A stretch of DNA of 64,000 nt, from IMG/VR virus record IMGVR_UViG_3300046787_000286, positions 1 to 64,000 of that record; one strand, given 5' to 3'. Made by a program: the position numbers and the translations under genes. The notes beneath the pieces were generated by a model. That model searched no databases and was not told the origin of the DNA. It was given only the letters and a program-made list of their open reading frames with translations. Below, in pieces: positions 1 to 64,000 of the stretch. Positions within the stretch are counted from its first letter, which is position 1. Every line of letters starts with the position of its first letter.

Positions 1-1237
1 TACAGACGGTAGCACATACACTGTAAGTTCGCGAGCACTTGAATATTTCTTTGGTTCTGTCTTGCAAAACCGTTTCTTCTTTTACGGTGCTGAACAAGTA
101 TATGATAGCAGAACTGGCACAGTGATTAAAGATTTTGTTAACGTGTTAAAGACAAACAGCAAGCCTGATAGTGCTTTGCCATTAGCAGAAGATATTAAAC
201 TTGATATTGTTGATCAACCTGTTCTTAGCGATGGGTTTGTTGATGACTTCCAAGTGCTAGTAAGTTTTAAAGATAGTGATGCCGACGGGGTTCCGGATAA
301 TCCCGACTTCTTCAACGACATTGTTGCACCAAGCGTAGATCCAACAACAAAGTTAGTTTTCTTAGAAAAGACAGTTGATTTTGATAATCTAGAAAGATAC
401 CTATTGGTAGAAAGCGGTCGTGTAAATTCTGAGTACAGCACACAAGATTCTATTGAGCTTGTTAAAGAACAATATGCAAACGGTCAAGTGTTTTATGCTA
501 CTACTGAAAAAGAATTTTATGAATTAGCAGTAAGTGTTGTTACTGGTATTAGAACATTGTCTAATGTTAGCGAAAGTTGGATAGCTCGCACTGGTAGACA
601 AAACTTATCGTTCCAGTATAGACACAACAGTCCGTTGACATCTAGAATCGATCCGGGTACAACTAACATTATTGATTTATATGTTGTAACCTCTCAGTAT
701 TATACAGCTTACCAAAATTATATTCGTGATGTAACTGGTACAGTCCCTGAGCCGACTCAACCAACAATCAACGAGCTAACAACAGCTTACCAAGGTCTAC
801 AAGATTTCAAGATGATCTCTGATACTGTAATTTTAAATTCAGTTGAGTTTAAACCATTGTTTGGCGAAAAAGCCGACCAAAGTTTGAGAGCAACTATCAA
901 AGTTATCAAGGCGTCTAACAGTACAGCAAGTGTTAGTGAAATTAAAAATTTAGTAGTTACATATATGAATGAATACTTTAGTATTGACAAATGGGATTTT
1001 GGAAACACATTCTACTTCTCGGAACTGGCTGCATATCTACACGATAACTTAGCAGGCGTAGTTAGCTCAATAGTGTTAGTGCCGCTAGACTCTCAGAAGA
1101 GTTTTGGTGATTTATACGAGATTAGATCGACACCGAGCCAAATCTTCGTGAATGCAGCGACAGTAAATAACATTGATGTGATTGAAGCCCTCACAAGTAC
1201 GAACCTTCGTACAGCACCGGGCAGTGGAGTAATATAA
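1..1237 (+). CDS. Baseplate wedge subunit (T4 gp6-like), 5'-partial
   Basis: Frame is open from position 2 (TDGSTYTVSSRALEYFF...). The C-terminus 'WDFGNTFYFSELAAYLH...SIVLVP' resembles the gp6/baseplate-J C-terminal region. Directly precedes the giant structural gene. Confidence 0.65.
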   Translation, partial: TDGSTYTVSSRALEYFFGSVLQNRFFFYGAEQVYDSRTGTVIKDFVNVLKTNSKPDSALPLAEDIKLDIVDQPVLSDGFVDDFQVLVSFKDSDADGVPDNPDFFNDIVAPSVDPTTKLVFLEKTVDFDNLERYLLVESGRVNSEYSTQDSIELVKEQYANGQVFYATTEKEFYELAVSVVTGIRTLSNVSESWIARTGRQNLSFQYRHNSPLTSRIDPGTTNIIDLYVVTSQYYTAYQNYIRDVTGTVPEPTQPTINELTTAYQGLQDFKMISDTVILNSVEFKPLFGEKADQSLRATIKVIKASNSTASVSEIKNLVVTYMNEYFSIDKWDFGNTFYFSELAAYLHDNLAGVVSSIVLVPLDSQKSFGDLYEIRSTPSQIFVNAATVNNIDVIEALTSTNLRTAPGSGVI

Positions 1238-1238
1238 G

Positions 1239-4200
1239 ATGGCACGAGTTAGAACAGTAGAATTTTTACCTGAGATTTTTCAAACTTCCACAAATAAACA
1301 ATTTCTTGCAGCAACGTTAGATCAACTAGTACAAGAACCAGCGTTTACTAAAATACAAGGGTTTGTTGGTCGTCGGGTTGGACCTGGAGTTAATCCCAGC
1401 GACGAATACATCAAGGAAGAAACTGATGTAAGAACAAATTATCAACTTGAGCCTGGTGTTGTAATCAAGAAGTACGACACAAACGAAGTCAGGGATGTTA
1501 TTACATATCCTGGTATCACTGACGCTATGGGGCTAGCAGGCGGTTTCACAGACAACTCAGATAGATTATACACCAGCGACTATTATACTTGGGATCCGTT
1601 TATTGATCTTGACAAGTTTTCGAACTTTAGTCAATACTATTGGATTCCAGCTGGCCCTAACTCAGTGGATGTTTTTGCAGGCCAGCTGCCATTAACTGAC
1701 ACATTTGATGTTGTTAGAGAAAACGGTGTTTATACATTTGGCGGCATAAGTGGAGACAACCCAGTTATTCGCTTGGTGCGCGGTGGCTCATACAATTTTA
1801 ATGTAGCACAAAATTCTAAAGAAACAGTTAACTATCGTGTAACCAATGATGGTATATCTTCTTTTGTAATTGATTATCAAAATAACCCAACACTGACATT
1901 AGTCAGAGGCAATACCTATGTATTCAATCTAACAAGAAATGAATATGCGTTTTATATCAAAACAGATGATACGTTAGGTACAACAAATCAATATACCAGT
2001 GGAGTAACAAACAACGGTTCTGTCAATGGACGAGTTACATTTACTGTGCCGCAAGACGCTCCAGATACATTGTATTACTGCAATGACGTTCAACGAAATC
2101 TCAAAGGTACGTTAAACATTGTCGACGCAGTTCCAGGAACAGGACCAGGATTCTGGATTCAAGTTGACCCAGGAGTTGATGGTAAATTAATTTCTACACC
2201 TAACATTAGCAGCAGGGATGTGTTTGGTGTTGTTAACAACGGCGAAGACCTAGGCACTGTAACTTTTAATGTGCCGCTAGCAACTGATCAAAATTTCTAT
2301 TACAGTTTAACTAATATTAACAGTAGTCTAACAACCAACGGTGTTGACCTAGTTACTTCTTTAAAGTTTAACCAAATTAACAATGTTTTTGTTGATCAGT
2401 TCTTAATTCAGAACCCAACAGGCATCGATGGCATTACAAACTTAGACGGCAAAACAGTTATATTCTTAGAACAACAATCTGACGCCGAGGCCGGTGGCTG
2501 GGAAGTTACTACACAATTTGATCCACTAGTTGAATCTTCAGACAACAACGGTCGTCTAGGATCATACGATACAACATTGTTTGATCAGACTACAATTATC
2601 AATCCGGCACAACGTTATAGTGTGTGGCAAATAAGCTATGTTACTACCGAAGGCGGCAACAAATATCTTAAATTGAATCCTGTAATTGCAGTAAACAATC
2701 TCGAAAAGTTTTCAATTTTATCTGGGACTGCATACTCAAGCACTGAGTGGTTTAAAAATTCAGTTGGCGTGTTTGAGCAAGTTCCACTACTAACTGCGGT
2801 TAAAACAACCTTGTACTATCAAGACGCCACAGATCCAGAAATTTTTGGTAGAATTCAAATTGTTGACGAGCAAAATGCAGGAACGTTGGATGTTAACGAA
2901 ATCATTGGCAAGAAAAATTATACTAGCCCAAATGGTGTAGTGTTCACCAACGGATTAAAAATTACTTTCATTGGTAATGTTGAGCCGGCAAGCTATCAAA
3001 ACAACAGCTATTACATCGAAGGTGTTGGTACAGCAATTAAACTGCTACCAGTTGGAAATTTTGTAACTCCAGAAACATATACACAAAGCGCAACTATTCC
3101 TTACGATAGCAGTGCATACGATGTTGGTAACTTTGATGCAAGTTTAAACCAGCCGTTGGTCCCAGACTATCTTACTATCAATAGAGCAAGCCTTGATCTT
3201 AACCCGTGGACACGATCTAACCGTTGGTTCCACATTGATGTTATTAATGCGTCTGCAGAATACAACAATACTGTTCCGGTCCTGGATAATAATTTTAGAG
3301 CAAAACGCCCTATTATTGAATTCCGCGCTGGCACACGATTATTTGATTTCGGCACAGAAGGTAAAGAACCAGTTGACATTATTGATTTTGCTGCTACAGA
3401 TGCGTTAAGCACAATTAACGGTAGTGTGGGTTATAGTATCGACGGGTATTCGTTTATCAATGGCTCTAGAGTTATTTTTGCAGCAGATGCTGACCCAGCA
3501 GTTCGTAATAAAATTTACGTAGTTGAATTTATTACGCCAGACACAGTTGCACCTCTAATTGCAGAGCCAATTATCAATCTTGTGCCAGCGTCTGACGCAG
3601 ACATTAAAGCAGAACAAACTGTAGTATGTTTGTCTGGCATTATTCAACAAGGTAAGAGTTTCTACTTTGATGGCGTTGAGTGGTTAGAATCACAACAAAA
3701 GACTCAAACCAACCAGGCACCGTTGTTTAATGTGTATGACATTAACGGTGTTAGTCTCGGTGACCGTATTACATATCCATCAACTAACTTTGTTGGTAGT
3801 AGACTATTCTCGTACGCAGTAGGCACCGGCACAGATGATACTGTGTTAGGTTTCCCGCTAAAGTATTTGAGCTTGAGTAACGTTGGAGATATTGTATTTG
3901 ATAACAACTTATACTCGGACCAGTTCACCTACACCAAAGACAGTGTGTCAAATACTGAGTTTATTAGTCAAGGTAGCGTAAGAGAATACAGCACAAGAAT
4001 AGCGTATGTAAAAGAAATTGGCTGGCAACCGGCCGCAGCAAAAAGTGCAGCTAGACAACAGTTTAGCTTTACATATGACGGCAGTCCGTTAGTGTTAGAC
4101 ATTCCAGTTGATACAACTTCTGTGTTCCCGGCACTTCAAATTTATGTAAGCGGTATTTTTATTGACCCTAACGATTATACCTACACTGTGACCAACGATA

Positions 4201-7200
4201 CTACAACTATTGTAATCAATACTGTTGACGAGTTTGGTGGCATCGGTAGTAACATTGAAGTTGATGCATTAAGCAATCTAACAAGCAAATATGGATTCTA
4301 TCAAGTCCCTGTTAACTTAGAAAACAACCCATTAAACGGGAACAGTAAAACATTCACACTAGGTACAGTTAGATCTCACTATGAGTCTATTGGCGAAAAC
4401 CTTAAAGGGCTGACAGGCAAGATCAACGGTGCTAACAACAGCCGTGACCTAGGCAATATTATTCCCTACGGCGAAAATATCTTGCAACAAAGTTCGCCAA
4501 TGACTTTAGCTGGCTATTTTATGCGTAGCCAAGAATATAATATTTTTGCCTCGCTCGAATACAACAGCCGCGAATATGAAAAATTTAAAGCACAGTTGTT
4601 AGATACTGTAACTCGTAACGATTACACGAACTACACTATTCCTAACATGCTTACAGCAGCAATCAATGACATTAATACTGGCAAGATTGAAACATCGCCA
4701 TTTTACTGGTCAGACATGTTGCCAGCTAGTTCTATCTACAGCCAGAATGTTGTAAAAATTACTCCTATCAGTACAAATGTGTTTGATTTGTCGACCACTT
4801 ACGACTTTACAAGTTCGAATTACAAAGGATTGTTAGTTTACTTGAACGATACGCTGCTAACGATCGACAAAGATTACACTGTATCTTCGGATAGTCCTCA
4901 ATTAACTATCACAGCTACATTAGCTGTTGGTAATACTGTTACTATTAGAGAGTATCCTACTACCAATGGTAATTTTGTTCCAAACACTCCGACGAAAATG
5001 GGATTGTATCCTGCGTACAGACCACGCATTTATGTAGACACAAACTACGTAAATCCTCAAACAATGATTCTAGGACACGACGGCAGTCTAACTGTTGCGT
5101 TTGGTGATTTCCGTGACGAACTGTTGTTGGAGTTCGAAACTCGTATTTTTAATAACTTAAAAGTCCATAGTAAGATTCCAGTAACCGCAGTTGATGTTAT
5201 TCCTGGACAATTTAGAACAACTGATTATACACTAAACGAAATTAATACTATCTTGTCAACTGACTTCTTGAGTTGGATTGGCTGGAACAAACTTAACTAC
5301 CAGTCACAAGATTACGTTTCAACAAATGAGTTTACATGGAATTATAGTGCATGCGGTAACAAATTAACTGGACCGAATGAAGTTCCTGTGCCAGTTGGCG
5401 CATGGAGAGGGTTGTATCAATTCTTCTACGATACCACTAGCCCAAACACTACACCTTGGGAAATGCTTGGATTCAGTATTGAGCCAACATGGTGGGAAGA
5501 CGTATATGGTGCAGCACCATACACTAGCGACAACTTAGTTCTATGGGATGACCTTGCAGCCGGTAAAGTTGCAGATCCTTCTGGCGAGTATTACTTGCCG
5601 CAGTATGCTCGCCCACGTTTAACTGAAGTTATCCCAACTGGAACCGAGGGCGAATTGTTAAGCCCGTTCGACAGTGTAGTCGGCACTTATGATTCAAGTC
5701 AATTCCAAAAATCTTGGGCAGTTGGCGACGAAGGTCCAGTTGAGTACTCATGGAGAAGAAGTTCTAGCTATCCATTTGCAGTAATGCGTTTGTTGGCACT
5801 AACTCGTCCTGCAGAATTCTTCTCATTGTTTGCTGACAGAGATCTTTATAAGTTTGATACTGATTACAACCAGTATCTTTATAATGGACGTTATAGACTT
5901 GATGCTAACGGTGTTCAGGTATATGGCCTGGGTACAAGTAAAGCTAGTTTTATTAACTGGATTGTTGACTATAACCAGCAAACAGGAGTACACACTTCTG
6001 AAAATTTAACAAAAGATCTTGCAAGCCTTGACGTTCGCTTGTGCTATCGTGTTGGTGCGTTTACTGATAAACAATACTTAAAGATTTACACAGAGAAGTC
6101 TAGTCCGAATAGTTTGAATTCTAGCTTGTTGCTGCCAGACGAAAGTTATAGCTTGATGCTATACAAAAATCAACCGTTTGAACGCATAATATACAGTTCT
6201 GTTATTTTCCAAATGGTAGAAAATGGTTATGCAGTTTACGGTTATAGCATTACTGCGCCATATTTTAATACATTGGTTAGTAAAACTTACGGCACAAAAA
6301 CTACAATTAGTGCAGGCGGCCAAAGTATAACTGTTCCTACTCAGTACACAGATGAAGTTGTGCAGGTGCCGTACGGATATGTGTTTACTAACAAAACTGT
6401 AGTGATTGACTTCTTGTTAAGTTACGGTGCGTTACTCGAACAACAAGGTGTAGTGTTCAGCGACAGAGAAAATGGATACACTCTCAACTGGAATCAGATG
6501 GCTCAGGAATTTTTATATTGGGCTAATCAAGGATGGGAGCCAGGCGCAGTTATTAACCTTAATCCAACTGCATTTAGCTTAACTGCTATTCAGCCACAAG
6601 CTATTATTGATAGCATTGTGGCACAAACTCCTGAGAACAGTATACTTGACCAAAATAGATCTACTGTGCCTGTGCGCAACTTAGTAGTAGATCGTAACGA
6701 AAATGTCTTCAAGGTGTCGACATTAAATGAACAAACTATTAGCTATCTAGATCTTAAATTTACAAATTACGAAAGTATTGTTGTATTAGATAATATTAGT
6801 GTCTTCAATGATTTAATTTACGAACCTGTAACAGGCGCACGCCAAAGCAGAATTAACGTCACTGCTATTATTAATTCTGACTGGAACGGTCAATTAGATG
6901 CACAAGGATTTATTTTCAATAACAGTGCAACCATTGAGCCATGGTCTTCGTTGAAAAAATATGCCAAGGGCGAAATTGTTACCTATAAGAACAACTACTG
7001 GGCAGCGCAAACTATTGTGCAACCTAAGTTAGAATTTGATTACAGCGATTGGGTCAAGAGCGACTATACAAAAATTCAAAAGGGATTGCTGCAAAACTTA
7101 CCGAACCTAAGTGATCAATTGGCCAATTCTTATAACACAAATAGTGCTAACTTGGAAACAGATCAAGATTTAGTATCATTTGGGTTGATTGGATTCCGTC

Positions 7201-10200
7201 CTAGAGAATACATGTCTGCACTGAACCTTGACGACGTTAGTCAAGTTAACGTGTACAAACAATTCCTTAAGGATAAAGGAACAATTCGAAGCATACAACT
7301 GATTGGCAACGCCAAGGCAGACAAAGAAGTTGCAGAATACAGCCTTTACGAAAACTGGGCAATCCTTCGCGGAGCATACGGTGCCACTGCAAATAAGAGC
7401 TTCATTGAGTTAAGACTAAACGAAGCATTATTGTTAGCAGATCCTGCAACAATTCAAATTGTTAATGTTGGACAAGAAAGCCAGGCAGACCAGCAAATTT
7501 TATTAAGCGATTTGTGGAGACAAAGTTACAAGATCCCAACAACGGATGTATTCCCAACAACCACAACACCAATACAAGATTCTTCATTGCCTACTGCCGG
7601 CTATGTTAATCTTGACGACGTTGACATTACGGTGTTCTCGTTGGATGCTAATTTAGCATTAGCACCAGGTGTATTAAATTCTATTGGAGCAGGTACAACC
7701 ATCTGGGCTGCAAAAATTAATGCATATGATTGGGGGGTGTACCGTTGTATGCCAGTTCCTGGATCAGTGCAACAAGTAACTTCTAATTTGAATTCTACTG
7801 CGATTGTTACATTCACTGGTAAACACAATTTAGCATTAAATGATATTATTGTGATTCAAAACTTTGCTAGCAGCGTTGACGGAGTTCATCGAGTGTTATC
7901 AGTGCCATCTGCTAATACAGTAGTAATTGAAGCACCGATAACAAGAAATGTTATAGGCAGCGGCGTTGCAGTTGTTCTTAGAACCATGCGTGTTTCTCAA
8001 GCCAGTGACGTTATTAATTTAAGTTATGCCAATGAGCTTACTGCTGGTGCTAAAGCATGGGTAGACGACAACGGCAGTGGCTTATGGCAAGTGCTCGAAA
8101 AGCAAACCCCGTTCTCTCAGACAACAGTTGATTCTCTTCCATTGGATACACCTGTATACGGCGCACAATTTGGTAGTTCCGTGGCACAGGGTAATCAGAA
8201 TATTATTGCTGCTGTGGGCGCACCTGGGTATAGAACTCCTTACGAAGAGTCAACCCCAATTGGTGCAGTGTATCCTTATCTAAGAGATAATTCAAATAGA
8301 TATGCTGAGAATACTATACTTAATTTAGGAACAACTGGCACTCTTGGTTACGGCAATGCAGTTGACATTGGTTATCAAAGTTGGCTGGCAGCAGGCGCAA
8401 GTGCATCTAACAATAATATGGGGTATGCTTCGGCAGTATACCGAGCAGAAGATAGCAATTCGTTTGAACAACGACAGCTTCTAGTTGCTCCAGACCAGGA
8501 TTTTGGTAGCGGTGAATTTGGTTACTCTGTATCAGTTAGCAAAGACGAGCAATGGATGTATGTTGGCGCTCCGGGCAACAACAAAGTTTATGCATTTGCA
8601 CGTCGGGATGTAGAATTACAAGTATCTCGTCACACTACTAATGGAGTTACAAAAATTTATTCATTCACTAACGAAATTGTTATTGATCCTGAATATCCTG
8701 AACAACTTTCTGTAGTTTATAACAACAAATTGTTAACATATGGTGTTGACTATTCTGTAACTGGAACTAGTGTTGTATTGACTACATTACCTCCAGCTGA
8801 TCAGCTAGTTATTATTCAACGTAAACAAGGTCAGATACTAGATACTCAAACGTATTATGATTTAAGTCAAGATAGCACATCAGGTGCTGGTACCGGCGCA
8901 GTGTTTACAATTACAAACACACGAGGAGAATATTTTGTAACAATTTCTTCCCTAGGTGAAGACTATGTTGTCAGCGATACTGTAACATTTGATGGATCAA
9001 CCCTGGGAACAGAAAATTCTTTACCTAGTACTCCAACTACTCCTGCAAACGATTTAGTGTTAACAGTAACTGGTGTCGACGACAACGGTGGAATTACTGC
9101 ATTTACTATTAGCGGAAACGGTATAACAAACAATTATATTTTCCCTATTAATCCATATCTATATGGAATTGAAAATATTTGGTCAATGTCTGTAACAGTC
9201 AACGGAATTTTACAAAGACCGTTTATTGACTACGACTTTAATACCGACAGTGCAGAGGCGTTCGACATTGTGTTTAACACCGTGCCAGCCGCTGGTACAA
9301 ATATCGCAGTTACAGCAAAGACGCAATTTACATTTGTTGATACACTTTCTGTAACAGGGCTATCTCCGATAGATAGATTTGGTACAAGTCTCGCACAAAC
9401 AGACGGCGGAAGATTTGTTGTTGTTGGAGCATCCGATGCAAACACTACTGCTAATAAGAGCGGTGCTAGCTATGTGTTCAGCCGAGGATTTATCAAGTAC
9501 ATTATTGATGATGCGTCTCAAACAACATTTGAATTGCCAGCAGCGTTTAACAGTCCTGCGGCAGTGATCCTCAACGGACAGTATCTAACTAATTCTGCAC
9601 AGTATATCAACGGACAATATTCAATTGTTGGAACAGATGTAATCCTTAACAGTTCTGTAGTATTGAATGTTGGTGATGTGATTGAGATAGAAAATAATAT
9701 TTTCCATCTAATTCAAACTGTAGCAGCTGGGACTCCATCTGACAATGCTAAGTTTGGTAGCTCATTGGATATTTGCCCAACTAATTGTAGTCTTTACATC
9801 GGATCGCCAACTGATAGCTCAGTGCAAGCTCGAGCAGGATCAGTAGATCGATATGTAAACCAATCTAGATTATACGGAGTGATAACATCTACTAATGAGT
9901 ATCCAACCCTAGTACCAGGCGGGACTATTCTTGTTAGCGGCTTTGAAGTTACATTATCAACTCCCGAGACATGGGACTCGCTAGTAGAATACGCAAAAGG
10001 TGATTTTGTTATTACCAATGGTGATATTTACGAAGCTATTCGAACTGTTCCTGTCCCTACACAAATCACTAATACAGATTACTGGAAAGCAAGTAGTTGG
10101 ATTGAGCTACTATCGTCAGACATTAATTCTGCAAGTTTGCCAAATATTACATCGTCGGTTAGAAACGGTCTAATGACAATCAGTGTTATTAACTCAGACG

Positions 10201-13200
10201 CTGCAACAGAATTTAATAAACTATCAGTGCTACCGGGCATTACGTCTACACTGTTTGATGATGTAGGGTTCGACGTTTATGTACATACACAAACAATCAC
10301 AAGCCCTTATCCATCTGTGAATGCAAATTTTGGCACATCTTTGGCAATATCATCTGATGCATTGACATTGATTGTAGGTGCACCGGGCGGTAACACTTAT
10401 GAGCCTGTTACATTTGACGACAACACTACTGTATTCGATGATAGAAGTACAGCGTTCTTCTCATCAGTAATTGAAGGCGGTGTAGTGTATTCATATGATA
10501 TGTTACAGAGTGCAAACTCGAGCATTGCAAATCCTGTTAAATTTGTGTTTGGACAACAAATTTATAACAGCGGAGTAGAGCCACTTGACCAATGGGGCAC
10601 TGCGGTTAGTTATGTTAGCGGTAGATTGTTAGTGGGCGCACCGGGCAGTGACCTTGGCGATAGCTCAGTGAACTACGGCAAGGTAGGTGTATTTGAAAAT
10701 ACAACAAATCGACCAGCATGGTATCCTATACATGTTCAAGAGCCCACAGCAGATGTGACGTTGTTTAACAATGTCTACATGTATAATAAGCTGCAATCAA
10801 GTAAGACATACTTCCTTGATTATATCAATCCGTTACAAGGTAAAATTCTTGGAGCCGCAAGACAGAACATTGATTTTATCGGATCAGACGACCCTGCAAA
10901 ATATAATGCAGGTCCAATGAATAACAATGGTAATTTCTGGGCAGAAGAAAATGTAGGAAAAATTTGGTGGGATATTAGATCTGCTAGATTCATTGATCCA
11001 AGTCAGAATGACATTGTCTATACAAGCCGTCGATGGGGCCAACTATTCCCAGGAAGCACAGTTGACATTTATCAATGGGTTGAAAGTGCTGTTCCTCCAG
11101 CATCATATTCTGGACAAGGTACTCCATTAAATGTCACTAGTTATACAGTTAGAACAAACTTGAACCAACAAGGTGTGTTTGTCACTAGCTATTACTTCTG
11201 GGTGTCAGGTATTGATATCATTAATACCAACGCCGGTAAAACATTAAGCACAACAGGCATCGCAAGATATATTGAAAATCCTCGTAGCTCAGGAATCTCT
11301 TACATTGCACCAATTAATTCTAGCACAATCGCTTTGTATAATTCGATAGAATACCTAAGCGCATCAGATACTATTATTAACATTGGGTTTGATAGGGAAC
11401 GTAACGATGATAATATTCATACTGAATATGAATTGATTGCACAGGATAGTCCAGATAGCTTCTTGAGTGATAATTTGTATAAAAAGTTGCAAGATAGTTT
11501 CTGTGGAGTGAATGCTGCCGGTGCCCTTGTGCCAGACGTTACGTTGAGCCCAGCCGAACGTTATGGTGTTCAGTTCCGTCCTCGACAAAGCATGTTTGTG
11601 GACAGATTTAATGCTCTTAACAATTACCTAACATATTCTAACTCAGTGTTAGCGAAGTTCCCAATTACTGAAACTCGCTCATTCATCTTGTTGAATAGTT
11701 TGGAACCTGAGCCGACTGCTGCTAGCGGAGAATGGAATAAGAGATTAAACAACATTCAAGAATTGTCATATCAAAACTTGTCAGAAGTTAACATCGGTTA
11801 CAAATATCTAATAGATTCAGACAGTAGTAACGGCGGCTTATGGACTATCTACACAGTGGTCCAGGGTACTGACTTAATTGGCGCACCTCGTTATACTCAA
11901 CTATCAAGAGTGCAAAACTATGATACAAGAAAATATTGGAGTTATATCAATTGGTTCGAAACTGGATACAACAATACACAAGTTTTAGTCGCCGAAGTTC
12001 CAATTTACGCAGACTTGGTTACAATAGAATTAACCACCCCAGTTGGCGCTAGCGTAAAAGTTACTGCCAACGCACAAAACAAGTGGGAGATCTATCAACG
12101 AATTGTTGACGGATGGACTCGTGTTGGTTTAGAAGATGGCACAATTGCGTTTAGTGATGTGTTATGGGATTATGCTGCTGGACGATTTGGATTTGACGTT
12201 GAAGTTTTTGATGTGCAATACTTTGACTCGGAGCCAGTTATTGAAACTAGAAAAATCATCCAAGCAATTAACGAAGAATTGTTCATTGACGATTTAGCAA
12301 TTTATCGTAACAAAGCATTGATCTTGGCATTTAACTACATGCTGAGTGAGTTTGAAGCACCTGAGTGGTTAACTAAGACCAGTCTGATCGATGTAAATCA
12401 CAAGATTCGTGAGTTGTTGCCGTTCCAAATCTTCCGACAAGATAACCAAGACTTTGTGCTTGATTACATTCAAGAAGTTAAACCTTACCATGTACAAATT
12501 AGAGAATTTAATTTAACATACAATGGCCAGGACTTATATGATGGGCAAATGACTGACTTTGATGTGCCTGCATATTATGATCGCTTGCTTGATATTCCTC
12601 GTTACATTAGTCCAGTATTATTGCCATACACAAAGAGTGGCGCAGTAGGAACAGGAACTCCAAACGGGGATTCTGATGCATATAGCGACGCTGAAGTTTG
12701 GACACGTTGGCCTTGGAGTCAATGGTATACAAATTATCTGTTAAGCATTGAAAGTGTTAACATGATTGCCGGCGGCACAGGATACACAGAACCACCGTTA
12801 GTTACTGTGACTGGTGAGTGCGAGGTACCGGCTGAGCTGGAAGCAGTGATTAACAGTGCCGGAGCAGTTGTTGCAATCAATGTCATCGAACCGGGTGTTG
12901 GTTATTCAACTACAGCAGTGATTACCATTACTGAAGGTAACGGAGTCGGTGCAAGAGCTTATGCAGTTATGGGCAACCAACTGGTAAGATCTATTAAGAC
13001 TACTATCAAATATGATCGTTGCGAGTATACTTCGACTATTGTTAACTGGGAAGCGAACACAACTTATGCTGCCGGTAGTTTAGTACGTTACGAAGACCAA
13101 GTTTGGGAAGCAGATTCTAGTATTACAACCGCAACATTTGATCCAGATTTTTGGACACAAGTCCCGGCTAATATATTAGGTGCAGCTGATCGTGTACAAG

Positions 13201-15566
13201 GTTACTATGCGCCTACTGTTAATCAGCCAGGTGTGCAACTTCCATTAGTAATCGACGGAGTAGAATATCCTGGGGTGCAAGTTACAGGTCCAGACTTTAA
13301 TCAGAATACTGGTTTTGACATTGGAAACTTTGACATCAACCCATACGATAACTTGTCATACGGTCCAGAAGGACGCCCTACATATGATCCTGCTATCCTT
13401 GATGCAATTTATGAAAGTCCATACTTAGACCCGTTCCTTGGCACTCGTGCTACAGACGTTAATGTTGACGGCGGAGCATACGTTGATACATTCTCGAGCT
13501 TTGCTCCTGAAGAATTAGTTCCTGGCGCAGAGTTTGATACGCTTGATATGCGCATCTACACACGCCCTGGCTCAGATTGGGCAGCGGACGGACACGGGTT
13601 TAATTCGTATTCGTTTGCAATTGAAGTAAGTGAGCTTCCGCAGACTTACAATTTTGAATCGTGGTACACTTATGTTCCGTATCTAGTAACTGGGTTGTTA
13701 ACAAACCAAACAACCGGGGTTGAAATGCTACAAGGCATTAACTTTACTGTTAACTGGGGTGCAAAAGAGTTTACTATCACTTCAGGTTGTAATGTTGGCG
13801 ACTCACTAGTTGGCACAGCATACAGCGCAGGCGGCGGCAATCAATTGTACCGTAACAATTATGTTGGCAACGAGATTGTTTCTAACACAGTTAATGTTCC
13901 AGTATTGTTTACACAAATTCAAGAAGTTGATGTGTGGGTAAACGGTGCACCTTACACTAATGTAACTTACACCGCAGGTACAAATAATACAACTAATGTA
14001 TCGTTTGGGAACACGTTTACTAGCAGCGACTCAGTGGTTGTATATGTGCTAGGACCAACAACGCTTAACGGCACTCAGGTAAACTACAGTTGGAGTGCTC
14101 CTGTAACACAATATATTGTGGCTAACGGATCATCGTTGATATTTGATCTTGACAACAGTACAGATTATACAAACCCTGCTAACATGGTTGTTACTGTAAA
14201 TGGTGTTAGAGCAAGAACTGCCGGCGGAGTTGAATATTATGCTGACGGTAGTTCTGCATACTTGCTACCTGAACGATTGGGATTTAGCGATTCGATGGTT
14301 GCTGACAACGAAGTATTAGTTTATATCAATGATATTCCTCAAACACTTGGGTCTGACTTTATTGTAGAACCATACACTGGTGATCATCGACATGTTGTGT
14401 TTAACACAGCACCAGCCGACGGTGAGAGAATTTTGATTGCAGTTACAACAAATACTCAGGCACGTATTGACAGCGGTACTAACTTGTATTTTGATCCATC
14501 GCAAGGATTGATTCCAGTTGCGGGCGATATAATTACAGTTACTACCTGGAATGACACTCGTCAGCAAGACATTGTTACTACTGTATATGTTGGGCCAGTG
14601 CAATCGGGAGCTACTGTAACAGAAGGTTTTGACACTACAGATTATTCTCCAGCTACATTGAATAGTACTCCGGGAAGTTTTGATTACACTGCTGGTATTA
14701 TTGTTACTAACAACGAGCTATATCTGCCACGACCTGTTACAAACCCAGATCGTTTGTGGGTATCGTTAAACGGTAGAATATTGTTCTTTGGTGAAGATTA
14801 TACTATTGTAAACGACGAGATTATTTTAGCTAGAGGTGTTATTAATACCAATGACGTTGTAATGATTACTGAGTTTACAAATAGTATCAGCCCAGATGCT
14901 ATTGCGTTCCGTATATTCCAGGACATGCGTGGCGTCCAAGTAACTTTCAAAATTACACCTAACTCTACTACTGCGTTGGCGCAGACCCTCGGGGAGAATG
15001 ATGATGTGATTTATGTTGATGATGCGTCAGCTTTAGACGAACCAGAAATTACATCTAATATCTGGGGAGTATTGACTATCGGTGGCGAAAGAATTATGTA
15101 CCGAAATAGAGATATTGTTAATAACACTGTTAGCAGCCTACGTCGTGGCACTGCTGGCACTGCTATTACATCACATGAAGCAAGCACAGTTGTGTATGCA
15201 ATGGGTCGTGGTGAGGCTATGCCTACTGAATTCCAGAACTATATTGACAGCAACTACTTCTTGGGCAACGGGTCTACTGTGTCATTTGAAGCAACTAATA
15301 TTACATTCAGCGATACTGATAGTACATTAGAAGTTGATGCAGTTGAAGTTTGGGTAGGAGGTTCTAGAGTAACAAGTGGGTACACTATTACGGGGTCTAA
15401 CCCAGTTGGTGTCGAATTTGATATTGCACCCGCAGCCGGTACCGGGATTACTATTTTGGTACGTCGCGGTGTAAATTGGTATCAACCTGGTGTGAATACC
15501 CCAAGTGATGGTGTTGCGTTGCAAGATACTAACACTCCTGCGGCAAGGTTCTTACGCGGGCTGTAA
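1239..15566 (+). CDS. Giant (4775 aa) baseplate/tail-associated structural protein with FG-GAP-like blades, CBM5/12-like and Ig-like repeats
   Basis: N-terminus 'RTVEFLPEIFQT..NKQFLAATLDQL' is typical of wedge (gp7-like) proteins. Seven 'FG.S.A...L.VGAPG'-type motifs and three 'W....Y..G..V...G..W.A' motifs. Thr/Val/Asn-rich beta composition. Confidence 0.75.
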   Translation: MARVRTVEFLPEIFQTSTNKQFLAATLDQLVQEPAFTKIQGFVGRRVGPGVNPSDEYIKEETDVRTNYQLEPGVVIKKYDTNEVRDVITYPGITDAMGLAGGFTDNSDRLYTSDYYTWDPFIDLDKFSNFSQYYWIPAGPNSVDVFAGQLPLTDTFDVVRENGVYTFGGISGDNPVIRLVRGGSYNFNVAQNSKETVNYRVTNDGISSFVIDYQNNPTLTLVRGNTYVFNLTRNEYAFYIKTDDTLGTTNQYTSGVTNNGSVNGRVTFTVPQDAPDTLYYCNDVQRNLKGTLNIVDAVPGTGPGFWIQVDPGVDGKLISTPNISSRDVFGVVNNGEDLGTVTFNVPLATDQNFYYSLTNINSSLTTNGVDLVTSLKFNQINNVFVDQFLIQNPTGIDGITNLDGKTVIFLEQQSDAEAGGWEVTTQFDPLVESSDNNGRLGSYDTTLFDQTTIINPAQRYSVWQISYVTTEGGNKYLKLNPVIAVNNLEKFSILSGTAYSSTEWFKNSVGVFEQVPLLTAVKTTLYYQDATDPEIFGRIQIVDEQNAGTLDVNEIIGKKNYTSPNGVVFTNGLKITFIGNVEPASYQNNSYYIEGVGTAIKLLPVGNFVTPETYTQSATIPYDSSAYDVGNFDASLNQPLVPDYLTINRASLDLNPWTRSNRWFHIDVINASAEYNNTVPVLDNNFRAKRPIIEFRAGTRLFDFGTEGKEPVDIIDFAATDALSTINGSVGYSIDGYSFINGSRVIFAADADPAVRNKIYVVEFITPDTVAPLIAEPIINLVPASDADIKAEQTVVCLSGIIQQGKSFYFDGVEWLESQQKTQTNQAPLFNVYDINGVSLGDRITYPSTNFVGSRLFSYAVGTGTDDTVLGFPLKYLSLSNVGDIVFDNNLYSDQFTYTKDSVSNTEFISQGSVREYSTRIAYVKEIGWQPAAAKSAARQQFSFTYDGSPLVLDIPVDTTSVFPALQIYVSGIFIDPNDYTYTVTNDTTTIVINTVDEFGGIGSNIEVDALSNLTSKYGFYQVPVNLENNPLNGNSKTFTLGTVRSHYESIGENLKGLTGKINGANNSRDLGNIIPYGENILQQSSPMTLAGYFMRSQEYNIFASLEYNSREYEKFKAQLLDTVTRNDYTNYTIPNMLTAAINDINTGKIETSPFYWSDMLPASSIYSQNVVKITPISTNVFDLSTTYDFTSSNYKGLLVYLNDTLLTIDKDYTVSSDSPQLTITATLAVGNTVTIREYPTTNGNFVPNTPTKMGLYPAYRPRIYVDTNYVNPQTMILGHDGSLTVAFGDFRDELLLEFETRIFNNLKVHSKIPVTAVDVIPGQFRTTDYTLNEINTILSTDFLSWIGWNKLNYQSQDYVSTNEFTWNYSACGNKLTGPNEVPVPVGAWRGLYQFFYDTTSPNTTPWEMLGFSIEPTWWEDVYGAAPYTSDNLVLWDDLAAGKVADPSGEYYLPQYARPRLTEVIPTGTEGELLSPFDSVVGTYDSSQFQKSWAVGDEGPVEYSWRRSSSYPFAVMRLLALTRPAEFFSLFADRDLYKFDTDYNQYLYNGRYRLDANGVQVYGLGTSKASFINWIVDYNQQTGVHTSENLTKDLASLDVRLCYRVGAFTDKQYLKIYTEKSSPNSLNSSLLLPDESYSLMLYKNQPFERIIYSSVIFQMVENGYAVYGYSITAPYFNTLVSKTYGTKTTISAGGQSITVPTQYTDEVVQVPYGYVFTNKTVVIDFLLSYGALLEQQGVVFSDRENGYTLNWNQMAQEFLYWANQGWEPGAVINLNPTAFSLTAIQPQAIIDSIVAQTPENSILDQNRSTVPVRNLVVDRNENVFKVSTLNEQTISYLDLKFTNYESIVVLDNISVFNDLIYEPVTGARQSRINVTAIINSDWNGQLDAQGFIFNNSATIEPWSSLKKYAKGEIVTYKNNYWAAQTIVQPKLEFDYSDWVKSDYTKIQKGLLQNLPNLSDQLANSYNTNSANLETDQDLVSFGLIGFRPREYMSALNLDDVSQVNVYKQFLKDKGTIRSIQLIGNAKADKEVAEYSLYENWAILRGAYGATANKSFIELRLNEALLLADPATIQIVNVGQESQADQQILLSDLWRQSYKIPTTDVFPTTTTPIQDSSLPTAGYVNLDDVDITVFSLDANLALAPGVLNSIGAGTTIWAAKINAYDWGVYRCMPVPGSVQQVTSNLNSTAIVTFTGKHNLALNDIIVIQNFASSVDGVHRVLSVPSANTVVIEAPITRNVIGSGVAVVLRTMRVSQASDVINLSYANELTAGAKAWVDDNGSGLWQVLEKQTPFSQTTVDSLPLDTPVYGAQFGSSVAQGNQNIIAAVGAPGYRTPYEESTPIGAVYPYLRDNSNRYAENTILNLGTTGTLGYGNAVDIGYQSWLAAGASASNNNMGYASAVYRAEDSNSFEQRQLLVAPDQDFGSGEFGYSVSVSKDEQWMYVGAPGNNKVYAFARRDVELQVSRHTTNGVTKIYSFTNEIVIDPEYPEQLSVVYNNKLLTYGVDYSVTGTSVVLTTLPPADQLVIIQRKQGQILDTQTYYDLSQDSTSGAGTGAVFTITNTRGEYFVTISSLGEDYVVSDTVTFDGSTLGTENSLPSTPTTPANDLVLTVTGVDDNGGITAFTISGNGITNNYIFPINPYLYGIENIWSMSVTVNGILQRPFIDYDFNTDSAEAFDIVFNTVPAAGTNIAVTAKTQFTFVDTLSVTGLSPIDRFGTSLAQTDGGRFVVVGASDANTTANKSGASYVFSRGFIKYIIDDASQTTFELPAAFNSPAAVILNGQYLTNSAQYINGQYSIVGTDVILNSSVVLNVGDVIEIENNIFHLIQTVAAGTPSDNAKFGSSLDICPTNCSLYIGSPTDSSVQARAGSVDRYVNQSRLYGVITSTNEYPTLVPGGTILVSGFEVTLSTPETWDSLVEYAKGDFVITNGDIYEAIRTVPVPTQITNTDYWKASSWIELLSSDINSASLPNITSSVRNGLMTISVINSDAATEFNKLSVLPGITSTLFDDVGFDVYVHTQTITSPYPSVNANFGTSLAISSDALTLIVGAPGGNTYEPVTFDDNTTVFDDRSTAFFSSVIEGGVVYSYDMLQSANSSIANPVKFVFGQQIYNSGVEPLDQWGTAVSYVSGRLLVGAPGSDLGDSSVNYGKVGVFENTTNRPAWYPIHVQEPTADVTLFNNVYMYNKLQSSKTYFLDYINPLQGKILGAARQNIDFIGSDDPAKYNAGPMNNNGNFWAEENVGKIWWDIRSARFIDPSQNDIVYTSRRWGQLFPGSTVDIYQWVESAVPPASYSGQGTPLNVTSYTVRTNLNQQGVFVTSYYFWVSGIDIINTNAGKTLSTTGIARYIENPRSSGISYIAPINSSTIALYNSIEYLSASDTIINIGFDRERNDDNIHTEYELIAQDSPDSFLSDNLYKKLQDSFCGVNAAGALVPDVTLSPAERYGVQFRPRQSMFVDRFNALNNYLTYSNSVLAKFPITETRSFILLNSLEPEPTAASGEWNKRLNNIQELSYQNLSEVNIGYKYLIDSDSSNGGLWTIYTVVQGTDLIGAPRYTQLSRVQNYDTRKYWSYINWFETGYNNTQVLVAEVPIYADLVTIELTTPVGASVKVTANAQNKWEIYQRIVDGWTRVGLEDGTIAFSDVLWDYAAGRFGFDVEVFDVQYFDSEPVIETRKIIQAINEELFIDDLAIYRNKALILAFNYMLSEFEAPEWLTKTSLIDVNHKIRELLPFQIFRQDNQDFVLDYIQEVKPYHVQIREFNLTYNGQDLYDGQMTDFDVPAYYDRLLDIPRYISPVLLPYTKSGAVGTGTPNGDSDAYSDAEVWTRWPWSQWYTNYLLSIESVNMIAGGTGYTEPPLVTVTGECEVPAELEAVINSAGAVVAINVIEPGVGYSTTAVITITEGNGVGARAYAVMGNQLVRSIKTTIKYDRCEYTSTIVNWEANTTYAAGSLVRYEDQVWEADSSITTATFDPDFWTQVPANILGAADRVQGYYAPTVNQPGVQLPLVIDGVEYPGVQVTGPDFNQNTGFDIGNFDINPYDNLSYGPEGRPTYDPAILDAIYESPYLDPFLGTRATDVNVDGGAYVDTFSSFAPEELVPGAEFDTLDMRIYTRPGSDWAADGHGFNSYSFAIEVSELPQTYNFESWYTYVPYLVTGLLTNQTTGVEMLQGINFTVNWGAKEFTITSGCNVGDSLVGTAYSAGGGNQLYRNNYVGNEIVSNTVNVPVLFTQIQEVDVWVNGAPYTNVTYTAGTNNTTNVSFGNTFTSSDSVVVYVLGPTTLNGTQVNYSWSAPVTQYIVANGSSLIFDLDNSTDYTNPANMVVTVNGVRARTAGGVEYYADGSSAYLLPERLGFSDSMVADNEVLVYINDIPQTLGSDFIVEPYTGDHRHVVFNTAPADGERILIAVTTNTQARIDSGTNLYFDPSQGLIPVAGDIITVTTWNDTRQQDIVTTVYVGPVQSGATVTEGFDTTDYSPATLNSTPGSFDYTAGIIVTNNELYLPRPVTNPDRLWVSLNGRILFFGEDYTIVNDEIILARGVINTNDVVMITEFTNSISPDAIAFRIFQDMRGVQVTFKITPNSTTALAQTLGENDDVIYVDDASALDEPEITSNIWGVLTIGGERIMYRNRDIVNNTVSSLRRGTAGTAITSHEASTVVYAMGRGEAMPTEFQNYIDSNYFLGNGSTVSFEATNITFSDTDSTLEVDAVEVWVGGSRVTSGYTITGSNPVGVEFDIAPAAGTGITILVRRGVNWYQPGVNTPSDGVALQDTNTPAARFLRGL

Positions 15567-15573
15567 AACTAGG

Positions 15574-15579
15574 TAAATA
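15574..15579 (+). promoter_or_regulatory. Putative late promoter core TAAATA
   Basis: TAAATA lies 4 nt before ATG 15584; the same core precedes several other genes (T4-like late consensus TATAAATA). Confidence 0.55.
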
Positions 15580-15583
15580 GTTC

Positions 15584-15742
15584 ATGGATCAAAAAGATAG
15601 CAATGCACAACAACCCAAGGAGACTGTGGAACAGCAGTCTCCTAAAAAGCGCCCAAATGAAACTGGGAGTATTAGTGTTGAAGGCTTTGTAAGTATTTTT
15701 GATCCAAATACAAAAGAAAAATTTGTGGAGAAACGAGCATGA
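15584..15742 (+). CDS. 52-aa protein (missed by ORF track), paralogous to the N-terminus of the next gene
   Basis: MDQKDSNAQQPKETVEQQSPKKRPNETGSISVEGFVSIFDPNTKEKFVEKRA*; ATGA overlap with 15739. Confidence 0.7.
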   Translation: MDQKDSNAQQPKETVEQQSPKKRPNETGSISVEGFVSIFDPNTKEKFVEKRA

Positions 15743-16344
15743 TTCAGCCTGGTTTGGCTAAAATTGAAGGGTTTGTAAAAATTCACGACCCTGTTAGCAA
15801 AGAAGTATTTGTTGACAAAAAGAACGCTATTCATTACGAAAACATTAGTATTGCAATGGCTCAGACTTTGAGCAATAGAGATCTGGGCTGGATATACACT
15901 ATGGCGTTTGGTAATGGCGGAAGTTCAGTTGACCCAACTGGAGTTATTACGTATTTGCCACCGAACACTACTGGCCAGAACGCTGATTTGTATAACGAAA
16001 CGTATGCAAAAGTAGTTGATGATAATTCAAGCGCAAACACTGATGCCACCAACAACAAAATGACAGTACTACATACAACTGGTAAAGTTTATACTGATAT
16101 TCTTGTAACATGTTTGTTAGATTACGGCGAGCCACCAGGGCAACAAGCGTTTGATAATTCAACAAACTTCAACGGTGAATATGTATTTGACGAATTAGGA
16201 CTAAAGTGCTGGAATGGTGCAGTAGACAATCTAAGATTGATTACACACGTAATTTTTCACCCAGTACAAAAGAGTTTGAACCGTCAGATTCAAATTGATT
16301 ATACATTACGAATCCAAACTTTGACTAATTTAAGTCAAGCGTAA
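15739..16344 (+). CDS. Virion structural protein (baseplate/tail-fibre attachment-like)
   Basis: 201 aa within the structural block. 'AFGNGG...L..ETY.K' and 'FDELGL' motifs resemble phage tail-collar/gp53-H-type N-terminal proteins. Confidence 0.55.
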   Translation: MIQPGLAKIEGFVKIHDPVSKEVFVDKKNAIHYENISIAMAQTLSNRDLGWIYTMAFGNGGSSVDPTGVITYLPPNTTGQNADLYNETYAKVVDDNSSANTDATNNKMTVLHTTGKVYTDILVTCLLDYGEPPGQQAFDNSTNFNGEYVFDELGLKCWNGAVDNLRLITHVIFHPVQKSLNRQIQIDYTLRIQTLTNLSQA

Positions 16345-16361
16345 TATGTATAGATTATCGG

Positions 16362-16371
16362 TAAATAAATA
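16362..16371 (+). promoter_or_regulatory. Putative late promoter (tandem TAAATAAATA)
   Basis: Intergenic, upstream of RBS GGAG and ATG 16396. Confidence 0.55.
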
Positions 16372-16395
16372 AATTAAGGACACGGAGTAACCCAA

Positions 16396-17685
16396 ATGGC
16401 ATATACAATCAATCTAACTGATGGCGCAATCTTTGCTACTATTGCAGACGGCACTATCAACACATCTAGTTCAATGATTTTAGTAGGTAAGAACTACGCT
16501 GGCTACGGCGAGTTTATAGACGAAAACTTCATCCACTTGCTAGAAAATTCATCAAACACAACAGCCCCGGGCGCACCACTAACTGGTCAGATCTGGTGGG
16601 ATTCCGGCAATGGAATTTTAAACGTTTACAACGGCTCTGCCTGGAAACGTATCGGTGGTGCAACTGCAAGCGCAAGTGCTCCGAGTGGCGCAACAAGCGA
16701 GCAGGGCGACTTGTGGTATGATTCAACCAACGCACAGTTGAAAGTTTATACTGGAGCTGCTTGGTTATTAGTTGGCCCAGCGTTTACTGCTGGCACTGGA
16801 ACCACAGGCGCGATTGTTGACACTATTGTTGATAACGTTGCTGTTAGCCACGTTGTTATTAAATTCTATGTTGAAGATAGCGTTGTAGCAATTATGAGCA
16901 AAGATGCTACCTTTACTCCACAGTCGTCTATTACAGGATTTACAACAGTTCGTCCAGGCATGACAATGGCAACAACAGTTGGCGGCCAAACTCCATTGTT
17001 CCAAGGAACTGCAACAGATTCACAATTGCTCGACGGTATTGATTCTACAGGCTTTTTGAGCGCAACTAGTAACGATACTACAACTGGTACACTAGGTATC
17101 TTGAATGATTCTGGTCTATCAGTTGGTCAAGATAGCGATGCTAAGTTGAGCGTTTCTGGCGCAGGTGTTGTTACACTTGCTAACCAAACAAGCGGCCAAA
17201 ATATGACATTCTCTGTTAACGTTGGCGGAACCCCAACTACTGCATTGACAATCTACGGTGCAAACGGTACAGTAAGTGGTAATCAAATTAATGCTAACTA
17301 TGCCGACGTTGCAGAACGTTTTGCAGCAGACGAAGTATACGAAGCAGGTACTGTTGTTGAGCTCGGTGGCGCTAATGAAATTACAAGAGTTACTTCGGAC
17401 CTAAGCGATAAAGTATTTGGTGTCATAAGTACTAGAGCAGCTTATCTAATGAACAGCGCCGCTGGTAATGATGAAACTCATCCTCCAGTTGCTATGACCG
17501 GTCGTGTTCCAGTTAAAGTCATTGGACAAATTAACAAAGGTGATCGTTTAGTATCAGCAGGTAACGGTATTGCAAGAGCTGCACAACCAGGCGAAGCAAC
17601 AGCTTTCAACGTTATCGGTCGTAGCCTAACTGCCAAGGCAGACTCAAGTCTAGGCACAGTTGAAGCGATTGTAACGATCAAATAA
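16396..17685 (+). CDS. Tail fibre protein with C-terminal intramolecular chaperone (peptidase G2/S74-like)
   Basis: N-terminal 'GKNYAGYGE...ENF.HLLEN...P...GQIWWD' fibre anchor. C-terminal 'YADVAERF...YEAGTVV..GG..EIT...GVIS...P.AMTGRVPVKV' autocleavage chaperone pattern. Confidence 0.75.
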   Translation: MAYTINLTDGAIFATIADGTINTSSSMILVGKNYAGYGEFIDENFIHLLENSSNTTAPGAPLTGQIWWDSGNGILNVYNGSAWKRIGGATASASAPSGATSEQGDLWYDSTNAQLKVYTGAAWLLVGPAFTAGTGTTGAIVDTIVDNVAVSHVVIKFYVEDSVVAIMSKDATFTPQSSITGFTTVRPGMTMATTVGGQTPLFQGTATDSQLLDGIDSTGFLSATSNDTTTGTLGILNDSGLSVGQDSDAKLSVSGAGVVTLANQTSGQNMTFSVNVGGTPTTALTIYGANGTVSGNQINANYADVAERFAADEVYEAGTVVELGGANEITRVTSDLSDKVFGVISTRAAYLMNSAAGNDETHPPVAMTGRVPVKVIGQINKGDRLVSAGNGIARAAQPGEATAFNVIGRSLTAKADSSLGTVEAIVTIK

Positions 17686-17698
17686 TTAGGAATCAATA

Positions 17699-18673
17699 AT
17701 GACTTATTCAGTAGGTGGATTAATACAAGCAACAGATTATAACGGGTTTGCTAGCACTACCGCTAGCGGCAACGTTAATAGTATTTGGGGAACAGGTGCT
17801 GGTACTTACGGTTACGGTCAGTCAACCACTTTGTCAACAGTAGCAGCTGGTGGTACTGTAACCGCAACACAATGGGCCGACTTGGTTAATAGAATTAGTT
17901 CTATTGCAAGTCACCAAGGCACAACAATAACTGCACGTACCGCACCAGTGGCTGGTAATACAATTGCAATTCTAAATGCAGTTGCAACTGACTTGTCTAC
18001 TTGTTTTACTAACCGTAACAATGCAGTTAGCTCGGGCAGTACTATTACCCCGGCTACTGGAACTTGGTGGCAGGCGACAAATACTCCAAACGCTGCTTGG
18101 ACAATCACAACAACCCATACAATTACATTCGCTAACGCAGCAGCGGCACGTTATTTCTTTAACTCCGGTGGCTTGATTAAATGGGACGTTGCAAAAACAT
18201 CTACTGGTACAGAAGCTGATACAGAATGGAACGATCTAGCGCAAACGCTAGTAGGGGACATTTACCTCAGCGGCGCTAACACTTCGCATACAATTAATGG
18301 TACTGCATACACTGGAACTACCAAGTCGGGCGGAACAGGAACTCCTACTACGTTAAACACCACAGTTGGGTTCTACAACTTAACCACTGTGGCAACTACT
18401 TTGTACGACCAATTTGCAGATAGTTCTCCTTACACCAGTGACCATATTAGAATACAAGGCACAGTTAACGATAATACAAATCCAACAGTATTGACTTTAA
18501 CTACAGCATGGATCAACGCTAGTTCAGCTACACCAGGTTCTACTGAAATTATTACAGGCGGCGCTGCTGGTACTGGACCAACTACAGTTGTTAACTATAT
18601 TGCACCTGAAACAACTTATATCGCTAACACTTGGGGCGCAATTAGTATTTCTGCTACTACCGGAGTAGCGTAA
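17699..18673 (+). CDS. Tail fibre-like / virion structural protein
   Basis: 324 aa, Thr/Ala/Gly-rich; 'GYGQ...TVTATQW..L' and 'ARYFFNSGG' motifs; follows the tail fibre gene. Confidence 0.6.
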   Translation: MTYSVGGLIQATDYNGFASTTASGNVNSIWGTGAGTYGYGQSTTLSTVAAGGTVTATQWADLVNRISSIASHQGTTITARTAPVAGNTIAILNAVATDLSTCFTNRNNAVSSGSTITPATGTWWQATNTPNAAWTITTTHTITFANAAAARYFFNSGGLIKWDVAKTSTGTEADTEWNDLAQTLVGDIYLSGANTSHTINGTAYTGTTKSGGTGTPTTLNTTVGFYNLTTVATTLYDQFADSSPYTSDHIRIQGTVNDNTNPTVLTLTTAWINASSATPGSTEIITGGAAGTGPTTVVNYIAPETTYIANTWGAISISATTGVA

Positions 18674-18711
18674 CCTAATTTAGGTTAACCAAAAGGGCCT
18701 TAGGGCCCTTT
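18671..18711 (+). terminator. Intrinsic terminator region (two hairpins)
   Basis: TAACCT-AATTT-AGGTTA, then AAGGGCC-TTAG-GGCCCTT followed by a T-rich tract, at the end of the structural operon. Confidence 0.65.
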
Positions 18712-18737
18712 ACTTTTATTCATCCTTCCTGTATACT
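18709..18737 (+). promoter_or_regulatory. sigma70-like promoter TTTACT-17-TATACT
   Basis: Correct 17-nt spacing, immediately before ATG 18744, at the head of the glycan island. Confidence 0.55.
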
Positions 18738-18743
18738 GTTTAA

Positions 18744-19049
18744 ATGAATACTGAAAACATTGTTGCACACGCACGAGCTCGGTTTGATCACGAGAGTGCA
18801 AAACGAGTACTTAAAGAAAAATACCAGGCCAAACTGATATTTGCCCACAACGGCGGCATGTTTAGAGCAACTCCTGAACTGCTTGCATTTGTGCAAAGCT
18901 GGCCTATTGCCGAACTGTATATTGCAGACTTGTATAACAACCCAATTGAAGTAGACAAACAAGTATTCCTAGTAAAGTTGCAGCAACACTACCATGAACA
19001 AATGAATGCTTGGCATGTAGAGTATACAGAAATGAGCAACAAACGATGA
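18744..19049 (+). CDS. Hypothetical protein (possible fibre assembly chaperone)
   Basis: 101 aa helical protein; ATGA-coupled to the next gene. Confidence 0.6.
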   Translation: MNTENIVAHARARFDHESAKRVLKEKYQAKLIFAHNGGMFRATPELLAFVQSWPIAELYIADLYNNPIEVDKQVFLVKLQQHYHEQMNAWHVEYTEMSNKR

Positions 19050-19855
19050 CCACAGGCGCACTGATATTTGCGTTCAACAATGAAAAAACTGATTACGTTA
19101 AGATGGCCACTTGGTGTGCTAAAAGGATTCGTGCGCACCTCGACATTCCGGTTGCAATCGTCACAGATAACACAAACAGTGGATTACATCAACAATTTGA
19201 TCATGTCATTAACGCAGGAGCGCAAACCGGGGGTTCTAGATACTTTGAAGATTATGCAGACTCTGTGTCGTGGCACAACGCCGGAAGAACTGACGCTTAT
19301 AACTTATCTCCATTTGAGCAAACCCTTGTACTCGATTCCGATTACGTGGTCTGCGGTGATCAATTACAGCAAGTCTTAAACGCTCCGCAGGACTTTCTAG
19401 CACATAGAGCAGCATTTAATGTTGCTCGCCCCGAAGAACCTTTTTTAGACACATTCGGGCGCAACAAATTTCCCATGTGGTGGGCCACAGTAATGATGTT
19501 TCGTAAAAGCCCTACAGCACAATACATTTTTGATTGTATGGAAATGATCAAACACAATTGGCAGCACTACAGAAACTTATACGGAATAACAGAACACCAT
19601 TACCGTAACGACTATGCACTAAGCATTGCATTGGGTATTGTGAGTGGGCACACACTAAAAGTAGATTCGATTCCTTGGCCATTGATGAGTGCTATGCCTG
19701 ATACAGAATTAACAAGAGACACGTATGGCAGTGCCGAAGCCTGGATCATGAAGTATGCAGGCCGTGACGGAAAGCCTAAAAGTGTTAGCATTGCAGGGCA
19801 AGACTTTCATGCAATGGGTAAAAAGTATTTGGAGGCAATAATTGACGCCAGTTGA
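19046..19855 (+). CDS. GT-A fold glycosyltransferase-like (GT8-like)
   Basis: Start reassigned to ATG 19046 (ATGA overlap). 'TLVLDSDYVV' DxD motif, 'WWATVMMF', 'RNDYALSIA'. Confidence 0.65.
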   Translation: MTTGALIFAFNNEKTDYVKMATWCAKRIRAHLDIPVAIVTDNTNSGLHQQFDHVINAGAQTGGSRYFEDYADSVSWHNAGRTDAYNLSPFEQTLVLDSDYVVCGDQLQQVLNAPQDFLAHRAAFNVARPEEPFLDTFGRNKFPMWWATVMMFRKSPTAQYIFDCMEMIKHNWQHYRNLYGITEHHYRNDYALSIALGIVSGHTLKVDSIPWPLMSAMPDTELTRDTYGSAEAWIMKYAGRDGKPKSVSIAGQDFHAMGKKYLEAIIDAS

Positions 19856-20618
19856 AGAACGCGGATACATTATCCCTGCATTTAATGTTGGTAAGATTGA
19901 CTATGTTGACTGTGCTAGATCGTTAGCAAAAACGCTGTTGCTGCATCATCCTGATGCTAGAATCTGTTTGTTAACCAACGACAAGTCGGCGACTGATCAT
20001 CACTTGTTTGCTTACACGCACATAGTAGAAGACATTGATACTGCGAACCCTTATGCGAATGACACACTGGTGTTTAGTCACACACCGTTTAGGCAAACAA
20101 TTAAACTAGAAGCAGACATGATGGTTGCTAGTGCAGTTGACCATTGGTGGACACTGTTTGAACATCGTGATGTTGTTGTTAGTCGAGGCAGTAGGGACTT
20201 TTACGATCAACCTGCTACAAGTAGAAAGTATCGCAAACTGTTTGATAACAACAACTTGCCCGATGTGTACAACGCTATAACATATTGGCGAGTAAGCAAA
20301 ACTGCCACAGATTTCTTTAAACTTGTAAGGAAAATCTTTACAAATTGGGAAAGCTACAAGATTTTATTAAAGTTTCCCGAGGAAGTACCGTCCACTGATG
20401 TAGTGTATGCAATGGCTGCACAAATATTGGGACCAGAACAAGTGACATTACCTCCAGGGCTAGGTCCACAGATTGTGCATATGAAGACTGGTATGAGTCC
20501 GTTCTCTGCGCCACATTGGACTGATGAATTAGTTTGGGAAATGAATCCGCTACGTATCCAAACTGTGGCGCAATGGGGCTTCGTGCATTTACATGTAAAG
20601 GATCGTATAGATGAATGA
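19842..20618 (+). CDS. GT-A fold glycosyltransferase-like, paralogue of the previous gene
   Basis: TTG start with GGAGG RBS. 'TPFRQTIKLEADM' (ExD in place of DxD), 'PDVYNAITYW', 'TDVVYAMA'. Confidence 0.6.
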   Translation: MTPVEERGYIIPAFNVGKIDYVDCARSLAKTLLLHHPDARICLLTNDKSATDHHLFAYTHIVEDIDTANPYANDTLVFSHTPFRQTIKLEADMMVASAVDHWWTLFEHRDVVVSRGSRDFYDQPATSRKYRKLFDNNNLPDVYNAITYWRVSKTATDFFKLVRKIFTNWESYKILLKFPEEVPSTDVVYAMAAQILGPEQVTLPPGLGPQIVHMKTGMSPFSAPHWTDELVWEMNPLRIQTVAQWGFVHLHVKDRIDE

Positions 20619-20958
20619 AACTACACAAAACTTACTGGATGTATTTGCCAACTTAGCGCCCTGGCAACCGCCTGTTGTATTTTGGAGATTGCATTACGGT
20701 GAAGTAGGAGAGCCATTGTTTTACACCCAGGAAGATAAACCAGGTAATTACATTGATGTAACGCCTGAGCAATACCAACGTGCTAGCATGCAAGTTAAGG
20801 TAGTTAACAGGAAGTTAGTAGAGCTGTCAACTAAACGTACACGCAAGTTGATGCCTAGTACAACAGGAACTCCTTGCTATCTCTCTGATGTTAGCATTGT
20901 TGTTCCAACAACTGAACAGCACCAGTGCTGGAGATTAAAAACAAATGAAACAAATTGA
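20611..20958 (+). CDS. Hypothetical protein
   Basis: 115 aa; overlaps both neighbours as in an operon. Confidence 0.65.
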   Translation: MNETTQNLLDVFANLAPWQPPVVFWRLHYGEVGEPLFYTQEDKPGNYIDVTPEQYQRASMQVKVVNRKLVELSTKRTRKLMPSTTGTPCYLSDVSIVVPTTEQHQCWRLKTNETN

Positions 20959-21871
20959 CATCGCAGACTTAGACTGCATTTACCTATCGTATGATGAACC
21001 ACAAAAAGAAGAGCATTGGGTCAAGATTAAGAACATGGTGCCTTGGGCACGAAGGGTCGATGGCGTTAAGGGCAGCGATGCTGCTCACAAAGCAGCGGCA
21101 CAGGCCAGTAACACTGATAGATTCATTCTCATTGATGGCGACAATCTCCCCGACCCGTCGTTTTTTAATCAAACGCTTGTTCTTCCTACAGAAGAATACG
21201 AGAACGCTGTTTTCCGCTGGCGGGCACGTAACAATATCAATGGACTAATGTATGGCAATGGTGGTTTATCTTCGTGGACCAAGGAGTTTGTCCATAATAT
21301 GCAGACTCATGAAGCTTCCGACGGACGCACCGAAACCCAGGTCGAGTTCTGTTTCGATCCCCTTTATTGGGCTATGCACGATTGTTATTCTACCACCTAT
21401 CCCAATGGGAGTGCGTTCCATGCCTGGCGTGCAGGATTTCGCGAGGGTGTTAAAATGTGTCTTAACCGGGGTGCAAAGCCATCTGTTGCGGAGTTCCAAA
21501 GCCGTGTTCACAGCAAGAACTTGGATAACTTAACTATCTGGCACAACGTGGGTGCAGATGTAGAATACGGTGAGTGGGCAATTGCAGGGTCACGTATGGG
21601 CACTTATATGACTATGTTAACAGCATGGGATTATACTGCGGTACAGAACTTTGACGAGTTAGAGAAGTTATGGGACACTGTTAAAGATGATAATCCAAGA
21701 CATGTTGCGCTTAGAATCGCTACAGAGTTAAACGCACAACTAGACTTACCAATGATTATTTTAGAATCTGAACAAAGTGCTTTCTTTAAGAAACACTACC
21801 TTTCTAACTGGCACAACCGTGGCATAATGGTTAGAGAGATTGATGTTATTAGACAACAAGAAGGCTGGTAA
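20945..21871 (+). CDS. Glycosyltransferase-like (GT-A) protein
   Basis: 'DCIYLSYDEP', 'RVDGVKGSDAAHKAAA', 'FILIDGDN' DxD motif, 'AWRAGFREGVK'. Confidence 0.6.
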   Translation: MKQIDIADLDCIYLSYDEPQKEEHWVKIKNMVPWARRVDGVKGSDAAHKAAAQASNTDRFILIDGDNLPDPSFFNQTLVLPTEEYENAVFRWRARNNINGLMYGNGGLSSWTKEFVHNMQTHEASDGRTETQVEFCFDPLYWAMHDCYSTTYPNGSAFHAWRAGFREGVKMCLNRGAKPSVAEFQSRVHSKNLDNLTIWHNVGADVEYGEWAIAGSRMGTYMTMLTAWDYTAVQNFDELEKLWDTVKDDNPRHVALRIATELNAQLDLPMIILESEQSAFFKKHYLSNWHNRGIMVREIDVIRQQEGW

Positions 21872-21877
21872 CAGTTA

Positions 21878-23269
21878 ATGACCAAAAGCGTTTTTCAAAG
21901 CTCAGCAGATGAAATGCAAAGCAAGTTAGGTCCTGCAATGTGCCTTGCTAAATGGCAACAAACCAGTTTACACTTAACTACAGGGCACACCAATTCATGC
22001 TATCATCCTCCGTTGCACAAAATTGAACTGAGTGACATAGAAAATAATCCGTCTGGATTGCATAACACTGAGCATAAAAAACAGCAACGTGTGATAATGC
22101 TAAAGAACGAACGCCCTTCAGAATGTTCCTACTGCTGGAACATGGAAGACCTGGGCAAAACAAGCGATAGGCACTACAGATCAGGCGAACCTTGGGCAGC
22201 AGAACACTATGACACAATCAAAAACTCAACTGGACTCGAACGGGACGTTACACCTTCATACGTGGAGGTTAACTTTAATAATGCTTGCAATCTACGTTGC
22301 TCTTATTGCTCTCCTCAGTATAGTTCTAGCTGGGCCGATGAGTCCAATAGGCACGGCGCATATCCTACTAGCGTACCTCATAACGCACCTGAATATTTTA
22401 GTGGCAGTAGGAGACCTATCCCGTCTAGGGAAGCTAATCCATACGTTGATGCGTTTTGGGAGTGGTGGCCGGAGCTTTACCCTAATCTAAAACATTTTAG
22501 AATGACTGGCGGCGAGCCACTAATGGATAAGAATACACACCGTGTATTAGATTACGTTATAGCTAACCCCAGCCCGCAACTGCACTTGAACGTAACTTCA
22601 AACTTTTCAGTAGAAGAAGTACTGTGGCAAAAGTATCTAGACAAAGTCAAGCGCATTTGCGACGGCCGCATCGAACACTTTATGCAGTATGTGAGTTTAG
22701 ATGGCTTTGGATCGCAAGCAGAATACATTAGACACGGGCTTGACTTTAGATTACTGTGGGACAGAGTAAATCAATTCTTAACAGAAGTTCCTGAGTATTC
22801 TAGTTTGACATTTATTGTAACAATGAATAATCTAAGCGTGAATTCATTCAGCAGCTTGATGTCGGGCATATTTGGGTTGCGTCAGATATATTCTAAAACG
22901 TATCAACGTGTGTGGTTCGACACCCCTGTGCTTCGCGATCCTGCGTGGCAAAGTTTACAAATACTACCTGAAAGCTATGCTGACCGTTTGGAAACAACCT
23001 GGGCATGGATGGTAAATCCCTGTAAAGATGTGTCTGAGCCTAATCCGCTGCATGTGTTCAAGGACTATGAGCTTGCTAGATTAGATCGTGACATAGCGTG
23101 GATGCGTGAAGGGCAGAAAATGGACCCTGTGGAATTAAACAAGCGCAAAGCAGACTTCTATCGTTTCTTTTCGGAGCACGATCGACGTCGCGGCACAGAC
23201 TTCAATTTAATATTCCCTGAAATGAAATCATTCTGGCAGGAATGTGAGTACCATGCCAAAAACTCCTAA
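21878..23269 (+). CDS. Radical SAM protein 1 (N-terminal twitch/SPASM-like)
   Basis: CNLRCSYC (CxxxCxxC), 'MTGGEP', N-terminal CLAKW..CYH and CSYCW. Confidence 0.9.
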   Translation: MTKSVFQSSADEMQSKLGPAMCLAKWQQTSLHLTTGHTNSCYHPPLHKIELSDIENNPSGLHNTEHKKQQRVIMLKNERPSECSYCWNMEDLGKTSDRHYRSGEPWAAEHYDTIKNSTGLERDVTPSYVEVNFNNACNLRCSYCSPQYSSSWADESNRHGAYPTSVPHNAPEYFSGSRRPIPSREANPYVDAFWEWWPELYPNLKHFRMTGGEPLMDKNTHRVLDYVIANPSPQLHLNVTSNFSVEEVLWQKYLDKVKRICDGRIEHFMQYVSLDGFGSQAEYIRHGLDFRLLWDRVNQFLTEVPEYSSLTFIVTMNNLSVNSFSSLMSGIFGLRQIYSKTYQRVWFDTPVLRDPAWQSLQILPESYADRLETTWAWMVNPCKDVSEPNPLHVFKDYELARLDRDIAWMREGQKMDPVELNKRKADFYRFFSEHDRRRGTDFNLIFPEMKSFWQECEYHAKNS

Positions 23270-24329
23270 GCTAGTGTTAGACACATTCTCAGAAGTATAC
23301 AATCTACTAAAGCCTTATGCTGATGACGAATTCTGGGATTTGTCACAGCACGATATTATCCCGGGCGCCACGTATGTTGTAGGGCGCAAGCAATGTATAG
23401 ATCATCGCGAGCGTTTACTAGAGTTAGCAAATAACAACACTATACAGCTAGTTATAAGCAACCCGCACGAAGGTTCGCAAACACTAGCAGGGCAAATGAC
23501 ACGTCTGGGGTTCAAGAACGCCAACATCAAGCTAATAGGCGGGGGCAACATGCCTGCAGACTGGGACTACATACTCTACGATAAGTTCCTGCCCGAAATA
23601 CTGGACTACGAAGAAAACTTGATAGCAGCAGACTCTACTCTTGCAATATACAACAAAACATCTAAGCCATACCAGTTTCTTTTTCTAAATGGCAGAGCTC
23701 GCCCACATAGGGCAGACTTAATTCGCAAGCTCGCTACCAGATCATTGCTAAACAACAGCTTGTGGACCAATCTAGACTCAGGAAATGGTGCTGTGCAAAC
23801 ACTGCACCCAGCTTACGAAGTTCCTCGCTATAGAAACAATGCCACAACTGATCACTATGTCAAGTTCGAATTGTTTAATAATGAATGGGGAGAAATCTAT
23901 TTAGAACCTGCGCCTTATATTGATACCTATTTTAGTTTGATAACAGAAACAGTATTTGATATTCCTTATAGTTTCCGCACAGAAAAGATTTGGAAACCCA
24001 TTGTTATGGGTCATCCTTGGATAGCAGTGGCCAACGCAGGCTTTTATAGAGACATGCGCAACCTAGGCTTCCAAACATACTCGCATCTAATAGACGAATC
24101 CTTTGACAGTATTGAAAATAATACAGACAGATTGGATAGAATAGTCGATATAGTAAAAGATTTATGCAGTCAAGACCTTGCGGCTTTCTTGCAAGAGTGC
24201 TATAATACTAGTAAATACAATCAGCAACATCACAGGGAAATGGCCGCAAAGGTCCGAAAAGAATTTCCCGAACGCTTTTTCCAATTTATCAATGAACGAT
24301 CTAGAATACCGCCAGCAAGTACTGGATAA
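23253..24329 (+). CDS. GT10-like (GT-B) glycosyltransferase-like protein
   Basis: 'YFSLITET...RTEKIWKPIVMGHPW...LGFQTY...DESFD' resembles the alpha-1,3-fucosyltransferase C-terminal motif; start probably ATG 23253. Confidence 0.6.
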   Translation: MPKTPKLVLDTFSEVYNLLKPYADDEFWDLSQHDIIPGATYVVGRKQCIDHRERLLELANNNTIQLVISNPHEGSQTLAGQMTRLGFKNANIKLIGGGNMPADWDYILYDKFLPEILDYEENLIAADSTLAIYNKTSKPYQFLFLNGRARPHRADLIRKLATRSLLNNSLWTNLDSGNGAVQTLHPAYEVPRYRNNATTDHYVKFELFNNEWGEIYLEPAPYIDTYFSLITETVFDIPYSFRTEKIWKPIVMGHPWIAVANAGFYRDMRNLGFQTYSHLIDESFDSIENNTDRLDRIVDIVKDLCSQDLAAFLQECYNTSKYNQQHHREMAAKVRKEFPERFFQFINERSRIPPASTG

Positions 24330-25620
24330 ACTTTCACCTAGCTTTTGTGCTGCCAAATGGTACAATGCTACTATATGGCTGGGCTCAGGGCAAACAACCA
24401 GTTGCCATCACCCTCCTGCACATGCCATAGATGCAGAAGCAGTTAAAACAAACCCTGCTGCATTGCACAATACCAAACAAAAGAAAATTGATCGTTTAAT
24501 GATGCAAAATGGGGAAAGACCCTCAGGTTGCGAATACTGTTGGAAAATTGAAGACATGGGAGTAGATGCAGTTAGCGATCGTGTGTACAAATCCAAGATA
24601 TATCCCATAAAGGCTTTAAATGACGCATACTCGACACCTGCTGCACATGACGTGGATCTCCGTACTTTGGAGATTGCTTTTGATCGTACTTGTCAGTTTG
24701 CTTGTAGCTATTGCAACCCAGCATTTAGTTCTACATGGGTTAATGATATTAAACGTAACGGACCCTACACTAACTTGGTTAGCGATGGTAGGAATCACTT
24801 CACTCATACTCATGAGTCTAGTCAGCTATATCGCTACGGGGAAACCAATCCGTATGTTGAGGCATTTTTTGACTGGTGGGAATCGAGCTTACATAGAACA
24901 CTTCAAGAGCTACGAATCACAGGAGGAGAGCCCCTCATGTCCGCCCACACATGGAAGCTCATTGATTGGTTCAAAACAAATTCGGGCAAGAGTAATACAC
25001 GCTTGGCTATCAATAGTAACCTCGGGACTGAGGTCGACGTCACACGTTTACTGGAATCCACGCAGGGTCTAGACGTAGAAATATACACTAGCATGGAAGC
25101 TGTAGGTGCGCAAGCTGAATACATTCGCGACGGACTTGTATATGCAGACTGGCAAGCAAACGTAGATAAGCTGTTAAACGCAGGTGTTACAGTACACTTT
25201 ATGGCAACCATTAATGCTCTTTGTTTGGAAACTCTAACAGATCATTTAAATTACTTGCTGACCTTGAAAGAATTATACGGGCGTGATCGTGTTAATTTTA
25301 CATTAAATATTCTACGCTTTCCGTCATTTCAAAGTGCTCTAGTACTGGATCCAGATGATCGCACCTATTTTAAATTGGCGTTGCAGTCATGGCTAAACGC
25401 CAACGGCAACAGCCCTTTATTGCACGAACACGAAGTTAATCACACACAACGATTAATTGATTACTTGGACATTGTTAAAACACCGCACTCGGATACGTTT
25501 GACATGCCCAAGTTACTGAATGACTTTAAACATTTCTACGAGCAATACGACCTGCGTAGGAAAAAGAATTTAAAAGAAACATTCCCTATTATTGGATATT
25601 GGTATAATTTATGTCTATAA
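24292..25620 (+). CDS. Radical SAM protein 2
   Basis: CQFACSYC, 'ITGGEP', N-terminal CAAKW..CHH and CEYCW; start probably ATG 24292. Confidence 0.9.
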   Translation: MNDLEYRQQVLDKLSPSFCAAKWYNATIWLGSGQTTSCHHPPAHAIDAEAVKTNPAALHNTKQKKIDRLMMQNGERPSGCEYCWKIEDMGVDAVSDRVYKSKIYPIKALNDAYSTPAAHDVDLRTLEIAFDRTCQFACSYCNPAFSSTWVNDIKRNGPYTNLVSDGRNHFTHTHESSQLYRYGETNPYVEAFFDWWESSLHRTLQELRITGGEPLMSAHTWKLIDWFKTNSGKSNTRLAINSNLGTEVDVTRLLESTQGLDVEIYTSMEAVGAQAEYIRDGLVYADWQANVDKLLNAGVTVHFMATINALCLETLTDHLNYLLTLKELYGRDRVNFTLNILRFPSFQSALVLDPDDRTYFKLALQSWLNANGNSPLLHEHEVNHTQRLIDYLDIVKTPHSDTFDMPKLLNDFKHFYEQYDLRRKKNLKETFPIIGYWYNLCL

Positions 25621-27314
25621 CCCAGACTTTAACAACATTGCGTGAACAATACAATGTGCTAGCAGTGGTCGATTTAGACCAAACTGCTAGCATGAGTTAT
25701 TCAGACATGCAAGATTGGCTGCGTAATCAGTGTCAATCCTTGTATGCGCCAGAGTTCAACCCAGGCGACAAAATTATTTTTACTTACTCAACAGACACGT
25801 ATGTAAATGATGATAAGATTGGGTTATTGATTCGCAATTTACAAATATCCATACTTGCAGTTGATATTAGTACTGCATTTATCACAGTGGTTAGCACAAA
25901 CCCAACGTTGCTAGCAGAACTAAAGCTAGTGCAAGCAATGAGTGAACTAGATATAGCAATTGACGGTGTAGTAGTTGATGCGCCTTGGAACAAAAAAATT
26001 GTCAACAAGTACCCTAGCTCTATTAGGGAGTTGTACGATTATGATTCTGTTAACCCATTAAAGATGTCAATTAATGATTTAAGTGATCGCGAGAGGTCAT
26101 TGCTTACCAAAAGTAAAGTATTTTGCATATACCCTTGGACACATTTAAATGCAGGTCCAGACGGACAGGCGTACCCGTGCTGCATGACTGATTTTAAATG
26201 TTCTGTGGGGGACACTAAAAAAGATACTCTGGCTACTATATGGAACAATGACCCAATGAAGCAGGTGCGCTTAGACATGCTAAACGAAACGCCCATTGAA
26301 GGATGTAGCCGCTGTTACGAACAAGAAAAGTCGGGCTTTGTTTCTGGCAGAATCAGTGCAAACAAGCACCACGGACATCATATTAGCAAGGTACTAGAAA
26401 CCAACCCCGACGGTAGCCTGGACCAATTTAAAATGGTGTACTGGGATATTCGATTTAGTAACTTGTGTAATTTACGGTGCCGTAGCTGTGGGCACATTTA
26501 CAGTAGTCAATGGTATCAAGATCAGGCCAAGCTAGCAGGGCCCGCCTGGGCAATTAACAATCAAGTGTTGAATTATGCAGGGCGCACCGAAACAGATATG
26601 TGGGAACAATTAGAACCCCATTTAGAGTACGTGGAGCAGATTTATTTCGCGGGCGGTGAGCCATTACTAATGGAAGAACACTATAACATTCTTGAAGAAT
26701 TACTCAAGCGTGGCCGCACAGATGTTCGATTGATATACAATACAAACTTTACGCACACTAAGTTAAAGGACAAGTATGTGTTTGAATACTGGAAAAAGTT
26801 TGATAGTGTTAGCGTAGGTGCAAGTTTAGACGCAATGGGCCCACGTGGCGAGTATATTAGAAAAGGCACAAACTGGGCGCAAGTTGAACGCAACAGAGAA
26901 AAGATGCTTGAAATTTGCCCGGGTGTTGATTTTTATATTAGTGCAACCCTGAGCATTCTAAATGCCAAACACCTGCCGGACTTTCATAAAAACTGGGTGG
27001 AGCGTGGACTTATTAAAACTCAGGACTTTAACGTAAACATTCTATTAGATCCTTCGTACTATCGAATTGACATTGCATCAGAACAGTACAAAGAAGAAAT
27101 AGCTGCACTGTATCGCGAACACTTGTTCTGGATTGAACAACACGGTGATCATCTTGGCCGTGCTACTACAGGATTTGAATCAGCTATTAAGTTAATGAAT
27201 GCAACGGACAACAGCACGTTAATTCCCAAGTTCTGGGAAAAGACTGAGCAGTTGGATGCTTTAAGAAATGAAACATGCTTGGATATCATACCTGAATTAA
27301 AGGCGCTAAAATGA
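25611..27314 (+). CDS. Radical SAM protein 3 with ~170-aa extra N-terminal domain
   Basis: CNLRCRSC, 'FAGGEP', FCIYPW..YPCC and CSRCY. Confidence 0.9.
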   Translation: MSITQTLTTLREQYNVLAVVDLDQTASMSYSDMQDWLRNQCQSLYAPEFNPGDKIIFTYSTDTYVNDDKIGLLIRNLQISILAVDISTAFITVVSTNPTLLAELKLVQAMSELDIAIDGVVVDAPWNKKIVNKYPSSIRELYDYDSVNPLKMSINDLSDRERSLLTKSKVFCIYPWTHLNAGPDGQAYPCCMTDFKCSVGDTKKDTLATIWNNDPMKQVRLDMLNETPIEGCSRCYEQEKSGFVSGRISANKHHGHHISKVLETNPDGSLDQFKMVYWDIRFSNLCNLRCRSCGHIYSSQWYQDQAKLAGPAWAINNQVLNYAGRTETDMWEQLEPHLEYVEQIYFAGGEPLLMEEHYNILEELLKRGRTDVRLIYNTNFTHTKLKDKYVFEYWKKFDSVSVGASLDAMGPRGEYIRKGTNWAQVERNREKMLEICPGVDFYISATLSILNAKHLPDFHKNWVERGLIKTQDFNVNILLDPSYYRIDIASEQYKEEIAALYREHLFWIEQHGDHLGRATTGFESAIKLMNATDNSTLIPKFWEKTEQLDALRNETCLDIIPELKALK

Positions 27315-28696
27315 GCGCCTGGGCAGAGTTTTACAACAGTATTCGCGATCCTTCATGGCCGGATTGTAACAGTGAAACTGACTTTAAAACCTTGCCGCAG
27401 CACATACAGCAAGAGTGTTGTGAAGTATTTGGCTATGAGCCTGGCCACTTTGCAACCCACAGTAAGTTGCCCAATCGAGTATTTCCTATAAAGACTGAAA
27501 CTGCTTGCCAATTAAAATGGAATTGGAGTACTGTGTTCTTAACGTCTGAAGAAACTGCCAGTTGTCACAGAACAAATCATCACAAGTTTGACACAGGCTT
27601 GTTTGATTTTCACAATACTCCTTCCAAGCTGGATGATCGTGAACAAATGCTGCAAGGTAAATGGCCCCAGGCAGGCTGTGACTACTGTAAGAATATAGAA
27701 GACGCAGGCGGCGCCAGTGATCGTATTACCAATTTAGATTTCCCGGGCATGCATGCACCTGTTGAATTAGATCAAGACCCTACTGCTGTTAATGTAACGC
27801 CCAGGATACTAGAAGTGTATTTTGACAATACCTGCAACTTAAAATGCTTGTATTGCGGCCCGCACTTTAGTAGTTTGTGGGACGCTGAAAACGTACGAGC
27901 AGGTATCCCAGCATTCAATAAAAGTGCAAACATTGAACAAAATAAACAAAAGCTGTTTGACTGGCTAAAGTTAAACCGACAGCATCTCGGTGTGTTTAAT
28001 ATACTAGGCGGTGAACCATTGTATCAGCGCGAGTTGGAGCAGTGTTTAGACTTGTTTGAACAATACCCTGCGCCGGACCTAAAGCTACAAATCTTTACCA
28101 ATCTAAATGCCAAATTGTTACATGTACAAAAGATAGTAGAACGTGTAAACTCGCTAATAGATAGCGGGTGTATTAGGGAGTTTGAAGTTACTGCTAGTCT
28201 TGACTGTTGGGGAGAGCAGCAGGAGTATGTGAGATACCCATTAGACTTAGCAGTTTGGGAACGTAATTTTGAATACCTGCTGAGTCAACGCTGGATCAAT
28301 TTAATTGTTAGCTCAACAGTTACTCCTTTAACTATTAAAACTCTACCTGAGCTGCTGTTAAAAATTCAAACATGGAACAAGACTAGGCCTGTGTATCATT
28401 ATCAGAACTCTGTAAACAGCCCTAGCTATTTGTTCATTGATATATTTGGGGATATATTTAGAAATGATTTTGATCGTGCTGTTGCACTAAAACCCGCAAC
28501 TACCCCCGAAGAAGTTGCTAGTAAGAATTATCTACAAGGCATTGCAGCACAGTCTGCACACGCAGGTGCAAACATAAAAGAAATCAGCAAGTTGTTTAAT
28601 TTTTTAAATACTATAGACCAAAGAAGAAATACCAATTGGTCAACCACATTCCCCTGGCTTGTTAATGAGTTTAACAAATACGGATTAATTAAATGA
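27311..28696 (+). CDS. Radical SAM protein 4
   Basis: CNLKCLYC, 'LGGEP', CQLKW..CHR and CDYCK; N-terminal 'RDPSWPDC' module. Confidence 0.9.
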   Translation: MSAWAEFYNSIRDPSWPDCNSETDFKTLPQHIQQECCEVFGYEPGHFATHSKLPNRVFPIKTETACQLKWNWSTVFLTSEETASCHRTNHHKFDTGLFDFHNTPSKLDDREQMLQGKWPQAGCDYCKNIEDAGGASDRITNLDFPGMHAPVELDQDPTAVNVTPRILEVYFDNTCNLKCLYCGPHFSSLWDAENVRAGIPAFNKSANIEQNKQKLFDWLKLNRQHLGVFNILGGEPLYQRELEQCLDLFEQYPAPDLKLQIFTNLNAKLLHVQKIVERVNSLIDSGCIREFEVTASLDCWGEQQEYVRYPLDLAVWERNFEYLLSQRWINLIVSSTVTPLTIKTLPELLLKIQTWNKTRPVYHYQNSVNSPSYLFIDIFGDIFRNDFDRAVALKPATTPEEVASKNYLQGIAAQSAHAGANIKEISKLFNFLNTIDQRRNTNWSTTFPWLVNEFNKYGLIK

Positions 28697-29901
28697 ATAT
28701 TCCACACGATAAATTTTGCGTACTACCTTGGATCAGCTTAGAAGCATCACCCATTGGTACTGTGCGCCCATGCTGTTTGGCAAAATATGAACTGTACGAC
28801 AATGATGGCAGCAAGTTTAATCTAGCCACAGCTAAGTTTACTGGCATACAGAACTCTACAGAAATGCGCTCGTTGCGCGAACAGTTCCTAGAAGGCACAA
28901 AGCCTGCCACATGCGAAAAGTGCTGGGCCGAAGAAGATGCCGGACGTACATCAAAGCGTATGCACACACTAGATAGACTAAAGCACATGGGCATTACAGG
29001 GGACTGGACTACAGATGCCAAGCCTTTAATGTTCTTGGACCTAAAGCTGGGCAACATCTGTAACCTAAAGTGCCGTATATGCGGGTCATGGTCAAGCTCA
29101 CAGTTTGCGTCAGAAGAACTAAAGTTTGTGTCTGACAAAAAGAATTCATTCCATTATCAAATGCTTCGAGACGGTGCATGGCCCAGGGAAAACGAATCAT
29201 TTTGGACAGAAATAGATAATGCATTAACAGATATTCGTTACATTGAATTCACTGGTGGGGAGCCATTTCTAATACAAGAACACTTTGATATGCTGCAAGG
29301 CATTGTGGATCGTGGTATTGCGCACAATGTAGAAATACATTACAATACAAATGGCACTCAATACCCTGAGCAAGCCGAGCAGATCTGGAAGCACTTTAAA
29401 ACCGTGGAAATTGCATTTTCAATTGATGATCTAGACACACGCTTTGAATACCAACGCTCTAACGCTGTGTGGGCAGAAGTATGTGCTAACCTAGATCGAT
29501 TCCGCGACTTAAAAGAAACACATGCCAATATCAAGCTACAGATATGCACCACTGTAAATGTGTTTAATGTGTACTATATAGATCAAGTTGCAGATTGGAT
29601 TGCTAACAATAGAGAATCCTTTGATTTTGTATACTGGAATATGTTACACGAAATTTGGTACTTCTCTATCAGTCGATTGCCCCACACAGTAAAAACAGTG
29701 CTAGAAACACATTTAAACTCCTGTGCTATTCCCACTGAGTTTGTGGGAGAGTTTAAAAAGATTATTGATTTTATGAACAACGGCGAATCATCAGATGGCT
29801 CTGCTATGTTAGCAGCAATGAAACAATTGGATCAACGTAGAAATCAGAACTTATCACACGTAATGCCAGAGCTGGCAGGATTAATTGGTTATGACATTTA
29901 A
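28693..29901 (+). CDS. Radical SAM protein 5
   Basis: CNLKCRIC, 'FTGGEP', FCVLPW..RPCC and CEKCW. Confidence 0.9.
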   Translation: MNIPHDKFCVLPWISLEASPIGTVRPCCLAKYELYDNDGSKFNLATAKFTGIQNSTEMRSLREQFLEGTKPATCEKCWAEEDAGRTSKRMHTLDRLKHMGITGDWTTDAKPLMFLDLKLGNICNLKCRICGSWSSSQFASEELKFVSDKKNSFHYQMLRDGAWPRENESFWTEIDNALTDIRYIEFTGGEPFLIQEHFDMLQGIVDRGIAHNVEIHYNTNGTQYPEQAEQIWKHFKTVEIAFSIDDLDTRFEYQRSNAVWAEVCANLDRFRDLKETHANIKLQICTTVNVFNVYYIDQVADWIANNRESFDFVYWNMLHEIWYFSISRLPHTVKTVLETHLNSCAIPTEFVGEFKKIIDFMNNGESSDGSAMLAAMKQLDQRRNQNLSHVMPELAGLIGYDI

Positions 29902-30997
29902 ATGTAAACTACCCTGGCAGGCTCTGCACATTGTAACAGGTATGATCGCTCCTTGTTGCAATTTTTCAAGGGTAGGTCCACCGCCAGCTAGTCTTGACGA
30001 ATATATCAACAGCGCAGAACTAAAGTCTATTAGACAGCAACTGTCGCAAGGGGTAGCTCCTCGGGAGTGCAAGAACTGTGTTCACGAAGAAAAGATTTCT
30101 GGACACAGTCATAGAACTCTTTCAAATCGATTTGAAAATAATGATCCTGTGTATGAATTTGAAAATGTGTCTATTGTTACTAGCAATACATGCAATCTAA
30201 AATGCACTAGCTGCACGGGTAATAGCAGTTTTGTTCGTGGCTTAGAATTAACAAAAATGGGTCTAGCCGCCAAGTCACCAGGACATTTTACTCATACATT
30301 AGATATTGATGCGCTAATAAATTACCCCATTAAATCATTAACAATATCTGGTGGCGAGCCATTTGTTGATAGTACTAGAGAAGTGCTGGACAAACTTGTG
30401 CATGCGGGCCGCAGCACTGTGATTGATCTAAGACTAAATTCAAACTGCACAATGATAACACGTGACTGGTTAGAGTATCTTAACAGTAACTTTAAATCAA
30501 CCATGATCAAGGCCAGCTTGGATGGAGTAGGCGCAGTTAATGATTATTTGCGTTACCCCAGTAACTGGGATGAAATTGCAGCAAACTTAGCAATGCTCAA
30601 AGAATACCCACGCATTACTGCTGTGTTAGTAACCAGCGTATTGAGTAATCTAAGCGTGATTAGATTTCATGATCTTATCAATTGGTGTGTTGATAACAAC
30701 ATTGAAGATCTAGTGGTATTAACACTTCGTAACCCTGTACACATGCAACCACATGTGCTACCTGCAGAGCTAAAGCAACAACTGTTATTGACATATACTG
30801 AATTGAGAGAAAAACACAAACACGCTGGAGATCGCATTGTGGAATGTATTGATACATGTATAGGGATTTGTAGCAATCAAACCTCCACTGCTGATGAATT
30901 CACTCGCGCACTAGAATGGTATCAAGCACATGATCGCCATCGCGGCAATAACATATTTGATGTATTCCCAGAATTAAAACCATATGAACAAACCTGA
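29891..30997 (+). CDS. Radical SAM protein 6
   Basis: CNLKCTSC, 'SGGEP', CKLPW..APCC and CKNCV. Confidence 0.9.
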   Translation: MTFKCKLPWQALHIVTGMIAPCCNFSRVGPPPASLDEYINSAELKSIRQQLSQGVAPRECKNCVHEEKISGHSHRTLSNRFENNDPVYEFENVSIVTSNTCNLKCTSCTGNSSFVRGLELTKMGLAAKSPGHFTHTLDIDALINYPIKSLTISGGEPFVDSTREVLDKLVHAGRSTVIDLRLNSNCTMITRDWLEYLNSNFKSTMIKASLDGVGAVNDYLRYPSNWDEIAANLAMLKEYPRITAVLVTSVLSNLSVIRFHDLINWCVDNNIEDLVVLTLRNPVHMQPHVLPAELKQQLLLTYTELREKHKHAGDRIVECIDTCIGICSNQTSTADEFTRALEWYQAHDRHRGNNIFDVFPELKPYEQT

Positions 30998-32279
30998 CAC
31001 AATGTGTTTAGCGCCGTGGGTGCATACATATCTAAGCCCGCAAACAGAGCGTAGAATGTGCTGTGCGAGTCGCGAACCTGCACAGAACTTTACCCAGTAT
31101 ATAGACACTGGCGCCGGTACCGGGAAATACATTCCTTTAACACTGGAGCAGCACTGGAATAGTGACCACATGAAGAGTGTGCGTAAAAGAATGATGAACG
31201 GGGAAACTCTCCCAGAATGTGAAGTATGCAATGACCGACTCCTTAACACTTCAGTATACCGCACCTACTTCGATCATTTATTTCAGCACAAACTCCCCGA
31301 AGTTTACGCTACAACGCTGGAGGATGGTTTCACGACTATGGCTCCTGTATCGTGGGATTATAGGTTCAGTAACTTATGTAACTTCAAGTGCAGGACCTGC
31401 GGAGATATGCTATCATCAGCCTGGGAATCAGAGCAGAAGACTCATAGCATGGTTAATTGGCACGACAGCAAAAACAATTGGATGGTACCCGAAATTCGCA
31501 AAGAGATATCACAATTTCAGGATGGTGAGATTGAGGCCGAATTTAGTGCGGCTGTAGAAAATCATTCAGTAGAAGAAATATACTGGGTAGGTGGAGAACC
31601 GCTGATGTACGAACAGCATTGGCGCTATATGAAAAGAATTGTGGAGCTGGGTGATGGACCTAAACTATACGCTAGATACAATACTAATTTGTCTAGAATT
31701 AGCTATCGGGGTATATCTCTTTATAGGGATATCCTCGCTCATGTACGGGATTGGCAGATATGTGCTAGCTTGGATGGAACTAACGAAATCGGTGAATATA
31801 TTCGTACAGGACTGGATTACAAACAGTTCTTTGATAATTTTGAATACGGATTACAACATGCAAAGCACCGCAGACAAATGCGTATTGACTTTACCCTCAC
31901 ACTACCCGGGATGTTCGAGACTGGTGCGATACAACGCCTGGCTCAGTACTGGGGCGTGGAACTACTAAGCAAGGTAATCTTTAGCTTTAGTCCAGATATC
32001 ATAATGAGTCCGCTGGCTCTGCCCCGGCACATACTGCATCCTTGGCTAGATGAATTGATTGCAGAATGTACTCAAGACAGCATGCGTGATGTATTAACAC
32101 AGCTAAAGAACCGCCCTACGTTTGATGAACAATGGCCAAATGAGTACCAAGCAGCTCTTGCTCGAGGCCGGGCTCGTGTGTTAAAATTAGAACAAATACG
32201 CACACAAAAAGTAACCATGACTGACATATTGAGTCAGCGTAAAGATGTATTAGAATGGTGGATGAACATTGAAACTTGA
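30984..32279 (+). CDS. Radical SAM protein 7
   Basis: CNFKCRTC, 'VGGEP', CLAPW..RMCC and CEVCN. Confidence 0.9.
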   Translation: MNKPDTMCLAPWVHTYLSPQTERRMCCASREPAQNFTQYIDTGAGTGKYIPLTLEQHWNSDHMKSVRKRMMNGETLPECEVCNDRLLNTSVYRTYFDHLFQHKLPEVYATTLEDGFTTMAPVSWDYRFSNLCNFKCRTCGDMLSSAWESEQKTHSMVNWHDSKNNWMVPEIRKEISQFQDGEIEAEFSAAVENHSVEEIYWVGGEPLMYEQHWRYMKRIVELGDGPKLYARYNTNLSRISYRGISLYRDILAHVRDWQICASLDGTNEIGEYIRTGLDYKQFFDNFEYGLQHAKHRRQMRIDFTLTLPGMFETGAIQRLAQYWGVELLSKVIFSFSPDIIMSPLALPRHILHPWLDELIAECTQDSMRDVLTQLKNRPTFDEQWPNEYQAALARGRARVLKLEQIRTQKVTMTDILSQRKDVLEWWMNIET

Positions 32280-33309
32280 TGAAATTGAAATCACCCTGCG
32301 TGGCAAAGACAGTGAGTTAACTGTTTACATAGACATAGATAACAACAGTCTAAGCCGTAAATGGCTGGGTGCATTAAATCATTTAATTGCAAATGATTAT
32401 CATTTAGAAAAGAATTACTGCTGGCTAGGGTGGACAGGGACAGAAAGATCAGTTGATTTATTGTGTCAAAACATTAACCGTAGTGTTGAGCATATTAACC
32501 GCAGCGCATTAGACTATTACATAGCTACAGATCCATTTACCTCTGCTAATGTAGTAGATGAAAAGCTAGGTGTAAACCACGAGCGCATGAATCTGCTGCA
32601 TCGTTGGTTTGAAGACCTGCAAGGATGGTCTGGCAGTATCTCAAACCACTATAACAGTGCAGACACAGAAACACGCTGGCATATACGTCAATTAAATCTC
32701 CTGTGCCACGAGCTAGAAAGCCTTGTGTTAAGCATACGCAAAGACTCAACAGCACCAGAATGGAAGCGCCCTAGTCAATTAATGTGTTGGCTAAATGCTC
32801 CACGTTATGAATTAGAGGAAGAAGATTATGAGCTCTTTGGGGTTGATACTATTAATCGTAGTCTCGGTGGTGTGTATGTGGGAGTTAATAAAGCAGTGGG
32901 CAAACATCATTGGGAAGTGTTCTGTGACGAAGGCAGAGATAGTAGAATTGGTGAGCTGGTTACTAGTTCCTTACGTTCGCAAACTCAAGCCGCTGGGGAC
33001 TTTGATATTGAATGGGCCCGTGACCCTGGAGCGTTTCACTGGCAGATCAAACAACTGGGTGAGTTTAAAGAGTGGCTTACAAATAACGGGTTCGACCCAG
33101 ACGATAAGCACCTTACAATCGGGCACCCGCAAGTGGGACAAGTGGATCTCAACAGGTCGTTTGGGTCAACTGACTATCGAGAGATATGGCGCCAGCTATC
33201 CACTAAGCTGGATGTGTATAAAATACGCACATCATCTGCTGAAGCTATATATGATTACAGATGGTCGGATATCGATTATGCTAAACAACAACAAAGGTAT
33301 TTAAAATGA
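32269..33309 (+). CDS. Hypothetical protein in the radical SAM island
   Basis: 346-aa ORF overlapping both neighbours; no motif recognised. Confidence 0.75.
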   Translation: MKLDEIEITLRGKDSELTVYIDIDNNSLSRKWLGALNHLIANDYHLEKNYCWLGWTGTERSVDLLCQNINRSVEHINRSALDYYIATDPFTSANVVDEKLGVNHERMNLLHRWFEDLQGWSGSISNHYNSADTETRWHIRQLNLLCHELESLVLSIRKDSTAPEWKRPSQLMCWLNAPRYELEEEDYELFGVDTINRSLGGVYVGVNKAVGKHHWEVFCDEGRDSRIGELVTSSLRSQTQAAGDFDIEWARDPGAFHWQIKQLGEFKEWLTNNGFDPDDKHLTIGHPQVGQVDLNRSFGSTDYREIWRQLSTKLDVYKIRTSSAEAIYDYRWSDIDYAKQQQRYLK

Positions 33310-33407
33310 AATGGATTAAAAATCTATGGGCAAGGATCACGTTAGAAATACGTTATCGTAAAAAACTAAAAGAACTACGTAAACGCGACCCATTTATCTA
33401 CAAATGA
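33306..33407 (+). CDS. 33-aa basic peptide (missed by ORF track)
   Basis: MKWIKNLWARITLEIRYRKKLKELRKRDPFIYK*; ATGA overlaps at both ends. Confidence 0.7.
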   Translation: MKWIKNLWARITLEIRYRKKLKELRKRDPFIYK

Positions 33408-34885
33408 ATACACTAGGCATATCAGCAGGGTTTCATGATGCAGCAGCGTCTGTAATTGACCGCGACGGTAACATACTGTTTGCCAGTCATTCTGAACGTT
33501 ATAGTAAACAAAAGAGTGACTCAGATATTTCGTTAGAAATGTTAAACGAAATAGATATGAGTACTGTAGATACCATTGCGTACTACGAGCGTCCTTTAGT
33601 TAAACAACTACGTCAATTTTATTCCGGACAAGGGATTGAGTGGGATAAGCTAACTACTCGACAAGTATTAGAACAACAGTTGGGCTACAACAGAATTGGC
33701 AATCGCAAGCTAAAAAGCTACAATCATCACTTGTGTCATGCAGCCGCAGGCTTTCAAACCAGCTCGTTTGATCGTGCTACTGTAGTTGTGATTGATGCAG
33801 TAGGCGAGTTTGAAACCATTACTATATGGGGAGCAGAATATGATAAACACGGTCGTGCAAAGTATAAGAAACTTTGGCAACAACATTACCCACATTCAAT
33901 TGGACTCTTTTACACTGGAGTTACTCAGCGGGTTGGCCTACGCCCACTAGACGAAGAATACATTCTAATGGGAATGGCAGCATACGGCAGTAACGACGTT
34001 AGTAATCGCATGCGTTATGATCTAATAGACGACGAATGGGAAATACGTTTCAAGGAGAACTTGCATCTAGGACTGTCAGTTAAATATCTAAGCGATTATT
34101 CAGACTTTGATATTGCTGCCGGCGCACAAGACTTGGTAGAAGACCTGATACTCAACGTTATGGTTCGAGCAAGAAAGTTCAAGTGGAGCAGTAATTTAGT
34201 CTACATGGGCGGTGTTGCTCTTAATTGCTCTGCTAATAGGAGAATTGGAAATTATTTCGATAATATATGGATTATGCCTAATCCTGGCGATGCTGGCAGT
34301 AGTCTTGGCGCTGCCGCTTTGGCTCATGGGCGTAAAATTAACTGGAGCAACGCTTATCTCGGGCATGATATTCCTGGTGCTTATCCTGTTAACGACATAC
34401 TTGATGAGCTACTTGTTCGGAAGATTGTGGGAGTGGCTTCCGGGAGAGCCGAGTTCGGTCCAAGAGCACTTGGAAACAGAAGCCTGCTTGCAGATCCTAG
34501 AGGCAGCGAGATTAAGGAGAAAGTAAATGACATTAAACGTAGACAACAATTCAGACCATTTGCGCCCGTTATTTTGGAGGAACTGGCTGATACTTACTTT
34601 GATATGCCTCGTGGCTTCAGTAATAGTAGGTATATGCAGTCAGTCGCTCGTTGTAGGGTACCTGAGTTATTTCCTGCTATCGTTCACGCTGACGGCACTA
34701 GTCGTGTTCAGACAGTGCCGAAAGATGGATCAGGCATTAGAGAACTGCTTGAAAAATGGTACGTAATGACTGACTGCCCCATGTTGCTTAACACAAGTTT
34801 AAACATACGTGGGGAGCCTATGGTTAACGATCGAGCAGACGCTGACCGCTTTGAACGAGAGTATGGGGTTAGAGTATGTTCTTAA
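33404..34885 (+). CDS. Carbamoyltransferase (NodU/CmcH family)
   Basis: 'GISAGFHDAAA', 'HHLCHAAA', 'GGVALNC', 'GRAEFGPRALGNRS', 'RQQFRPFAP', 'LLNTSLNIRGEP'. Confidence 0.95.
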   Translation: MNTLGISAGFHDAAASVIDRDGNILFASHSERYSKQKSDSDISLEMLNEIDMSTVDTIAYYERPLVKQLRQFYSGQGIEWDKLTTRQVLEQQLGYNRIGNRKLKSYNHHLCHAAAGFQTSSFDRATVVVIDAVGEFETITIWGAEYDKHGRAKYKKLWQQHYPHSIGLFYTGVTQRVGLRPLDEEYILMGMAAYGSNDVSNRMRYDLIDDEWEIRFKENLHLGLSVKYLSDYSDFDIAAGAQDLVEDLILNVMVRARKFKWSSNLVYMGGVALNCSANRRIGNYFDNIWIMPNPGDAGSSLGAAALAHGRKINWSNAYLGHDIPGAYPVNDILDELLVRKIVGVASGRAEFGPRALGNRSLLADPRGSEIKEKVNDIKRRQQFRPFAPVILEELADTYFDMPRGFSNSRYMQSVARCRVPELFPAIVHADGTSRVQTVPKDGSGIRELLEKWYVMTDCPMLLNTSLNIRGEPMVNDRADADRFEREYGVRVCS

Positions 34886-36059
34886 CCAGCTCTGCTAGCT
34901 TTAGTTTCTTATCCAAGCTGCTGAGATATAGCTGACGATTATACTGCATATCTTCCCACATACTCATATACCAGGCGTGCATGTCCAGGTTTTTTATTTT
35001 CTTTACAGCTTCCACACATAGTTTAAAACGCTCAGTGTTATCTTCCACTTCGTCATAACTGTTGTCAATTGCATAGTCATAGGTTCTGTACCCTAATTTA
35101 CGCAAAGTCTTTAATGTATGTGGAGTACCGAATACCACAAATGGTTGTCCGTGACGAATAGGTTTAAACACCTTTTCACTAATGAAACAACCGTTGCTGC
35201 CGTCTGCATCAAAGAACGTTTCTAGTACTAAATGACAATAGCTATCAGCATAGTGCTCAGGTACAAACATCCAGTGACTGTTATGTTCTGTGGCGTTTTG
35301 TTCGTCGCACTTGTAAGGCCCTGCTGCTAAAAACTCAGCCATGCTGGTATCTAGCCTGGCAAATTGATGCACTTGAATTGGGTTGTCTTCGTAACGATCG
35401 CCAATGTCCACATTGCCGTAACTCCAGTAGCTATTGCCCAGCAACTGATTATTATACAAATGACTCACAATAGTTGAGCGCCACCATTTGTGTACACGAC
35501 TTAATAGTGTAAACTCTCTATTGCGCTTGAACAGGTGAGGCTCACACCCAATTTGCGGAATATCATTCCATACTACACTATTGCGCCAGTAAAACAATTC
35601 GTGATCAGCAAAGTAAACAAAGTTATCTATACTGTCTGCTTCTGTGTTACCGGATATAAAGCGATAGCAGTCTACTGGCAAGTTATGCTCCGCACACAGT
35701 TGATCTAGTCGTGCTTTTTCGTGATGCGGATTGTCGCCTTCGTGATAATAGAATAACGCACGTAATTTGCCACTACGCAGATAGCTTCTAACTTGCTCGC
35801 TCATTAGGCCAAAGAAGTCTAGTGAAAAGTCAAACCAACTGATACCAATAGGGTAGAACGCATTGGGCGGCAATGACTCGTTGATGTAGCTGATGTTAAT
35901 AGGAAAGCCGTGATCCGCTGCATAGTAGAATATGCGTATGGGACAAATAAATGGATACTCGTCACCTATGTCACTGTATCCTGTGCGTGTGTCTGTCCAG
36001 GGTGCTAGATTAGGGTAAGGCCCTGCAGAGCCTGTTCGATCATAAACGAGATTCAGCAT
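34869..36059 (-). CDS. GT10-like glycosyltransferase-like protein
   Basis: 'CHLVLETF...FISEKVFKPIRHGQPF...LRKLGYRTY...DNSYD'; paralogue of 23253. Confidence 0.6.
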   Translation of the reverse strand: MLNLVYDRTGSAGPYPNLAPWTDTRTGYSDIGDEYPFICPIRIFYYAADHGFPINISYINESLPPNAFYPIGISWFDFSLDFFGLMSEQVRSYLRSGKLRALFYYHEGDNPHHEKARLDQLCAEHNLPVDCYRFISGNTEADSIDNFVYFADHELFYWRNSVVWNDIPQIGCEPHLFKRNREFTLLSRVHKWWRSTIVSHLYNNQLLGNSYWSYGNVDIGDRYEDNPIQVHQFARLDTSMAEFLAAGPYKCDEQNATEHNSHWMFVPEHYADSYCHLVLETFFDADGSNGCFISEKVFKPIRHGQPFVVFGTPHTLKTLRKLGYRTYDYAIDNSYDEVEDNTERFKLCVEAVKKIKNLDMHAWYMSMWEDMQYNRQLYLSSLDKKLKLAELVKNIL

Positions 36060-37185
36060 GAATATCCTTTAACATAGATTGTAGCTCGTCCCACAGAATC
36101 TCTTCAAAACCACCATTATAGAAGTGTTTCCAATTATGCTCGACCGTCTCACGACAAAGGTGGAATAGTGCAATTCTTTCTTCAACGGAAAGGTCACAAA
36201 GAGTTTTAAGCAAGCTGGCAATCGCTGCGATACGCTCATGAGGATCCGCAATTGTGTCGTAGGTCTCATCCCATATATGCCCAAAAGTCTTAAATCCATA
36301 ACTACGCAAATACTCCAAACTGCCTTGTGTTGCTACTAGCACAAACGGCATACCTAATGCAATAGGTTTAAATGTTTTCTCTGTTAAATGATGTCTGCGA
36401 CCATCTGCAACAGTTTCGGTTACTAAGTATAGCAGACTATCTGCTGCTTGGTCAAACAAACTGAGCCAGCATGAATGCATGGGGTGATCAGTTTCGTTCT
36501 CAAAGTTAATAGGCAACTGCTGTGCAGCAAACACATCCTGTATATCTGGGTAGATTCCTAACAATGGCTCAGCAGCATCTACTATGCTTATGTTCTCAGC
36601 AGGGCACACAGCAGGGCACGAAATGTGATTGTCTGTTAGATTGTTCTTGAATATGTGATAAAGCATTTCCAATCTGTGTTTGCGTTCGCCTGCAATAATA
36701 CGGTTAGGTGCTATAAACGTTCGAGTAGGAGCACGTTTAGCAATAGGTGTAATTAGGAATGTTTTATTATATCCTCTATACCAGTCTAGTGCTGCCCAAC
36801 CGTGAAAGAAATAGTAATAACTGCGCCAGCCAAAAGATGCACACAATTCATCCACAGCATCGCTATCACGTTCACTGGTTACAATGCTACCGGGCCACTT
36901 TTTGTAACCTTCAAATTTGGGTAAATTCTCAGCGTTCCAGTGAATGTCGTAATTGTGGTAATCTCTAACTCGATCAAACGTAGGTAAGTGTATACCCAAA
37001 TGAATTGGCTCTTGATCAAAAAATAGTGTATAATTATACTCGGGTATGTCATTTAGTCCATAATTAAGTATACTATCAGGATCGCTTCTACCGAATGGAT
37101 CGCAAAATTGTATTCTATGGCCTGGTAAATTTTTCTTAAACCACGGCCAAAATGTATTTTGATATATTTCGTCTATTCTAAACAT
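36040..37185 (-). CDS. GT10-like glycosyltransferase-like protein
   Basis: 'LYLVTETV...LTEKTFKPIALGMPF...LRSYGFKTF...DETYD'. Confidence 0.6.
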   Translation of the reverse strand: MFRIDEIYQNTFWPWFKKNLPGHRIQFCDPFGRSDPDSILNYGLNDIPEYNYTLFFDQEPIHLGIHLPTFDRVRDYHNYDIHWNAENLPKFEGYKKWPGSIVTSERDSDAVDELCASFGWRSYYYFFHGWAALDWYRGYNKTFLITPIAKRAPTRTFIAPNRIIAGERKHRLEMLYHIFKNNLTDNHISCPAVCPAENISIVDAAEPLLGIYPDIQDVFAAQQLPINFENETDHPMHSCWLSLFDQAADSLLYLVTETVADGRRHHLTEKTFKPIALGMPFVLVATQGSLEYLRSYGFKTFGHIWDETYDTIADPHERIAAIASLLKTLCDLSVEERIALFHLCRETVEHNWKHFYNGGFEEILWDELQSMLKDIHAESRL

Positions 37186-38989
37186 GTTTGATATTTTTTA
37201 TATTGGCCAGAAGCCAAATCTTTTTGCCCACGAGCAGCCAGTTGATAGCATAAAGCAAGCACAAGAACTCAGCAGAACTAGATATTGTTGGGTAATAAAT
37301 TACTTAGCGGATCTGGGCAGTTGGGATTTTCTTTGGGAACCAAGTCCGTGGCAAAGTCACTTTAGACATGCATGGCCCAGCCAACATCAAAAAGACGCAG
37401 GCGTATATCTTGTTCCCAAGACCTGGAATGGAACTGACACACACTACCATACTAGCCCTGCTGTAACTAGACTATCAGGTGTCGACAACTGGAGCGGTGT
37501 TAATTATAACTTTGACTATTCGTGGCACCCAGACTACAGTGAGCCACCGTACATTTATCAGTTTGGTACACAGCACCAACGCACAGGTGGCCCACAATAT
37601 ATTATTCCGGGCGCAACAGAAATCAAGTTTGTAGACCAATACAAGGTCAAAGTTGATAGGGTTGCTACAGCTATTGTAGAAATTGATCACTTGGACGGTA
37701 ATGCAGGACACATACCCGGTGCTACTGATAGAGCAAGATACTTTGACAACTACAGAGATACGCTGATTCGTATTGCAAAAAAATTAAACGGGCAACACGA
37801 ATTTGCTTGGATATGTTCTAGCATCTGCGACTACGAAGGGTTTGACTTTTCGTGGCACCCAGAGCAGTGGCAAGCAACAATGCTTCATGTATTCCCCAGC
37901 AATGATCAAAAGTTTGGCGATACATTCTTTATGCATGTGCCTACCTTTGCGTATCGAGCAGAACAGTTTAAATTACTAGACTGGTATGATGTAAACTTTA
38001 TTGATACAGTAGTACCTAGACGTCGATTACCTGTGATAGAACACACCAGTGACAGTCAAGCAGAAGCAATCAAAAGCACCGACTGGGCAGGGCCATTGGC
38101 ATTGTTTACAGTGGACGGATTGCCAATGACTATCCCCGCAGTGTCTTTATGGAGACAAGAAACAAAAACAATCATGCCGTTGAGTAAGGGCGCAAGTTCT
38201 GTAATTGTTCCTAAAACAGCAGTGCCATATATCAAAACACAGCTATACGATTACCCTTACATAGATAAAACTAATACTAGGCGTGCTAGCGATCAACCTC
38301 TAGACATTGTGTTTATCAGCAACGGTGAATCAAATGCAGAAGACAACTGGATGATGTTGGAAAACAGGATCTTGTTGTTGGAACCAAACAAACTACACAG
38401 AGTAGATAGAGTCAACGGTCGAGCTGCTGCTTATCATGCCGCTGCTAGAGCAAGTACTACACCTTGGTTCTTTGCAGTGTTTGGCAAGTTAGCAATCGAT
38501 TTAAGATTTGATTGGGAGTGGCAACCTGATCGCATGCAGGAAGCCAAGCACTACATCTTCCACGCTCGTAATCCTGTTAATGGATTAGAGTATGGCCATC
38601 AGGCAATGATTGCTTACAACAAGCAATTGGTATTAAACAATCCTGGGGTAGGACTAGACTTCACACTAGATAGCCCACACGAGGTTGTTCCTATCCTTAC
38701 AGGCACAGCCTATTATAATGATAGTGCGTGGCAGTGCTGGCGCACAGCGTTTCGCGAAGTTCTAAAGCTCAAAGCAAGTCTTCCTGATGTAGAAGCAGAG
38801 TATCGTATTAGTCGCTGGCTACTCCCTAACTTTGGAGATATTGATAAGTGGAGCCAGTTGGGCGCACAAGATGCAGTTGAGTACTACGATGAAGTGGACG
38901 GAGACTTCGATGCTCTTAAAAAGAGCTATGAATGGGAATGGCTAGCAAGCTATGCGTTCGTTAAACGCAGTCTAGTACCTGGTCAATAA
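37184..38989 (+). CDS. Multi-domain glycosyltransferase-like protein
   Basis: 601 aa with an internal repeat ('FDYSWHP' / 'FDFSWHP'). The C-terminal domain is paralogous to 20945 ('DIVFIS', 'AAAYHAAA', 'WRTAFREVLK'). Confidence 0.6.
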   Translation: MFDIFYIGQKPNLFAHEQPVDSIKQAQELSRTRYCWVINYLADLGSWDFLWEPSPWQSHFRHAWPSQHQKDAGVYLVPKTWNGTDTHYHTSPAVTRLSGVDNWSGVNYNFDYSWHPDYSEPPYIYQFGTQHQRTGGPQYIIPGATEIKFVDQYKVKVDRVATAIVEIDHLDGNAGHIPGATDRARYFDNYRDTLIRIAKKLNGQHEFAWICSSICDYEGFDFSWHPEQWQATMLHVFPSNDQKFGDTFFMHVPTFAYRAEQFKLLDWYDVNFIDTVVPRRRLPVIEHTSDSQAEAIKSTDWAGPLALFTVDGLPMTIPAVSLWRQETKTIMPLSKGASSVIVPKTAVPYIKTQLYDYPYIDKTNTRRASDQPLDIVFISNGESNAEDNWMMLENRILLLEPNKLHRVDRVNGRAAAYHAAARASTTPWFFAVFGKLAIDLRFDWEWQPDRMQEAKHYIFHARNPVNGLEYGHQAMIAYNKQLVLNNPGVGLDFTLDSPHEVVPILTGTAYYNDSAWQCWRTAFREVLKLKASLPDVEAEYRISRWLLPNFGDIDKWSQLGAQDAVEYYDEVDGDFDALKKSYEWEWLASYAFVKRSLVPGQ

Positions 38990-40049
38990 CATATTCAACT
39001 TCTGAATCTGTTAGCTCAGGATAGATAGGCAAGCTCAAACAACGTCTGCTTAGAGCTTCTGCGCCACTAAAGAAACGTTCGCTGTGGTAGCAATTACTAT
39101 ATGCTGGTAAACTCCACAAAGGCTCTGTGTAATGCACTTTTGTTTCAATGCCACGTTCTTTAAGTTTAGCGGCCACTTGATCTCGGTTGTCTAGTGCAAT
39201 AACAAACTTGTGATAGCAATGCTTGTCAAAGTTTGTTTTATCTATTAAACTACGCACAGGGCTATTTTCTAAACGAGTCATCCAGTCTTGTGCAATAACT
39301 CGTCTACGATGTTGCCAGTAATCAATAGCGCGAGTCTTGACCATCATTTGGGCACAGTCTATTTCACTCATGCGAGAGTTAGATCCTGCCATGTGATGTT
39401 TGTGATGTTTTCCGTGTGTGGTCCAGTCTCTAGCAAACGAAGCCAGTAACGAATCATCTGTTACAATAGCGCCGCCGTTGCCATAGTTTGCTAGATTCTT
39501 TGTGGGATCGAAACTAATAGCAGTGGCTTTACTGCGACGTCTACATTTATCTGCAAGCCAATGCTGGGCACCATCCTCGATTACGTAGTCTGAATAGTAA
39601 TACGCAGTATCATCAGCAAGTGCCTGTCCGTATAACCCAACTACGCATACGGCTTGACGACTACGACTGCGATCGATCTTGTTGTAGTCTATTTGTCCGT
39701 AAGCATCTGTGTCAATAAGATCTATTTCCCAACCTGCACGACTCCATGCGTTGGCAGTAGCAGGGAATGTTAGTGCAGGGAGTATCACACGCGGAGGGTG
39801 TATACTTTGTTCTTCGGCATAATACGCAGCAATAATTTCTAATGCTTGTGTGCCAGAGTGGCAGGTTACTGCATGTCGTTGACGATTCTTGTTAGCAAGC
39901 CATTCTTCGAACAGTGTAGTTTGTTCCCCGCTCATGAGGTTACCTGAACGCAACACTCGATCAGTTGCATCCAGGATTTCTTCTCTGAGATTGTTATACT
40001 GCCTTTGGATTCCAGTAAACGGAATTGTTAAGCCATTTGTAGTATTCAT
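38961..40049 (-). CDS. DegT/DnrJ/EryC1/StrS PLP-dependent sugar aminotransferase
   Basis: 'SGTQAL', 'IEDGAQ', 'SFDPTKNL..YGNGGA' (catalytic Lys), 'NSRMSEI', 'LSLPIYPEL'. Confidence 0.92.
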   Translation of the reverse strand: MNTTNGLTIPFTGIQRQYNNLREEILDATDRVLRSGNLMSGEQTTLFEEWLANKNRQRHAVTCHSGTQALEIIAAYYAEEQSIHPPRVILPALTFPATANAWSRAGWEIDLIDTDAYGQIDYNKIDRSRSRQAVCVVGLYGQALADDTAYYYSDYVIEDGAQHWLADKCRRRSKATAISFDPTKNLANYGNGGAIVTDDSLLASFARDWTTHGKHHKHHMAGSNSRMSEIDCAQMMVKTRAIDYWQHRRRVIAQDWMTRLENSPVRSLIDKTNFDKHCYHKFVIALDNRDQVAAKLKERGIETKVHYTEPLWSLPAYSNCYHSERFFSGAEALSRRCLSLPIYPELTDSEVEYVIDQVLDCV

Positions 40050-40962
40050 GGAATCCTTGTTCTACGTCAATCTTGGGGTCAAAACCTAGTTTAGCTCTAG
40101 CCTTGTCAATGTTTAGTGCGCCACGACTTGGAAAGTCTGCGTCTTTGTCTTTTACTTCTATTGAGCCTTTGCCCACAATACTAACCACCATTTGGGCGGC
40201 TTGGAGGAGTGAGACTGAATGAGATTTAGTAATGTTGTAAGTATCGTTCGCAGCACCCACTTCCAGTGCAGCCGCCACAATTCCATCCGCAGCGTCATCG
40301 ACATAGGTAAAGTCCAGTGTCTCCGACGCTCCGTTAACCTTAAGGGTTTCACCACGCATGGCTGTAAGCATAAACTTTGCAACAACTCTATCTTCCACGT
40401 CCAGAGGCCCGTATACTGCCGATGGACGTATGATAACATACTCCATTCCTGTTCGTCGTGCGTAATCTTTGACAAGCCATTCTCCTGCAAGTTTCATAAT
40501 GCCGTATTGTCCCTGTGGGTTGCATACTGCATCTTCTGTGACTTGATCTTGAAAGTCACCATACACCATTGAACTGGAGATATAAACAAAACGTCTAACT
40601 CCGTGTGCTTTAGCACTTTCTAGCAAGTTGATCAAGCCACGCATCATTACATCCGCACCTGCTTGTGGGTTTGCGTTTACAACTTTCTGTCTAGGAAAGC
40701 TGGCCATGTGTATCAACACTTCTGGCTTGGTAGATTTTACAACAAAATCAATATTGTCTTTGTCTGCAATATTAGTACTGTAATGCAAGTGGTACCCAAT
40801 CTTATCACCACGTTGATGCATTAAGTAATCAATTTCGCTTTGCGGAATGATGCCGTAGGTTGTTTTGTTGTCGACAATACTTGTGTGATGTTTTAAATCT
40901 TTCAAGCGTTTGATAACGTTGTGACCGATTAGGCCGTACCCGCCTGTTACTAATATTTTCAT
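39994..40962 (-). CDS. NAD-dependent NDP-sugar epimerase/dehydratase (extended SDR)
   Basis: 'ILVTGGYGLIG', 'ISSSMVYG', 'YGIMK' (YxxxK), 'RPSAVYGP', 'LDFTYVDD'. Confidence 0.92.
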   Translation of the reverse strand: MKILVTGGYGLIGHNVIKRLKDLKHHTSIVDNKTTYGIIPQSEIDYLMHQRGDKIGYHLHYSTNIADKDNIDFVVKSTKPEVLIHMASFPRQKVVNANPQAGADVMMRGLINLLESAKAHGVRRFVYISSSMVYGDFQDQVTEDAVCNPQGQYGIMKLAGEWLVKDYARRTGMEYVIIRPSAVYGPLDVEDRVVAKFMLTAMRGETLKVNGASETLDFTYVDDAADGIVAAALEVGAANDTYNITKSHSVSLLQAAQMVVSIVGKGSIEVKDKDADFPSRGALNIDKARAKLGFDPKIDVEQGFHEYYKWLNNSVYWNPKAV

Positions 40963-41240
40963 TTATTCATCCATTTCATTTGATACCATGTGTAGACTTT
41001 TTCGTCCATTACTGTAAAGTCTCCACCTATGCTATACTGCCAGTATCTTCCGTTTTTATAAACGCCCGGCCATCCATATGTTTCTTTTAGCCATTGTATT
41101 TGATCACTAGTTGGAATGCCCTTGCTTTTGTGTAACGTCATTGGGATAAATGTTTTTGTATCGTTATCCCAAACTTGTTTCTTTACTGGAGGCGGAAGTG
41201 TGACTTCTACATCAATGTATTCTATTTTTTGTTCCCACAT
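40959..41240 (-). CDS. Small hypothetical protein (F-x-L-[KR]-W-like C-terminus)
   Basis: 93 aa, ends 'DEKVYTWYQMKWMNK'. Confidence 0.65.
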   Translation of the reverse strand: MWEQKIEYIDVEVTLPPPVKKQVWDNDTKTFIPMTLHKSKGIPTSDQIQWLKETYGWPGVYKNGRYWQYSIGGDFTVMDEKVYTWYQMKWMNK

Positions 41241-41554
41241 AGCAGCCTCCAGAATGTTTCGTTTTGTTCACTAAGGCGGGCCATTATTTGATACTTGGTG
41301 CCCCAGCTATTGTAGTCCATGCCACTGATCCAGTAAGGTTTTTCTTCGGCATGCTCCATTACAAACTTGCCAGCTTCGGTCTGCTGCCAATCGTAAATTG
41401 GACTAGCGACCCACAAGTCTGGATCTTCTACATCACCCATTGTTATTTCATGCACACATACATCGCGAAAACGCACTGCCTTCCCGTCTATTACTTTTGT
41501 AAATTCAGGTTGCCAGTGCTTGTATTCGGCTTGTTCGTTTCGTGTTATTGCCAT
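41222..41554 (-). CDS. Hypothetical protein
   Basis: 110 aa, directly behind a sigma70 promoter. Confidence 0.7.
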   Translation of the reverse strand: MAITRNEQAEYKHWQPEFTKVIDGKAVRFRDVCVHEITMGDVEDPDLWVASPIYDWQQTEAGKFVMEHAEEKPYWISGMDYNSWGTKYQIMARLSEQNETFWRLLCGNKK

Positions 41555-41559
41555 ATATT

Positions 41560-41588
41560 AGTATAGCATACCTGCTAGTACTAATCAA
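41560..41588 (-). promoter_or_regulatory. sigma70-like promoter TTGATT-17-TATACT
   Basis: 17-nt spacing; -10 lies about 5 nt from ATG 41554. Confidence 0.6.
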
Positions 41589-41591
41589 CTA

Positions 41592-42491
41592 CTACACAGC
41601 CATTTTGGCTTTGATTGAGTCCATTGGTGCATAGTTTTCTAGACGCATACTATCCATTGTAAATTTATCAATTTCGTGTATGTTAGCATCTAGCCAAAGC
41701 TGCGGAAGCTCTGTTGGTGTGCGTGTTAACTGTTCTTTAACTTGCTCGATATGATCTTGATAGATATGTGTGTCGCCTGTAGAGATAACAAGCTCTCCTA
41801 CCTTTAAGTCGCACACTTGAGCGATCAGGTGTGTTAACAATGCGTAACTAGCAATGTTAAACGGCAACCCCAAGAACACATCAACACTTCGTTGGTACAT
41901 GTGGCAACTGAGTTCACGGTTCTTGTTTACATAGAACTGACTCATAACATGACAAGGTGGCAAGCCCATTTGATCCAGTTCGCCTACATTCCATGCACTT
42001 AGAATGTGTCTACGCCCGTTTGGATCTGACTTTAATCCTGCAATAAGATTTGCAAGTTGATCAACTTCAATTTGATCTACAGCTAGTCTTGTTCCGCCTT
42101 TATGTGCAGCACCCAGATCTTTTTCAACACGATACTTGTTCCAGTGTCTCCACTGCACACCATATACTCTACCCAAGTCACCATCAAACTGTGCTCGTGG
42201 TTTCCAATAAGGCGCTTGAGCATTGGGGGTCCAAATTGTGACTTTTCCTTCTGCGGTACCGTGTGTAATTTCTGCAAGTCTGCGCTCATCGTTGCTTCCT
42301 TCGATGAACCAAAGTAGCTCACCACTACAGGCTTTCCAAGCTAGCTTCTTTGTAGTCACAGCAGGAAAGCCCTTACGCAAATCAAAACGAAGACTACGGC
42401 CAAATACACTAATAGTGCCGGTGCCAGTTCTATCGTCCTTGGCCTCGCCATTGTCTAATATATCTTGCAGTAGGTCTAAGTATTGTTTCAT
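41592..42491 (-). CDS. thyA: Thymidylate synthase
   Basis: 'DRTGTGT', 'ELLWF', 'LPPCH', 'YQRSVDVFLGLPFNIASY', 'GDTHIY'. Confidence 0.97.
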   Translation of the reverse strand: MKQYLDLLQDILDNGEAKDDRTGTGTISVFGRSLRFDLRKGFPAVTTKKLAWKACSGELLWFIEGSNDERRLAEITHGTAEGKVTIWTPNAQAPYWKPRAQFDGDLGRVYGVQWRHWNKYRVEKDLGAAHKGGTRLAVDQIEVDQLANLIAGLKSDPNGRRHILSAWNVGELDQMGLPPCHVMSQFYVNKNRELSCHMYQRSVDVFLGLPFNIASYALLTHLIAQVCDLKVGELVISTGDTHIYQDHIEQVKEQLTRTPTELPQLWLDANIHEIDKFTMDSMRLENYAPMDSIKAKMAV

Positions 42492-42793
42492 GATAATTTT
42501 TGTAGTAGTTCGTCTGTTTTGGGCTGGAGCATTTCTGCTACCATTGCAGCGTCAATCACATATTCGAGATCGCGGACTTGATCGCCGTAATCACCGATAG
42601 TGCGAATTACCGCTGTTTCGATTTCGTCAAAGTCGAGACCTTGACGTTTGAGATTATGTAGATTAATTGTGCGTTGCTTGCCACCTTTAAGTTTTATTAG
42701 AACTTTTTTAATACATTCTAATGGAACTTCGGTGGCAGTTACTTCGCTAATTAATCTTTCCCAGTGTTGCAGTGTTCGATTATCAAGCGGCAT
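42488..42793 (-). CDS. Hypothetical protein
   Basis: 101 aa; ATGA-coupled to thyA. Confidence 0.7.
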   Translation of the reverse strand: MPLDNRTLQHWERLISEVTATEVPLECIKKVLIKLKGGKQRTINLHNLKRQGLDFDEIETAVIRTIGDYGDQVRDLEYVIDAAMVAEMLQPKTDELLQKLS

Positions 42794-43511
42794 TAGTAGC
42801 AGTAACCTTGCTAGCGTTAGAAGGGCGACCGCGCTTTGGCTTTACTGACTCTTTAGAAGTTAGCGGAACATTAGTAGGAATTGGAGCAGGTGCAACAACA
42901 GTTGGATCCATGCGCTCCGCATCCTTTTTCATTCTAGCAGCTTCGGCAATTAAACCTTTGGCCTCTGCTTCCATTCGGGTAGCCTGAGTAAGCATGTTTT
43001 GCGCAATTGCACGATCACTTAGTGCATCGTCACTTGACTGAACAGGTGCCTGCGGGTTCTGACTATTTTTGTACGCAGCTTCGGCAGCACGTTTAATTTC
43101 TGGTGCAACCATGCCACGGGCAGCATCGTTTTGTGCCATGCGTCGAATAGCTTCTTCGCCAGTCTTCATCTCGTTTAACATGTTGTTGAGTTCGTCTAGA
43201 CGAATTGAACTATCAGGCCGAGGTGTAACTAACACATCGGCAGTTCGAACTTTCTTGATCATGTTCTCTTTATGGAGAGTTTCAAGGATCACGCGACCGT
43301 CGGGTAATAGGCTGCGATGTAATGCGTCGGCAAAGTTTTCTGCTTGCTGCCCCATGTCGCTTTCGATTACCTTCATGATAGCCGATTCCCAAGGTGCTGG
43401 TAGTGTGTCTGGATAAATGACCAAGCACATGTGACCTTCTTGCGGCACCTCACGGAATAGCACAGCTACTTTGCGATCACCGTGGCGACCAATATGTTTC
43501 ATAATTTTCAT
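42783..43511 (-). CDS. Hypothetical protein with C-terminal coiled coil and basic tail
   Basis: Start ATG 43511 with GGAG RBS; 'MKIMKHIGRHGDRKVAVLFRE'. Confidence 0.75.
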   Translation of the reverse strand: MKIMKHIGRHGDRKVAVLFREVPQEGHMCLVIYPDTLPAPWESAIMKVIESDMGQQAENFADALHRSLLPDGRVILETLHKENMIKKVRTADVLVTPRPDSSIRLDELNNMLNEMKTGEEAIRRMAQNDAARGMVAPEIKRAAEAAYKNSQNPQAPVQSSDDALSDRAIAQNMLTQATRMEAEAKGLIAEAARMKKDAERMDPTVVAPAPIPTNVPLTSKESVKPKRGRPSNASKVTATNAA

Positions 43512-43512
43512 T

Positions 43513-43719
43513 TTATTCTCCTTGGGGTTGTTCAGCATCATCTGCTGATTGTTCTTGCGCTTGTGACTGTGCAATAACGGCTTCTAAGAAGTTTGACAGC
43601 TTGGTATAGACTGTTCCTACTTCTAACATTTCTTCTGCTTTATACGCACCGCGTTCTGCGGCTAGGTTAATAACATTGCGAATGCTAACAAGATCGCTGA
43701 TTGAGATATTTGTTTCCAT
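43513..43719 (-). CDS. Small hypothetical protein
   Basis: METNISISDL...; ATG lies 5 nt after a TAAATA. Confidence 0.7.
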   Translation of the reverse strand: METNISISDLVSIRNVINLAAERGAYKAEEMLEVGTVYTKLSNFLEAVIAQSQAQEQSADDAEQPQGE

Positions 43720-43724
43720 GACAA

Positions 43725-43730
43725 TATTTA
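43725..43730 (-). promoter_or_regulatory. Putative late promoter TAAATA
   Basis: TATTTA on the + strand, just upstream of CAT 43717-43719. Confidence 0.55.
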
Positions 43731-43765
43731 ATGTTGTATTGTTCACGGGAATAGTTTTTGAACGT

Positions 43766-43791
43766 AAAAAATACCCCTTTACGGGGTATTT
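43766..43791 (-). terminator. Intrinsic terminator
   Basis: Minus strand AATACCCC-GTAAA-GGGGTATT followed by a T run. Confidence 0.75.
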
Positions 43792-43803
43792 CGGTAAGAT
43801 TGA

Positions 43804-44052
43804 TTAGCTGTTTTTCTGCTTGAGAAGATACATTGTGACTTCTGCGCCACTAACTTTAACTAATTCAGTTGGATACTTGTTGCAAGATCCCCAGCTTCTG
43901 GCACCCACCGCTTTAACACCAACCATCTTGGGATTGAGTTTGACTACTGTGCCCACGTGCATCATGTTGGAACGAGGGTACACAATACAATCGCCTATTT
44001 CAAGTGGTTGCCCAAACAGATCGTTATGTTTGATAGGTTCTTTTACAGCCAT
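43804..44052 (-). CDS. Small SH3/KOW-like hypothetical protein
   Basis: 82 aa; 'D.FGQPLEIGDCIVY...GTVVKL'. Confidence 0.7.
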   Translation of the reverse strand: MAVKEPIKHNDLFGQPLEIGDCIVYPRSNMMHVGTVVKLNPKMVGVKAVGARSWGSCNKYPTELVKVSGAEVTMYLLKQKNS

Positions 44053-44357
44053 GAATGAGCGCTCCAGTTGTTGAGATAACGCATACTACCTTTGCCAGCT
44101 GCGCCGAAATGTTTGATCATAAAATTGTTATAAGTCACACGCCACTTCTTTTGAATAGGCTCCGGTGAGTGGCAAGCGAGGTGGTGTAAGCGACTGTGAA
44201 TACTGCCGATGGTGCGCTTATTAACTCCCCAGCCTGCTAGAAACCATTTGGCACGAGTTGGAAAGTTGTAGTTAATCCATGCGTTATCGTAGCCCATGCG
44301 GCGCAACTTAATAGTTGCCTTCTTGCTTGATTCCATTGGGCGAAACATTTTATTCAT
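44043..44357 (-). CDS. Hypothetical protein
   Basis: 104 aa, in an overlapping gene run. Confidence 0.6.
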   Translation of the reverse strand: MNKMFRPMESSKKATIKLRRMGYDNAWINYNFPTRAKWFLAGWGVNKRTIGSIHSRLHHLACHSPEPIQKKWRVTYNNFMIKHFGAAGKGSMRYLNNWSAHSWL

Positions 44358-44593
44358 TTGTATGCCTTGATGTCTTTGTGTTTAACAACAATAATATTAT
44401 GGATGTTACCTTGATACTTAATAGGCAGGTCTAAGTGTATGGTAACTTCAGGACCGTCGCGATCATTGAGCTGACGATCATTGCCTACACTTCCTACAAA
44501 CGGAATCTTGTTCCACTTGCCAGTTACACGATCGCCGATGTTCCATTTGCTATGATAACGATTAGCCTCAAAGTAATTTGCTACATTGCTCAT
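44354..44593 (-). CDS. Hypothetical protein (SH3-like)
   Basis: 79 aa, ATGA overlaps. Confidence 0.7.
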   Translation of the reverse strand: MSNVANYFEANRYHSKWNIGDRVTGKWNKIPFVGSVGNDRQLNDRDGPEVTIHLDLPIKYQGNIHNIIVVKHKDIKAYK

Positions 44594-44796
44594 ACTTCCA
44601 AGCTCTTGATATAGTCGTTGGCACGTTGAGTGGCTTCTTCAATAGACTCCGCTAACAAAGTAATAAACGCATGGTCTCCGAGTATCTCCATGTCATATGG
44701 CACACTTCCGTTAAATTGGAAACGCTTGGGCATGGTAACTTGAACTTCGAACTCTTGAAGTTTGCCAATGCGATTAATTACTTGTTTCGCGTCCAT
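44590..44796 (-). CDS. Hypothetical protein
   Basis: 68 aa, ATGA overlap. Confidence 0.65.
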   Translation of the reverse strand: MDAKQVINRIGKLQEFEVQVTMPKRFQFNGSVPYDMEILGDHAFITLLAESIEEATQRANDYIKSLEV

Positions 44797-45016
44797 TGTC
44801 TACTCCAAAATGTTGTTTGATCAATGCTTGATAGTTTGCCATTGCGTATGCAAGATCAGTTTCTCCCATTTCGAGATACCTGTCTTCTTCTTGTTCCGCT
44901 AACTGGATACATTTATCAACAATCAATTTTGCAAATGCTTCCTGCATGTTGGGATTGATACTGGGGTAGTGGCTACCGCCTGCTTGGAGACTAAAGTTCT
45001 TTAGTATTGGATTCAT
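44774..45016 (-). CDS. Hypothetical protein
   Basis: Start ATG 45016 (MNPILKNFSLQAGG; 'FAKLIVDKC'). Confidence 0.65.
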   Translation of the reverse strand: MNPILKNFSLQAGGSHYPSINPNMQEAFAKLIVDKCIQLAEQEEDRYLEMGETDLAYAMANYQALIKQHFGVDNGRETSN

Positions 45017-45200
45017 TAAATTGTCTTTCTGCACACATGATTTCAAATGTGCCCCACAGTTGATTAAACTTGTGTTCGTAGTAGGTACTTAGTGCGTTGA
45101 GACTATCGGTGCTGGCATTTTGTTTTGCCATCATTGTGATGTCTTCTGTTACTTTCCAACACTCTAGTATCTGTTGCTCTAAATCAAATCGATTAGTCAT
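44991..45200 (-). CDS. Hypothetical protein
   Basis: MTNRFDLEQQILECW...; TAATG coupling at 45200. Confidence 0.7.
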   Translation of the reverse strand: MTNRFDLEQQILECWKVTEDITMMAKQNASTDSLNALSTYYEHKFNQLWGTFEIMCAERQFNESNTKEL

Positions 45201-45328
45201 TACCATTCATCCTTTGCTTTACGTGCTTCGCTTACAATCTTCTTGATTATAGTCCAAATAGGATGCCATAGATATCCTGCTACAAATCCCCAGGCAAACA
45301 TTTCAACTGCTTCTTTAAAGCTAGTCAT
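45200..45328 (-). CDS. 42-aa membrane peptide (missed by ORF track)
   Basis: MTSFKEAVEMFAWGFVAGYLWHPIWTIIKKIVSEARKAKDEW*; overlaps neighbours at start and stop. Confidence 0.6.
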   Translation of the reverse strand: MTSFKEAVEMFAWGFVAGYLWHPIWTIIKKIVSEARKAKDEW

Positions 45329-45507
45329 GGGTTCAATCCAAATCCAGATGCGTCAAGAGCATCCATCTCGCGGGTCCAACGTTCAAGTAACTTGCGAAAC
45401 TCTTTGCGGTTGTCTTCGTCGTGGAATACGTCTCCACTAAACACAGCCGCATCTACTGCGTCGAGGTGCTCGTCGTCTAGACGTTTGTATGCTTGTTCGT
45501 ATGTCAT
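45325..45507 (-). CDS. Hypothetical protein
   Basis: 60 aa, acidic; ATGA overlaps. Confidence 0.65.
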   Translation of the reverse strand: MTYEQAYKRLDDEHLDAVDAAVFSGDVFHDEDNRKEFRKLLERWTREMDALDASGFGLNP

Positions 45508-45614
45508 TTTTCTGTTTCCTTGCTAGCTTTGCCTGCACGATAACCTGTGTAGATTAGACTACCAACAACAGCTACAATGCCTACTGCCATTAAAAATTCT
45601 ACTAGCACAATCAT
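45504..45614 (-). CDS. 36-aa membrane peptide (missed by ORF track)
   Basis: MIVLVEFLMAVGIVAVVGSLIYTGYRAGKASKETEK*; ATGA overlaps. Confidence 0.6.
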   Translation of the reverse strand: MIVLVEFLMAVGIVAVVGSLIYTGYRAGKASKETEK

Positions 45615-45751
45615 TTTAAGTCCTCTACATTAAAACGTTTGCGAAGTTTAGTTGCAAAATAACCTTTAAGGATGACTTCATCAAACATAAAGAACAGCCC
45701 AATCAACATTACAAACGTCATTGTAATCATAAAAAGGTCAGCAAAAAACAT
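45611..45751 (-). CDS. 46-aa membrane peptide (missed by ORF track)
   Basis: MFFADLFMITMTFVMLIGLFFMFDEVILKGYFATKLRKRFNVEDLK*. Confidence 0.6.
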   Translation of the reverse strand: MFFADLFMITMTFVMLIGLFFMFDEVILKGYFATKLRKRFNVEDLK

Positions 45752-45753
45752 AA

Positions 45754-46875
45754 TTAATCCCAGCTAGATGAGCTTGATGAAGAACTGTCGCTTGAGCTAG
45801 AGCCACTGTCCCAGCTACTTGAGCTAGATGAGCTATCTGAACTGCTACTCCAACTAGAGCTTGACTTGCTTGAACTAGAGCTGTCGTCGTCCCAGCTAGA
45901 GCTACGTGAGCTAGACTTAGCAGGAGCATCGTCCCAGGAGCTGTCTCGACTTGGGGCAGGTACTTCACGTACAGTTTCACGAACCACAGTGCGCTCAGTA
46001 TCGTGCGAGTGGTGCGACCCACTCAACATGTTACCAATCAACACACCAGTCAGCATGTCGTTGCTACCTGAGTTAGTATGCACTACAGTCTGAGTTGGCT
46101 GCACTGCTTGTGCCGAAGTGCGGTACATTCGTGCGCTGGCTTCTGCGGCATCTGCACGGGCTTGTGCTTCACGGCGCTCTTGTGCTTCAAGGAACAGGCG
46201 TTGCTTTTCTGCCGCTTCTTCTTTAACCTGCTTAACCGATTTCAACTTGTCAGGATTCTCTGGATCGAAACGTTCGTGTCCGTAGTTCTTATGAGCTTTG
46301 AGAGCAGCTTCAGCAGCCAGTTCAGCTTTGCGTTCGGCATCTTGTTTGGCAAGCATGTCCATATGTTCCTGCTTACGCTTTGCATCACGTTCTGCGCGGA
46401 TGCGATCCAATTCTGCTTCACGTTCTGCTTCTGCTTTTGCTTCGGCTTCTTGTTCTTTACGCATATACAGCATGAATGCAAAACCAATTGCACTTGCTAG
46501 GATCAACGCCATAATAGTGTTGCGCCAAAAGTGCGTTTCCTCGATGCTCTCAATCTTTGAAACTTGCGGAGTAATTGCATCCTTTAAACTTTGCACACTT
46601 GATGCAGGTGCAAAGTCCAACGTCGGGTTCAACCCTGTTGCAATGTTAAGAGCTTTTTGTGCTTTTTCCAAGTTACCCATGCCCGCTTGTGCTTGTGCCA
46701 TTGCATAAAATGCTTTGGCTGACTTGGGATGGTTTTGGATAATTGTTTCCAACCCACTTGCGGCAGCTTGGTATTGATGTTGTTGGATCAGTGTTTGGAT
46801 CTGATCAAATGACGCTTCAGCTTGTGCGGCAATTGCCATCAAACCAAACGCTACTGCTACTAGAAACTTTTTCAT
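45754..46875 (-). CDS. Membrane protein: signal peptide, TPR, TM helix, coiled coil, Ser/Trp/Asp-rich tail
   Basis: 'AKAFYAMAQAQAGMGNLEKA' TPR; hydrophobic 'TIMALILASAIGFAFML'; SSSWD repeats. Confidence 0.8.
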   Translation of the reverse strand: MKKFLVAVAFGLMAIAAQAEASFDQIQTLIQQHQYQAAASGLETIIQNHPKSAKAFYAMAQAQAGMGNLEKAQKALNIATGLNPTLDFAPASSVQSLKDAITPQVSKIESIEETHFWRNTIMALILASAIGFAFMLYMRKEQEAEAKAEAEREAELDRIRAERDAKRKQEHMDMLAKQDAERKAELAAEAALKAHKNYGHERFDPENPDKLKSVKQVKEEAAEKQRLFLEAQERREAQARADAAEASARMYRTSAQAVQPTQTVVHTNSGSNDMLTGVLIGNMLSGSHHSHDTERTVVRETVREVPAPSRDSSWDDAPAKSSSRSSSWDDDSSSSSKSSSSWSSSSDSSSSSSSWDSGSSSSDSSSSSSSSWD

Positions 46876-46883
46876 ACTTGTCC

Positions 46884-47126
46884 TTACTTAGGTGAATACT
46901 CTTTGCCGTCAATGATAACCGAAGTAGTTCCGGATTTGTCACTTTGACGAACTGCGGTTGTGCTGTTTGGGCATCGTGCCACTGTAATGCTTGCACCATC
47001 TCCGTCTGTTAAACGAAAGAACTTGCAGTCCTTTAATTCGTCGGGTAGAACTGGATAGTTTTTAACTCGTGCATCAGGACTGCATCCAGCTAGCACCAAC
47101 AGTCCGATAATAAACAAATGCTTCAT
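46884..47126 (-). CDS. Small lipoprotein
   Basis: Lipobox 'LVLAGC' after a hydrophobic signal. Confidence 0.7.
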   Translation of the reverse strand: MKHLFIIGLLVLAGCSPDARVKNYPVLPDELKDCKFFRLTDGDGASITVARCPNSTTAVRQSDKSGTTSVIIDGKEYSPK

Positions 47127-47155
47127 AGTGTCCTTTTGATGCTGTCTATGTGTAT

Positions 47156-47184
47156 ATTATAGCAAATCAATAGTTTTTAGTCAA
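47156..47184 (-). promoter_or_regulatory. sigma70 promoter TTGACT-17-TATAAT
   Basis: Near-consensus, with TGC before the -10. Confidence 0.8.
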
Positions 47185-47188
47185 CTAA

Positions 47189-47482
47189 TTAGCGTACCTT
47201 AAAGAATTGGAACTCTTGGAACAGGACTGTAAAAGCAACGCCTTTGACAGCTGGATTAGTGCTCTTGCGCACGCCAAACATCTTGGCGCCTTTAGCCAAG
47301 TCCATCTCCCAACCCACAAGGGTCATGCCAGCCATGAACAAGATAGCAAGGATGCTCAAGGGCCACAGGACGCCCAGCAAGAACACAACGCTTACATCTT
47401 CGTGCGGTACACGAGCGGCAAATGCACCAACGAGTAGGATAACGCCTGTTGCGTAGATTGCGTATGCTGTAAGAAAGTCCAT
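47189..47482 (-). CDS. Small membrane protein
   Basis: 97 aa, two hydrophobic segments, AGGAG RBS. Confidence 0.7.
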   Translation of the reverse strand: MDFLTAYAIYATGVILLVGAFAARVPHEDVSVVFLLGVLWPLSILAILFMAGMTLVGWEMDLAKGAKMFGVRKSTNPAVKGVAFTVLFQEFQFFKVR

Positions 47483-47515
47483 GTTCTACTCCTGTTTGTT
47501 GCTGTCTATGTGTAT

Positions 47516-47544
47516 ATTATAGCAAATCGGGCATTATTGGTCAA
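47516..47544 (-). promoter_or_regulatory. sigma70 promoter TTGACC-17-TATAAT
   Basis: Part of a 52-bp exact repeat shared with 50636-50687. Confidence 0.8.
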
Positions 47545-47550
47545 CCGTGA

Positions 47551-47580
47551 AAAAAGGTAACACTTTCGTATTACCTTTTG
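47551..47580 (-). terminator. Intrinsic terminator with GAAA loop
   Basis: Minus strand AAGGTAATAC-GAAA-GTGTTACCTT-TTT. Confidence 0.75.
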
Positions 47581-47596
47581 TAGGGGCTAGTTTTTG

Positions 47597-48445
47597 TTAT
47601 TTGCTTACGTTAATAAACGGGACATTGTTGCCAAGCACAGTGTTGGGCAGTTGACCGTTCCACTTTTCGATTGCTTGCAATTGTACGTATGCCGCGCCGC
47701 CTTGATGTTGAATGGCACTTGCTTGGATCGCAATAGCTTCGGCTTCACCTTTAGCTTGTGCAATACGGCTCTTAGCTTCAACTTGAATACGTTCGTAGTC
47801 TTGATCAGCTCGCAATTTGGCCTGTGTAGCAATAACCTTTTGCTCAATAGCATCTTGATATGCTTTGCTGAATCCAAAGTTAACCAAGCTCACGTTGTTC
47901 ACAACAATGTTGAATGGTGCCAACTTTTCGCTCAGTCGAGCCATAATGTCTAAGTTAACTGCATCGCGTTTGGTGATCAGTTCTTCACTGGTATAGTGAC
48001 CAACTGCTGACTTAAACGATTCGTTAATAGCCGGTCCTAGCACCTTTGTGTCTACGTCCAGTCCAAACTCTTTGTAGATGTGCGGCACTTTGTTTGGCGT
48101 CAAGCGATAGTTGATAACAATATCAGTATGCACTTGTTGAATATCTTTGGTGCCGGCACTTGCGTTATTCAAGTTAGCACGAGCAAGTCGAACGTCAACA
48201 TACTTGACATTACTAATTGGATTAACAAACTGAGCGCCTTCGGTTAGCACAGTTTGATTAACTTCGCCCATTGTAATCTGCACACCCACGTGACCAGCAG
48301 GCACAATAGTGAATGAGCTATAGATTACACCAATAGCAAAGATTACAATACCTGCTACATTAGCCAGCACTTTTTGCTGGAGGAAAACTGCAATAGCCGC
48401 AGATGCAACTACTGCAAGAATAAAGAAAAATACAATTGTAAACAT
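47597..48445 (-). CDS. SPFH/prohibitin (band 7) family membrane protein
   Basis: 'IVPAGHVGV', 'GTKDIQQV', 'EELITKRD', 'VSLVNFGFSKAY..AIEQK', 'IEKWNGQLP'; start ATG 48445. Confidence 0.9.
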   Translation of the reverse strand: MFTIVFFFILAVVASAAIAVFLQQKVLANVAGIVIFAIGVIYSSFTIVPAGHVGVQITMGEVNQTVLTEGAQFVNPISNVKYVDVRLARANLNNASAGTKDIQQVHTDIVINYRLTPNKVPHIYKEFGLDVDTKVLGPAINESFKSAVGHYTSEELITKRDAVNLDIMARLSEKLAPFNIVVNNVSLVNFGFSKAYQDAIEQKVIATQAKLRADQDYERIQVEAKSRIAQAKGEAEAIAIQASAIQHQGGAAYVQLQAIEKWNGQLPNTVLGNNVPFINVSK

Positions 48446-48603
48446 TATTTGATCCCACAAGCCGTTTTGATTTTGTCTGCTTCGACGCCGGCTTTGATAG
48501 CCTCGATGCGACATTGATTGTTACCGTATTCGATGATCACCAAGGGTGAAAACATTATTACGATAAACCCCATGAACATACCAACGATCCACTTATCACT
48601 CAT
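48445..48603 (-). CDS. 52-aa membrane peptide (missed by ORF track)
   Basis: MSDKWIVGMFMGFIVIMFSPLVIIEYGNNQCRIEAIKAGVEADKIKTACGIK*; TAATG coupling to the SPFH gene. Confidence 0.65.
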   Translation of the reverse strand: MSDKWIVGMFMGFIVIMFSPLVIIEYGNNQCRIEAIKAGVEADKIKTACGIK

Positions 48604-48841
48604 TTGTTACCTCCGGAACGTCTTTCCAGGCACTCCACTGCATGTTAGCAGTTTTTGCAAGACTTTCATTGTCCCACATGCCTGCAGCCGCAGCACGAAT
48701 TGTAACGTCAACCATTTGACGATACTGTAGCTTCTGCTTAACCACTGTGTGTTTGTCAAACTCCTTACCAAATTGGATTTCGTGCGCAGGAGGAACAATG
48801 TATTCTTCCTCCTCCCGGGCTAGCCACCGCATCTCTATCAT
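48596..48841 (-). CDS. Hypothetical protein
   Basis: 81 aa; 'MIEMRW...LQYRQ...WKDVPEV'. Confidence 0.65.
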   Translation of the reverse strand: MIEMRWLAREEEEYIVPPAHEIQFGKEFDKHTVVKQKLQYRQMVDVTIRAAAAGMWDNESLAKTANMQWSAWKDVPEVTNE

Positions 48842-50149
48842 TTAGCGACCTTTCTTTTCTTCGTCGTAGTAGGCGTATTGTCCCCATGGTGGAACAATGG
48901 TAGTAGTTCCGTGCAAGATAAACACTGTGTCAGTGTAGTTCTCGTCGCCCCAGCTACCAAATGGGTAACCGTCAGTAAACATAATCAAACGCTTGGGTTC
49001 AATTTCTTCTGCCTTCAAGTAGTTGTAAACACAGTCAAAGTCTGTGCCACCGCCACCTTTGACTTCGTAGTCACAGATTGAATCTAAGTTTTCTGAATCG
49101 TACTGAGCAGGATTGTATGCTTCAGTATCAAACGTCACAACGTGAATCTTGTAAGCAGGGAACGAGTCCATGATGCCTTGGATCTCACTCAAGAAGTCCT
49201 TTAGCATGCTTTCTGAAATAGAACCAGATGCGTCCAATGCCACAGCAATGTCAATCATTGGGTCCAGTTTCATGCCAGGCATAACTGCATCCATGTGCCA
49301 GCCTTTGCGGCTTGAGCGCATCCATGTGTAGTCGGACTTGATAGTAGATTCCAATTGCATACGCAACAGTTCACGCCAGTTCATCTTTGGCTCAGTCAAG
49401 TCATTGATCATGCGTTTGACGCCAGCTGGGATATTGCCTGCATCTTGTGTGGCACTTGCCGCTGCCAACATAGCTTCTTTGATCTCGTCCTTGATAGCGT
49501 CGCGATCAGCCTGGCTCAACTTTGGACGACCTTTGCCTTCTTGGTCGCCGTCGCCGTCGCCGTCACCTTCGCCATCCAAATGCTCGTCGATCATTTTGTC
49601 CAACAAGTCACTCATGTTGATCTTTTGAGCGTTTTGCATCAAGTCGTCATAAACTTCTTCTGAGCTCATGCCTTCGTATTTTTTGTCATACAAGCAAGGC
49701 ACAGTAGTAATCATTTCGCCCACGTTGTGCTTTTTCAAGTCTGCGTTAACACAGAAGTCGTTGGCAAAGTTCCAGATTTTTGGATCACGATCGCCACGGC
49801 GACCAAAGTGATCATAAACGCAGTGTAACACTTCGTGTCCAAACAAGAATTCAATTTCCTTTGGACGAAGCATTTCAACGAAACGAGTGTTGTAATAAAA
49901 ATTACGGCCGTCAGTTGCCGCAGTACCGCACCATTCATCGGCATTGATCAACTTCAAACGAGTGGCCAAGTTACCAAAGAAGCTGGCTTTCAACAGCAAG
50001 CCCACGCGGGCAGTGATCAGTTTTTCGCGAACTTTGCGATCCAGTGCTGGGTCTGTAGGGCCGATAAGATCTTTAAACTTAGCTGACTCTTTGCTGTCGG
50101 CAGTAGTGCCAGCAGTAGCATGCAGTACGTCTGGGTTAAAATATTGCAT
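48842..50149 (-). CDS. Putative metallopeptidase + vWA domain protein (DUF2201-like), MoxR partner
   Basis: 'TAATDG', 'HEVLH' (HExxH), 'DFCVN', vWA MIDAS 'LDASGSI', 'GGGGTDF', 'MFTDG'. Confidence 0.9.
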   Translation of the reverse strand: MQYFNPDVLHATAGTTADSKESAKFKDLIGPTDPALDRKVREKLITARVGLLLKASFFGNLATRLKLINADEWCGTAATDGRNFYYNTRFVEMLRPKEIEFLFGHEVLHCVYDHFGRRGDRDPKIWNFANDFCVNADLKKHNVGEMITTVPCLYDKKYEGMSSEEVYDDLMQNAQKINMSDLLDKMIDEHLDGEGDGDGDGDQEGKGRPKLSQADRDAIKDEIKEAMLAAASATQDAGNIPAGVKRMINDLTEPKMNWRELLRMQLESTIKSDYTWMRSSRKGWHMDAVMPGMKLDPMIDIAVALDASGSISESMLKDFLSEIQGIMDSFPAYKIHVVTFDTEAYNPAQYDSENLDSICDYEVKGGGGTDFDCVYNYLKAEEIEPKRLIMFTDGYPFGSWGDENYTDTVFILHGTTTIVPPWGQYAYYDEEKKGR

Positions 50150-50175
50150 AGGTATCCTTTGTTGTGTTATGTGTT

Positions 50176-50204
50176 AGTATAGCAGATCACAATTTACTGG
50201 TCAA
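50176..50204 (-). promoter_or_regulatory. sigma70 promoter TTGACC-17-TATACT
   Basis: 17-nt spacing, upstream of the vWA gene. Confidence 0.75.
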
Positions 50205-50208
50205 CGTA

Positions 50209-50622
50209 TTACTTGACTAATGCGTAGGGTTTATCCCAGCGGCCAATGTTGATGTCAATGTAGTGCGAGCGATGAAAGTAATCTGTTTGGATGTCGCTGT
50301 GATCAAAGTAGTCTGGGCCTTTCATTGCCGCAACAATCTCAGTCAAAAACGTTTTAGCAACACCGCTGAAGTGCTCGTGATACCAGTATGTGTTGACATC
50401 GATAGAGTTAGTAGCAGGTTGAAATGGCAAGTGTTCTGGGCGAGATTTTGCACCGCATACTTGGTTGTAATTGCCAATGAAGTCGATGCCACCTTGCTGG
50501 ATGTTAAGCACAAGGCTGGAGTGATGACGAACTGCAAGGCTAGCTTTGACACCGTACTTTTTGCAGATTGCTTTGATAGCTGGTGCCAATTTTGCTTTCA
50601 TTTCCTGGGATACAAATGCCAT
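50209..50622 (-). CDS. Hypothetical protein
   Basis: 137 aa with GGAG RBS; 'DHSDIQTDYFH..YIDINIG.WDKPY'. Confidence 0.75.
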   Translation of the reverse strand: MAFVSQEMKAKLAPAIKAICKKYGVKASLAVRHHSSLVLNIQQGGIDFIGNYNQVCGAKSRPEHLPFQPATNSIDVNTYWYHEHFSGVAKTFLTEIVAAMKGPDYFDHSDIQTDYFHRSHYIDINIGRWDKPYALVK

Positions 50623-50656
50623 CTCAAACTCCTGTTTTGTTGCTGTCTATGTGTAT

Positions 50657-50685
50657 ATTATAGCAAATCGGGCATTATTGGTCAA
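50657..50685 (-). promoter_or_regulatory. sigma70 promoter TTGACC-17-TATAAT
   Basis: Identical to 47516-47544. Confidence 0.8.
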
Positions 50686-50720
50686 CCAAAAAGTGTAACT
50701 TAAAAAGTAGTACTAGAGTA

Positions 50721-51008
50721 TTACAAATTCAAGTACTTTAGCTGGAACCAGCTTTGTGCTTTGTCGTCAAAGAAATCTAGATGTACTTGGTCTTCGTAGT
50801 GCATGTTGGTACCATTATTAGTCTTGTGTTCGTTTGGTACGAGCCCTTGGTGGTAGCGATATGTAAACCCAAGCTCACGTTTCATTCGCGGTCGCACTGC
50901 CATGCCCATGCCAAAGTCCCGGAGGATGCTTGCATAGATGTCTGACCACTCTCCAGGATTGTGAAAGATGATTAGATGTTTTTTAACAGTGACTTTGCTC
51001 ACGACCAT
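50721..51008 (-). CDS. Small protein, F-x-L-[KR]-W paralogue family
   Basis: Ends 'LDFFDDKAQSWFQLKYLNL'. Confidence 0.7.
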   Translation of the reverse strand: MVVSKVTVKKHLIIFHNPGEWSDIYASILRDFGMGMAVRPRMKRELGFTYRYHQGLVPNEHKTNNGTNMHYEDQVHLDFFDDKAQSWFQLKYLNL

Positions 51009-51370
51009 CCACCGCCTAGCCGTTTCCAGGCCAGCCGTTGTTCCATTATTAATTTGAACTTACGTGCTTCATCTTCTTTGATAAATTTGCAGCCAATAAC
51101 CACATGATGATCTGATACGTATCGCGCGGCGCCTTCTTGATCTTGGAACCATGCAGCTTCGTTGAGATACATAGTTTCAAATTGGTCCGGCTTGTTGTAT
51201 TCATGCACGCCGAGTATGGCCTCAACAACACCAATGTCATCAAACAAGATTGCCAACAAGTTTTTGGCTTTGTTTGCATTGTTTACAACAACCATTTCAA
51301 ATCCAGGCCAGCTCACTGACCAGTGATTATCAGGCAAGTCTTTTAAAACAAAACGTTCTGTTACTTCCAT
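50999..51370 (-). CDS. Small protein, same family (divergent)
   Basis: Ends 'KFIKEDEARKFKLIMEQRLAWKR'. Confidence 0.65.
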   Translation of the reverse strand: MEVTERFVLKDLPDNHWSVSWPGFEMVVVNNANKAKNLLAILFDDIGVVEAILGVHEYNKPDQFETMYLNEAAWFQDQEGAARYVSDHHVVIGCKFIKEDEARKFKLIMEQRLAWKRLGGGWS

Positions 51371-51669
51371 TTTAACATCAACATGGTGTAAAGTTTTTCG
51401 TGCATGTCAAACACATTGAAGTGCATGTACCACTGCTTATCTATATGCTCGTGTCTGTGCCACATGTCGGGATCTTGTTCTTGCACCCAGCCACTAACTA
51501 GGCTAGGCTTACATTGTACTGTATACCAGGTTTCTCCGTCAACTTGGGCTTGATCCAAAATGCGAATTGCTGGCGGGTTCGCTATGTCCATGTATGTGCT
51601 TTTGCCCGTTTGTTGAGCAGCCATTAGTGTAGTAATTTGGCCTTTACGCCATCCTGTTGCTGTGGTCAT
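51361..51669 (-). CDS. Small protein, same family
   Basis: Ends 'FDMHEKLYTMLMLKWK'. Confidence 0.65.
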   Translation of the reverse strand: MTTATGWRKGQITTLMAAQQTGKSTYMDIANPPAIRILDQAQVDGETWYTVQCKPSLVSGWVQEQDPDMWHRHEHIDKQWYMHFNVFDMHEKLYTMLMLKWK

Positions 51670-51871
51670 CTAATAAGATTTCAAAAAGTGTTGCGTATTG
51701 TGTTTCGGGTTCCATGTGAAACCCTGAACCCCAAACTATCCATACCTTACGCTTATATGCCTGCTGCCAGCCAATACGTTGTCCTGTAATTGTCTTGCGT
51801 GGCCACATAACAAATGTCTTGGTCCAAGGATAACAATCTGCTCCATCGGTAATAATTTGTTTTATTTCCAT
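51644..51871 (-). CDS. Small hypothetical protein
   Basis: MEIKQIITDGADCYPW..FVMWPRKTITGQRIGW; start ATG 51871. Confidence 0.6.
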   Translation of the reverse strand: MEIKQIITDGADCYPWTKTFVMWPRKTITGQRIGWQQAYKRKVWIVWGSGFHMEPETQYATLFEILLDDHSNRMA

Positions 51872-52122
51872 CGTAACAAAAACCAATCACGGTCTGCTTC
51901 ATTTCTAAACCAAAACTTAGCATTGTTTACATACCAACGACAGCTAGGTGTAAACACACCATCTTTAGGAGTGGGACCAAATGTTTCTACACACCACGCA
52001 ACCATGTTATTCCAAGTGTCAATCCCGCCCCAGTCACCGGCTGGATCCCAGTTGGGCACTGGCTTCACAGTCCAGTACCTTGCACCAAATACTCGACCTT
52101 CGTTGATCTCAAATTGTCTCAT
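51862..52122 (-). CDS. Small protein, same family
   Basis: 'MVAWCVETFG', ends 'FWFRNEADRDWFLLRWK'. Confidence 0.75.
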   Translation of the reverse strand: MRQFEINEGRVFGARYWTVKPVPNWDPAGDWGGIDTWNNMVAWCVETFGPTPKDGVFTPSCRWYVNNAKFWFRNEADRDWFLLRWK

Positions 52123-52337
52123 GAAAACTTCAGCGCAAATATTGTAGCATCCTCGTCGTCTTCAAACTCAACAAATTTGCCAGCCCAATCGGGTGCCATA
52201 TAGGACGGCGCCTGGCAATTCTGTTTGCACCAGTAATGAATTTCGCCCCAGTTATATTTGGGGTTGTAAGTTGCTCTGTGCAATTTTGGCACTTTAAAAG
52301 TTGGATGTTCTTTCCAAGGGTAAGTGTATGTAATCAT
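52119..52337 (-). CDS. Small protein, same family
   Basis: Start ATG 52337; 'IHYWCKQNC', ends 'VEFEDDEDATIFALKFS'. Confidence 0.75.
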   Translation of the reverse strand: MITYTYPWKEHPTFKVPKLHRATYNPKYNWGEIHYWCKQNCQAPSYMAPDWAGKFVEFEDDEDATIFALKFS

Positions 52338-52573
52338 GCTGTTCCAAATTTTAATGCAAACATTATAGCAGGCTGTTCCCACTCGAACTGATATGTGACA
52401 TATCCATTGTCAAACTCTCTAGTGTCTAAGTACCAACGCTGAAAGTAGCCTGTACCAGTTACTGGGTACGCTTCACACCATTCATATGCGCCTTCACAAG
52501 CATCACGGCGCAGCCGCACCTTGTAGCGAAAGTCTGGGTTTGATCGGCCGCCGCCACCGTAGAACTTTTCCAT
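52334..52573 (-). CDS. Small protein, same family
   Basis: Start ATG 52573; 'AYEWCEAY', ends 'YQFEWEQPAIMFALKFGTA'. Confidence 0.75.
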   Translation of the reverse strand: MEKFYGGGGRSNPDFRYKVRLRRDACEGAYEWCEAYPVTGTGYFQRWYLDTREFDNGYVTYQFEWEQPAIMFALKFGTA

Positions 52574-52782
52574 TAACTCCACCTCAAACAAAATGCAGTC
52601 AGAGTTGACGTATTGGGGAATACCACAGTCATTCCAACAAATGCAGAACCGTTGTCCCAGCACCAGTTTCGCAATTCAGTTTCATGATCTGCCCAGTAAT
52701 GGAAGTCTGACAGTATAACCATTTGTTCGGCGTCAGTTAACACGCAAGGGACGACAATGAATCTCTCTTGAGTTGAAACCAT
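52573..52782 (-). CDS. Small protein, same family
   Basis: 'LRNWCWDN', ends 'VVFPNTSTLTAFCLRWS'. Confidence 0.7.
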   Translation of the reverse strand: MVSTQERFIVVPCVLTDAEQMVILSDFHYWADHETELRNWCWDNGSAFVGMTVVFPNTSTLTAFCLRWS

Positions 52783-53021
52783 GTTGCATCCTTGTGTGCT
52801 TTAAAGTATATGTCGCACCATTTGCGTTTAATAACAGCAGGAGCAGAGTCAAGCCATTCATATCGTGTCCGATGAAACCATGTGCCTTTTCTAGTGCCAC
52901 CTTTGCCAAATAAATTTTGTGCAAGTATTAGAGCATTAAACACATGCTCGTCATAATCTTTACGAGTCCACCATCCGTTGCCTTGTTCTTCTGCTAGTAC
53001 ACTAATTCTTGTAGACTTCAA
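52737..53021 (-). CDS. Small protein, same family
   Basis: Ends 'IYFKAHKDATWFQLKR...'. Confidence 0.65.
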   Translation of the reverse strand: MKSTRISVLAEEQGNGWWTRKDYDEHVFNALILAQNLFGKGGTRKGTWFHRTRYEWLDSAPAVIKRKWCDIYFKAHKDATWFQLKRDSLSSLAC

Positions 53022-53025
53022 TTGA

Positions 53026-53268
53026 TCAACCCCACTTTAATTTAAAGATCATAGCGTCCGAACTTTTTTCAAATGCAAATTTACGCATTGCAAAACTTCC
53101 AACCCAATGTCCACTACACCGGCTATTGCACCAAATAGTGAGTCCCATCCAACTTGTTGCCGCAGTATGTTCGTCTCCAGGCTCTAGCACAGTCCAGCCA
53201 CGTTTGACAGCACCGCGCACACTCCGGGGATTTGACACTTTGTATGGTAAATGATATCCTCTAGACAT
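53026..53268 (-). CDS. Small protein, same family
   Basis: 'LTIWCNSRC', ends 'FAFEKSSDAMIFKLKWG'. Confidence 0.75.
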   Translation of the reverse strand: MSRGYHLPYKVSNPRSVRGAVKRGWTVLEPGDEHTAATSWMGLTIWCNSRCSGHWVGSFAMRKFAFEKSSDAMIFKLKWG

Positions 53269-53605
53269 TTGTTATATCAATTGGGTGAGACAACTGGAAC
53301 CAACCAAGTTCTTTTTCACTGGCCAAGTAGATTCGATAGTCATTGTATTGCACAGAGTAAGCCCAATGCTGGTTGATGTCTTCATCTTGTACCACAGTAT
53401 TAATTGGATCCATTCTGCGTTGTAACAAGTTGGAACGAGTCTCCACGTCTTGTGACCAACCCCAATTAGTAGTCATCCAACGTCTAGAACGATCAAAGTC
53501 TAATACGCCAGTGCCTTTCCAGGTGCTTTTAGAAAACTCTAGCATATAAGCAAATTGAGCACACCAGCTATGTCGACGATCTAATTTAGTTACTTCGTAT
53601 CTCAT
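53261..53605 (-). CDS. Small protein, same family
   Basis: Start ATG 53605; 'RRWMTTNWG', ends 'IYLASEKELGWFQLSHP...'. Confidence 0.7.
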   Translation of the reverse strand: MRYEVTKLDRRHSWCAQFAYMLEFSKSTWKGTGVLDFDRSRRWMTTNWGWSQDVETRSNLLQRRMDPINTVVQDEDINQHWAYSVQYNDYRIYLASEKELGWFQLSHPIDITNV

Positions 53606-53610
53606 AATAA

Positions 53611-53640
53611 AGAAAAAGGCTGTGGGGGACACAGCCTGTG
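53611..53640 (-). terminator. Intrinsic terminator
   Basis: Minus strand AGGCTGTG-TCCCC-CACAGCCT-TTTTCTT after the ATPase stop. Confidence 0.75.
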
Positions 53641-53661
53641 CAACCCCCACTGCCTTCTAGT

Positions 53662-54753
53662 TTAGGCCGAAGCCTGCAAAATGTACTTGCCGTACTTGTC
53701 GTGGAACTGATCAAAGTTCTTCAACTTGGTAGGCTGGAATGGCAAGTTGTATGTGGTAAGCGCAATACGAGCACCCATCACAACCAACTCAGTTTCAAAG
53801 TTCTTCATCATGTATGAGAAGAAGTTATCTGCCATTTCGTGGAACTTCTTAGAATCCACTTTTGCTTCCACTGCACCCTTCAATTCGTAGCACATGGAAA
53901 TCACCAGTGAGTACATCGCTGACACTTCCTTGACATTCAAGTCCATGACCTTGCCTGACAAAATGTCTTCTGGCTTGGGCATGCGACCTGCAATCTTACG
54001 GTGAGCCATAAACTTCACAGCAAGACCTTCGCCAACAGTACCTGCAATCAAGTTGGTTGCTGTTTCGTCATCTACAGTTTCGTCATCCAACAGCTGGCTC
54101 ACAAAGGTCCATGAACGTGGAGTAGCGAACGCCCGGCTTGCAGATTTTGCATCAAAGTCATACAAGTCTTGCTTGGCAAAGCTCAAGTAACCCACAACGT
54201 CTTTGTTGATGTTGGCGTTAACGGCCCATTCTTGCCAGCTTGGGAAGTCAACACGCATTTCTTGGTGAACAAAACGGTTGCTCAACGGAGTTGGCATACG
54301 ATATGTCACACCTTTGTCTGACTCACGGTTACCTGCGGCAACCATAACCACGTTGTCTGGCAACATATACTTGCCAATACGACGGTTCAAAATCAACTGA
54401 TAAGCCGCAGATTGCACAGAAGGTGCAGCCGAGTTCATTTCGTCCAAGAACAACACCACAACTGGGTATTGTGCGGCAGTTTCTGCGTCGGGCAAGTCAA
54501 CTGGAGCTGCCCAGTCCATTTTGCCATTGTCTTTGTTGTAGAATGGGATACCACGAATGTCTGTGGGCTCCATCTGACCTAAACGCAAGTCATACATGAT
54601 ACCACCGAGGTCCTTGGTAATACCTTCAACAAGCTCTGACTTACCGATACCAGGAGGGCCCCACAAGAAGATTGGGCGTTTAACTTTGAAAGCCTGCAAA
54701 ATGGATTTACGGGCTTGGACTGCGGTAACGGTACGTGCATCTGATACTGACAT
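53662..54753 (-). CDS. MoxR-like AAA+ ATPase
   Basis: Walker A 'GPPGIGKS', 'DIRGIP', Walker B 'LFLDEMN', 'AAGN', 'LSNRF', 'TPRSW'. Confidence 0.92.
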   Translation of the reverse strand: MSVSDARTVTAVQARKSILQAFKVKRPIFLWGPPGIGKSELVEGITKDLGGIMYDLRLGQMEPTDIRGIPFYNKDNGKMDWAAPVDLPDAETAAQYPVVVLFLDEMNSAAPSVQSAAYQLILNRRIGKYMLPDNVVMVAAGNRESDKGVTYRMPTPLSNRFVHQEMRVDFPSWQEWAVNANINKDVVGYLSFAKQDLYDFDAKSASRAFATPRSWTFVSQLLDDETVDDETATNLIAGTVGEGLAVKFMAHRKIAGRMPKPEDILSGKVMDLNVKEVSAMYSLVISMCYELKGAVEAKVDSKKFHEMADNFFSYMMKNFETELVVMGARIALTTYNLPFQPTKLKNFDQFHDKYGKYILQASA

Positions 54754-54794
54754 GGGCTGTGCCTTTCTGTTTAAAAATTAACTACTGAAACTCT

Positions 54795-54823
54795 ATTATA
54801 GCAAAAGTTGATTTATTGGTCAA
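54795..54823 (-). promoter_or_regulatory. sigma70 promoter TTGACC-17-TATAAT
   Basis: Upstream of the MoxR gene. Confidence 0.8.
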
Positions 54824-54826
54824 CTA

Positions 54827-54991
54827 TTAGCTGTTGATTGTTGCAAACGGACTGTTGTTTTCATGCAACTGTTCTTGCTCTTCGAAGATCCAAGAAATTG
54901 GAATATCAAGCGCATAAGCAATGTCAACTGGTTCTTCGCCACGCTCAAGGCGCTCTTGGATCATTATTGATAAATCACTCATCTTGCTCAT
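54827..54991 (-). CDS. 54-aa hypothetical protein
   Basis: MSKMSDLSIMIQERLERGEEPVDIAYALDIPISW (HTH-like); AGGAG RBS. Confidence 0.7.
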   Translation of the reverse strand: MSKMSDLSIMIQERLERGEEPVDIAYALDIPISWIFEEQEQLHENNSPFATINS

Positions 54992-55021
54992 TTGCAACTC
55001 CTTGTTTCTTACTATGTACAT

Positions 55022-55050
55022 AGTATAGCAAAAACAGAATTAATGGTCAA
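55022..55050 (-). promoter_or_regulatory. sigma70 promoter TTGACC-17-TATACT
   Basis: 17-nt spacing; the -10/TSS overlaps a 14-bp palindrome ACTATGTACATAGT (55011-55024). Confidence 0.75.
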
Positions 55051-55051
55051 T

Positions 55052-55080
55052 AAAAAACCCTACACAGTGTAGGGTTTAAA
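55052..55080 (-). terminator. Intrinsic terminator
   Basis: Minus strand AAACCCTAC-ACTGT-GTAGGGTTT-TTT. Confidence 0.75.
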
Positions 55081-55096
55081 AAGTAGTACTTGAGTA

Positions 55097-56233
55097 TTAC
55101 ACACTAGCAACTTTATACAACGGGCTTAGATGCCCTTTTAATCCTTCGTTGACTGTGTTGTTATTGAACCATTTTTTGCCGCATTGGCGTTCTAGTTCCC
55201 ACAGGCTACCTTCCCACTTGAGTCTCGCTTCTAACTGCCCATCCAAAAACCACTTGGACAGTTCGTTGTAGATAGCACCAGTTGGCTTTTTAATCTGCCA
55301 TGTGTTATGATTCCAGTCTGCATAGATACTGAAGTTTACTTCTTTGTAATAACTTTCGTCGTGGAAGCTAGCAACATTACTCATGTGTTTGATTAGATTG
55401 AGTTTGTTGTTGGCACGAAGCCAGTTTACAACCACATGACTTTGCTTGATTGCTAGTTCGGGCATGTTCGGAGACCAATAAAAGTACTCGTCGTTCTCCC
55501 AGTACTCGCCAAGTATGTCATTAGTTGGCAAGGTGCCAGTGGTCATAATAACATCTAAAAATGCAAAGTAGATGTTATTGTCATCACGAAGCAGTCTTGG
55601 CTTATCTACCCCGTAAACAAACCCAACACGTTTTCCGCGATGCACTAACTCGTTGTGCTCTCGGAATACTTTGTGAAACTTGCTACGAACCATGCAAGTA
55701 GGATCGAATCTAACTCCGGCTGACCAAATCCAATCAGGGTCGTTAGCAGCTTCTACTATGTGCTTGGTCCAATCAAACACGTTAACTTTGATTTTTTTAT
55801 CCGCTACAAGTTTTTTAAGAGCGGGCAGGGCCTGTTGAATTTCTCTAGTGTAGTAACCGGGGTCACGACCAAATCCCAATCGAGAGTATTCTTTCTCTTC
55901 GGCTTCGAATGCACCGAACATGTAGATCTCATCTATGCGGATATTATTTTTAATAAACGCATTGAGGATATTCCAACTATCAACTCCGCCTGAATAGAAC
56001 AACACTAAATGGTCATATGCTTCGCGAAGTTGTAATGCTCGCTGTTTGTATAGCTCTTCTAGCTCTACAGTTGGTTCGAGATCCCACTTGTGCGCTCCGA
56101 AGATAGCGTCGTGATAGTCCCACTCAATCCACGAACCTGGATTAGCGTTGACTTCTAATATGGCTTCTAGTTTGTTTAAAAAAGGTTTACCGTTTGCACA
56201 GTAAATCCCTTTATTATGATACAGATATGTCAT
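55097..56233 (-). CDS. PP-loop (N-type ATP pyrophosphatase / adenine nucleotide alpha hydrolase-like) protein
   Basis: 'LVLFYSGGVDSWNIL' SGGxDS motif; 'GVDKPRL'; substrate unknown. Confidence 0.7.
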   Translation of the reverse strand: MTYLYHNKGIYCANGKPFLNKLEAILEVNANPGSWIEWDYHDAIFGAHKWDLEPTVELEELYKQRALQLREAYDHLVLFYSGGVDSWNILNAFIKNNIRIDEIYMFGAFEAEEKEYSRLGFGRDPGYYTREIQQALPALKKLVADKKIKVNVFDWTKHIVEAANDPDWIWSAGVRFDPTCMVRSKFHKVFREHNELVHRGKRVGFVYGVDKPRLLRDDNNIYFAFLDVIMTTGTLPTNDILGEYWENDEYFYWSPNMPELAIKQSHVVVNWLRANNKLNLIKHMSNVASFHDESYYKEVNFSIYADWNHNTWQIKKPTGAIYNELSKWFLDGQLEARLKWEGSLWELERQCGKKWFNNNTVNEGLKGHLSPLYKVASV

Positions 56234-57123
56234 TGGCGAGCGTTATTAATTTGTTGCTTAAATTGTTCTTGTTTGATTCTAACAGTGTTCATAGATGTTG
56301 CATAAAACTCTTCTACAGTAACATTATCAAACACTGGAGGTCTAACAGCAGATAGCTTGTAGATTTCTTCTGGTCCTACGAATTTTGTGGCATTGTTCAA
56401 GATAATACCAATAGCTTTCCTGCGAGTTTCGTTCATGCTTTTAGAAGCAACGATAATATTAAAAACATATGGTGCGTCCATACCAAGTTCTTTAAGAGTT
56501 TTTACTTTGGGCTCTTGCGGCAAACGAGTTTGACAACTTGCTGCTACCATTTTTAAATTTGAATTTTTTGTCTTTAGAGCTGCATAGGATTCGTAACGAT
56601 CGATAACAAACTCAACACCATTATTGCCGGCCATGTTGATTAACGCATCATTATTAGATTTGAACACAATATAACGAGTTTTAAACTTATACTTTTCTGC
56701 AAGCATTAGACCGGTTAGATGTGAAGCATTGCCGTATCCTACTCCCCCGAGTGTAAACTCAGTTTGATTTTTAAAATCCTTGTTAGTCACAACAGCCCAA
56801 CATGCATTTCCTAATGCATACACTGGCACGTAGTTTTCTTCTTTAAGTTTGCCAGTAGCAATATTATCAACATACGCCGGTGCTATAATAGCTAGACTAT
56901 TTTCTGTAGTTAGTGATGTTACTGCAATTGTTTGATTACCACCTGGTTTAAACTCTAGTATAAAGGTATAGGCGGTTTGAGATGAATTTGCTGCATCAAT
57001 GATTTTATACAAGGCAGGCGTTGCACTATGGCTTGGTGAATACGGCGAATAAATTTTGATAACTTCGCTAGCGTTAACAACTGCCGAGCCAAGAAGTAAT
57101 AATGTAAAAAAAAGTTTTTTCAA
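56230..57123 (-). CDS. TctC/Bug-like periplasmic solute-binding protein
   Basis: TTG start with AGGAG RBS; signal peptide; 'IYSPYSPSH', 'EFKPGGNQTIA', 'GGVGYGNASHL', 'IVFKSNNDALINMAG', 'PKVKTLKELG'. Confidence 0.75.
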   Translation of the reverse strand: MKKLFFTLLLLGSAVVNASEVIKIYSPYSPSHSATPALYKIIDAANSSQTAYTFILEFKPGGNQTIAVTSLTTENSLAIIAPAYVDNIATGKLKEENYVPVYALGNACWAVVTNKDFKNQTEFTLGGVGYGNASHLTGLMLAEKYKFKTRYIVFKSNNDALINMAGNNGVEFVIDRYESYAALKTKNSNLKMVAASCQTRLPQEPKVKTLKELGMDAPYVFNIIVASKSMNETRRKAIGIILNNATKFVGPEEIYKLSAVRPPVFDNVTVEEFYATSMNTVRIKQEQFKQQINNARQ

Positions 57124-57274
57124 TTTTAAATCTCCTAAATAAGAATAACTTAAGAGCTAGTAGAAGACCTCTACTCACGGACGGCGTTATAGGCATATTA
57201 TGCTAGTAAAAGAGTAAAGTACTCTAGGCGTCGATTTGATTCCGACGTCGGAAAGAACTCCGGCGTTGCAATAT
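57124..57274 (-). ncRNA. Candidate structured 5' leader (cis-regulatory RNA)
   Basis: ~150 nt between a TAAATA and the RBS, containing palindrome TTCCGACGTCGGAA, hairpins AGAGTA/TACTCT, GCATA/TATGC and AGTAGA/TCTACT, and three ACGCC repeats. Confidence 0.45.
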
Positions 57275-57280
57275 TATTTA
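57275..57280 (-). promoter_or_regulatory. Putative late promoter TAAATA
   Basis: TATTTA on the + strand at the 5' edge of the leader. Confidence 0.5.
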
Positions 57281-57301
57281 TTATCTGATACCCGAAGAAA
57301 A

Positions 57302-57607
57302 TTATTCTTCAGGTGTAATACCGTTTGAGTGCTTGTCTGTCTGCCGTTCCACATCTTGCATCAGTCTGCGTTCTTGCGTTGTTAACCGTTCTTTCTTAGT
57401 CCAGGCATTTCTACGAGGGTTGCCGCAAAGTGTGCATCCTGGTGTACCACAATCCATAGCATGGCGCTTGGCTAGACGATGTGGTTCCTTGTCTAGTTTT
57501 GTGTTATGGCTGCTGCTTTGTTTGGCAATTTTAAGTTGTCTTGCAATAAACACATCTGTCTTATGACGACGGCGGGAATTTAAGAATTTTGCTGTTTCGT
57601 TGCTCAT
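57302..57607 (-). CDS. Basic protein with putative Zn-binding Cys motif
   Basis: 'HAMDCGTPGCTLCGNPRR'; ATG lies 5 nt after a TAAATA. Confidence 0.75.
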   Translation of the reverse strand: MSNETAKFLNSRRRHKTDVFIARQLKIAKQSSSHNTKLDKEPHRLAKRHAMDCGTPGCTLCGNPRRNAWTKKERLTTQERRLMQDVERQTDKHSNGITPEE

Positions 57608-57612
57608 ACAGT

Positions 57613-57618
57613 TATTTA
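57613..57618 (-). promoter_or_regulatory. Putative late promoter TAAATA
   Basis: Immediately upstream of ATG 57607. Confidence 0.55.
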
Positions 57619-57658
57619 AGTTGGGTAGAACTAATTATAAAAGTTCTACCCCTTAAAA

Positions 57659-58174
57659 TCAACTGTTTAGAACACGAGCAACACTAGTGATTACACTAGC
57701 AATCCGCCCGATATCGCGCAACTGCTCAACTGTGTAACCTTCTTGTTTTAAAGTCTCGTAGTGAGCCTTTACACAAAAATGGCACTTGCCTACAATACTC
57801 GCTGCCAAGCTGTATGCTTCGAATCGAGCTTTAGTTGTGCCGCCATGTGAACTAATAGCGTTCATGCGTAACTGGGCCGGCAAACCTTTTAAGTTCTCGT
57901 CATCGGCCATTTCGACATAGGGGTACCAGATGTTGTTTTGTGCCATGATCGAGCCGGCTGTTAGTGCAGCATCACGCTCTTTTGTGTCAACAATGCTGCT
58001 ACTAATAAAAGTAATCAGTTTGCCGTTACCTGTTGCAAAGGCCGCAGCCAGTGCAATTGCTTCTGCTTCCTCTGGTGCCAAGGTACTGCGTTTGATCACA
58101 GCGTCAAGATTTAACTTGGTGTCCTTAGCATACTCAGGAAGACCTTCTTTAAGTTGGTCTACCCATGCAGTCAT
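57659..58174 (-). CDS. ahpD: Alkyl hydroperoxidase AhpD
   Basis: 'YAKDTKLNL', 'MAQNNIWY', 'KCHFCVKAH' CxxC; TAATG-coupled to ahpC. Confidence 0.9.
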   Translation of the reverse strand: MTAWVDQLKEGLPEYAKDTKLNLDAVIKRSTLAPEEAEAIALAAAFATGNGKLITFISSSIVDTKERDAALTAGSIMAQNNIWYPYVEMADDENLKGLPAQLRMNAISSHGGTTKARFEAYSLAASIVGKCHFCVKAHYETLKQEGYTVEQLRDIGRIASVITSVARVLNS

Positions 58175-58713
58175 TACAGAGTCTCCCCGCCTACTGTACG
58201 GTTACAAGCGCAAAGTTCGCCAGTCTGCAATGCGTCAAGAATACGCAGAGTTTCTTCTGGGCTACGGCCAACGTCCAAGTTGTTGACAGTAACGTGTTGG
58301 ATAACGTTGTCCGGGTCAACGATGAATGTTGCGCGAAGTGCCGCACCTGCTGGCGCATAGAACACACCTAGTTGTTCGACCAAGCTCAACTCACCACGCT
58401 GTGTATCAGCAAACTGAGTGTGAGTAATTTTCTTCAAATCACTGTGTGCCATTTGCCATGCTGTCTTACAGAACTCGTTGTCTGTTGAACCTGTTAGCAA
58501 TACTGCATCGCGATCAGCAAAGTCACCAGTCAACTTATCGTAGGCCACAATTTCAGTTGGGCAAACGAATGTGAAGTCTTTTGGATAGAACACGATTACT
58601 TTCCATTTGCCTTCGAAGCTTTGGTCTGTAATTGTGAAGTATGCGTCTTCTGGTTGGCCTGGCTTAACTCCTGTGACTGCGAACGCTGTTAGTTTATCAC
58701 CGATTGTTTTCAT
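58174..58713 (-). CDS. ahpC: Peroxiredoxin AhpC
   Basis: 'FYPKDFTFVCPTE' peroxidatic Cys, 'RATFIVDP', 'GELCACNR'. Confidence 0.95.
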   Translation of the reverse strand: MKTIGDKLTAFAVTGVKPGQPEDAYFTITDQSFEGKWKVIVFYPKDFTFVCPTEIVAYDKLTGDFADRDAVLLTGSTDNEFCKTAWQMAHSDLKKITHTQFADTQRGELSLVEQLGVFYAPAGAALRATFIVDPDNVIQHVTVNNLDVGRSPEETLRILDALQTGELCACNRTVGGETL

Positions 58714-58763
58714 TGGGTTCTCCTATTAAAAAATGAAAGTATATGTCTTGTTGACATGTTGTT

Positions 58764-58792
58764 ATTATAATAGTATATAGCAATGAAGTCTA
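58764..58792 (-). promoter_or_regulatory. sigma70-like promoter TAGACT-17-TATAAT
   Basis: Upstream of the ahpC RBS AGGAG. Confidence 0.6.
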
Positions 58793-58817
58793 CGAAAAAA
58801 TAGGTTTTTCCTATTGT

Positions 58818-59057
58818 TTATCGCAATGTCGACAATATAGATTTTCTATAGTGCTTGGTGTAGATTTTGGGATAGGGAGCTTCCGGTTGCCACGCTGTCT
58901 CGGCGGCAGGAAAGTAATGTTGCACAAATGCAGGTGCTGTCTTTTGCGGAAAGCTATCTGTGAACTCTGTGATGCAAGTGTAGGTTGCAGGATTGTATGG
59001 CAACCCACTTGTGGTTGCACGAAGTAGTTGTAGATTTTCTTCGTCGTGGTCTGACAT
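58818..59057 (-). CDS. 79-aa hypothetical protein
   Basis: ATG lies 4 nt after TAAATA (59062-59067), just 3' of tRNA-Leu. Confidence 0.5.
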   Translation of the reverse strand: MSDHDEENLQLLRATTSGLPYNPATYTCITEFTDSFPQKTAPAFVQHYFPAAETAWQPEAPYPKIYTKHYRKSILSTLR

Positions 59058-59068
59058 ACTTTATTTAT

Positions 59069-59152
59069 TGGTGCCCAGGGCGAGACTCGAACTCGCACGG
59101 ATTTCTCCACTACCACCTCAAGATAGCGTGGCTACCATTACACCACCTGGGC
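59069..59152 (-). tRNA. tRNA-Leu(GAG)
   Basis: GCCCAGG/CCTGGGC acceptor, CTATC-TTGAGGT-GGTAG anticodon arm, long variable arm, TTCGAGT, CCA. Confidence 0.93.
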
Positions 59153-59527
59153 TTATCTTATTGCTTTTGCTCTAGCGTGAATAACATCATCAACATTGCC
59201 TTTAACAATGACATTGGTGTAGGTGTCTACAAATTCGCTAGCATGATCTACCACACGATTGTCAGGTTCGTGGTAGGTCCTAACTCGCTCGCTACCTGCT
59301 AGGTTGCGTTCCTTGTCTTTGTGGAAGTGTGCCTGAATGCGTGACAAGCAGGTAATGTAGGCTGCACGTTTGTTATCTTCGCGGCTACGGCTGTTAGTGC
59401 CGTTCGCTTGAATGCCAGTGGGCTCATGAATGCATCGGCAACAATTTTGATGCTTGTTACGATGTTGCCCACCTTTGCCTGTTCCAGAGAACCACTCGTA
59501 ACGAAATTGATCTTCTGTAATTTTCAT
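59153..59527 (-). CDS. Truncated class-I peptide release factor (GGQ domain; ArfB/PrfH-like)
   Basis: 'WFSGTGKGGQHRNK...IHEPTGI...SRSREDNK..A' plus RF-like 'ERVRTYHEPDNRVVDH'; start ATG 59527 with AGGAG RBS. Confidence 0.85.
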   Translation of the reverse strand: MKITEDQFRYEWFSGTGKGGQHRNKHQNCCRCIHEPTGIQANGTNSRSREDNKRAAYITCLSRIQAHFHKDKERNLAGSERVRTYHEPDNRVVDHASEFVDTYTNVIVKGNVDDVIHARAKAIR

Positions 59528-59541
59528 TGCAGTCTCCTGAT

Positions 59542-59616
59542 TGGTGCGCGATGAGAGATTCGAACTCCCGACATCTGTCGAGTCAGAACAGCGCTCTACC
59601 ACTGAGCTAATCGCGC
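59542..59616 (-). tRNA. tRNA-Val(GAC), atypical U37
   Basis: GCGCGAT/ATCGCGC acceptor, canonical D and T arms, CTGTT-CTGACTC-GACAG anticodon arm, A73, CCA. Confidence 0.85.
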
Positions 59617-59794
59617 AAAAAAAGCAGTAGGGTTACTGCAAACAGAATGAACTGAGTGGCTTGCCCTACTGCGGATGTTGTGTGCATACTACTTGTCTCA
59701 TTATACTCCGCATGCAAGGGAGAGGCTTCTAACAGTAGGCGTTTAGAGTTCGGCGTTAGCGGAAACATCTAACCGTTTTGTCCTACTGTGTTAT

Positions 59795-59877
59795 TGGTGC
59801 GGACGGTGAGACTCGAACTCACACGCACTAGGCACTGGCTTCTAAGACCAGCGTGGCTACCATTACACCACGTCCGC
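59795..59877 (-). tRNA. tRNA-Leu(TAG)
   Basis: GCGGACG/CGTCCGC acceptor, CTGGT-CTTAGAA-GCCAG, long variable arm, CCA. Confidence 0.93.
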
Positions 59878-59883
59878 AATTTT

Positions 59884-60111
59884 TTATCTAACTTTTTTAA
59901 GATACTCTGGACCGACTTTGCCGGCTTGCACTTCAAGTAATGCAGTAACTGAAGCATTCAACTGACCAGGATTTTCTGATCGTTTATGCCTGACAATAAG
60001 TTCACGCACTCTAGCAGATGCTGCGATTACTAAATCGAATCTGTTGCCAATTTGTTCAACACAAGCGTCTGTATCAATTTGAGTTCCGCGACTTTCAGTG
60101 AGAATTTTCAT
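59884..60111 (-). CDS. rpoZ: RNA polymerase omega subunit homologue
   Basis: 'CVEQIGNRFDLVIAASARVREL...TALLEVQAGKV' matches the omega pattern (NRF.LV..A..RAR.L...AL.EI..GK). Confidence 0.8.
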   Translation of the reverse strand: MKILTESRGTQIDTDACVEQIGNRFDLVIAASARVRELIVRHKRSENPGQLNASVTALLEVQAGKVGPEYLKKVR

Positions 60112-60131
60112 AAAATATCTAAGTTAGTTGT

Positions 60132-60205
60132 TGGATGCGGGAGACAGATTCGAACTGCCGATGCACCTGGCTTATGAGACCGGTGTGGTGGCCACCCTTC
60201 CCGCG
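60132..60205 (-). tRNA. tRNA-Met(CAT), initiator-like but atypical
   Basis: C1:A72 mismatch, CTCATAA loop, GGCAG-TTCGAAT-CTGTC T arm, CCA; reduced D arm and U73. Confidence 0.75.
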
Positions 60206-60212
60206 TAATTAC

Positions 60213-60779
60213 TTATACCAATTGTTCTGCTTGGAGCAAAGCAACTGTGTCGGCATCCAATTCGATTTCGGTGCGAACGTTGAGTTCTAACACTTTGTCA
60301 TTGATGCTTTGCTTTTCTTTCTTGAGGCTTCGCATGTCGGCTTTGTAGGCTTCGATTTGAAGGTTGTCTAACACGCCAGTGTCGACGTTGTCGTTGTAAC
60401 CGTAAACACGGTTCTTGTTGTCTGTGTTGCGAAGTTTTTCTAACTTGCCGTTGAGAACAACGTAAGACTCAGCAGCCTTGCTCTCTGTCAGGCCTTTCAG
60501 GTGTCCTAGACGCTTGTCAACAAACGCAGCTTCAGCAAGCAAATCGCTTACGCCACTTTCTACGTTAGCACGACCAACACGGGCACGGATGCCATACAAC
60601 ACCTTGGTCAACTTTGCACGACGAAGGTCGCTTTCAACTAATGCACCACGTGCAACAGCGATCTCACCTTCAACGGTCTGGAACTCGTTTAGGGAGATCG
60701 ATGTTTTTACATCAATGGTTTTGATGTGATCCTGAATTGTGTTTTGCAGGGCGTTTGCTTTGCGAAGTGTAATCTTCAT
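60213..60779 (-). CDS. Coiled-coil hypothetical protein
   Basis: 188 aa 'MKITLRKANALQ...'; AAGGAA RBS. Confidence 0.8.
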   Translation of the reverse strand: MKITLRKANALQNTIQDHIKTIDVKTSISLNEFQTVEGEIAVARGALVESDLRRAKLTKVLYGIRARVGRANVESGVSDLLAEAAFVDKRLGHLKGLTESKAAESYVVLNGKLEKLRNTDNKNRVYGYNDNVDTGVLDNLQIEAYKADMRSLKKEKQSINDKVLELNVRTEIELDADTVALLQAEQLV

Positions 60780-60789
60780 ATTCGAGTTC

Positions 60790-61084
60790 CTTTCTATTTG
60801 AATTAGTAGCAGTGAGCGTATGGCAAGTCAATCGCCGGACAATGTGCAAGAGACATTAGCGAATGATAATTTTTCAGGTTATCACTTTACTAAAGCAAAA
60901 TACAAGAGACAGAGGATACCAATATTTCCGAGCATCAACAAACAGCGACTATAACAGCCAGTATAATCTCGGATCACTGGATCACGATTGGTAATTCCAG
61001 TAAGCATTTCAAGTGCTAACTAGAGGTGCAATCTCTCATCTCCATACACATCACAGTCCTGTTTTAAGAAACAGGCAAAAACTT
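60790..61084 (-). ncRNA. Candidate structured leader/ncRNA
   Basis: ~295 nt with no ORF in the track; hairpins CCTGTTT/AAACAGG, ACTGGA/TCCAGT, TCCGAG/CTCGGA and TGATAA/TTATCA; TGTCTCTTG occurs twice. Confidence 0.4.
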
Positions 61085-61162
61085 TGGAGTCCCGGGTAGG
61101 ATTCAAACCTACGAATCGATGGATTTGCAATCCACGCCATTAAGTCGCTCTGGTACCGAGAC
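61085..61162 (-). tRNA. tRNA-Cys(GCA)
   Basis: GTCTCGG/CCGGGAC acceptor, GTGGA-TTGCAAA-TCCAT, U73, CCA; T loop TTTGAAT. Confidence 0.9.
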
Positions 61163-61167
61163 ATATT

Positions 61168-61250
61168 CTTTATATGTAAACACACTAAAACGCGACCTTA
61201 GTTTCCCAGTTACGGTATTGTCAGTTGGTATAATGTGTTTGCATATAAAG
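61168..61250 (-). ncRNA. 83-nt element closed by a 17-bp stem
   Basis: CTTTATATGCAAACACA ... TGTGTTTACATATAAAG (one G-U pair). Confidence 0.45.
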
Positions 61251-62158
61251 TGGCGGACTGAGAATACATCCTAACCTAGTAACACCTCGGACATTATTAC
61301 AAACCTTGCGAGTCTGCTTTCTTCCGACTTCCACTAAAACCATATTGCTATGTATTCTAGTCTGTTACCAGTATCGCCGTTTTTAAAGACAGGCAGTAGT
61401 CTTGTCGTCACATGCTACTCTACACCATCTATCCCGTTGACCTTTAGAGCCATTCACTGTCGCTAAACAGCTACGAAACTTCCAGTATAAACAGATTTCA
61501 CCTTGCGAGTTACGTCTGACTGTATTGCCTTGCGGCTACAGCATTAGATACTTTTCACACATGACCGAGTCAGTCTTTGCATTTTAATCGTTAGCGGGAG
61601 TTGAACCCGCAGTCGACTCCTTAACAGGGAGTTGGCCTACCATTAGCCTATAACAACCTACTGCGATGTGCTGACTCAGTTGCTTCATACTCTTTTGGAA
61701 TACAAAATACAACACACCACGTTCCTTTTGTCTTGCGAACTACTCAGACGTCTTTTGCGATATGTGTCGGGTCTCGGCTTTCGCGTACCTCCACTTACCA
61801 CTCAAACTGCATACGAGCCCTAGGGTGCAACCCCTCGGACAAATACACTACCCTTTCTCATACCAATTAACTGGACTGGTTTCGTTGTGAAGTCAGCACC
61901 ACCTGTTACTTTCCATCTACTCAAGTTCCCCTTGATGCAATCTCAGGCTTGTAAGCAAACGTTCTTTCCACAACATCCAGCGTCATTGTTACAACCACCG
62001 GTCTTATCAGTGATCGCTCCCTTGCAGGAGTGAGCAGGCTTGCCTAAGTGAACTATTTTTAGTAGCGGAGTTATGTAGGCATACCTCCTTTGGCTGTGTC
62101 ACCACAGTTATTCTTCACTAGATAGCAAGCTACCTAGTAGGACATTAAGCTGCCCTTA
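61251..62158 (-). ncRNA. Large ornate ncRNA, GOLLD-like
   Basis: ~900 nt ORF-free, behind a perfect sigma70 promoter, next to tRNAs; many GNRA (GCAA/GAAA)-capped hairpins; embedded tRNA in a helix tip; boundaries approximate. Confidence 0.7.
61586..61657 (-). tRNA. tRNA-Asn(GTT) embedded in the large ncRNA, no encoded CCA
   Basis: GTTGTTA/TAACGAT acceptor, GGCT-AATGGTA-GGCC D arm, ACTCC-CTGTTAA-GGAGT, GCGGG-TTCAACT-CCCGC. Confidence 0.8.
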
Positions 62159-62164
62159 TATTCT

Positions 62165-62193
62165 ATTATAACATTGATTGCTGCACTTGTCAA
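62165..62193 (-). promoter_or_regulatory. Consensus sigma70 promoter TTGACA-17-TATAAT
   Basis: Perfect consensus; points into the large ncRNA/tRNA array. Confidence 0.88.
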
Positions 62194-62210
62194 CCATCAA
62201 CATTACCAAA

Positions 62211-62325
62211 TCTGTAAACAACTGCACACTTACAGGACTCGAACCTGACGACCAGGGCAATAGCCCTAGCTATGAATCCAACCATATCAGCGTGGCCTAC
62301 GCCTTTATGTGCATGTGTTTAAAGA
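62211..62325 (-). ncRNA. 115-nt tRNA-like small RNA without CCA
   Basis: Ends pair (TCTTTAAACA..TGCACA / TGTGCA..TGTTTACAGA); internal hairpins GCGT/ACGC and CTAGGGC/GCCCTGG; T arm CAGG-TTCGAGT-CCTG; has its own promoter. Confidence 0.55.
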
Positions 62326-62347
62326 CTTTGTTACTGTCTAAGTATCT

Positions 62348-62376
62348 ATTATAGCAAATTACGATATACTTGTCAA
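62348..62376 (-). promoter_or_regulatory. Consensus sigma70 promoter TTGACA-17-TATAAT
   Basis: Perfect consensus with TGC extension; drives the 115-nt element. Confidence 0.88.
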
Positions 62377-62406
62377 CTACTTTTTTGCATTTTGGGTAAA
62401 GTGTTA

Positions 62407-62414
62407 TATAAATA
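62407..62414 (+). promoter_or_regulatory. T4-type late promoter TATAAATA
   Basis: Exact T4 late consensus, 7 nt before ATG 62422. Confidence 0.7.
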
Positions 62415-62421
62415 TTCCACT

Positions 62422-63600
62422 ATGAATAAATCTAAAACTTTTTGTATAGCCACTCATGTTTGTATGGCAGTACAAAACGAAGTTGACTACTGTTGTTGCA
62501 ACGCCAACAAAGAAAGTTGGAAAACAAATGACCACCAAGTCATGCGTGTAAACGAACACTCTCCCAAACAAGCCTGGAACAGCTATTCTCGTAAAATAAT
62601 AAGAGAAGTATTAGATAATGGGCAACAACATCATTCGTGCCAGAAGTGTTGGGACATTGAGGCTGCTGGTAGCATAAGTCAACGTATGACATTGAATAAT
62701 ATGTTTGTTGATGTTGAGTTACTCAACGACCAACCGCAGATTATAATTATAAAACCCGGAAATACTTGTAATTTTGCATGCCGAATGTGCAATCCTGAAA
62801 CTAGCTCAAGCTGGTATTCGGATGCATACAAATTAGAAAAATCTACTTTGCCCTTTTCCGAATACACTCGTAAGTTTGAAACTATACGAAACAGTTTTAA
62901 CCGTGATAATGAAAATTTTTGGAATACCTTCAAACAGTGGTTGCCAACTATAAAGTACATTGACATTTACGGCGGAGAACCATTCTTAGCTCCTGCATTG
63001 TTTGATCTACTAGAGCACGGAGTTAACATAGGTGCTGCAAAAGAAGTTTCTTTGCAACTGCATACAAATGCATCAATCATGAATCAACATTATCTTGATA
63101 TTTTAAGTCAGTACAAAAAAGTTACCTGTAAAGTAAGTATTGATTCAAGTGATCCGAAGAAAAACGATTACATACGGCATCAAGGAAACTTTGATAAAAC
63201 AATAGCTAATGCAAAATTATTCAAAACATTTTTTGATCAACATAAAAATTTAAATTTTGGAGTAACATACACACTTACGCCGTTGAATGTGTTCCATGTG
63301 GATCAAGATAAAGAACTTATTAGCGAACTATTAGAATTACCTAAAATAGATGTAAACATAGTAACTACACCAGAATACGACATACGTCACTTACCGATTC
63401 CAGTTAAGGACTTTCTAATTAATAATATTAACGATAGCTCGGTGAACAATTTTCTAAAACAAACTATACCAGGTTGCGACATTGAGTGGCCAAAATTCTG
63501 TAAAGTAACTGATGAGTTAGATGCCATACGCAACCAAAGTTTTGCCGAAACATTCCCCGAATGGTGGGAAATGCTCAAACCATACTGGGTGTCTCAATGA
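62422..63600 (+). CDS. Radical SAM protein 8 (same family as the island paralogues)
   Basis: CNFACRMC, 'YGGEP', FCIATH..YCCC and CQKCW; start ATG 62422. Confidence 0.9.
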   Translation: MNKSKTFCIATHVCMAVQNEVDYCCCNANKESWKTNDHQVMRVNEHSPKQAWNSYSRKIIREVLDNGQQHHSCQKCWDIEAAGSISQRMTLNNMFVDVELLNDQPQIIIIKPGNTCNFACRMCNPETSSSWYSDAYKLEKSTLPFSEYTRKFETIRNSFNRDNENFWNTFKQWLPTIKYIDIYGGEPFLAPALFDLLEHGVNIGAAKEVSLQLHTNASIMNQHYLDILSQYKKVTCKVSIDSSDPKKNDYIRHQGNFDKTIANAKLFKTFFDQHKNLNFGVTYTLTPLNVFHVDQDKELISELLELPKIDVNIVTTPEYDIRHLPIPVKDFLINNINDSSVNNFLKQTIPGCDIEWPKFCKVTDELDAIRNQSFAETFPEWWEMLKPYWVSQ

Positions 63601-64000
63601 AACTATTACTAGGACTTAGGGGCACAGCAGAATGTAATGATGTTTGTGTTGAGGTTTTTGTAAATCAAAAATTAATTGCTCAACGCACATCTCAACTTGA
63701 CGAATTTATAACCGAACTAGTATTGCCAGAAAACCCTGCTGCTCATGTGGTAGAGATCTGCATATCTGGGAAAACAGAAAAACATACAGAAGTCGATGCA
63801 CAGGGCAACATTGTATCTGATGTAGCATTTATAATAGAAACGCTACAAATCGAAGACATAGACATGAAGCCAGTGTTCTGCCAAGGCAGACAGTGCTACT
63901 ATCACTCATCGAACATTCCCAATGGGCCAATAATTCAAGATGAGTTATACGATTATATAGGGTTTAACGGAAAAGTTCAACTCGAATTCTTTACACCTAT
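63597..64000 (+). CDS. Hypothetical protein, 3'-partial (missed by ORF track)
   Basis: ATGA overlap; open to the window end (MKLLLGLRGTAECNDVCVEVFVNQ...GFNGKVQLEFFTP). Confidence 0.7.
   Translation, partial: MKLLLGLRGTAECNDVCVEVFVNQKLIAQRTSQLDEFITELVLPENPAAHVVEICISGKTEKHTEVDAQGNIVSDVAFIIETLQIEDIDMKPVFCQGRQCYYHSSNIPNGPIIQDELYDYIGFNGKVQLEFFTP

What the first reader, a model, noticed from the sequence alone, without database searches (positions are those of the whole stretch)
62211..62325. Independent 115-nt tRNA-mimic RNA with its own consensus promoter
Seen: sandwiched between two perfect sigma70 promoters (62348-62376 and 62165-62193). The 5' and 3' ends form a long bulged stem. The interior has 3-4 hairpins ending in a canonical T arm (CAGG-TTCGAGT-CCTG), but there is no anticodon loop of standard geometry and no CCA. 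Inference: a tRNA-like decoy or regulator, for example bait for host anticodon nucleases or tRNA-sensing defences, or a Y-RNA-like RNA. Unlike YrlA, the T arm is 3' rather than permuted.
Basis: partly seen in the sequence, partly recalled or inferred. Interest (0 to 1): 0.72.

Follow-up and report, generated by a model that had tools for sequence, protein, structure and literature searches.

The report
Phage tRNA-shaped RNA beside GOLLD
A freshwater jumbo phage carries, just upstream of its giant GOLLD RNA gene, a small promoter-driven gene for a tRNA-shaped RNA that cannot decode codons; it is conserved in two related phages, but its job is unknown.

Summary
Two perfect TTGACA-17-TATAAT promoters bracket a 115-140 nt segment. 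It folds into a D arm, a short anticodon-like hairpin, a long variable hairpin and a canonical T arm, closed by a 19-pair bulged helix. ARAGORN calls it tRNA-??? with a 6-nt loop. The Rfam tRNA model does not match, and there is no CCA.

The window is part of a 214-kb jumbo-phage contig. The second promoter drives a GOLLD RNA of about 870-900 nt, which is abundant in a metatranscriptome. The element sits inside the phage's tRNA island.

Two other phage contigs (L128, L129) hold the same unit. The promoter hexamers are kept. The terminal-helix strands are almost invariant (98-100%), against 84-86% for GOLLD. The interior is only 67-77% identical, yet it keeps all hairpins with different sequences. 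None of the three copies has a 7-nt loop.

This points to a selected, non-decoding tRNA-like ncRNA of a new small family, not a decaying pseudogene. The decoy or Y-RNA reading remains untested. The phage records hold no Ro60 or RtcB gene, and there is no evidence of a discrete transcript. The closest known analogue is T4 species 1 RNA.

The parts
62348..62376 (-). Promoter P1: TTGACA-17-TGcTATAAT, perfect sigma-70 consensus with an extended -10. The transcript probably starts near 62343-62339.
   Evidence: The hexamers are kept in L128 and L129 (TTGACA/TACAAT) while the spacer is only 50-63% identical to ours. Further variant contigs in runs X1, X25 and X26 show TTGACA-17-TAyAAT with different spacers (loose ends at 62350/62353).
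62306..62347 (-). Leader and 5' strand of the terminal helix (AGATACTTAGACAGTAACAAAGTCTTTAAACACATGCACAT). It is nearly invariant among the three phages.
   Evidence: 41/42 and 42/42 identical, against 84-86% in GOLLD. It pairs with 62205-62230. Its first 10 nt equal the start of the GOLLD transcript in relatives that lack the element.
62224..62312 (-). tRNA-like core: acceptor-like inner helix, D arm, anticodon-like hairpin (6-nt loop UUGGAU), 8-bp variable hairpin, and T arm CAGG-UUCGAGU-CCUG.
   Evidence: ARAGORN tRNA-???. MFE fold. The structure-guided alignment of three homologues recovers all helices. The hypervariable middle part folds better than shuffles in all three.
62205..62230 (-). 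3' strand of the terminal helix (AGTGTGCAGTTGTTTACAGATTTGG). No NCCA end and no terminator follow it.
   Evidence: The first 27 nt of the trailer are identical in the three loci. 19 of 19 helix pairs are standard and never vary. The terminator scan found no site on this strand here.
62165..62193 (-). Promoter P2: TTGACA-17-TGtTATAAT. This is the promoter of the GOLLD RNA, not a second boundary of the element.
   Evidence: GOLLD homology with relatives begins at its -10. Metatranscriptome depth covers 61266-62119.
61255..62158 (-). Neighbouring GOLLD RNA gene of about 870-900 nt, with tRNA-Asn (61586-61657) embedded in its linker. It gives the context and is not part of the tRNA-like RNA.
   Evidence: Rfam RF02032, 197.6 bits, E = 3e-54, over 61255-61720. 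Word depth in RNA run X15 reaches about 3800 over 61266-62119.

Best explanation
The segment is a real, selected gene for a non-decoding tRNA-like small RNA, and it belongs to a new small family.

Context. It lies in the tRNA island of a freshwater jumbo myovirus, directly upstream of the phage's GOLLD RNA gene. It appears to have arisen by insertion of a tRNA-like sequence together with a duplicated copy of the GOLLD promoter.

Shown.
- The consensus promoter and the fold are present.
- The promoter hexamers, the terminal helix, the D stem and the T arm are conserved in three phages.
- The two middle hairpins are rewritten in sequence but kept as hairpins.
- A 7-nt anticodon loop, a conserved U33, a free acceptor end and CCA are all absent.

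Inferred.
- Host RNA polymerase transcribes the element from P1.
- The RNA folds into a cloverleaf-like core closed by a bulged helix of about 20 bp. This helix either protects the ends or is cut by a double-strand-specific or tRNA-processing nuclease, which frees the element from read-through into GOLLD.
- The product acts in trans as a structural tRNA mimic. The invariant helix is a sequence-specific binding site for a protein, and the T-arm/D-stem module engages a factor that recognises tRNA shape. The result is either titration (a decoy) or tethering (as Y RNAs do).

The identity of the partner is unknown.
For: - Promoters are real and enriched on this strand.
- Homologous units occur in two other phage contigs of 252-300 kb, L128 and L129.
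- Segment identities: leader 98-100%; paired trailer 27/27; interior 67-77%; GOLLD 84-86%; promoter spacers 50-88%. The -35 hexamers are identical, and the -10 is TATAAT here and TACAAT in L128 and L129. With GOLLD-like divergence, about 11 changes would be expected in the 68 helix-forming nt. One indel is seen.
- The variable hairpin is AGGGC/GCCCU, CACUGCC/GGCAGUG or UGCCCC/GGAGCA in the three copies. The anticodon-like hairpin is UAUGG/UCAUA, UAGA/UCUA or GAUA/UAUU. RNAalifold on the structure-guided alignment returns all five helices.
- The hypervariable part folds better than shuffles in each copy, p = 0.001, 0.032 and 0.017.
- The fifth T-stem pair runs U.U, G.U and G-C. The D-stem closing pair changes from G.U to G-C.
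- It is not a tRNA by the Rfam models, and it lacks CCA although the phage's regular tRNA genes that were aligned encode it.
- A second, unrelated tRNA-like RNA of the same phage (69699-69789) also has a 6-nt loop and a long bulged terminal helix. That helix shows compensatory changes in its homologue in G017. Such RNAs are therefore a recurring feature of these tRNA islands.
Against: - No transcript evidence. RNA run X15 covers GOLLD deeply but has zero depth over 62120-62424. However, the phages active in that sample may lack the element, and small structured RNAs are often lost from such libraries.
- There are only three homologues. The terminal helix never varies, so it carries no covariation support. 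Its invariance could also reflect a constraint at the DNA level.
- The hairpin comparisons rest on an alignment I made by structure, which is partly circular.
- No terminator separates the element from GOLLD, so it may be only a leader.
- No candidate partner protein was found. TROVE and RtcB are absent from the window's own record, and TROVE, RNase III and the CCA-adding enzyme are absent from the three element-bearing records.
- GOLLD-bearing relatives L124-L127, and 16 more distant relatives, do without it.
Confidence: 0.55

Rival explanations
1. It is a cis-acting leader or processing module of GOLLD. P1 is the ancestral GOLLD promoter, and the tRNA-like fold is a punctuation signal that RNase P, RNase Z or RNase III cuts off a longer P1 precursor. 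It would have no role of its own, like the tRNAs that flank GOLLD and are embedded in it.
For: - No terminator lies between the element and P2.
- The first 10 transcribed nt after P1 (AGATACTTAG) equal the start of the GOLLD transcript in relatives L124, L125 and L127, which have a single promoter.
- GOLLD genes sit in tRNA arrays and carry embedded tRNAs.
Against: - P2 keeps consensus hexamers in all three phages, so GOLLD does not need P1.
- RNA depth stops near 62119 with nothing upstream.
- A mere processing handle would not need a sequence-invariant 20-bp helix alongside rewritten but preserved inner hairpins.
Confidence: 0.2
2. It is a decaying tRNA pseudogene, for example a former class II tRNA of Ser or Leu type. 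It would persist by chance in a tRNA island, and the promoter would simply be one of many in the region.
For: - ARAGORN sees a defective tRNA with a 6-nt loop, a 4-bp T stem and an acceptor mismatch.
- The interior evolves faster than its surroundings.
- The D loop has lost G18G19 in L128 and L129.
- The element is absent from most relatives.
Against: - The promoter hexamers are conserved while the spacers diverge.
- The flanks are far more conserved than GOLLD itself.
- The hairpins are retained with unrelated sequences and fold significantly better than shuffles.
- It resembles no other tRNA of this phage or of its relatives.
Confidence: 0.12
3. It is an unconventional but working tRNA: allo-tRNA-like with an 8/4 or 9/4 acceptor branch, or a frameshift or doublet-decoding tRNA. 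It would be matured by RNase P and 3' trimming, with CCA added by the host.
For: - It has a class II shape and a 4-bp T stem in this copy.
- Irregular 8/4 tRNA-Ser and tRNA-His are reported in tRNA clusters of alphaproteobacterial phages (PMC5389517).
- The weak best Rfam hit is tRNA-Sec.
Against: - The loop is 6, 6 and 5 nt in the three homologues, and U33 is not kept.
- The ARAGORN acceptor register is broken in L128 and L129. In the conserved register, 1-2 extra nt separate the acceptor from the T stem.
- It has no CCA, although the phage's other tRNA genes that were aligned encode it.
- No phage CCA-adding enzyme was found.
- ARAGORN does not call the L128 copy.
Confidence: 0.04
4. It is a Y-RNA-like RNA. 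The conserved bulged helix would bind a Ro60/Rsr ring protein of the host, and the tRNA-like module would recruit an exonuclease or tRNA enzymes.
For: - It shows the conserved-helix, variable-interior pattern typical of Y RNAs.
- It has the same module order as D. radiodurans Yrn1: terminal helix at the acceptor position, then D, stem-loop and T (PMC4201824).
Against: - No TROVE gene in G000, G017 or G018, and no RtcB gene in G000.
- No GNCGAAN0-1G or GGUCCGA motif.
- No Rfam Y-RNA hit.
- Published YrlA RNAs lie within 4 kb of rsr.
Confidence: 0.06

Closest known systems
Phage T4 species 1 RNA (rnaC, 139 nt), a small stable RNA of the T4 tRNA cluster
   Same: - It is encoded among the tRNA genes of a T4-type myovirus.
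- It is about 140 nt long.
- It has a canonical T arm (CCGGG-UUCGAAU-CCCGG) near the 3' end, 5'/3' terminal pairing and extra hairpins in between.
- It is not a decoding tRNA, and the T4 record annotates it only as a small, stable RNA.
   Different: - There is no sequence or model similarity: R1 gives 11 bits, on the T arm only.
- The T4 RNA lies at the end of a tRNA run, not next to GOLLD, and the record annotates no promoter of its own.
- Its terminal helix is short.
Bacterial Y RNAs (YrlA, Yrn1) bound by Ro60/Rsr
   Same: - A long terminal helix formed by the 5' and 3' ends, plus a tRNA-like module with a T arm.
- A conserved helix and a variable interior.
- Also found in some phages (PMC4201824).
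   Different: - No neighbouring TROVE gene.
- No Ro-binding motif.
- YrlA has the order T, acceptor-like stem, D. Here the order is D, hairpin, variable hairpin, T.
Irregular or allo-tRNAs (8/4, 9/3) of bacteria and alphaproteobacterial phages (Mukai et al. 2017, PMC5389517)
   Same: - Class II shape and a shortened T stem in this copy.
- Occurrence in phage tRNA clusters.
- Some members were proposed to be regulatory ncRNAs.
   Different: - By the paper's definition, those RNAs have a 12-bp acceptor branch, and some of them work in translation.
- This element has 5-6-nt loops, a closed end and no CCA.
tRNAs and pseudo-tRNAs embedded in or flanking GOLLD RNA
   Same: - Physical linkage to GOLLD inside a tRNA array.
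- A pseudo-tRNA with upstream promoters has been described inside a mycobacterial GOLLD gene, without detectable expression (PMC6582537).
   Different: - This element lies outside the GOLLD RNA, upstream of its promoter, and has its own consensus promoter.
- The tRNA embedded in this GOLLD is a normal tRNA-Asn at 64 bits.

Membership tests
Canonical tRNA (Rfam RF00005) | Score at or above the family's gathering score (29 bits) | tested here: not met
   No tRNA hit at E<=10 in either the 5.5-kb or the 161-nt search. Five neighbouring tRNAs score 47-64 bits.
Canonical tRNA (Rfam RF00005) | 7-nt anticodon loop with U33 | tested here: not met
   The loops are UUGGAU (6), GGUGGA (6) and UGUGG (5) in the three homologues. 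The base before UGG is U, G and G.
Canonical tRNA (Rfam RF00005) | 7-bp acceptor stem ending in a free discriminator plus CCA | tested here: not met
   The acceptor-like pairs continue into a 19-pair helix. The 3' side reads GUGUGCAGUUG. The phage's regular tRNA genes that were aligned end in CCA.
Canonical tRNA (Rfam RF00005) | T arm with the UUCRANY loop | tested here: met
   CAGG-UUCGAGU-CCUG here, with UUCGAAU and UUCAAGU in the homologues.
tRNA-Sec (RF01852) and allo-tRNA (8/4, 9/3) | Model score; a 12-13-bp acceptor branch without mismatches; a 7-nt loop | tested here: not met
   15.5 bits against a gathering score of 47. The 8-9-position registers contain 1-2 mismatches, by reading the sequences. 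The loops are not 7 nt.
Bacterial Y RNA (YrlA/Yrn1) | A Ro60/TROVE gene within about 4 kb on the same strand | tested here: not met
   No TROVE match in G000, G017 or G018. These records are 62-81% complete, and the host genome is unknown.
Bacterial Y RNA (YrlA/Yrn1) | GNCGAAN0-1G or GGUCCGA Ro-binding motif in the terminal helix | tested here: not met
   A regex search of the three elements found none.
Bacterial Y RNA (YrlA/Yrn1) | Binding to Rsr | not testable with these tools
   This needs a pull-down or EMSA.
GOLLD RNA (RF02032) | Lies within the modelled and transcribed GOLLD RNA | tested here: not met
   The model match is 61255-61720. GOLLD homology with relatives starts at the P2 -10. 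RNA depth ends near 62119.
Phage tRNA-cluster small stable RNAs (T4 species 1 type; no formal model) | Encoded in a phage tRNA cluster, with a T arm near the 3' end, terminal pairing, and no decoding function | tested here: met
   This is an architectural resemblance only; there is no homology.
Phage tRNA-cluster small stable RNAs (T4 species 1 type; no formal model) | Accumulates as a stable small RNA | tested here: inconclusive
   Zero depth in RNA run X15. But the element-bearing phage may be absent from that sample, and short structured RNAs are poorly captured.

The most novel reading that the evidence does not exclude
The element may be a fast-evolving tRNA mimic that works together with the GOLLD nanocage RNA or against a host factor that senses tRNA.

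In this reading, the invariant bulged helix docks a protein. The rewritten inner arms, whose hairpin loop keeps only a UGG (complementary to the tRNA 3' CCA), are under arms-race selection. This would be the first case of a phage RNA decoy or adaptor built on a tRNA scaffold and genetically coupled to GOLLD.
Probability: 0.15. Interest if true: 0.8.

Novelty: new variant of a known kind. Interest (0 to 1): 0.5.

Why it matters
The functions of GOLLD RNA and of the odd RNAs in phage tRNA islands (such as T4 species 1 and 2) are still unknown.

This locus offers a compact unit: a consensus-promoter-driven tRNA-shaped RNA directly coupled to a highly expressed GOLLD gene. Its conservation pattern is clear, with an invariant helix and arms that are rewritten in sequence but preserved in structure.

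If the RNA is stable, it gives a handle for finding the protein or RNA partner of a tRNA mimic in jumbo phages. It would also allow a test of whether GOLLD cages deal with tRNA-shaped cargo.

If it turns out to be only a processing leader, it still documents how GOLLD genes gain tandem promoters.

Tried and rejected
- BLAST of the element against GenBank phages found nothing, and nothing in 16 relatives sharing about 82% DNA polymerase identity.
- GOLLD is absent from 12 of those relatives. ARAGORN on their tRNA arrays found no '???' tRNA.
- Loop-based patterns found nothing in IMG/VR. In JGI metagenomes they gave only 22 unrelated hits. The flank pattern found nothing in GTDB genomes.
- Homologues were reached only by using the loose ends of variant contigs from read laying as a search pattern, and then by flank patterns.
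- Searching the protein database with the spurious 58-aa ORF that spans the element, to fish out variant contigs, found nothing.
- Gene conversion from another tRNA is rejected. The interior matches other sequences only at the T arm.
- Derivation from tRNA-Ser or tRNA-Leu of this phage or its relatives is rejected. No alignment is better than generic tRNA similarity.
- A replication-origin reading of the tandem promoters is rejected. There is no GC-skew turn at 62 kb.
- Specific base-pairing of the element's loops with GOLLD is rejected. The best duplexes fall at inconsistent places in the three phages.
- A MITE or repeat reading is rejected. There is one copy per genome, always at the same locus.
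- A coding reading is rejected. The interior lengths are 76, 77 and 79 nt, which break any reading frame.

Full report
**What is there.** The finding lies on the minus strand.
- Two sites match TTGACA-17-TATAAT at 12 of 12 positions, both with TG before the -10: 62376->62348 (P1) and 62193->62165 (P2).
- Near-consensus promoters are enriched in the window. There are 6 with at most 1 mismatch against 0.7 expected from shuffles, and all are on the minus strand. Perfect or near-perfect ones also precede other RNA genes of the genome.
- Between P1 and P2, ARAGORN calls 62312..62224 as 'tRNA-?(Pro|Ser)(gg)'. This is an 89-nt class II shape with D arm GGCG/UAGGCCA/CGCU, a 5-bp stem closing a 6-nt loop UUGGAU, a long variable hairpin, a 4-bp T stem with loop UUCGAGU, and an A.A mismatch in the acceptor.
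- The Rfam tRNA model does not match, even at E<=10. The only weak hit is tRNA-Sec, at 15.5 bits against a gathering score of 47.
- The MFE fold of 62343-62205 closes the cloverleaf with a bulged helix of 7+6+6 (+2) pairs, -45.9 kcal/mol, z = -2.9.
- There is no CCA, although the phage's regular tRNA genes that were aligned end in CCA.

- The window is the first 64 kb of a 214-kb IMG/VR virus contig.
- Its DNA polymerase is 52% identical to Sinorhizobium phage Phosso and 46% to Agrobacterium phage Atu_ph07. About 43% matches go to GAP32/121Q-type jumbo phages.
- ARAGORN regular tRNA genes, two '???' tRNAs and a permuted tmRNA in the genome. All lie on the minus strand between 59 and 77 kb.
- Directly downstream of P2 lies a GOLLD RNA: RF02032, 197.6 bits, 61255-61720, with tRNA-Asn embedded.
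- In a freshwater metatranscriptome (X15), assembled RNA covers 61266-62119 at word depths up to about 3800. Depth is zero over 62120-62424.
- P2 is therefore the GOLLD promoter, and GOLLD here is about 870-900 nt.
- The element is a separate unit upstream of it. No terminator-like site on its strand lies in between.

**Relatives.**
- Sixteen contigs of phages with 81-88% DNA polymerase identity lack the element. The 12 of them that were searched also lack GOLLD.
- Four IMG/VR contigs carry close GOLLD homologues at 88-97%.
- In L124, L125 and L127, a single promoter is followed directly by AGATAC(T/A)TAGGGCAG. This is the GOLLD start, and no tRNA-like element is present. The stored stretch of L126 ends before that point.
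- Variant contigs in SRA runs showed the element with different flanks. Using their loose ends as a pattern recovered L128 (a 300-kb contig). A flank pattern then recovered L129 (252 kb).
- A covariance model built from the three copies finds no further copy in 32 related phage records. It finds only an 11-bit match, limited to the T arm, in the T4 tRNA region.

**Conservation pattern.**

| Segment | Identity among the three loci |
|---|---|
| P1 and P2 -35 hexamers | identical |
| -10 hexamers | TATAAT here, TACAAT in L128 and L129 |
| Promoter spacers | 50-88% |
| 41-42-nt leader | 98-100% |
| First 27 nt of the trailer | 100% |
| 76-79-nt interior | 67-77% |
| Neighbouring GOLLD | 84-86% |

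- At GOLLD-like divergence, about 11 changes would be expected in the 68 nt that form the terminal helix. One indel is observed, roughly P ~ 1e-5 by my own estimate.
- Inside, the D stem (GGCG/CGCY) and the T arm are kept. The fifth T pair is U.U, G.U and G-C.
- The D loop changes from UAGGCCA to CCGUACA.
- The anticodon-like hairpin is UAUGG-UUGGAU-UCAUA, UAGA-GGUGGA-UCUA or GAUA-UGUGG-UAUU.
- The variable hairpin has three unrelated sequences, with 8, 9 (one mismatch) and 7 pairs.
- RNAalifold on a structure-guided alignment returns all five helices.
- The hypervariable middle part folds better than its shuffles in each copy: p = 0.001, 0.032 and 0.017.
- The terminal helix never varies, so it has no covariation support.
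- The only sequence kept in the anticodon-like loop is UGG. The loop is never 7 nt, and the base before UGG is U, G and G.

**Origin.** The first ten transcribed bases after P1 (AGATACTTAG) are those of the GOLLD transcript in relatives without the element. The unit therefore looks like an insertion of a tRNA-like sequence plus a duplicated promoter at the 5' edge of GOLLD. The interior matches no other tRNA of this phage or of its relatives.

**A second case in the same phage.**
- ARAGORN's other '???' call is at genome 69699-69789, outside the window. It has a Leu-like body, a 6-nt loop GUUAUA, no CCA and a long bulged terminal helix.
- Its homologue in G017, the phage of L128, keeps the 6-nt loop (GUUAUG) and the T arm. 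It lacks the variable arm.
- That homologue shows compensatory changes in the terminal helix: GUAG/CUAC becomes GCGG/CCGC, and GAGCUC/GAGCUU becomes GAACUC/GAGUUU.
- Closed-end tRNA-like RNAs are therefore a recurring, selected component of these tRNA islands.

**Interpretation.** The data favour a real, non-decoding tRNA-like ncRNA gene over a decaying pseudogene.
- The promoter is kept.
- The flanks are more conserved than a constrained neighbouring RNA.
- The hairpins are preserved despite sequence turnover.

How it works is inferred, not shown. I think the most likely model is a trans-acting tRNA mimic. Its invariant bulged helix would be a sequence-specific protein site or nuclease-processing site, and its T-arm/D-stem module would engage a factor that recognises tRNA shape.

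The main rival is a cis leader or processing handle of GOLLD. This fits the lack of a terminator and the origin of P1.

Bait for anticodon nucleases is unlikely, because no copy has a true anticodon loop.

The Y-RNA reading has the right pattern but fails its testable membership criteria:
- no TROVE gene in the three phage records, and no RtcB gene in the window's own record;
- no Ro-binding motif.

No phage RNase III or CCA-adding enzyme was found either.

**Comparison with known RNAs.**
- The closest analogue in a cultured phage is T4 species 1 RNA (rnaC). It is 139 nt, lies in the tRNA cluster, and has a canonical T arm near the 3' end, terminal pairing and extra hairpins. The T4 record annotates it only as a small, stable RNA. 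The resemblance is architectural only.
- Irregular 8/4 tRNAs of alphaproteobacterial phages (PMC5389517) and the pseudo-tRNA inside a mycobacterial GOLLD gene (PMC6582537) are related themes.
- Published work proposes that GOLLD nanocages may deal with phage tRNAs (bioRxiv 10.1101/2024.12.08.627333; PMC12990946). This makes the linkage worth testing, but I found no consistent complementarity between the element's loops and GOLLD.

**Limits.**
- There are three homologues only.
- The hairpin alignment was made by hand.
- No usable RNA evidence exists for the element.
- The host is unknown.
- The variant contigs seen could not be retrieved as sequence.

Noticed in passing
window 61255-62158 (-): A full GOLLD RNA gene (RF02032, 197.6 bits) with tRNA-Asn embedded in its linker, driven by the perfect promoter at 62193-62165. 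Many sequence variants are very abundant in a freshwater metatranscriptome, with depth up to about 3800.
   Followed up: partly
genome 69699-69789 (-), = L003:5699-5789; homologue G017:295324-295474 (L131): A second tRNA-like RNA with a 6-nt loop (GUUAUR), no CCA, a 5' hairpin and a long bulged terminal helix. The helix shows compensatory changes between the two phages. The variable arm is present in one copy and absent in the other.
   Followed up: partly
L092:17558-17649; L125:6413-6504; L126:11143-11234; L128:8511-8602; L127 about 988-1080: A 92-nt class II (long variable arm) tRNA with anticodon UAU and an encoded CCA recurs in related jumbo phages. In L127 it lies directly upstream of the GOLLD promoter. 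A rare tRNA-Ile(UAU) was also reported in mycobacteria that carry tRNA arrays with GOLLD (PMC6582537). Its amino-acid identity is unclear.
   Followed up: no
L128:6963-7099 (+): Another sequence bearing a T arm (GGCAGG-UUCGAAU-CCUGUU) that ARAGORN does not call. It lies between tRNA-Tyr and tRNA-Asp and gives a weak hit to model R1 (15.6 bits).
   Followed up: no
window 60136-60204 (-): A weak tRNA-like match (RF00005, 19.8 bits, below the gathering score) with a CUCAUAA loop (anticodon CAU) and a shortened D arm. ARAGORN does not call it.
   Followed up: no
window 47156-47184, 47516-47544, 50657-50685, 54795-54823 (-): Four more near-consensus promoters (TTGACy-17-TGCTATAAT). Two of them are identical over all 29 nt, which suggests repeated promoter cassettes.
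   Followed up: no
genome 75405-75850 (-), outside the window; also L092, L095, L096, L099, L124: Permuted (two-piece) tmRNA genes are called in this phage and its relatives. The relatives carry tags such as ANDSQFALAA. The tag predicted in this phage is unusually long and may be mis-called.
   Followed up: no
window 62392-63600 (+): A divergently oriented 402-aa radical SAM protein (PF04055, E = 6e-12) starts right beside P1. Only one distant relative was found in IMG/VR, and it is not a neighbour of the element in L128.
   Followed up: partly
window 57659-58713 (-): A peroxiredoxin (AhpC/TSA) gene next to a CMD/AhpD-like gene, just before the tRNA island. These are probable auxiliary redox genes.
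   Followed up: no
window 1239-15566 (+): A single open reading frame of 4775 aa.
   Followed up: no
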